Under the pieces are notes generated by a model. It had not been told where the DNA came from, made no database searches, and saw only the letters and a list, made by a program, of their open reading frames with translations. Positions 1 through 16,444 of a stretch of DNA of 16,444 bases are shown here, piece by piece. The first letter of the stretch is position 1; the number at the start of each line of letters is the position of its first letter. This DNA comes from Rhodothermales bacterium (GTDB taxonomy: Bacteria > Bacteroidota > Rhodothermia > Rhodothermales > VXPQ01): contig JBBDTI010000087.1 of NCBI GenBank assembly GCA_040904565.1, positions 1 to 16,444 on the forward strand, in the 5' to 3' direction. Made by a program: the position numbers and the translations under genes.

Positions 1-1
1 G

Positions 2-75
2 TGCGCACGGGAGGATTCGAACCCCCGGCCTTTGGAACCGGAATCCAACGCTCTATCCAACTGAGCTACGTGCGC
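2..75 (-). tRNA. tRNA-Arg(CCG)
   Basis: Reverse complement reads GCGCACG TAGCTCAGTTGGATAGAGC G TTGGA-TTCCGGT-TCCAA AGGCC GGGGGTTCGAATCCTCC CGTGCGC A. It has a 7-bp acceptor stem, D arm, anticodon CCG at 39-41 and a GTTCGAATC T loop. Position 1 would be the first C of a possible CCA cut by the window edge. Confidence 0.97.
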
Positions 76-331
76 ATGGACGGCCGGAATCGCACGCGGC
101 GTCCGGCCAGGTTCCATCAAAATAGTAAGCGGACAATAGGTTCCTTGATCGCCGTTCGCAGGGCGCCCGCGTCGCACATCCGTTCGGCTGTCCTTACGGC
201 CGTACGTGCGGGCGTCCACACGAACATTCCACGCGAACGTGACGTGCCCGGTGCTCCGCCAGCCGTCGCGCGCCGGTCAGGCATCGGCGGGTTTGAAGGG
301 AACGAAGTGCTGGTATTCCAGTCGCATACTC

Positions 332-359
332 TTGCAACCTCGTGTGAAATTCGTACATT
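332..359 (+). promoter_or_regulatory. Candidate housekeeping sigma-70 promoter for the sigma-factor operon (TTGCAA-N16-TACATT)
   Basis: TTGCAA at 332-337 and TACATT at 354-359 with a 16-bp spacer, in a locally AT-richer part of the divergent tRNA/sigma intergenic region. Motif match only. Confidence 0.35.
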
Positions 360-523
360 GAAGGCCCGCCCATGCAGATTGCCAGTGTACGTCCACCGTC
401 CAAGCCGAGGCGGTCTGTGCACCGAATCCTTTGATGGAATGCCCCACTGATCGCCAGCCGGTTGGATCATGGCCGGTATTGATGCTCGGCGTCTGATTGA
501 CCACTCACAATCCCCGATCCGAG

Positions 524-1357
524 ATGGCCTACGCCTTTCTGGAGATCGATGCAGCTGATCCTCCGCCGGACGATCGAGCGCTTATCCGCATGTTTCGGGA
601 AGATCCCGAGGCGGCGTACGGGAAGCTCCTCGATCGGTTCACGGGCGTTATGCTGCGCATGATCCGGAAGTTCATGCGCGATCCGGATGAGGTGATGGAA
701 GTCTATACCGCGTTGTGTGAACGCTTCAGGGCGCACGACTATCGGGCTCTTCGCAACTTTCGTGTCGGCAGCGATCTGCTTCCGTGGCTCAGCGTCGTCG
801 TGGCCAACGCCTGTCGCGATCGATTGCGCAAGCGACGGATGACATCCGTTCCGAAATCCGTTCTTTCCAAGCTCGATTCATTCGAGGAGCTCGTATTCAA
901 ATACTACTACTGGCGGCGCGTGCCGCACGAGGATATCGCGGAGATCATCAGCACGAACGAGGCCACGTCGTGCAGCCCGCTGGATGTGATGCGGGCCATC
1001 GGAAAGATCAACGATCTCCTGTCTGTGAACAAGCGCTGGCACCTCCTCGTCGCACTGAACGCCAATCGCCCCTCCCTCTCCATCGAAGAGCTTCGGGAAT
1101 TGGGCGTTTTCCCGGCCGTGACGGAGCCGTCCGGCGACGTCGATGAGGCGCTTCAGAACCGGAATCGCGTCGATCGGCTTAACGAAGCGCTCGAAGAGCT
1201 GGAGAATGAGGATCGTCTCCTCGTGTTACTGCGCTACGAGCATGGCATGACGGCATCTCAAATCGCAGACGTAATGTCGTACGACAACCACAAGTACGTC
1301 TATACGCGGCTCCGGACCATCGTCTCGCGCCTCCGTCGAATCCTGGACGAGGATTGA
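524..1357 (+). CDS. RNA polymerase sigma-70 family (ECF-like) sigma factor with an extra internal region-4-like HTH
   Basis: Region 2 pattern (AAYGKLLDRF...LRMIRK...WLSVVVANACRDRLRKRR) and C-terminal region 4 (ALEELENEDRLLVLLRYEHGMTASQIADVM). Start is ATG 524 or in-frame TTG 497. Confidence 0.88.
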   Translation: MAYAFLEIDAADPPPDDRALIRMFREDPEAAYGKLLDRFTGVMLRMIRKFMRDPDEVMEVYTALCERFRAHDYRALRNFRVGSDLLPWLSVVVANACRDRLRKRRMTSVPKSVLSKLDSFEELVFKYYYWRRVPHEDIAEIISTNEATSCSPLDVMRAIGKINDLLSVNKRWHLLVALNANRPSLSIEELRELGVFPAVTEPSGDVDEALQNRNRVDRLNEALEELENEDRLLVLLRYEHGMTASQIADVMSYDNHKYVYTRLRTIVSRLRRILDED

Positions 1358-1365
1358 CGTACCGT

Positions 1366-2385
1366 ATGTCCGACCTGTTGGACGAGTCCGTCGTTGACGT
1401 GCTGGCGGATCCGTGGGACGCTTCCGGAACCGTTAGGATGGACGGATGGCTCGAGCGCCGGGCCATTTCGCCCACCGCTATGGCATTTGTGGCGCTGATC
1501 GGAGCCTTCATCCTGTTTCAGGTGATCGTCAGCCCGCTTGCCGTGGTGGCGCTTTTAATGGCCCAGGGGGTCGACGCGTCAGCGCTCTTGGGTGATGTCG
1601 ATCGCATCATCGCGGAGCACGCCGCGTCGCTGCTGACGGCGAACTCCATCGGCCAGGTGCTGGGCCTGGCCATCCCGGCGTATCTGCTGGCGCGCATGCA
1701 CACGGGGCGTCCCATGGCCTTCCTGCGCATGCGTCGAACCGACGCGGTTTTTATCGTGCTCGCGGTGGTGGGCCTCCTCGCGATAACGCCGGCGATTCAG
1801 TGGCTCGGCGCGGTGAACGAGCAGCTGCCCCTGCCGGATTATATCCGCCGGTTCGAGCAGTCGCAGATCGAGCTCATCGAGCGCGTGCTAAACGTGGACA
1901 CGGGCCTGCTGTTCAACGTGTTCGTTCTCGCCCTGACCCCGGCGCTCTGCGAGGAGGTGCTTTTTCGAGGATACGTGCAGCGTCAGGCGGAGCGCGGCAT
2001 GGGTGCTGCGGCCGGCATACTCTTTTCGGGAATGGTATTCGGTGCGTATCACCTTCGATTTTCCCAAATTCTTCCGTTGTGCGTGCTGGGCATCTTTCTC
2101 GCCTACCTCGTCTGGCGGACCGGCAGCCTGTGGCCGGCCATCGTCGTGCATTTTGCGAATAACGCCATGGCCGTCGCCATGGGCGCGTATATATCGCGCC
2201 GCCCGGAACTAGAACTCGCGGATATCGAACAATTAGACGTACCCTGGTACCTGTTGATACTCGGCGTTACCCTGTTCGCCGTCGTCATCGTGGGTATCGA
2301 ACGTGCAGCCAAGGCACGACTGGCGTTTCCGGGAGCGTCTGAGAATCTGTCAGAGGAGAACGATCATACGAGGGCAAGATCATGA
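1366..2385 (+). CDS. CPBP (Abi/CAAX protease) family intramembrane glutamic endopeptidase
   Basis: Multiple transmembrane segments with CPBP motifs EEVLFRG, FGAYH and HFANN. Start is ATG 1366 (alternative TTG 1354 overlapping the upstream stop). Confidence 0.93.
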   Translation: MSDLLDESVVDVLADPWDASGTVRMDGWLERRAISPTAMAFVALIGAFILFQVIVSPLAVVALLMAQGVDASALLGDVDRIIAEHAASLLTANSIGQVLGLAIPAYLLARMHTGRPMAFLRMRRTDAVFIVLAVVGLLAITPAIQWLGAVNEQLPLPDYIRRFEQSQIELIERVLNVDTGLLFNVFVLALTPALCEEVLFRGYVQRQAERGMGAAAGILFSGMVFGAYHLRFSQILPLCVLGIFLAYLVWRTGSLWPAIVVHFANNAMAVAMGAYISRRPELELADIEQLDVPWYLLILGVTLFAVVIVGIERAAKARLAFPGASENLSEENDHTRARS

Positions 2386-2759
2386 GCGACCGCACCTTTG
2401 AAGAATGGTTCATCGTTTTTCAGAGCGGGACGGACTATGAGGCGGACCTCGTCCGAGACCGCCTCGACGACTCCGGTGTGGATGCCGTGGTCCTGACGCA
2501 GCGCGACCACGCGTTCAACCTCAACGTGGGGGACCTGTCGGATGTAAGCGTACTCGTACCACCGGACCAGGTCGAGAAGGCCATGGAGGTGCTGCACAGC
2601 GAGCCTTTCAGCGACGAGGAGCTTAATGCGGCTGCAATGGCCGCGAATCCGAAGGCGCCGCCGGCACACGACGCCCGCAGCGAGGCCATGCTCGATTCCG
2701 GCGCGGAGTCCATCGATATTTCGTCGCCTGAAGAGGAAGACGACGACACTTCGACATGA
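2382..2759 (+). CDS. DUF2007-like (putative signal-transducing) protein with acidic C-terminal tail
   Basis: Pattern W..VF....YEADLVRDRLDDSGVDAVV...D......G...VLVPP.QVEKA..VL typical of DUF2007. ATGA overlap with the upstream CPBP gene. Confidence 0.8.
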   Translation: MSDRTFEEWFIVFQSGTDYEADLVRDRLDDSGVDAVVLTQRDHAFNLNVGDLSDVSVLVPPDQVEKAMEVLHSEPFSDEELNAAAMAANPKAPPAHDARSEAMLDSGAESIDISSPEEEDDDTST

Positions 2760-2774
2760 TTGCCGCCGGATCGC

Positions 2775-3623
2775 GTGTCTAATCTCGCACTTCGCATCCT
2801 GACCGCCGTCGTCGGAATCCCGGTCGTCGTCGGCCTGATGTTTCTCGGCGGGTGGCCGTTCGCGCTACTCGTTCTGGGCGTTGCGCTGTTGTCACAATAC
2901 GAAATCTACGTTCTGCTCGAGGCGGCGGGCGCCCGGCCGTACGGTATACCCGGTCTGGTTCTCGGCGCCTTCGTCGTGTTGCAGGCCATGCACCCGCCCC
3001 TGATCTACGCAGCCGTAGCGGCTGTCCTGGCTCTGCTGGCGTGGTTTCCCTTCGAACAAGCCGGGTACGGTCTCGACGAGGCGCCCGGGCCGGCAGGTGG
3101 ACTCGAACGAATGTCAGCGACCCTGTTTGGGGTCGTGTATCCTGCCGCCCTGCTGTCGCTGCTCCTCGCCATTCGAAATGGACGCGGCCCGGCGGTGGGC
3201 GAAGGCGAGGCGTTCTACCTGACACTCATGGTTTTTCTGCTCGTGTGGAGCTCCGACACGTGTGCCTATTTCGCCGGTCGAGCTATCGGTAAACGTCCGC
3301 TCGCACCTCGTATCTCACCGAAAAAGACGTGGGCGGGGGCCGTCGGCGGCGTTCTCGGAGCCGTCGCTGTCGGGGTCGTCATCAAGCTCGCGGCCCTCGA
3401 AGCACTCTCCCTGATGCACGTCGTGCTGCTGGGGGGGATCGCCTCGGTGGTCGGACAGCTGGGCGATCTGGCGGAAAGCAGGATGAAACGACTCGCTGGC
3501 GTAAAGGACTCGGGTACGTTACTACCCGGACACGGTGGGTTTCTGGATCGCTTCGATGCGCTCATTCTCGTTGCGCCTGCCGTGTATCTCTACCTTCGAT
3601 TCGTGGCAGGTCTGATTGGATGA
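2775..3623 (+). CDS. cdsA: Phosphatidate cytidylyltransferase
   Basis: Polytopic membrane protein with ISPKKTW and GDLAES.MKR.AGVKDSG.LLPGHGGFLDRFD signature. GTG 2775 gives a typical N-terminus MSNLALRILTA; alternative TTG 2760. Confidence 0.95.
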   Translation: MSNLALRILTAVVGIPVVVGLMFLGGWPFALLVLGVALLSQYEIYVLLEAAGARPYGIPGLVLGAFVVLQAMHPPLIYAAVAAVLALLAWFPFEQAGYGLDEAPGPAGGLERMSATLFGVVYPAALLSLLLAIRNGRGPAVGEGEAFYLTLMVFLLVWSSDTCAYFAGRAIGKRPLAPRISPKKTWAGAVGGVLGAVAVGVVIKLAALEALSLMHVVLLGGIASVVGQLGDLAESRMKRLAGVKDSGTLLPGHGGFLDRFDALILVAPAVYLYLRFVAGLIG

Positions 3624-3727
3624 GGTTGTGGGTAGGGGCATGCTGACGGAACGGTGTAACAATCCTCCGTGTATATTACCTCCTCTTCCGCACCGGAATT
3701 GATTAGGTTGACCGCCGCCCCAATGTC

Positions 3728-3934
3728 ATGAGTATTTTTATGCCAGGGTCGCGTTCGAAGCACCGTCGGTTCTCGTACGAACCGCGATTTTACGACCCGA
3801 AGAAGGACGAGGACCTTCGGCGCCGCATGCGCATCAAGAGCCTGTCGCGCCGCAAGCGCAGGAATCCGGCCGGGATTCTCTTGTTTGTGATCTTGCTTGC
3901 TATGGCGATCTTCGTGTACTACCAGATCGGTTAG
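3728..3934 (+). CDS. Small basic hypothetical protein with C-terminal membrane anchor
   Basis: 68-aa ATG ORF filling the cdsA-mutL gap. Contains RRFSYEPRFYDPKKD, an Arg/Lys-rich middle and one terminal hydrophobic helix (GILLFVILLAMAIFVYY). Confidence 0.75.
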   Translation: MSIFMPGSRSKHRRFSYEPRFYDPKKDEDLRRRMRIKSLSRRKRRNPAGILLFVILLAMAIFVYYQIG

Positions 3935-4045
3935 CGACATTATTATCCGGGCATGACGGCCGGCCGGTCCTCATCTTCCGTGTTGCGGCGCACGTCGTCG
4001 CGAACCGTGTCGTAAGCAGCATATCCTTTTACAGGAGAAGAATTC

Positions 4046-5875
4046 GTGTCTGACGTTTCCGTAGAATCGGAAGGATGCATCCGCGTGATGCCGGAGGCCC
4101 TCGCCAACAAGATTGCGGCGGGCGAAGTCGTCGAACGTCCGGCATCCGCAGCAAAAGAGCTGCTGGAGAACGCCATCGATGCGGGGGCCCGCGACGTGTC
4201 GCTCATCCTGAAGAGCTCCGGGTCGGAGCTGATTCAGGTCGTCGATGACGGGAGCGGAATGAGTTCGGAGGACGCGCACGCCTGTTTTCGTCGGCACGCG
4301 ACGAGTAAGATATCGGCGATCGAAGACCTCGATCGAATTCGTACCCTTGGCTTCCGGGGTGAGGCGCTGGCGTCTATCGCAGCCGTGAGCCAGGTGGAGC
4401 TGCGTACGAAGCGCCCTGAGGATCAGGCCGGCGTTCTGGTCCGGCTGGAGGGCGGTGAGCTCAGAGCGTCGGAGCCGTGTGCAACGCCGACCGGGACCTC
4501 CGTAGCCGTCAAGAACCTGTTCTACAACGTACCTGCGCGCCGCAATTTCCTCAAGACTCCCGCCACGGAGCTTCGTCACATCGTCGAAACCTTTCAGGCG
4601 ATCGCACTCTCGCATCCCGACGTGGCCTTTTCGCTTATAAACGATGAGATGGAGATGCATCGCCTTCCGGCTGAATCGGTCGGTTCAGACGATGACGTGC
4701 TCGAAGCGCTCCGCGGACGCATCGAGGTGCTGTTCGGCGACTCCCACGTCGATCGGCTCGTTCCCGTCGAGGAGCAGACCAGCTATCTGACCGTTCGCGG
4801 GTTCGTGGGGGAGCCGGACCTGCACAAGAAAAGTCGTGGAGAACAGTTCCTGTTTGTTAACGAGCGGTCCGTTCGCAACCGCTCCATCGAACATGCGATT
4901 TACTCGGCGTTCGGAGACCTGCTGCCCGAGGGCGCCTATCCGTTTTTTGCCCTGTTTCTTTCTCTGGATCCGTCGCGTGTAGATGTGAACGTGCATCCGG
5001 CCAAGGCCGAGGTCAAGTTCGACGACGACCGGGGTATCTATAATTTCCTGAAATCGATCGTTCGCAAGGGGCTCGGCTCCGCCATGCTGACGCCTCAAGT
5101 AGATCCGGAGAACGGGCATTGGTCGGTCTCTACGTCGCCGACGGAATTCTTCACCGGTGCCGGCGGCGGTTCGTCGCGAGGCATTCCATCCAGTTTCCAG
5201 CCGCTGCGTTCATCCCGTGAGGCCGGTCGTCGCTCGGAGGAGCTCTACGGCGGTCAGCGCTCGAGGTGGGATGGCCACGTCAGGTCGGAGGAGGAGGGGG
5301 AAGCGGTCGACGATACGCTTCTGTGGCAGCTGCACGATCGCTACATTCTGACGCAGATCCGGTCGGGGCTCATGATCCTGGATCAGAACGCGGCCCACGA
5401 GCGGATCCTCTACGAGCGGTCGCTGAATCACGTTGAAAACGGATTGGGTCTCTCGCAGCAGCTTCTTTTTCCCCAAACCGTCGAATTCGCTGCGTCTGAC
5501 TTCGAACTGCTCAAGGAGCTGCTGCCGGATCTCCGGGCGCTCGGTTTCGATCTCGAGACGCTGAGCGGTCGATCCGCCGTCGTTCGGGGCGTCCCCTCGG
5601 ACATTCGCTCCGGTGATGAAAAAAGCGTGCTGGAGGATATACTGGATCAGTACAAGCTCAATCGCGAGCATCTGAGGGTCGGTCGCCGCGAGAATCTGTG
5701 TAAGAGCCTGGCGCGCCGGAGCGCGATCCGCCCGGGAACGCGGCTCACCCCGAAGGAGATGCGGGGCCTGATCGACCAGCTGTTTGCCTGTGAAATGCCG
5801 TATGCCTGTCCGCAGGGACGGTCCACCATCGTGAAGATTCCCATCGAAGAGCTGGACAAGCGGTTTAGCCGCTAA
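4046..5875 (+). CDS. mutL: DNA mismatch repair protein MutL
   Basis: GHKL ATPase motifs KIAAGEVVERPAS, ELLENAIDAG, TLGFRGEALASI; DVNVHPAK; MutL_C domain. AGGAG at 4033-4037 precedes the GTG start. Confidence 0.98.
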   Translation: MSDVSVESEGCIRVMPEALANKIAAGEVVERPASAAKELLENAIDAGARDVSLILKSSGSELIQVVDDGSGMSSEDAHACFRRHATSKISAIEDLDRIRTLGFRGEALASIAAVSQVELRTKRPEDQAGVLVRLEGGELRASEPCATPTGTSVAVKNLFYNVPARRNFLKTPATELRHIVETFQAIALSHPDVAFSLINDEMEMHRLPAESVGSDDDVLEALRGRIEVLFGDSHVDRLVPVEEQTSYLTVRGFVGEPDLHKKSRGEQFLFVNERSVRNRSIEHAIYSAFGDLLPEGAYPFFALFLSLDPSRVDVNVHPAKAEVKFDDDRGIYNFLKSIVRKGLGSAMLTPQVDPENGHWSVSTSPTEFFTGAGGGSSRGIPSSFQPLRSSREAGRRSEELYGGQRSRWDGHVRSEEEGEAVDDTLLWQLHDRYILTQIRSGLMILDQNAAHERILYERSLNHVENGLGLSQQLLFPQTVEFAASDFELLKELLPDLRALGFDLETLSGRSAVVRGVPSDIRSGDEKSVLEDILDQYKLNREHLRVGRRENLCKSLARRSAIRPGTRLTPKEMRGLIDQLFACEMPYACPQGRSTIVKIPIEELDKRFSR

Positions 5876-5890
5876 CCGGCGTCGCGCGGC

Positions 5891-7333
5891 ATGGACTCCC
5901 TGCTTGAACGTGTGGATGCTTTCATCCGCAGGCATGCCCTGCTGGATTCGGGCGAGCCGGTAGTGGTCGGCATCAGTGGTGGTGCCGATTCGATCGTGCT
6001 GGCGGCGATGCTTCTGGATCTGGGGCATCCGCTTTTGGCCGTTCACGTGAATTTCGGCTTGCGGGGTGCCGCGTCCGCCGCTGACGAGGCGTTCGTACGA
6101 CAATGGTGCCGCGAGCGCAACATCGATCTGGTCGTACGATCCGTCGACACGCTCGAGGAGGCCGATGCGAGCGGTGCCTCGGTCCAGGAAGCGGCCCGTC
6201 ACCTTCGATACGCCGCCTTCCGGGCTGTGGCCCTGGACGGCGGCGTGCGAAAAGTGGCGGTCGGACATCATCGCGACGATCAGGCGGAGACCGTGCTCTT
6301 GCATCTCTTTCGGGGTACGGGACCGGAAGGACTCGCGGGCATGCCGGTACGACGACCGATCCATTCATCCGGGGAGTGCGAGGTCGTCGTCGTGCGGCCG
6401 ATGCTCTGCCTCCGTCGCGCGGAGATCGAGTCATACGCGCAAGGAAAGGGATTCGCATGGCGCGACGACGAAACGAATACGCAGCCGAAGTACCGCCGGG
6501 GCGCGCTTCGCGGGGAGATCCTGCCGCTGCTGGAGAAGCACTTCGGAGCCTCGGTCGTCGAAAACGTGGCGCGTTCGGGCGACCTGGTGAGAGACTACCT
6601 CGAAGCGTCCCTGAAGGCTGATCTTGAAGCGGCGTTTGGTTCAGCGCTTCGGTCGGACGAGGAGGGGGGCGGATCCGCCGACCTGGCCGCGATCCGGAAC
6701 CTGCCGGACGTGCTTCGTCACCGGGTGTTCATCGAGGCCCTTCGGAGGTGGCTGCCGGGAGTAGAAGCGAACGCCCGGGCCGCGCAGGAGATCGACGAGC
6801 TTGTGGACGCCCAGCCGGGCGGCCGCGTCGAATATGGGATGGGGGTCGTGTGGCGGGAGCGCGACCGGCTTTATTTCAGTCCGGCCGGAAAGGAGATCCG
6901 TCTCGCGGCGGAATCCCTTGATGCAGGCGCCAGCGTCCGACTTCCTCACGGCATACTCCGAGCGCAGCGGCTTCCCCATCCACCCGAGGTTCCGGCCGAG
7001 GGAGCACCGCTCGACGTGTATCTGGATGCACGGTCGATCCGCTTCCCGCTCACCGTGCGTCCGTGGACTACCGGTGACCGGTTCGTTCCGCTCGGCATGC
7101 GCGGGACCAAGAAAGTCAGTGATTTTTTAACGGATGAGCGCGTTCGTCCGCATCGAAAGGCCGGCGTGCACGTCGTGGAGTCGGACGGGCGCATCGTCTG
7201 GGTCGTGGCGCTTCGCATCGCGCACGGCGTGCGCCTGCTCCCGGATTCGAGTGAGACCGTGCAGTTGAGTTACGATCCTGATGCAGGAGCCGGACATGCT
7301 GTTTCGAGCCGGAAGGGCGCCCGCGAAGATTGA
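5891..7333 (+). CDS. tilS: tRNA(Ile)-lysidine synthase
   Basis: PP-loop ISGGADS, AARHLRY, HHRDDQAETVL, RPML, and C-terminal TilS_C segment (VRPW..GDRFVPLGM.GTKKVSDFL). Adjacent to hpt. Confidence 0.97.
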   Translation: MDSLLERVDAFIRRHALLDSGEPVVVGISGGADSIVLAAMLLDLGHPLLAVHVNFGLRGAASAADEAFVRQWCRERNIDLVVRSVDTLEEADASGASVQEAARHLRYAAFRAVALDGGVRKVAVGHHRDDQAETVLLHLFRGTGPEGLAGMPVRRPIHSSGECEVVVVRPMLCLRRAEIESYAQGKGFAWRDDETNTQPKYRRGALRGEILPLLEKHFGASVVENVARSGDLVRDYLEASLKADLEAAFGSALRSDEEGGGSADLAAIRNLPDVLRHRVFIEALRRWLPGVEANARAAQEIDELVDAQPGGRVEYGMGVVWRERDRLYFSPAGKEIRLAAESLDAGASVRLPHGILRAQRLPHPPEVPAEGAPLDVYLDARSIRFPLTVRPWTTGDRFVPLGMRGTKKVSDFLTDERVRPHRKAGVHVVESDGRIVWVVALRIAHGVRLLPDSSETVQLSYDPDAGAGHAVSSRKGARED

Positions 7334-7421
7334 CGTACGCGTCGCGGCCGTGCCGTTGCGTCAAGGACGCCGCCGACGGGTGCATTAATTTCTATCCAGT
7401 CCCCCTCAAAAGCCTTACAGG

Positions 7422-8039
7422 ATGTCTACCGACCCCCCCGGAATGGAGACCGGACCGAACGGCTCCGGAGACGCCGCCGCAAACGCCGTCTCGTTTCGCG
7501 GCGAACGGTTCGATCTGTACCTCGATCGCCAGCGGATCCAGCGGCGCGTGGACGAGATGGGTGCAGCCGTCTCAGACGACTATGCGGGAAAGACGCCCAT
7601 TCTCATCGGCGTGCTGAACGGATCGTTCATCTTTCTGGCCGACCTGATGCGCTCCATCACGATCGACTGCGAGGTCGATTTCTGGAAGCTTTCTTCCTAC
7701 GGCGCCCGGAAGGTATCCAGCGGCGACGTCACCGAGCTGAAGAAAGTGGATGCAGAGCTCGCCGGACGACATGTCATCGTAGTCGAGGACATCGTCGATA
7801 CGGGCCTCTCCATCGAGTACGTCGTCCAGCGCATTCAAGATTACGGGCCGGCCTCGCTCCGTGTCGCGACGCTGCTCCATAAGCCGGAGGCGACGGCTTC
7901 CGAGGTCGAGCTCGACTATGTCGGGTTTCGCATACCGGACCGTTTCGTCATCGGATACGGGTTGGATTTTGGACAGCTCGGCCGCAATTTGCCCGAGATC
8001 TACATTCAGTCGGACGAGCAGGTGTCTAGAGGAGGGTAA
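7422..8039 (+). CDS. hpt: Hypoxanthine phosphoribosyltransferase
   Basis: VLNGSFIFLADL, LSSYG, PRPP-binding VIVVEDIVDTGLS, FVIGYGLD and RNLP motifs. Confidence 0.97.
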   Translation: MSTDPPGMETGPNGSGDAAANAVSFRGERFDLYLDRQRIQRRVDEMGAAVSDDYAGKTPILIGVLNGSFIFLADLMRSITIDCEVDFWKLSSYGARKVSSGDVTELKKVDAELAGRHVIVVEDIVDTGLSIEYVVQRIQDYGPASLRVATLLHKPEATASEVELDYVGFRIPDRFVIGYGLDFGQLGRNLPEIYIQSDEQVSRGG

Positions 8040-8086
8040 TTCGGGAGACCGGATGTGGTAAACAGAGAAAGGAAGGCCGTCCCGGC

Positions 8087-9115
8087 TTACGCGCCGAGAT
8101 GTGCCGCTACATCGTCGAGGTAGGCATCGACGTCCATGTCGCTGCCCGGCGGCGGCCCGATCGGATCTGCGACGTCGGCCTCCGGATCGTAGAGGACCTC
8201 GACCGTGGCGGCGACGGACGAGGCGAGCGCGTCCGCGTCGTATCCCCCTTCCATCAGGGCCACGAGACGACCGTCGCAGCAAACATCCGACCAGGATGCT
8301 ATCTCTCTCGCGATGGATGCGAATCCGCTCGTCGTGAGGCGCAGCCCTCCGAGCGGGTCTTTCCAGTGTGCGTCGTACCCCGCCGAGAGGAGAATCAGTT
8401 CGGGCCGGAACCGGAGGGCGAGAGGGCGCAGTATCGATCCGAAGATGCGTTCGTACGCCGCATCGCCGGTGCCGGACGGGACGGGGACGTTGTACGTGGT
8501 GCCGTCACCTGCTCCGCGGCCGCATTCACGCAACTGACCCGTGCCCGGGTAGAGCGGTGACTGGTGCACGCTAACGTAGGCGACACGAGGATCCTCGTAG
8601 AAAATGTCCTGCGTACCATTGCCGTGATGCACGTCGAAATCGACGATCAGTACGCGGTCGACGCCGGCTTCGTTCTGGGCCCAGCGAGCCGCGATGGACG
8701 CATTGGAAAACAGGCAGAATCCCATCGCGCGGTCGGCCGTGGCGTGGTGTCCGGGTGGACGGATGGCCGCAAAGCCGCGGGCAGCGTGTCCGTCGAGCAC
8801 GGCCCGGGTCACGGACACCGCGCATCCGGCCGCATCCAACGCCGCCCGGTAGCTTGCCGGCGTGACGTACGTATCGGGATCCAACCGTGTGGGACCCCGC
8901 TCGGCGGCGTCTCGTACGGCGCGGACGTGCTCGCTCGCGTGGACGAGCAGAAGGTCTCGTTCCGTGGCCGGCGCGGCGTCGATGCGCCGGAGGTACTTCC
9001 AGGTGGGATTTTTTTCGAGCCGCGTCATGACCGCATCGAGGCGCTCGGGTCGCTCCACGTGTCCGGGGCTGAAGTGCTCCCGGTGGCTTTCATTGTATGC
9101 TATCACCGTGCGCAT
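8087..9115 (-). CDS. Histone deacetylase family (Zn-dependent, class II-like) deacetylase
   Basis: HVERPERL, RPPGHHA, MGFCLF, DFDVHHGNGTQ, SAGYDAH..DPLG and EGGY motifs. Confidence 0.95.
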   Translation of the reverse strand: MRTVIAYNESHREHFSPGHVERPERLDAVMTRLEKNPTWKYLRRIDAAPATERDLLLVHASEHVRAVRDAAERGPTRLDPDTYVTPASYRAALDAAGCAVSVTRAVLDGHAARGFAAIRPPGHHATADRAMGFCLFSNASIAARWAQNEAGVDRVLIVDFDVHHGNGTQDIFYEDPRVAYVSVHQSPLYPGTGQLRECGRGAGDGTTYNVPVPSGTGDAAYERIFGSILRPLALRFRPELILLSAGYDAHWKDPLGGLRLTTSGFASIAREIASWSDVCCDGRLVALMEGGYDADALASSVAATVEVLYDPEADVADPIGPPPGSDMDVDAYLDDVAAHLGA

Positions 9116-9126
9116 GTGAGGAGACG

Positions 9127-10431
9127 TTACCGTGAGCTCGCGGAGGCACGCTCGAGATCGACCTCCTTCGGATAGCAGACGAACGGTTTGACGACCGAGC
9201 GGCTCAGGGCAGAGACGGCGGCGGCGTCCACGGTCTCGGAGAGCTCGTTGACGGTTCCCGATCGGTCGAGCACGCGTATGCTGTCGTGCAGCTGTTCGTA
9301 GGCGGAGTGACGGGTATCGTCCTGCGTGATGTAGTAAGGGGCGTCAGCTGCCGCGTCCATCTCCGTGGAGAGCCCCGACGACACGAGCCAGGCCCCGATC
9401 CGGCGTCGCCATTCGTGGATTCGGTCCTCGTCGGCGGGTTCGGACAGGAACGTGACGCGGAAAAAATCACGGTCGATAAATCGGCGGCAGAGATCGGACA
9501 GAACGGGATCGTCGTGATACATGCACTGCTTGAGGCTGTAGATGACGTCCGTGTCGTCGAGCCGGCAGAACTGTTCGAGTACGTCCGGGCGGCTGATGTC
9601 CTCGACGCCCAGCTCGTGGGAGAGGAAAAACAGGAGCGAGGGCGAACAGCGCGACGAGAGGTCGGCCGGGTCGTTCTGCAACAGGTGGCGGATGCGCGCG
9701 AACACGGCTCGGAGCAGCTGATCGCCGGCCAGGACGGTCTTGTGGAGATAGACCTGCCAGTACATGAGCCGGCGAGAGATAATGTAGTTTTCCACGGCAT
9801 AGATCCCTTTCGACTCGATTACGATGCGCGAGTCCGGGCCTCCGTCGGACGGGTGTGAGCGCATCGTCTTGATGATGCGCTGAACGCCTACTTCACCCTC
9901 TACGACACCCGTGTAAAACGAGTCGCGACGGAGGTAATCCAGCCGATCCATGTCCAGCTGGCTCGAAACCAGCTGGTGAAAGAAGGGTCGATCGTAGGTG
10001 TCGTCGAACATCCGGAGCGCGAGATCGAGCGCGCCGCCGAAGCGCTCGTTGAGGGCCACGATCAGCTCGCGGCTCATGTCTTCGTGACGGAAACCGGAAA
10101 TAAACTCGTGTTCGAGCGTGTGAGAGAAAGGACCGTGCCCGATGTCGTGAAGCAACGCCGCCGTCAGCGCGGCCGTGTATTCCTCGGAGGTGACGGACGT
10201 ACCCTTTTCCACGAGGTTGGACAGGGCATCCTGCATCAGGGCCATCGCTCCCAGGGCGTGGCCAAAACGGGTATGCTCGGCTCCCGGGAAGACGAGATGT
10301 CCGATGCCGAGTTGCCGTATGCGTCGGAGCCGCTGAACCTCCGGAGTCTGGATCAGATCCATGATCCGATTTTTGGGCACGGAGATGAACCCGTGGACCG
10401 GGTCGGAGAATATTTTGAATCGGCTCGTCAC
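9127..10431 (-). CDS. HD-domain phosphohydrolase, SAMHD1/dNTP triphosphohydrolase-like
   Basis: DPVHG, QRLRRIRQLG, HTRFGHALG, LLHDIGHGPFSH, LDMDRLDYLRRD and MYWQVYLHK motifs. GTG start. Confidence 0.92.
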   Translation of the reverse strand: MTSRFKIFSDPVHGFISVPKNRIMDLIQTPEVQRLRRIRQLGIGHLVFPGAEHTRFGHALGAMALMQDALSNLVEKGTSVTSEEYTAALTAALLHDIGHGPFSHTLEHEFISGFRHEDMSRELIVALNERFGGALDLALRMFDDTYDRPFFHQLVSSQLDMDRLDYLRRDSFYTGVVEGEVGVQRIIKTMRSHPSDGGPDSRIVIESKGIYAVENYIISRRLMYWQVYLHKTVLAGDQLLRAVFARIRHLLQNDPADLSSRCSPSLLFFLSHELGVEDISRPDVLEQFCRLDDTDVIYSLKQCMYHDDPVLSDLCRRFIDRDFFRVTFLSEPADEDRIHEWRRRIGAWLVSSGLSTEMDAAADAPYYITQDDTRHSAYEQLHDSIRVLDRSGTVNELSETVDAAAVSALSRSVVKPFVCYPKEVDLERASASSR

Positions 10432-10573
10432 GATTGGCTAAAATAAACAATCCGCTCGTTCCGGCTCCATGAATCCGCCGTGTGGTTCCGTAAGGCATCC
10501 TGCCGACGAGCCGGGGCTCAACCGAACCGGCGGATCCGACCGTTAGATCGTCGAACACGAACAGCAGGCACGC

Positions 10574-11983
10574 TTGGCTATCGTATCCGCAGGAAAATCC
10601 GTTCCGTGTCGCGTGGACGTGCGCCCGTCTCTCGTGCCCAAAATGCGGTTCGCCCTTCGCATGCTCCTCGTGCCGTTGGGCCTGGAACCGGACTGGATCG
10701 AGGAGGATCGCGTGGACGGAGCGCTGTATTACGGGGCGAATCCCGAACGGGCTTCGGCCGCGCGGGTGGTCTTTCCGTACGCATCCTCCGCCGCGCCATT
10801 TTTCGAACGCACGGCTCCGTTCGACGTGAAAAATGCGGCGCGGCATCGCCTGGCATCGCGTGAAGTACCGGTCTTCTTCGTTGACGAGCATGGGCGACCC
10901 GATCTCGTCGCGTCGAGCTTTTTGTGGCTCAGCGGTTGGCAGGAGTGGACGGACGGGCGCCGCGACGAGCACGGCCGCGTTCGATACGCCGACGCACTGT
11001 CCGCGCAGTTTGATACGGCCCTACACCCGGTCGTGGACGCATATCGCGTGGACGTCGAACGGCAGCTTCAGGCCGGCGGAATGGAGGTGAAGCGGCGTAG
11101 GTGGGGAGACGACCGCTGGGCTTTTTGCGCGACGCACGACGTAGACTATCTGCGCAAATGGCGCCCGGGCATTCTGTATAGAGAGTTCGTCGACTATCTG
11201 CTGCTCAACCGGCGCGGCGATTCCTTCGCAGAGCGGATACGTCGAACGATGCACGTACTGGGTGCGATGGGTGGACAGGACCCCTATCGGCGTGCCATGG
11301 AGGAGATGCCGCGTCTGGTGACCGATAAAGGGGGTACGGCCACGTACTTCGTTAAGTCGGGAGGAGAGGATCCGCACGACGTACCCTATCGGGTGGATTC
11401 GACGTTTATGCGCACGTGGCTGGCGCGGTTGGCGGCGAGCGGGTTCGAGGTCGGACTGCACCCCAGCTACGTGACGGTTGACGAGCCGAAACGATTGGAG
11501 AGCGAGAAGCAGCGATTGGACCGTGTCGCATCTCGTCCCGTCGTGTCGGTCCGCCAGCACTATCTGCGATTCGACCCGGCGACGACGCCTGCTCTCTACG
11601 ATCGCCTGGGATTCGAGGTGGACAGCACGCTGGGCTTTGCCGAGCACGAGGGGTTCCGGAGGGGGACCTGCCTGCCCTACCAGCTCTACGATCTGGAACG
11701 GGATCGTCCGACGAAGGTGTGGGAAATGCCGTTGGGATTGATGGATTCCGCACTATTCAACCGGCGCAGGCTGAGTGCGGACCAGGCCCTCCGCGCGGTG
11801 CAGGAGCTTGCGTCCGCGTGCAAACAGCACGGCGGCGTGCTCGTCGGCCTCTGGCACACCACGCTGGGTGATGAAATGGACCATCCGGGATGGAAAGCCC
11901 ACTTCATCCGGTCTCTCGATCATGCGACGGAGGAAGGCGCCGCGATGTTCTCGCTCTCCGACGCCCTGAAGGAGTGGGCGTGA
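10574..11983 (+). CDS. Polysaccharide deacetylase family (CE4/NodB-like barrel) protein with N-terminal accessory domain (DUF7033-like)
   Basis: THDVD, EVGLHPSY, RQHYLR, DSTLG, FRRGTCLPY, EMPLGLMD and LWH motifs. Start uncertain (TTG 10574, GTG 10613 or ATG 10643). Confidence 0.85.
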   Translation: MAIVSAGKSVPCRVDVRPSLVPKMRFALRMLLVPLGLEPDWIEEDRVDGALYYGANPERASAARVVFPYASSAAPFFERTAPFDVKNAARHRLASREVPVFFVDEHGRPDLVASSFLWLSGWQEWTDGRRDEHGRVRYADALSAQFDTALHPVVDAYRVDVERQLQAGGMEVKRRRWGDDRWAFCATHDVDYLRKWRPGILYREFVDYLLLNRRGDSFAERIRRTMHVLGAMGGQDPYRRAMEEMPRLVTDKGGTATYFVKSGGEDPHDVPYRVDSTFMRTWLARLAASGFEVGLHPSYVTVDEPKRLESEKQRLDRVASRPVVSVRQHYLRFDPATTPALYDRLGFEVDSTLGFAEHEGFRRGTCLPYQLYDLERDRPTKVWEMPLGLMDSALFNRRRLSADQALRAVQELASACKQHGGVLVGLWHTTLGDEMDHPGWKAHFIRSLDHATEEGAAMFSLSDALKEWA

Positions 11984-11995
11984 ATGCAGCCGCGC

Positions 11996-12850
11996 TCAGA
12001 ATCCCTCGGCAGACAGATGTTCGACCACGCTCACGTAGAAGGCGTTCGCATCGAAGGCACTCTGGCCGGGAGTCAGTCCGACCTGCTGCCCGTGATCCGC
12101 ATCGATGGTTCCGAGAAAAGTCCCCCACCTGGCGCTTTCGACCGAGACGAATCCGTCGTTCACGCCCTCGCGCGGAAACAGTCTGTCGTTAAGGATGCGA
12201 AGGACGGGATTGATGGGTGCGTCCGTTCCCTTGCCTGCCTGCGCAGCGTAGGAGTAATAGCGGACGGAGGGATGATCCGGTACGTCGGCGTTGAATACCT
12301 CGTCAACGTAAGACGGGGTGAGCTCCGCGACGGACCGAAGAAAGTCGGCCGACGCATCCTCCAGGGCACGGTCCCCCATCCAGTTGAGTACGTCCGCCAT
12401 CCATTTTCGCGCCCACTCCGGCTGTTCGAGCACGAGATCCGCGATCCCGGTGCCGTGATGCGGCGTCGAAATCGTGACGAGCGCGGCCACACGATCGTGC
12501 ATGCCGACGGTGCTGATAAGATAGCGCGCGTCGAGACCGCCCATCGACTGGGCGATGACATTGAGCCGGCGCGCACCGGTTTCCCGCAGGATGTGGTCGA
12601 GACGCGCCTTCCACATGTCCGCTCGATATCGGACCGTATTGTACGGCGCGACGTTCGGGGCGAAGGCGGGGACGCCGTGCTCGCGCAGGTGCATCGCTTC
12701 CTCGTGGAGATGTCCGCCCCTGAACAGGGATGCGAAGATGCCGAATCCGTGCATGAGAACGACCGGATACCGGCTGCGGATGAACCGCGGCTGCGGGAAG
12801 GGTTCGAGTCCGGCTACGTGCTGCCAGGAGGATTCGACGAGATCGGGCAC
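11996..12850 (-). CDS. Alpha/beta-hydrolase, triacylglycerol lipase family
   Basis: PVVLMHG oxyanion segment, nucleophile elbow IAQSMGGLDARY, TISTPHHG, catalytic Asp in NDGFV and His in ADH. No signal peptide evident. GTG start. Confidence 0.9.
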   Translation of the reverse strand: MPDLVESSWQHVAGLEPFPQPRFIRSRYPVVLMHGFGIFASLFRGGHLHEEAMHLREHGVPAFAPNVAPYNTVRYRADMWKARLDHILRETGARRLNVIAQSMGGLDARYLISTVGMHDRVAALVTISTPHHGTGIADLVLEQPEWARKWMADVLNWMGDRALEDASADFLRSVAELTPSYVDEVFNADVPDHPSVRYYSYAAQAGKGTDAPINPVLRILNDRLFPREGVNDGFVSVESARWGTFLGTIDADHGQQVGLTPGQSAFDANAFYVSVVEHLSAEGF

Positions 12851-12898
12851 GATAGAATATCGGGGTTGGTTCCGCAGGTCGGGACCAGAGACGCCAAG

Positions 12899-13699
12899 TT
12901 ACAGGGAAAAGACGAGAAGGACGGCGGCTATCACCAGCGGTACCCGCACGTTGTCGTTGACGGGCCAGTCGGGCACCTCCATGGCGGCACCGGTCAGGGC
13001 CGCCGTAAGAGCCGCTGGAAAGGAAATGTGGGCGTAGGGCAGCAAGCCCAACAGCACGACGACGCCGAAGGCGGCCGATCCCTCCACCGTGCGCCGTGTG
13101 TTCTTCCAGCGGTGACGTCCGAATCGGATGCCGACGATGGCGGCCGCCGCATCGGCCACCATGAACGCGGCAAATGCGGGAGCCGCAAGGTGAACCGGAA
13201 AAGCAATCGTCAGAAGCGTGGCAGAGACGAGCACCCACGTTGCTCCGTTGATGATGGGCAGGCCGTTGGTCGGTCGAAGCTCTTCCGGCCGCATCATCCG
13301 GCCGAATATCACGTCGACGAGCGCTGAAAAGCGCTCGGATCTGGAACGAATGACGTCAGCGACCGCGGCCACCATCGTGAGGGGCACCAGTACGACCAGC
13401 GCGGCCGGCCTGCCGAGGACGTACATGCCTAAAGGGATCACGAGAGCCAGCAGGTGGAGCCCCTTGCGCAGCAGCTCACCTGACAGGGGGAGAGAGGTGA
13501 GACTCCGAGGAGGCTCGGTCGCGGACGTGTCGCCTTCCGACTGTGGAGCGGAGGAGACCCGGCCGGAGCGTCCCTCTGCCCACATCTCCGATGCGGCGCT
13601 TGAGGACGGCTCCGTCGTGGCGTCGGACTGCTGCGTGGGCGTCTTGCTCGTTGGAATCTCTTCTCGCGCGTTATGACGTGTCGGGTCGTGACTCGACAT
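12899..13699 (-). CDS. SEC59/DGK1/VTE5 family CTP-dependent lipid (diacylglycerol/polyprenol/phytol) kinase
   Basis: ELLRKGLH, ADAAAAIVG.RFGRHRW...RTVEGSAAF and DNVRVP motifs in a polytopic membrane domain. ATG 13699 (or 13585) preferred over the 13945 ORF-track start. Confidence 0.85.
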   Translation of the reverse strand: MSSHDPTRHNAREEIPTSKTPTQQSDATTEPSSSAASEMWAEGRSGRVSSAPQSEGDTSATEPPRSLTSLPLSGELLRKGLHLLALVIPLGMYVLGRPAALVVLVPLTMVAAVADVIRSRSERFSALVDVIFGRMMRPEELRPTNGLPIINGATWVLVSATLLTIAFPVHLAAPAFAAFMVADAAAAIVGIRFGRHRWKNTRRTVEGSAAFGVVVLLGLLPYAHISFPAALTAALTGAAMEVPDWPVNDNVRVPLVIAAVLLVFSL

Positions 13700-13974
13700 C
13701 GGCTCTGATATACGTGATGGATGCCGGACCGGCTTCGCTCGACGGCAGGTGCCCCGTTTGGTTCGGAGGGCCGGCAGACGCTGCCGGAAGCCCTGCGTTC
13801 TGGATCTGCCGCGGCCCCCAGGACGCCGTCGGAGCGAACAGAAGACCCGCGCAAAAGTTCGTTGCCACCGTGCGAACGATTCGTGTCGCCCGCTCGTGCA
13901 ATCTACGGCAGCCGACTGAAATCTACGTGGGCTCCCTTGGAACATAGCGAACGCAGGTACTTATTCTCCGGGCT

Positions 13975-15054
13975 ATGCCTGACTTCAAACCGCTACAAAA
14001 CGAGCTTTTTCTTCGAGCGGCCCGTGGGGAAGATACACCCCGGGCCCCCGTATGGATGATGCGTCAGGCCGGCAGGTACCTGCCGGAATACCGTGCCCTC
14101 CGAGCCGAAGAGGCCTTCTTCGAGGTCTGCAGGACCCCGGCGCTGGCGGCCGAGGTTACCCTGCAGCCGATCGAACGCTTCGAGCTCGATGCCGCCATCA
14201 TCTTTTCGGACATCCTCGTCGTACCGCAGGCGATGGGCATGGACGTGCGCATCGTTAAGGGTGAGGGGCCCCGTTTCGACGCCCCCCTGGACGAGCCGCG
14301 AGACCTCGAGCGGCTCCTGACACCCGACGTAAAGAACGATCTCGGCTACGTCTTCGATGCGCTGACGCATACGCGTGAGGATCTGGCGGGCCGCGTGCCG
14401 TTGATCGGATTCTGCGGTGCACCGTGGACGCTGATGGCTTACATGATCGAGGGCGGCGGCAGCAAGCACTTCGTAAAGGCGCGATCGTGGTTGTACCGGT
14501 ATCCGGAGGCTTCCCGCGAGCTGCTTGAGACGCTGACGGATCTGCTGATAGAGTATCTGGTAGGGCAGGTCGATGCCGGGGCGCAGGCCGTGCAGATCTT
14601 CGATTCGTGGGCCGGACTACTGGGTCCGTCCGAGTTTCAAACGTTTGTTCTTCCGTCGCTACGTCGGATCGCGCGGAGCTTAAAGGAATTCAGGCCGGAG
14701 GTTCCGAGCATCGTATTTGCCCGTGGGGCGCACTACGCCCCGGCCATGCTAGCGGAGACGGACTTCGACGTCATCAGCCTGGACTGGTCCATGGATCCTC
14801 GAGACGTTCGTCCGCTAGTCGGCGAGAAGGTGCTGCAGGGCAACCTCGATCCGGCCGTCCTTTTTGCAGAACCTGAGATCATCCGGGACGAGGTACGCCG
14901 CATGCTCTCCCAGTTCGGGACGACGCGGCACATCGCCAATCTGGGGCATGGGATGCATCCCGACCACGATCCTGAACGGGCACAGGTGTTTATCGACGCC
15001 GTGCACGAAATTTCGGAAGAGCTTCGATCCGCCCAGCCGGTGTCGAGCGCGTGA
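13975..15054 (+). CDS. hemE: Uroporphyrinogen decarboxylase
   Basis: PVWMMRQAGRYLPEY, IFSDIL, GAPWTLMAY, QIFDSW, LQGNLDP and NLGHG motifs. Confidence 0.98.
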   Translation: MPDFKPLQNELFLRAARGEDTPRAPVWMMRQAGRYLPEYRALRAEEAFFEVCRTPALAAEVTLQPIERFELDAAIIFSDILVVPQAMGMDVRIVKGEGPRFDAPLDEPRDLERLLTPDVKNDLGYVFDALTHTREDLAGRVPLIGFCGAPWTLMAYMIEGGGSKHFVKARSWLYRYPEASRELLETLTDLLIEYLVGQVDAGAQAVQIFDSWAGLLGPSEFQTFVLPSLRRIARSLKEFRPEVPSIVFARGAHYAPAMLAETDFDVISLDWSMDPRDVRPLVGEKVLQGNLDPAVLFAEPEIIRDEVRRMLSQFGTTRHIANLGHGMHPDHDPERAQVFIDAVHEISEELRSAQPVSSA

Positions 15055-15749
15055 TGCCCGGTCGGCTGGACGTACTGCATCTGGACAACCACCTCCTCGT
15101 CGTCAACAAGCCGGCCGGTCTGCTCGTGCAGGAGGACGCAACGGGCGACCCCGATCTGCTTCGACTCGGCAAGCAATTCATCAAGGAGCGTTTCGATAAA
15201 CCGGGCAACGTGTATCTCGGCCTCGTCCACCGACTGGACCGGCCGGCATCCGGCGTCGTCGTGCTGGCGCGAACGTCTAAGGCGGCCGCCCGTCTGTCGG
15301 ATCAGTTTCGGCGGCGCACACCGGAGAAAGACTATCTCGCCGTCGTCGAGGGCTCGTGTGCCGGTGCCGGACTGCGCCGTGACGTCCTCGTGAAGGAGGA
15401 GGACGGGCGCGTCCGCGTCGCCAGGTCCAGTGAATCCGCCGGGAAGTCTGCCAGCCTGCAGTGGCGTTCGGTAGCGGAAAAAGATGGACTCACGCTCCTT
15501 TCCGTACGATTGCACACGGGCCGGAAGCACCAGATTCGTGTACAGGTTGCGGCGATGGGCCACCCGATCCTGGGTGACTTCAGATACGGTGCCGAGCGGG
15601 AACTCGACGGCCGGAATCTCGCCCTCCATTGCTACCGCCTGGCCGTCATCCATCCCACGAATGAGGAGTGGACGTCGTTTTCCGCGGGGCCGGACTGGCC
15701 CGGGCTGTTCAGCGCGCAGATCGAGGCCCTCCTGGCGTCTGCCCGCTAG
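15054..15749 (+). CDS. RluA family pseudouridine synthase (no S4 domain)
   Basis: VNKPAGL, catalytic VHRLDRPASG, TGRKHQIR, HPILGDFRYG and LHCYRL...HP motifs. TGATG overlap with the hemE stop (alternative GTG 15051). Confidence 0.95.
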   Translation: MPGRLDVLHLDNHLLVVNKPAGLLVQEDATGDPDLLRLGKQFIKERFDKPGNVYLGLVHRLDRPASGVVVLARTSKAAARLSDQFRRRTPEKDYLAVVEGSCAGAGLRRDVLVKEEDGRVRVARSSESAGKSASLQWRSVAEKDGLTLLSVRLHTGRKHQIRVQVAAMGHPILGDFRYGAERELDGRNLALHCYRLAVIHPTNEEWTSFSAGPDWPGLFSAQIEALLASAR

Positions 15750-16043
15750 CTACTCGTCGATACGGAAGATGCGAGCCTGTTCCGCCGCGGTGGCGGGAGC
15801 GGGGAGCACGCATACGGTGTCCGTCCGCGACGGATCGACGACGATAGGAACGTAGTTGTAGGTTTCGAAGACGCCCTCCGACCGTTTGAACCGCTGGGCC
15901 ATAGCTCGGCGCATGCGCCGGTAGGCCCGCGGGCCGACCAGAATGCATTTTGCTTCGGCCTCCGCGTCGCGCAGCTCGCGGATCCGATCGTTTATGAAGT
16001 CGAGGATCTCGTCCTCGGGCGGACTGTATTCCAGTATCGTCAT
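15750..16043 (-). CDS. Probable A-domain-only (family 4, DUF1884-like) encapsulin/HK97-derived protein, 97 aa
   Basis: ATG at 16043 gives MTILEYSPPEDEILDFINDRIRELRDAEAEAKCILVGPRAYRRMRRAMAQRFKRSEGVFETYNYVPIVVDPSRTDTVCVLPAPATAAEQARIFRIDE. The helix - ILVG..AY helix - PIVVD - VCV pattern and size match DUF1884 proteins as recalled. The longer 16418 start overlaps hemF antisense and is rejected. Confidence 0.75.
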   Translation of the reverse strand: MTILEYSPPEDEILDFINDRIRELRDAEAEAKCILVGPRAYRRMRRAMAQRFKRSEGVFETYNYVPIVVDPSRTDTVCVLPAPATAAEQARIFRIDE

Positions 16044-16086
16044 GGTGCTCGAAACGGAGTCATGTGGATCAAGGCATAGATAACAG

Positions 16087-16444
16087 ATGCTCGACGAGAA
16101 AGATCGGATCCCGAATCCTTCCGCCGCAACCGATGCCGGTACGGCGATTGCCGGACGCATGCAGGCCTTCGTAGAGGAACTCCAGCGGGTGATCCTCGAT
16201 GGACTGGAGCGGCTCGATGACGGCCGCGCGTTTCGGAAGGATCGGTGGGAGCGGCCCGGTGGTGGAGGAGGAATTACGGCGGTCCTGGCGGAGGGTCGCG
16301 TTTTTGAGAAGGCCGGCGTGAATACCTCGGCCGTATACGGCGAGCTTCCTAAGCGGATGACGGAGGTCCTCGGCGTCGACCCACACCCGTTCTTCGCCAC
16401 GGGGCTGTCCCTCGTCATCCATCCCAGAAATCCGCACGTTCCTA
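16087..16444 (+). CDS. hemF: Oxygen-dependent coproporphyrinogen-III oxidase (5' partial; absent from the ORF track because it runs off the window)
   Basis: Manual translation: MLDEKDRIPNPSAATDAGTAIAGRMQAFVEELQRVILDGLERLDDGRAFRKDRWERPGGGGGITAVLAEGRVFEKAGVNTSAVYGELP...FFATGLSLVIHPRNPHVP, with HemF motifs GGGG, VFEKAGVN and SLVIHPRNPHVP. Alternative ATG at 16159. Confidence 0.96.
   Translation, partial: MLDEKDRIPNPSAATDAGTAIAGRMQAFVEELQRVILDGLERLDDGRAFRKDRWERPGGGGGITAVLAEGRVFEKAGVNTSAVYGELPKRMTEVLGVDPHPFFATGLSLVIHPRNPHVP

Follow-up and report, generated by a model that had tools for sequence, protein, structure and literature searches.

Organization of the locus

The window, by which we mean the whole stretch of 16,444 nucleotides analysed here, corresponds to contig C87 in an assembly of 95 contigs from a Rhodothermales bacterium. 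Near its end, genes of heme synthesis and an RluA-family gene lie on the plus strand, and a short gene is inserted among them on the opposite strand (Table 1). We call this short gene 4C, after the encapsulin subfamily whose profile its product matches.

Table 1. Features at the 4C locus of the window
Feature	Position	Strand	Details
hemE (uroporphyrinogen decarboxylase)	13975..15054	+	PF01208, E 2.8e-139
RluA-family pseudouridine synthase gene	15051..15749	+	PF00849, E 2e-32
Family 4C A-domain protein gene	15750..16043	-	97 aa, 11.2 kDa, pI 5.25
Spacer, 43 bp, between the divergent 4C and hemF start codons	16044..16086	.	sequence
hemF, 5ʹ part (oxygen-dependent coproporphyrinogen III oxidase)	16087..16443	+	PF01218, E 5.2e-30

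The 4C gene starts with an ATG codon (16043-16041) and ends with a TAG codon (15752-15750), as read from the ORF and its translation. The GTG start codon of rluA overlaps the TGA stop codon of hemE by 4 bases, and the rluA and 4C genes are convergent, their stop codons abutting each other (TAG/CTA). The RluA protein scored 159.1 bits against TIGR00005 (rluA_subfam), which is below the cut-off of 192.7. The window holds the first 119 codons of hemF, where the contig end cuts the gene. The remaining part of hemF was found at the end of contig C73 (G000:C73:21396-22034), covering HemF profile positions 82-295, and it is followed there by the ferrochelatase gene, hemH (G000:C73:20140-21108).

The 43-bp spacer must hold, or be flanked by, the promoters of both 4C and hemF. 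A scan of positions 15400-16444 for the sigma-70-type consensus, other promoter types being outside its range, returned 0 promoter-like sites. One terminator-like site was found in the same region; it lies inside hemF and is not relevant here. For the Rhodothermus-type locus (L032:3200-6200), no RNA datasets covering it were listed. The four "metatranscriptomic" runs listed were rejected as expression evidence, as they contain the stretch in 5-8 kb pieces of contigs of up to 158 kb, at an identity of about 97%; they behave like DNA and carry no information on transcription or strand.

The 97-aa reading frame is a resident gene

In the mechanical ORF list, the 4C gene had no entry of its own and was hidden at the 3ʹ end of a 222-aa frame that begins at 16418. 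The shorter product is correct, since the NF041192 profile aligns from residue 1 (residues 1-96 of 97), and its start is preferred because the same methionine opens 86/86 aligned relatives, M1 being an invariant column. These 86 sequences are 94-103 aa in length and have a common start. The 222-aa extension is not credible because the opposite strand carries the 5ʹ end of hemF there, the PF01218 match beginning at 16087/16156. The gene is under purifying selection, with dN/dS values of 0.06-0.27 in 13/13 computable pairs (3 further pairs were saturated). Its GC3 is 0.786, and both GC and GC3 are close to those of the adjoining genes. A six-frame search of the genome with NF041192 gave 129.8 bits for the 4C gene, and its copy number in the genome is 1.

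The 97-aa minus-strand ORF is thus a real, resident chromosomal gene. Long shadow ORFs are plentiful in GC-rich DNA and the 222-aa frame is the only one that the mechanical list gives here, but the chance that the 97-aa ORF is no gene, or that the 222-aa frame is the true product, is practically nil, and this reading was ruled out by the full-length match to a curated HMM, the relatives with the same start, the selection acting on the gene, the confident predicted fold of its product and the overlap of the extension with hemF.

The sequence-only reading of this DNA had described a 97-aa minus-strand ORF masked by a spurious 222-aa call, flanked by hemE-rluA and by hemF and with no phage genes nearby. 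The ORF, the profile match and the start shared by the relatives agree with the first of these statements, and the PF01208, PF00849 and PF01218 matches with the second. As for the third, 12 further ORFs of the window matched Pfam (15 scanned, 5 without any match), and none of them is phage-like. Nor were defence genes found among the window ORFs scanned.

[quoted passage not shown] The 4A and 4B profiles gave merely 15.2 and 15.6 bits. The nearest Atlas cluster likewise carries the name family 4C encapsulin nanocompartment shell protein. The sequence-only reading had assigned the protein to DUF1884 and family 4 from a residue pattern, which is present in the translation. The family 4 assignment holds at the level of NF041192, whereas PF08967 (ENCP4, formerly DUF1884) gave 16.3 bits (E 0.011, residues 12-50), below its gathering score of 31.4. 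PF08967 matched 31/86 relatives at E <= 0.01, the best of them at 3.1e-6. Homology to PF0899, the solved structure of the PF08967 family, is nevertheless backed by the profile and fold matches that follow.

When PDB sequences were searched with a profile of the 86 relatives, the top match was PF0899 (2pk8_A) at E 1.9e-4. The second match, the CbiK cobaltochelatase (1qgo, E 0.3), is attractive next to a ferrochelatase gene but was rejected as a chance match at that E-value. A single-sequence phmmer search against PDB chains gave nothing meaningful, the best match being 8ugc at E 0.19.

The AlphaFold2 model of the 4C protein, built on the alignment of 86 relatives, is a single compact domain with a pLDDT of 94.4 and a pTM of 0.86. 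Foldseek against the PDB also ranked 2pk8, the structure of PF0899, first; the match was weak (E 1.9e-2), and there was none at E <= 0.001. In a wide structural search with VIA-align, 2pk8_A was again first, with Z 10.3 and an rmsd of 2.3 over 81 residues, and every entry from rank 2 to rank 50 was a capsid or encapsulin of the HK97 fold (Z 8.0-4.8, 77-96 residues aligned). The matches to capsids cover their A-domain segment only, for example residues 240-383 of 1ohg. The P-domain and the E-loop are absent from the 97-aa protein, both in its sequence and in the model. Taken together, the NF041192 match, the AlphaFold2 model and the VIA-align result make it almost certain that the 4C protein is an A-domain-only HK97-fold member of encapsulin family 4, subfamily 4C, as the sequence-only reading had proposed.

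Distribution and descent of 4C

We surveyed 201 genomes sampled from the same order, with 14 control genomes. A 4C match was found in 88/201 genomes, 87 of them above the NF041192 cut-off, which corresponds to 45/91 genera; 0/14 control genomes matched. In a phylum-wide sample, 4C was found in 11/401 genomes, all within this order. Among 5.8 billion proteins searched, 149 matched 4C, and the few with names were Rubrivirga, Rhodothermales or Bacteroidota proteins annotated as "family 4C encapsulin" or hypothetical.

The 4C protein tree, which comes from a quick search and has many unresolved forks, follows the taxonomic families, and identity between families is about 50%. The protein is inherited vertically within one bacterial order, in which it has long been resident.

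Gene neighbourhoods of 4C across the order

We compared the ±4.5 kb surroundings of 87 4C matches, a count that includes the window and leaves out one partial match at a contig end; conserved ORFs were clustered and named by Pfam and NCBIfam, and neighbours were counted by tblastn. The gene directly upstream of 4C, divergent from it, was hemF in 28/87 loci and hemH in 13/87, that is, one or the other in 41/87. The RluA-type gene lay convergent and less than 1 kb downstream of 4C in 47/87 loci, and hemE was found less than 3 kb downstream in 16/87. A different arrangement, with a divergent Hydrolase_4 alpha/beta hydrolase gene upstream of 4C, occurred in 33/87 loci, and in 26 of these 33 a co-oriented DUF427 gene followed downstream. 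An ABC ATPase gene lay upstream of 4C, co-oriented with it, in 9/87 loci, and 3/87 had none of these neighbours. At 78/87 loci there was no co-oriented enzyme gene upstream of 4C.

The survey showed that some hem gene (hemF, hemH, hemE or hemL) lies within ±4.5 kb of 4C in 45/87 loci. No hem gene was found within the same distance in 42/87. In four loci of the hydrolase context, hemL was located two genes downstream of 4C; hemL was assigned by TIGR00713, above its cut-off. In the 4C tree, the loci of the hydrolase context group together in a single clade (31 rows, aLRT 99), and all the hem/rluA contexts fall in the other.

The regions upstream of 4C showed, by eye, no motif common to the four gene contexts. 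A candidate TATAcc/TTTAAc-like element, also seen by eye, lies about 30 nt upstream of 4C in the loci of the hydrolase context.

For comparison, we took 14 loci with hemF from genomes in which 4C was not found. The hem-cluster genes detected there all read in one direction, and their order is hemE, rluA, hemF, hemH, in many cases a methyltransferase gene, and then hemL; 3/14 loci had no rluA, and some missed other members. Of the 11 loci holding both rluA and hemF, 9 had a gap of <=153 bp between them. No remnant of 4C was detected in the 14 loci by tblastn at E <= 10. Set beside this arrangement, the 4C gene of the window and of like loci runs counter to the other genes of an otherwise colinear cluster and is placed precisely between rluA and hemF.

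Relation of 4C to HemF and heme synthesis

The sequence-only reading had suggested that the protein acts as a scaffold or chaperone of HemF, or that it couples HemE to HemF for channelling. Across the 201 genomes of the order, HemF (PF01218) was present in 83; throughout these counts, "not found" means that there was no profile match, and in incomplete genomes a missing match is not proof of absence. Both 4C and HemF were present in 41/201 genomes, 4C was present and HemF not found in 47/201, HemF was present and 4C not found in 42/201, and neither was found in 71/201. In the genomes with both, the two genes were adjacent and divergent in 29/41 and not so in 12/41. The separation runs along lineages: in family f10, 4C was found in 24/24 genomes and HemF in 2/24; in family f6, 4C was found in 10/13 and HemF in 0/13; and in genus g2, HemF was found in 12/12 and 4C in 0/12. 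Across the 201 genomes, 4C and HemF thus did not co-occur in the way expected of an accessory factor of HemF or HemE. As 47/88 4C genomes gave no HemF match and 42/87 loci have no hem gene within ±4.5 kb, the proposed role at HemF and HemE is unsupported for the family.

A broader form of this idea takes in ferrochelatase as well: as a dimer, 4C would attach to HemF, to ferrochelatase or to both, or else to a labile porphyrinogen, and would stabilise or channel the final steps of heme synthesis. Co-regulation of 4C and the divergent hemF-hemH-hemL genes would then account for where the gene lies. We consider this unlikely. It is in keeping with the divergent hemF or hemH directly upstream of 4C and with the loci that hold some hem gene, with a divergent spacer of only 43 bp in the window, with the enrichment of heme genes and the complex of a 4B protein with glyceraldehyde-3-phosphate dehydrogenase (GAPDH) reported in the family 4 passages of PMC8346489, and with the presence of ferrochelatase in 81/88 4C genomes. 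The last point is uninformative, however, because ferrochelatase is near-universal in the order (181/201 genomes), and a ferrochelatase match was missing in 7/88 4C genomes, including G032, whose completeness is 94%. Against the idea also stand the genomes that have 4C without HemF and the 42/83 HemF genomes without 4C, as well as the 33/87 loci in which 4C lies beside the alpha/beta hydrolase gene with no hemF, hemH or hemE nearby. Further, 4C is never co-oriented with hem genes.

The number of independent observations behind the heme neighbourhood is also small. Because all hem/rluA contexts belong to a single one of the tree's two main clades, the heme "enrichment" amounts to about one ancestral arrangement, and hence to about one evolutionary event. 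This arrangement was retained as first hemF and later hemH disappeared from the side of 4C in some lineages. Synteny is weak evidence for function here because selection on an operon-like cluster carries an embedded gene along with it. On the other side, the persistence of the hem context across deep divergence, together with hemL in four hydrolase loci, could reflect a functional tie to tetrapyrrole synthesis, and a lineage-specific tie of 4C to late heme synthesis is conceivable.

Predicted assembly state of the 4C protein

We predicted the complex of two 4C copies with an alignment of 86 rows and 3 controls. The homodimer gave an ipSAE of 0.70 (0.69-0.71 between runs), compared to 0.00 for the best control; contact agreement between the runs was 100%, and the pLDDT of the partner was at least 88. 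The mark used was reached by 20/30 solved pairs and by 1/23 solved single chains, a calibration that applies only roughly here because our own alignment was used for the prediction. The dimer thus passed in a prediction that covered two copies, and pentamers or larger assemblies are conceivable beside it. This result may partly mirror likeness to a solved structure, because PF0899 crystallised as a dimer.

The predicted interface is symmetric and is formed by residues 3, 5, 32-38, 41-42, 58-60, 66-72, 80 and 82-92. It includes G37, D70 and P71, which are invariant in the family alignment, and the near-invariant Y41 and V68. On this prediction, the most likely working form of the 4C protein is a symmetric homodimer held together by its most conserved surface.

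A very different assembly, the one implied by the database name of the family, would be a true nanocompartment: 4C would surround an enzyme with pentameric facets or a small closed shell. The fold is that of the A-domain, the part of capsid proteins that lines the five-fold axis, and facets were hypothesised for family 4 by Andreas and Giessen in the passages of PMC8346489 on this family. We nevertheless regard such a shell as very improbable. A protein of 97 aa that is missing the P-domain and the E-loop should be unable to form a capsid-like shell alone, in the sole structure of a family 4 protein two chains form a dimer by a contact unlike those of capsomers (according to the family 4 section of PMC11664910), and the dimer predicted for 4C is two-fold symmetric. 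Moreover, a co-oriented cargo-like enzyme gene is missing upstream of 4C in 78/87 loci, the other 9 being those in which it follows the ABC ATPase gene.

Interpretation and significance

The account that we favour, and that we think probable, is that the locus encodes an A-domain dimer of family 4C and that its link to heme synthesis is mostly inherited synteny. Lying on the opposite strand within the hem cluster, the 4C gene would have its own promoter, divergent from hemF. The heme neighbourhood would be, for the most part, synteny that has been retained because 4C is embedded in an operon-like cluster. As to mechanism, the protein may serve as a small accessory or binding factor that is dimeric and does not form a shell, with a function that is independent of HemF; we put forward this part of the account more tentatively.

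A bolder proposal gives the capsid-derived dimer a dedicated role as a helper of terminal heme synthesis in Rhodothermales. Its binding partners would be HemF, ferrochelatase or both, or the labile porphyrin(ogen) itself, its gene would be expressed in divergence from hemF-hemH-hemL, and the lineages in which the gene has moved to the hydrolase/DUF427 context would keep the role in trans. We judge this to be quite unlikely. If true, it would be the first defined cellular function for family 4 "encapsulins", and in aerobic culturable bacteria.

Another functional proposal, very improbable in our estimate, is that the domesticated A-domain mimics a capsid protein, binding HK97-type phage capsid proteins and disturbing head assembly: small phage proteins of 76-176 aa in BFVD do share the fold weakly (best E 1.5e-4, TMq 0.68), but 4C is single-copy and vertically inherited across the order with a dN/dS of about 0.1, no phage or defence genes were seen among the window ORFs scanned, and the neighbourhood is a stable housekeeping one and not a variable island.

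Returning to the A-domain dimer with an inherited neighbourhood, the window brings no new kind of element. What is added here is a wider distribution, an antisense position within a heme operon that is seen in one large clade, an evolutionary separation from HemF and a predicted dimer interface. The evolutionary decoupling steers experiments away from a HemF-only model, and the predicted interface residues G37, Y41, V68, D70 and P71 are concrete targets for mutation. Cultured aerobic hosts such as Rhodothermus offer a practical system for family 4C. Genetic tools exist for Rhodothermus. The function and the assembly state of family 4 "encapsulins" are still without demonstration.

Comparison with known systems

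Families 4A, 4B and 4C were defined by Andreas and Giessen (2021, Nat Commun 12:4748, PMC8346489), with 4C as the bacterial branch, and the identity of 4C and its association with heme genes are already published there. In the main-text passages on family 4, the bacterial members are labelled "Orphan/Unknown" with heme genes enriched nearby, and all carriers are called thermophilic vent anaerobes. For the family as a whole, the same passages suggest that the protein stabilises or sequesters the enzyme encoded next to it, or acts on it like a chaperone, citing proteomics in which a 4B protein and the neighbouring GAPDH form a stable complex, and they raise facets as a hypothesis. The idea of a function at HemF and HemE restates this published hypothesis. 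The family 4 section of a 2024 review (PMC11664910) states that the proteins do not seem to build shells, and it calls for work on family 4, the archaeal hosts being hard to handle. A full-text literature search found no later papers dealing with family 4C.

The protein described here resembles the published family 4C (NF041192) in being bacterial, about 97 aa long and A-domain only, and in being an orphan with hem genes near it, as far as the family 4 passages of PMC8346489 describe these features. The same passages place family 4 outside Archaea in Rubricoccus and Rhodothermus only, two genera, whereas 45/91 sampled genera of the order carry it here; the bacterial branch of family 4 is thus widespread in one order. 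The antisense placement within an operon is not described in the main-text passage of PMC8346489, and its supplement may show it. In Archaea, according to that passage, family 4 genes follow enzyme genes in operons, while the 4C gene of the window is antisense to its neighbours.

Among proteins of solved structure, the closest is PF0899 of Pyrococcus furiosus (PDB 2PK8, family 4A, PF08967), which is both the best structural match and the best profile match in the PDB. It is the family 4 protein that, in the account of PMC11664910, crystallised as a dimer, and a dimer is predicted for 4C as well. Identity between PF0899 and 4C is only 17-23%, however, and beyond the aligned core the 4C model carries one more strand at its N-terminus and a helix and a strand at its C-terminus.

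More distantly, the A-domains of HK97 gp5 (1OHG), Che8 (8E16) and the P. furiosus virus-like particle (2E0Z) have the same core of two helices plus a beta-sheet as 4C. Compared with HK97-type capsids and with family 1 and 2 encapsulins, 4C is without the P-domain, the E-loop and the N-arm, and identity is 1-17%. The small phage proteins modelled in BFVD are weakly like 4C in fold, the values given above being the best among them; they are virus-encoded, whereas 4C is chromosomal, vertically inherited and under strong purifying selection.

Other genes of the window and the heme cluster

The window region at 497-10431 consists of ordinary housekeeping genes as judged from their family matches, among which no phage or mobile-element families were found. 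Sizeable ORFs with little or no family assignment were located at 10574-13945 and at the very start of the window.

Features of the window outside the heme genes
Feature	Position	Strand	Assignment
ORF	1-450	+	no Pfam match at E <= 1e-5
Housekeeping genes	497-10431		sigma-70 region 4 protein, CAAX-type protease, DUF2007, CdsA-type cytidylyltransferase, MutL, TilS, phosphoribosyltransferase, histone-deacetylase-family protein, HD-domain protein
ORF	10574-11983	+	DUF7033 as sole match (Pfam)
ORF, 447 aa	11984-13327	+	no Pfam match at E <= 1e-5

A gene for an RluA-family pseudouridine synthase sits inside the heme cluster (hemE-rluA at 13975-15749), and the junction sequence in the window showed that the hemE stop codon and the GTG start codon of rluA overlap by 4 bases. 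In relatives lacking the 4C gene, which encodes the family 4C encapsulin-type A-domain protein, the one-strand order hemE-rluA-hemF-hemH-(methyltransferase)-hemL was seen repeatedly. When the 11 loci without 4C that hold both rluA and hemF were compared, the gap between these two genes was 612-841 bp in two of them (L121 and L131), compared to 153 bp or less in the remaining loci. Searching the two long gaps for 4C-like sequence returned no match at E <= 10.

The ferrochelatase gene is a neighbor of 4C. CbiK, a cobaltochelatase related to ferrochelatase, was the second-best PDB sequence match (1qgo) of the 4C profile built from alignment A1, covering profile positions 39-78; with an E-value of 0.3, this match is most likely due to chance.

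Gene contexts of 4C in related genomes

In nine loci (L068, L075, L093, L098, L104, L105, L112, L114, and L115), an ABC ATPase gene in the same orientation immediately preceded 4C; the two genes were 0-46 bp apart in eight of the nine loci and 617 bp apart in L104. The ABC ATPase gene of these loci was located downstream of the DUF5687 and RNase R genes. In sister lineages hemH is present in between, unlike in the nine ABC ATPase loci, from which it appears to have been lost by deletion.

A different neighborhood was observed in 26 of the 87 loci surveyed (L049, L062, L069, L074, and 22 more), where a co-oriented DUF427 (PF04248) gene followed 4C after a gap of 3-160 bp and a divergent gene for a Hydrolase_4 alpha/beta hydrolase occupied the other flank. 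An element resembling TATAcc or TTTAAc was noted about 30 nt 5ʹ of the 4C start codon in many loci of the hydrolase/DUF427 context. The Hydrolase_4-4C-DUF427 arrangement was found in two taxonomic families, and 4C and DUF427 may form an operon.
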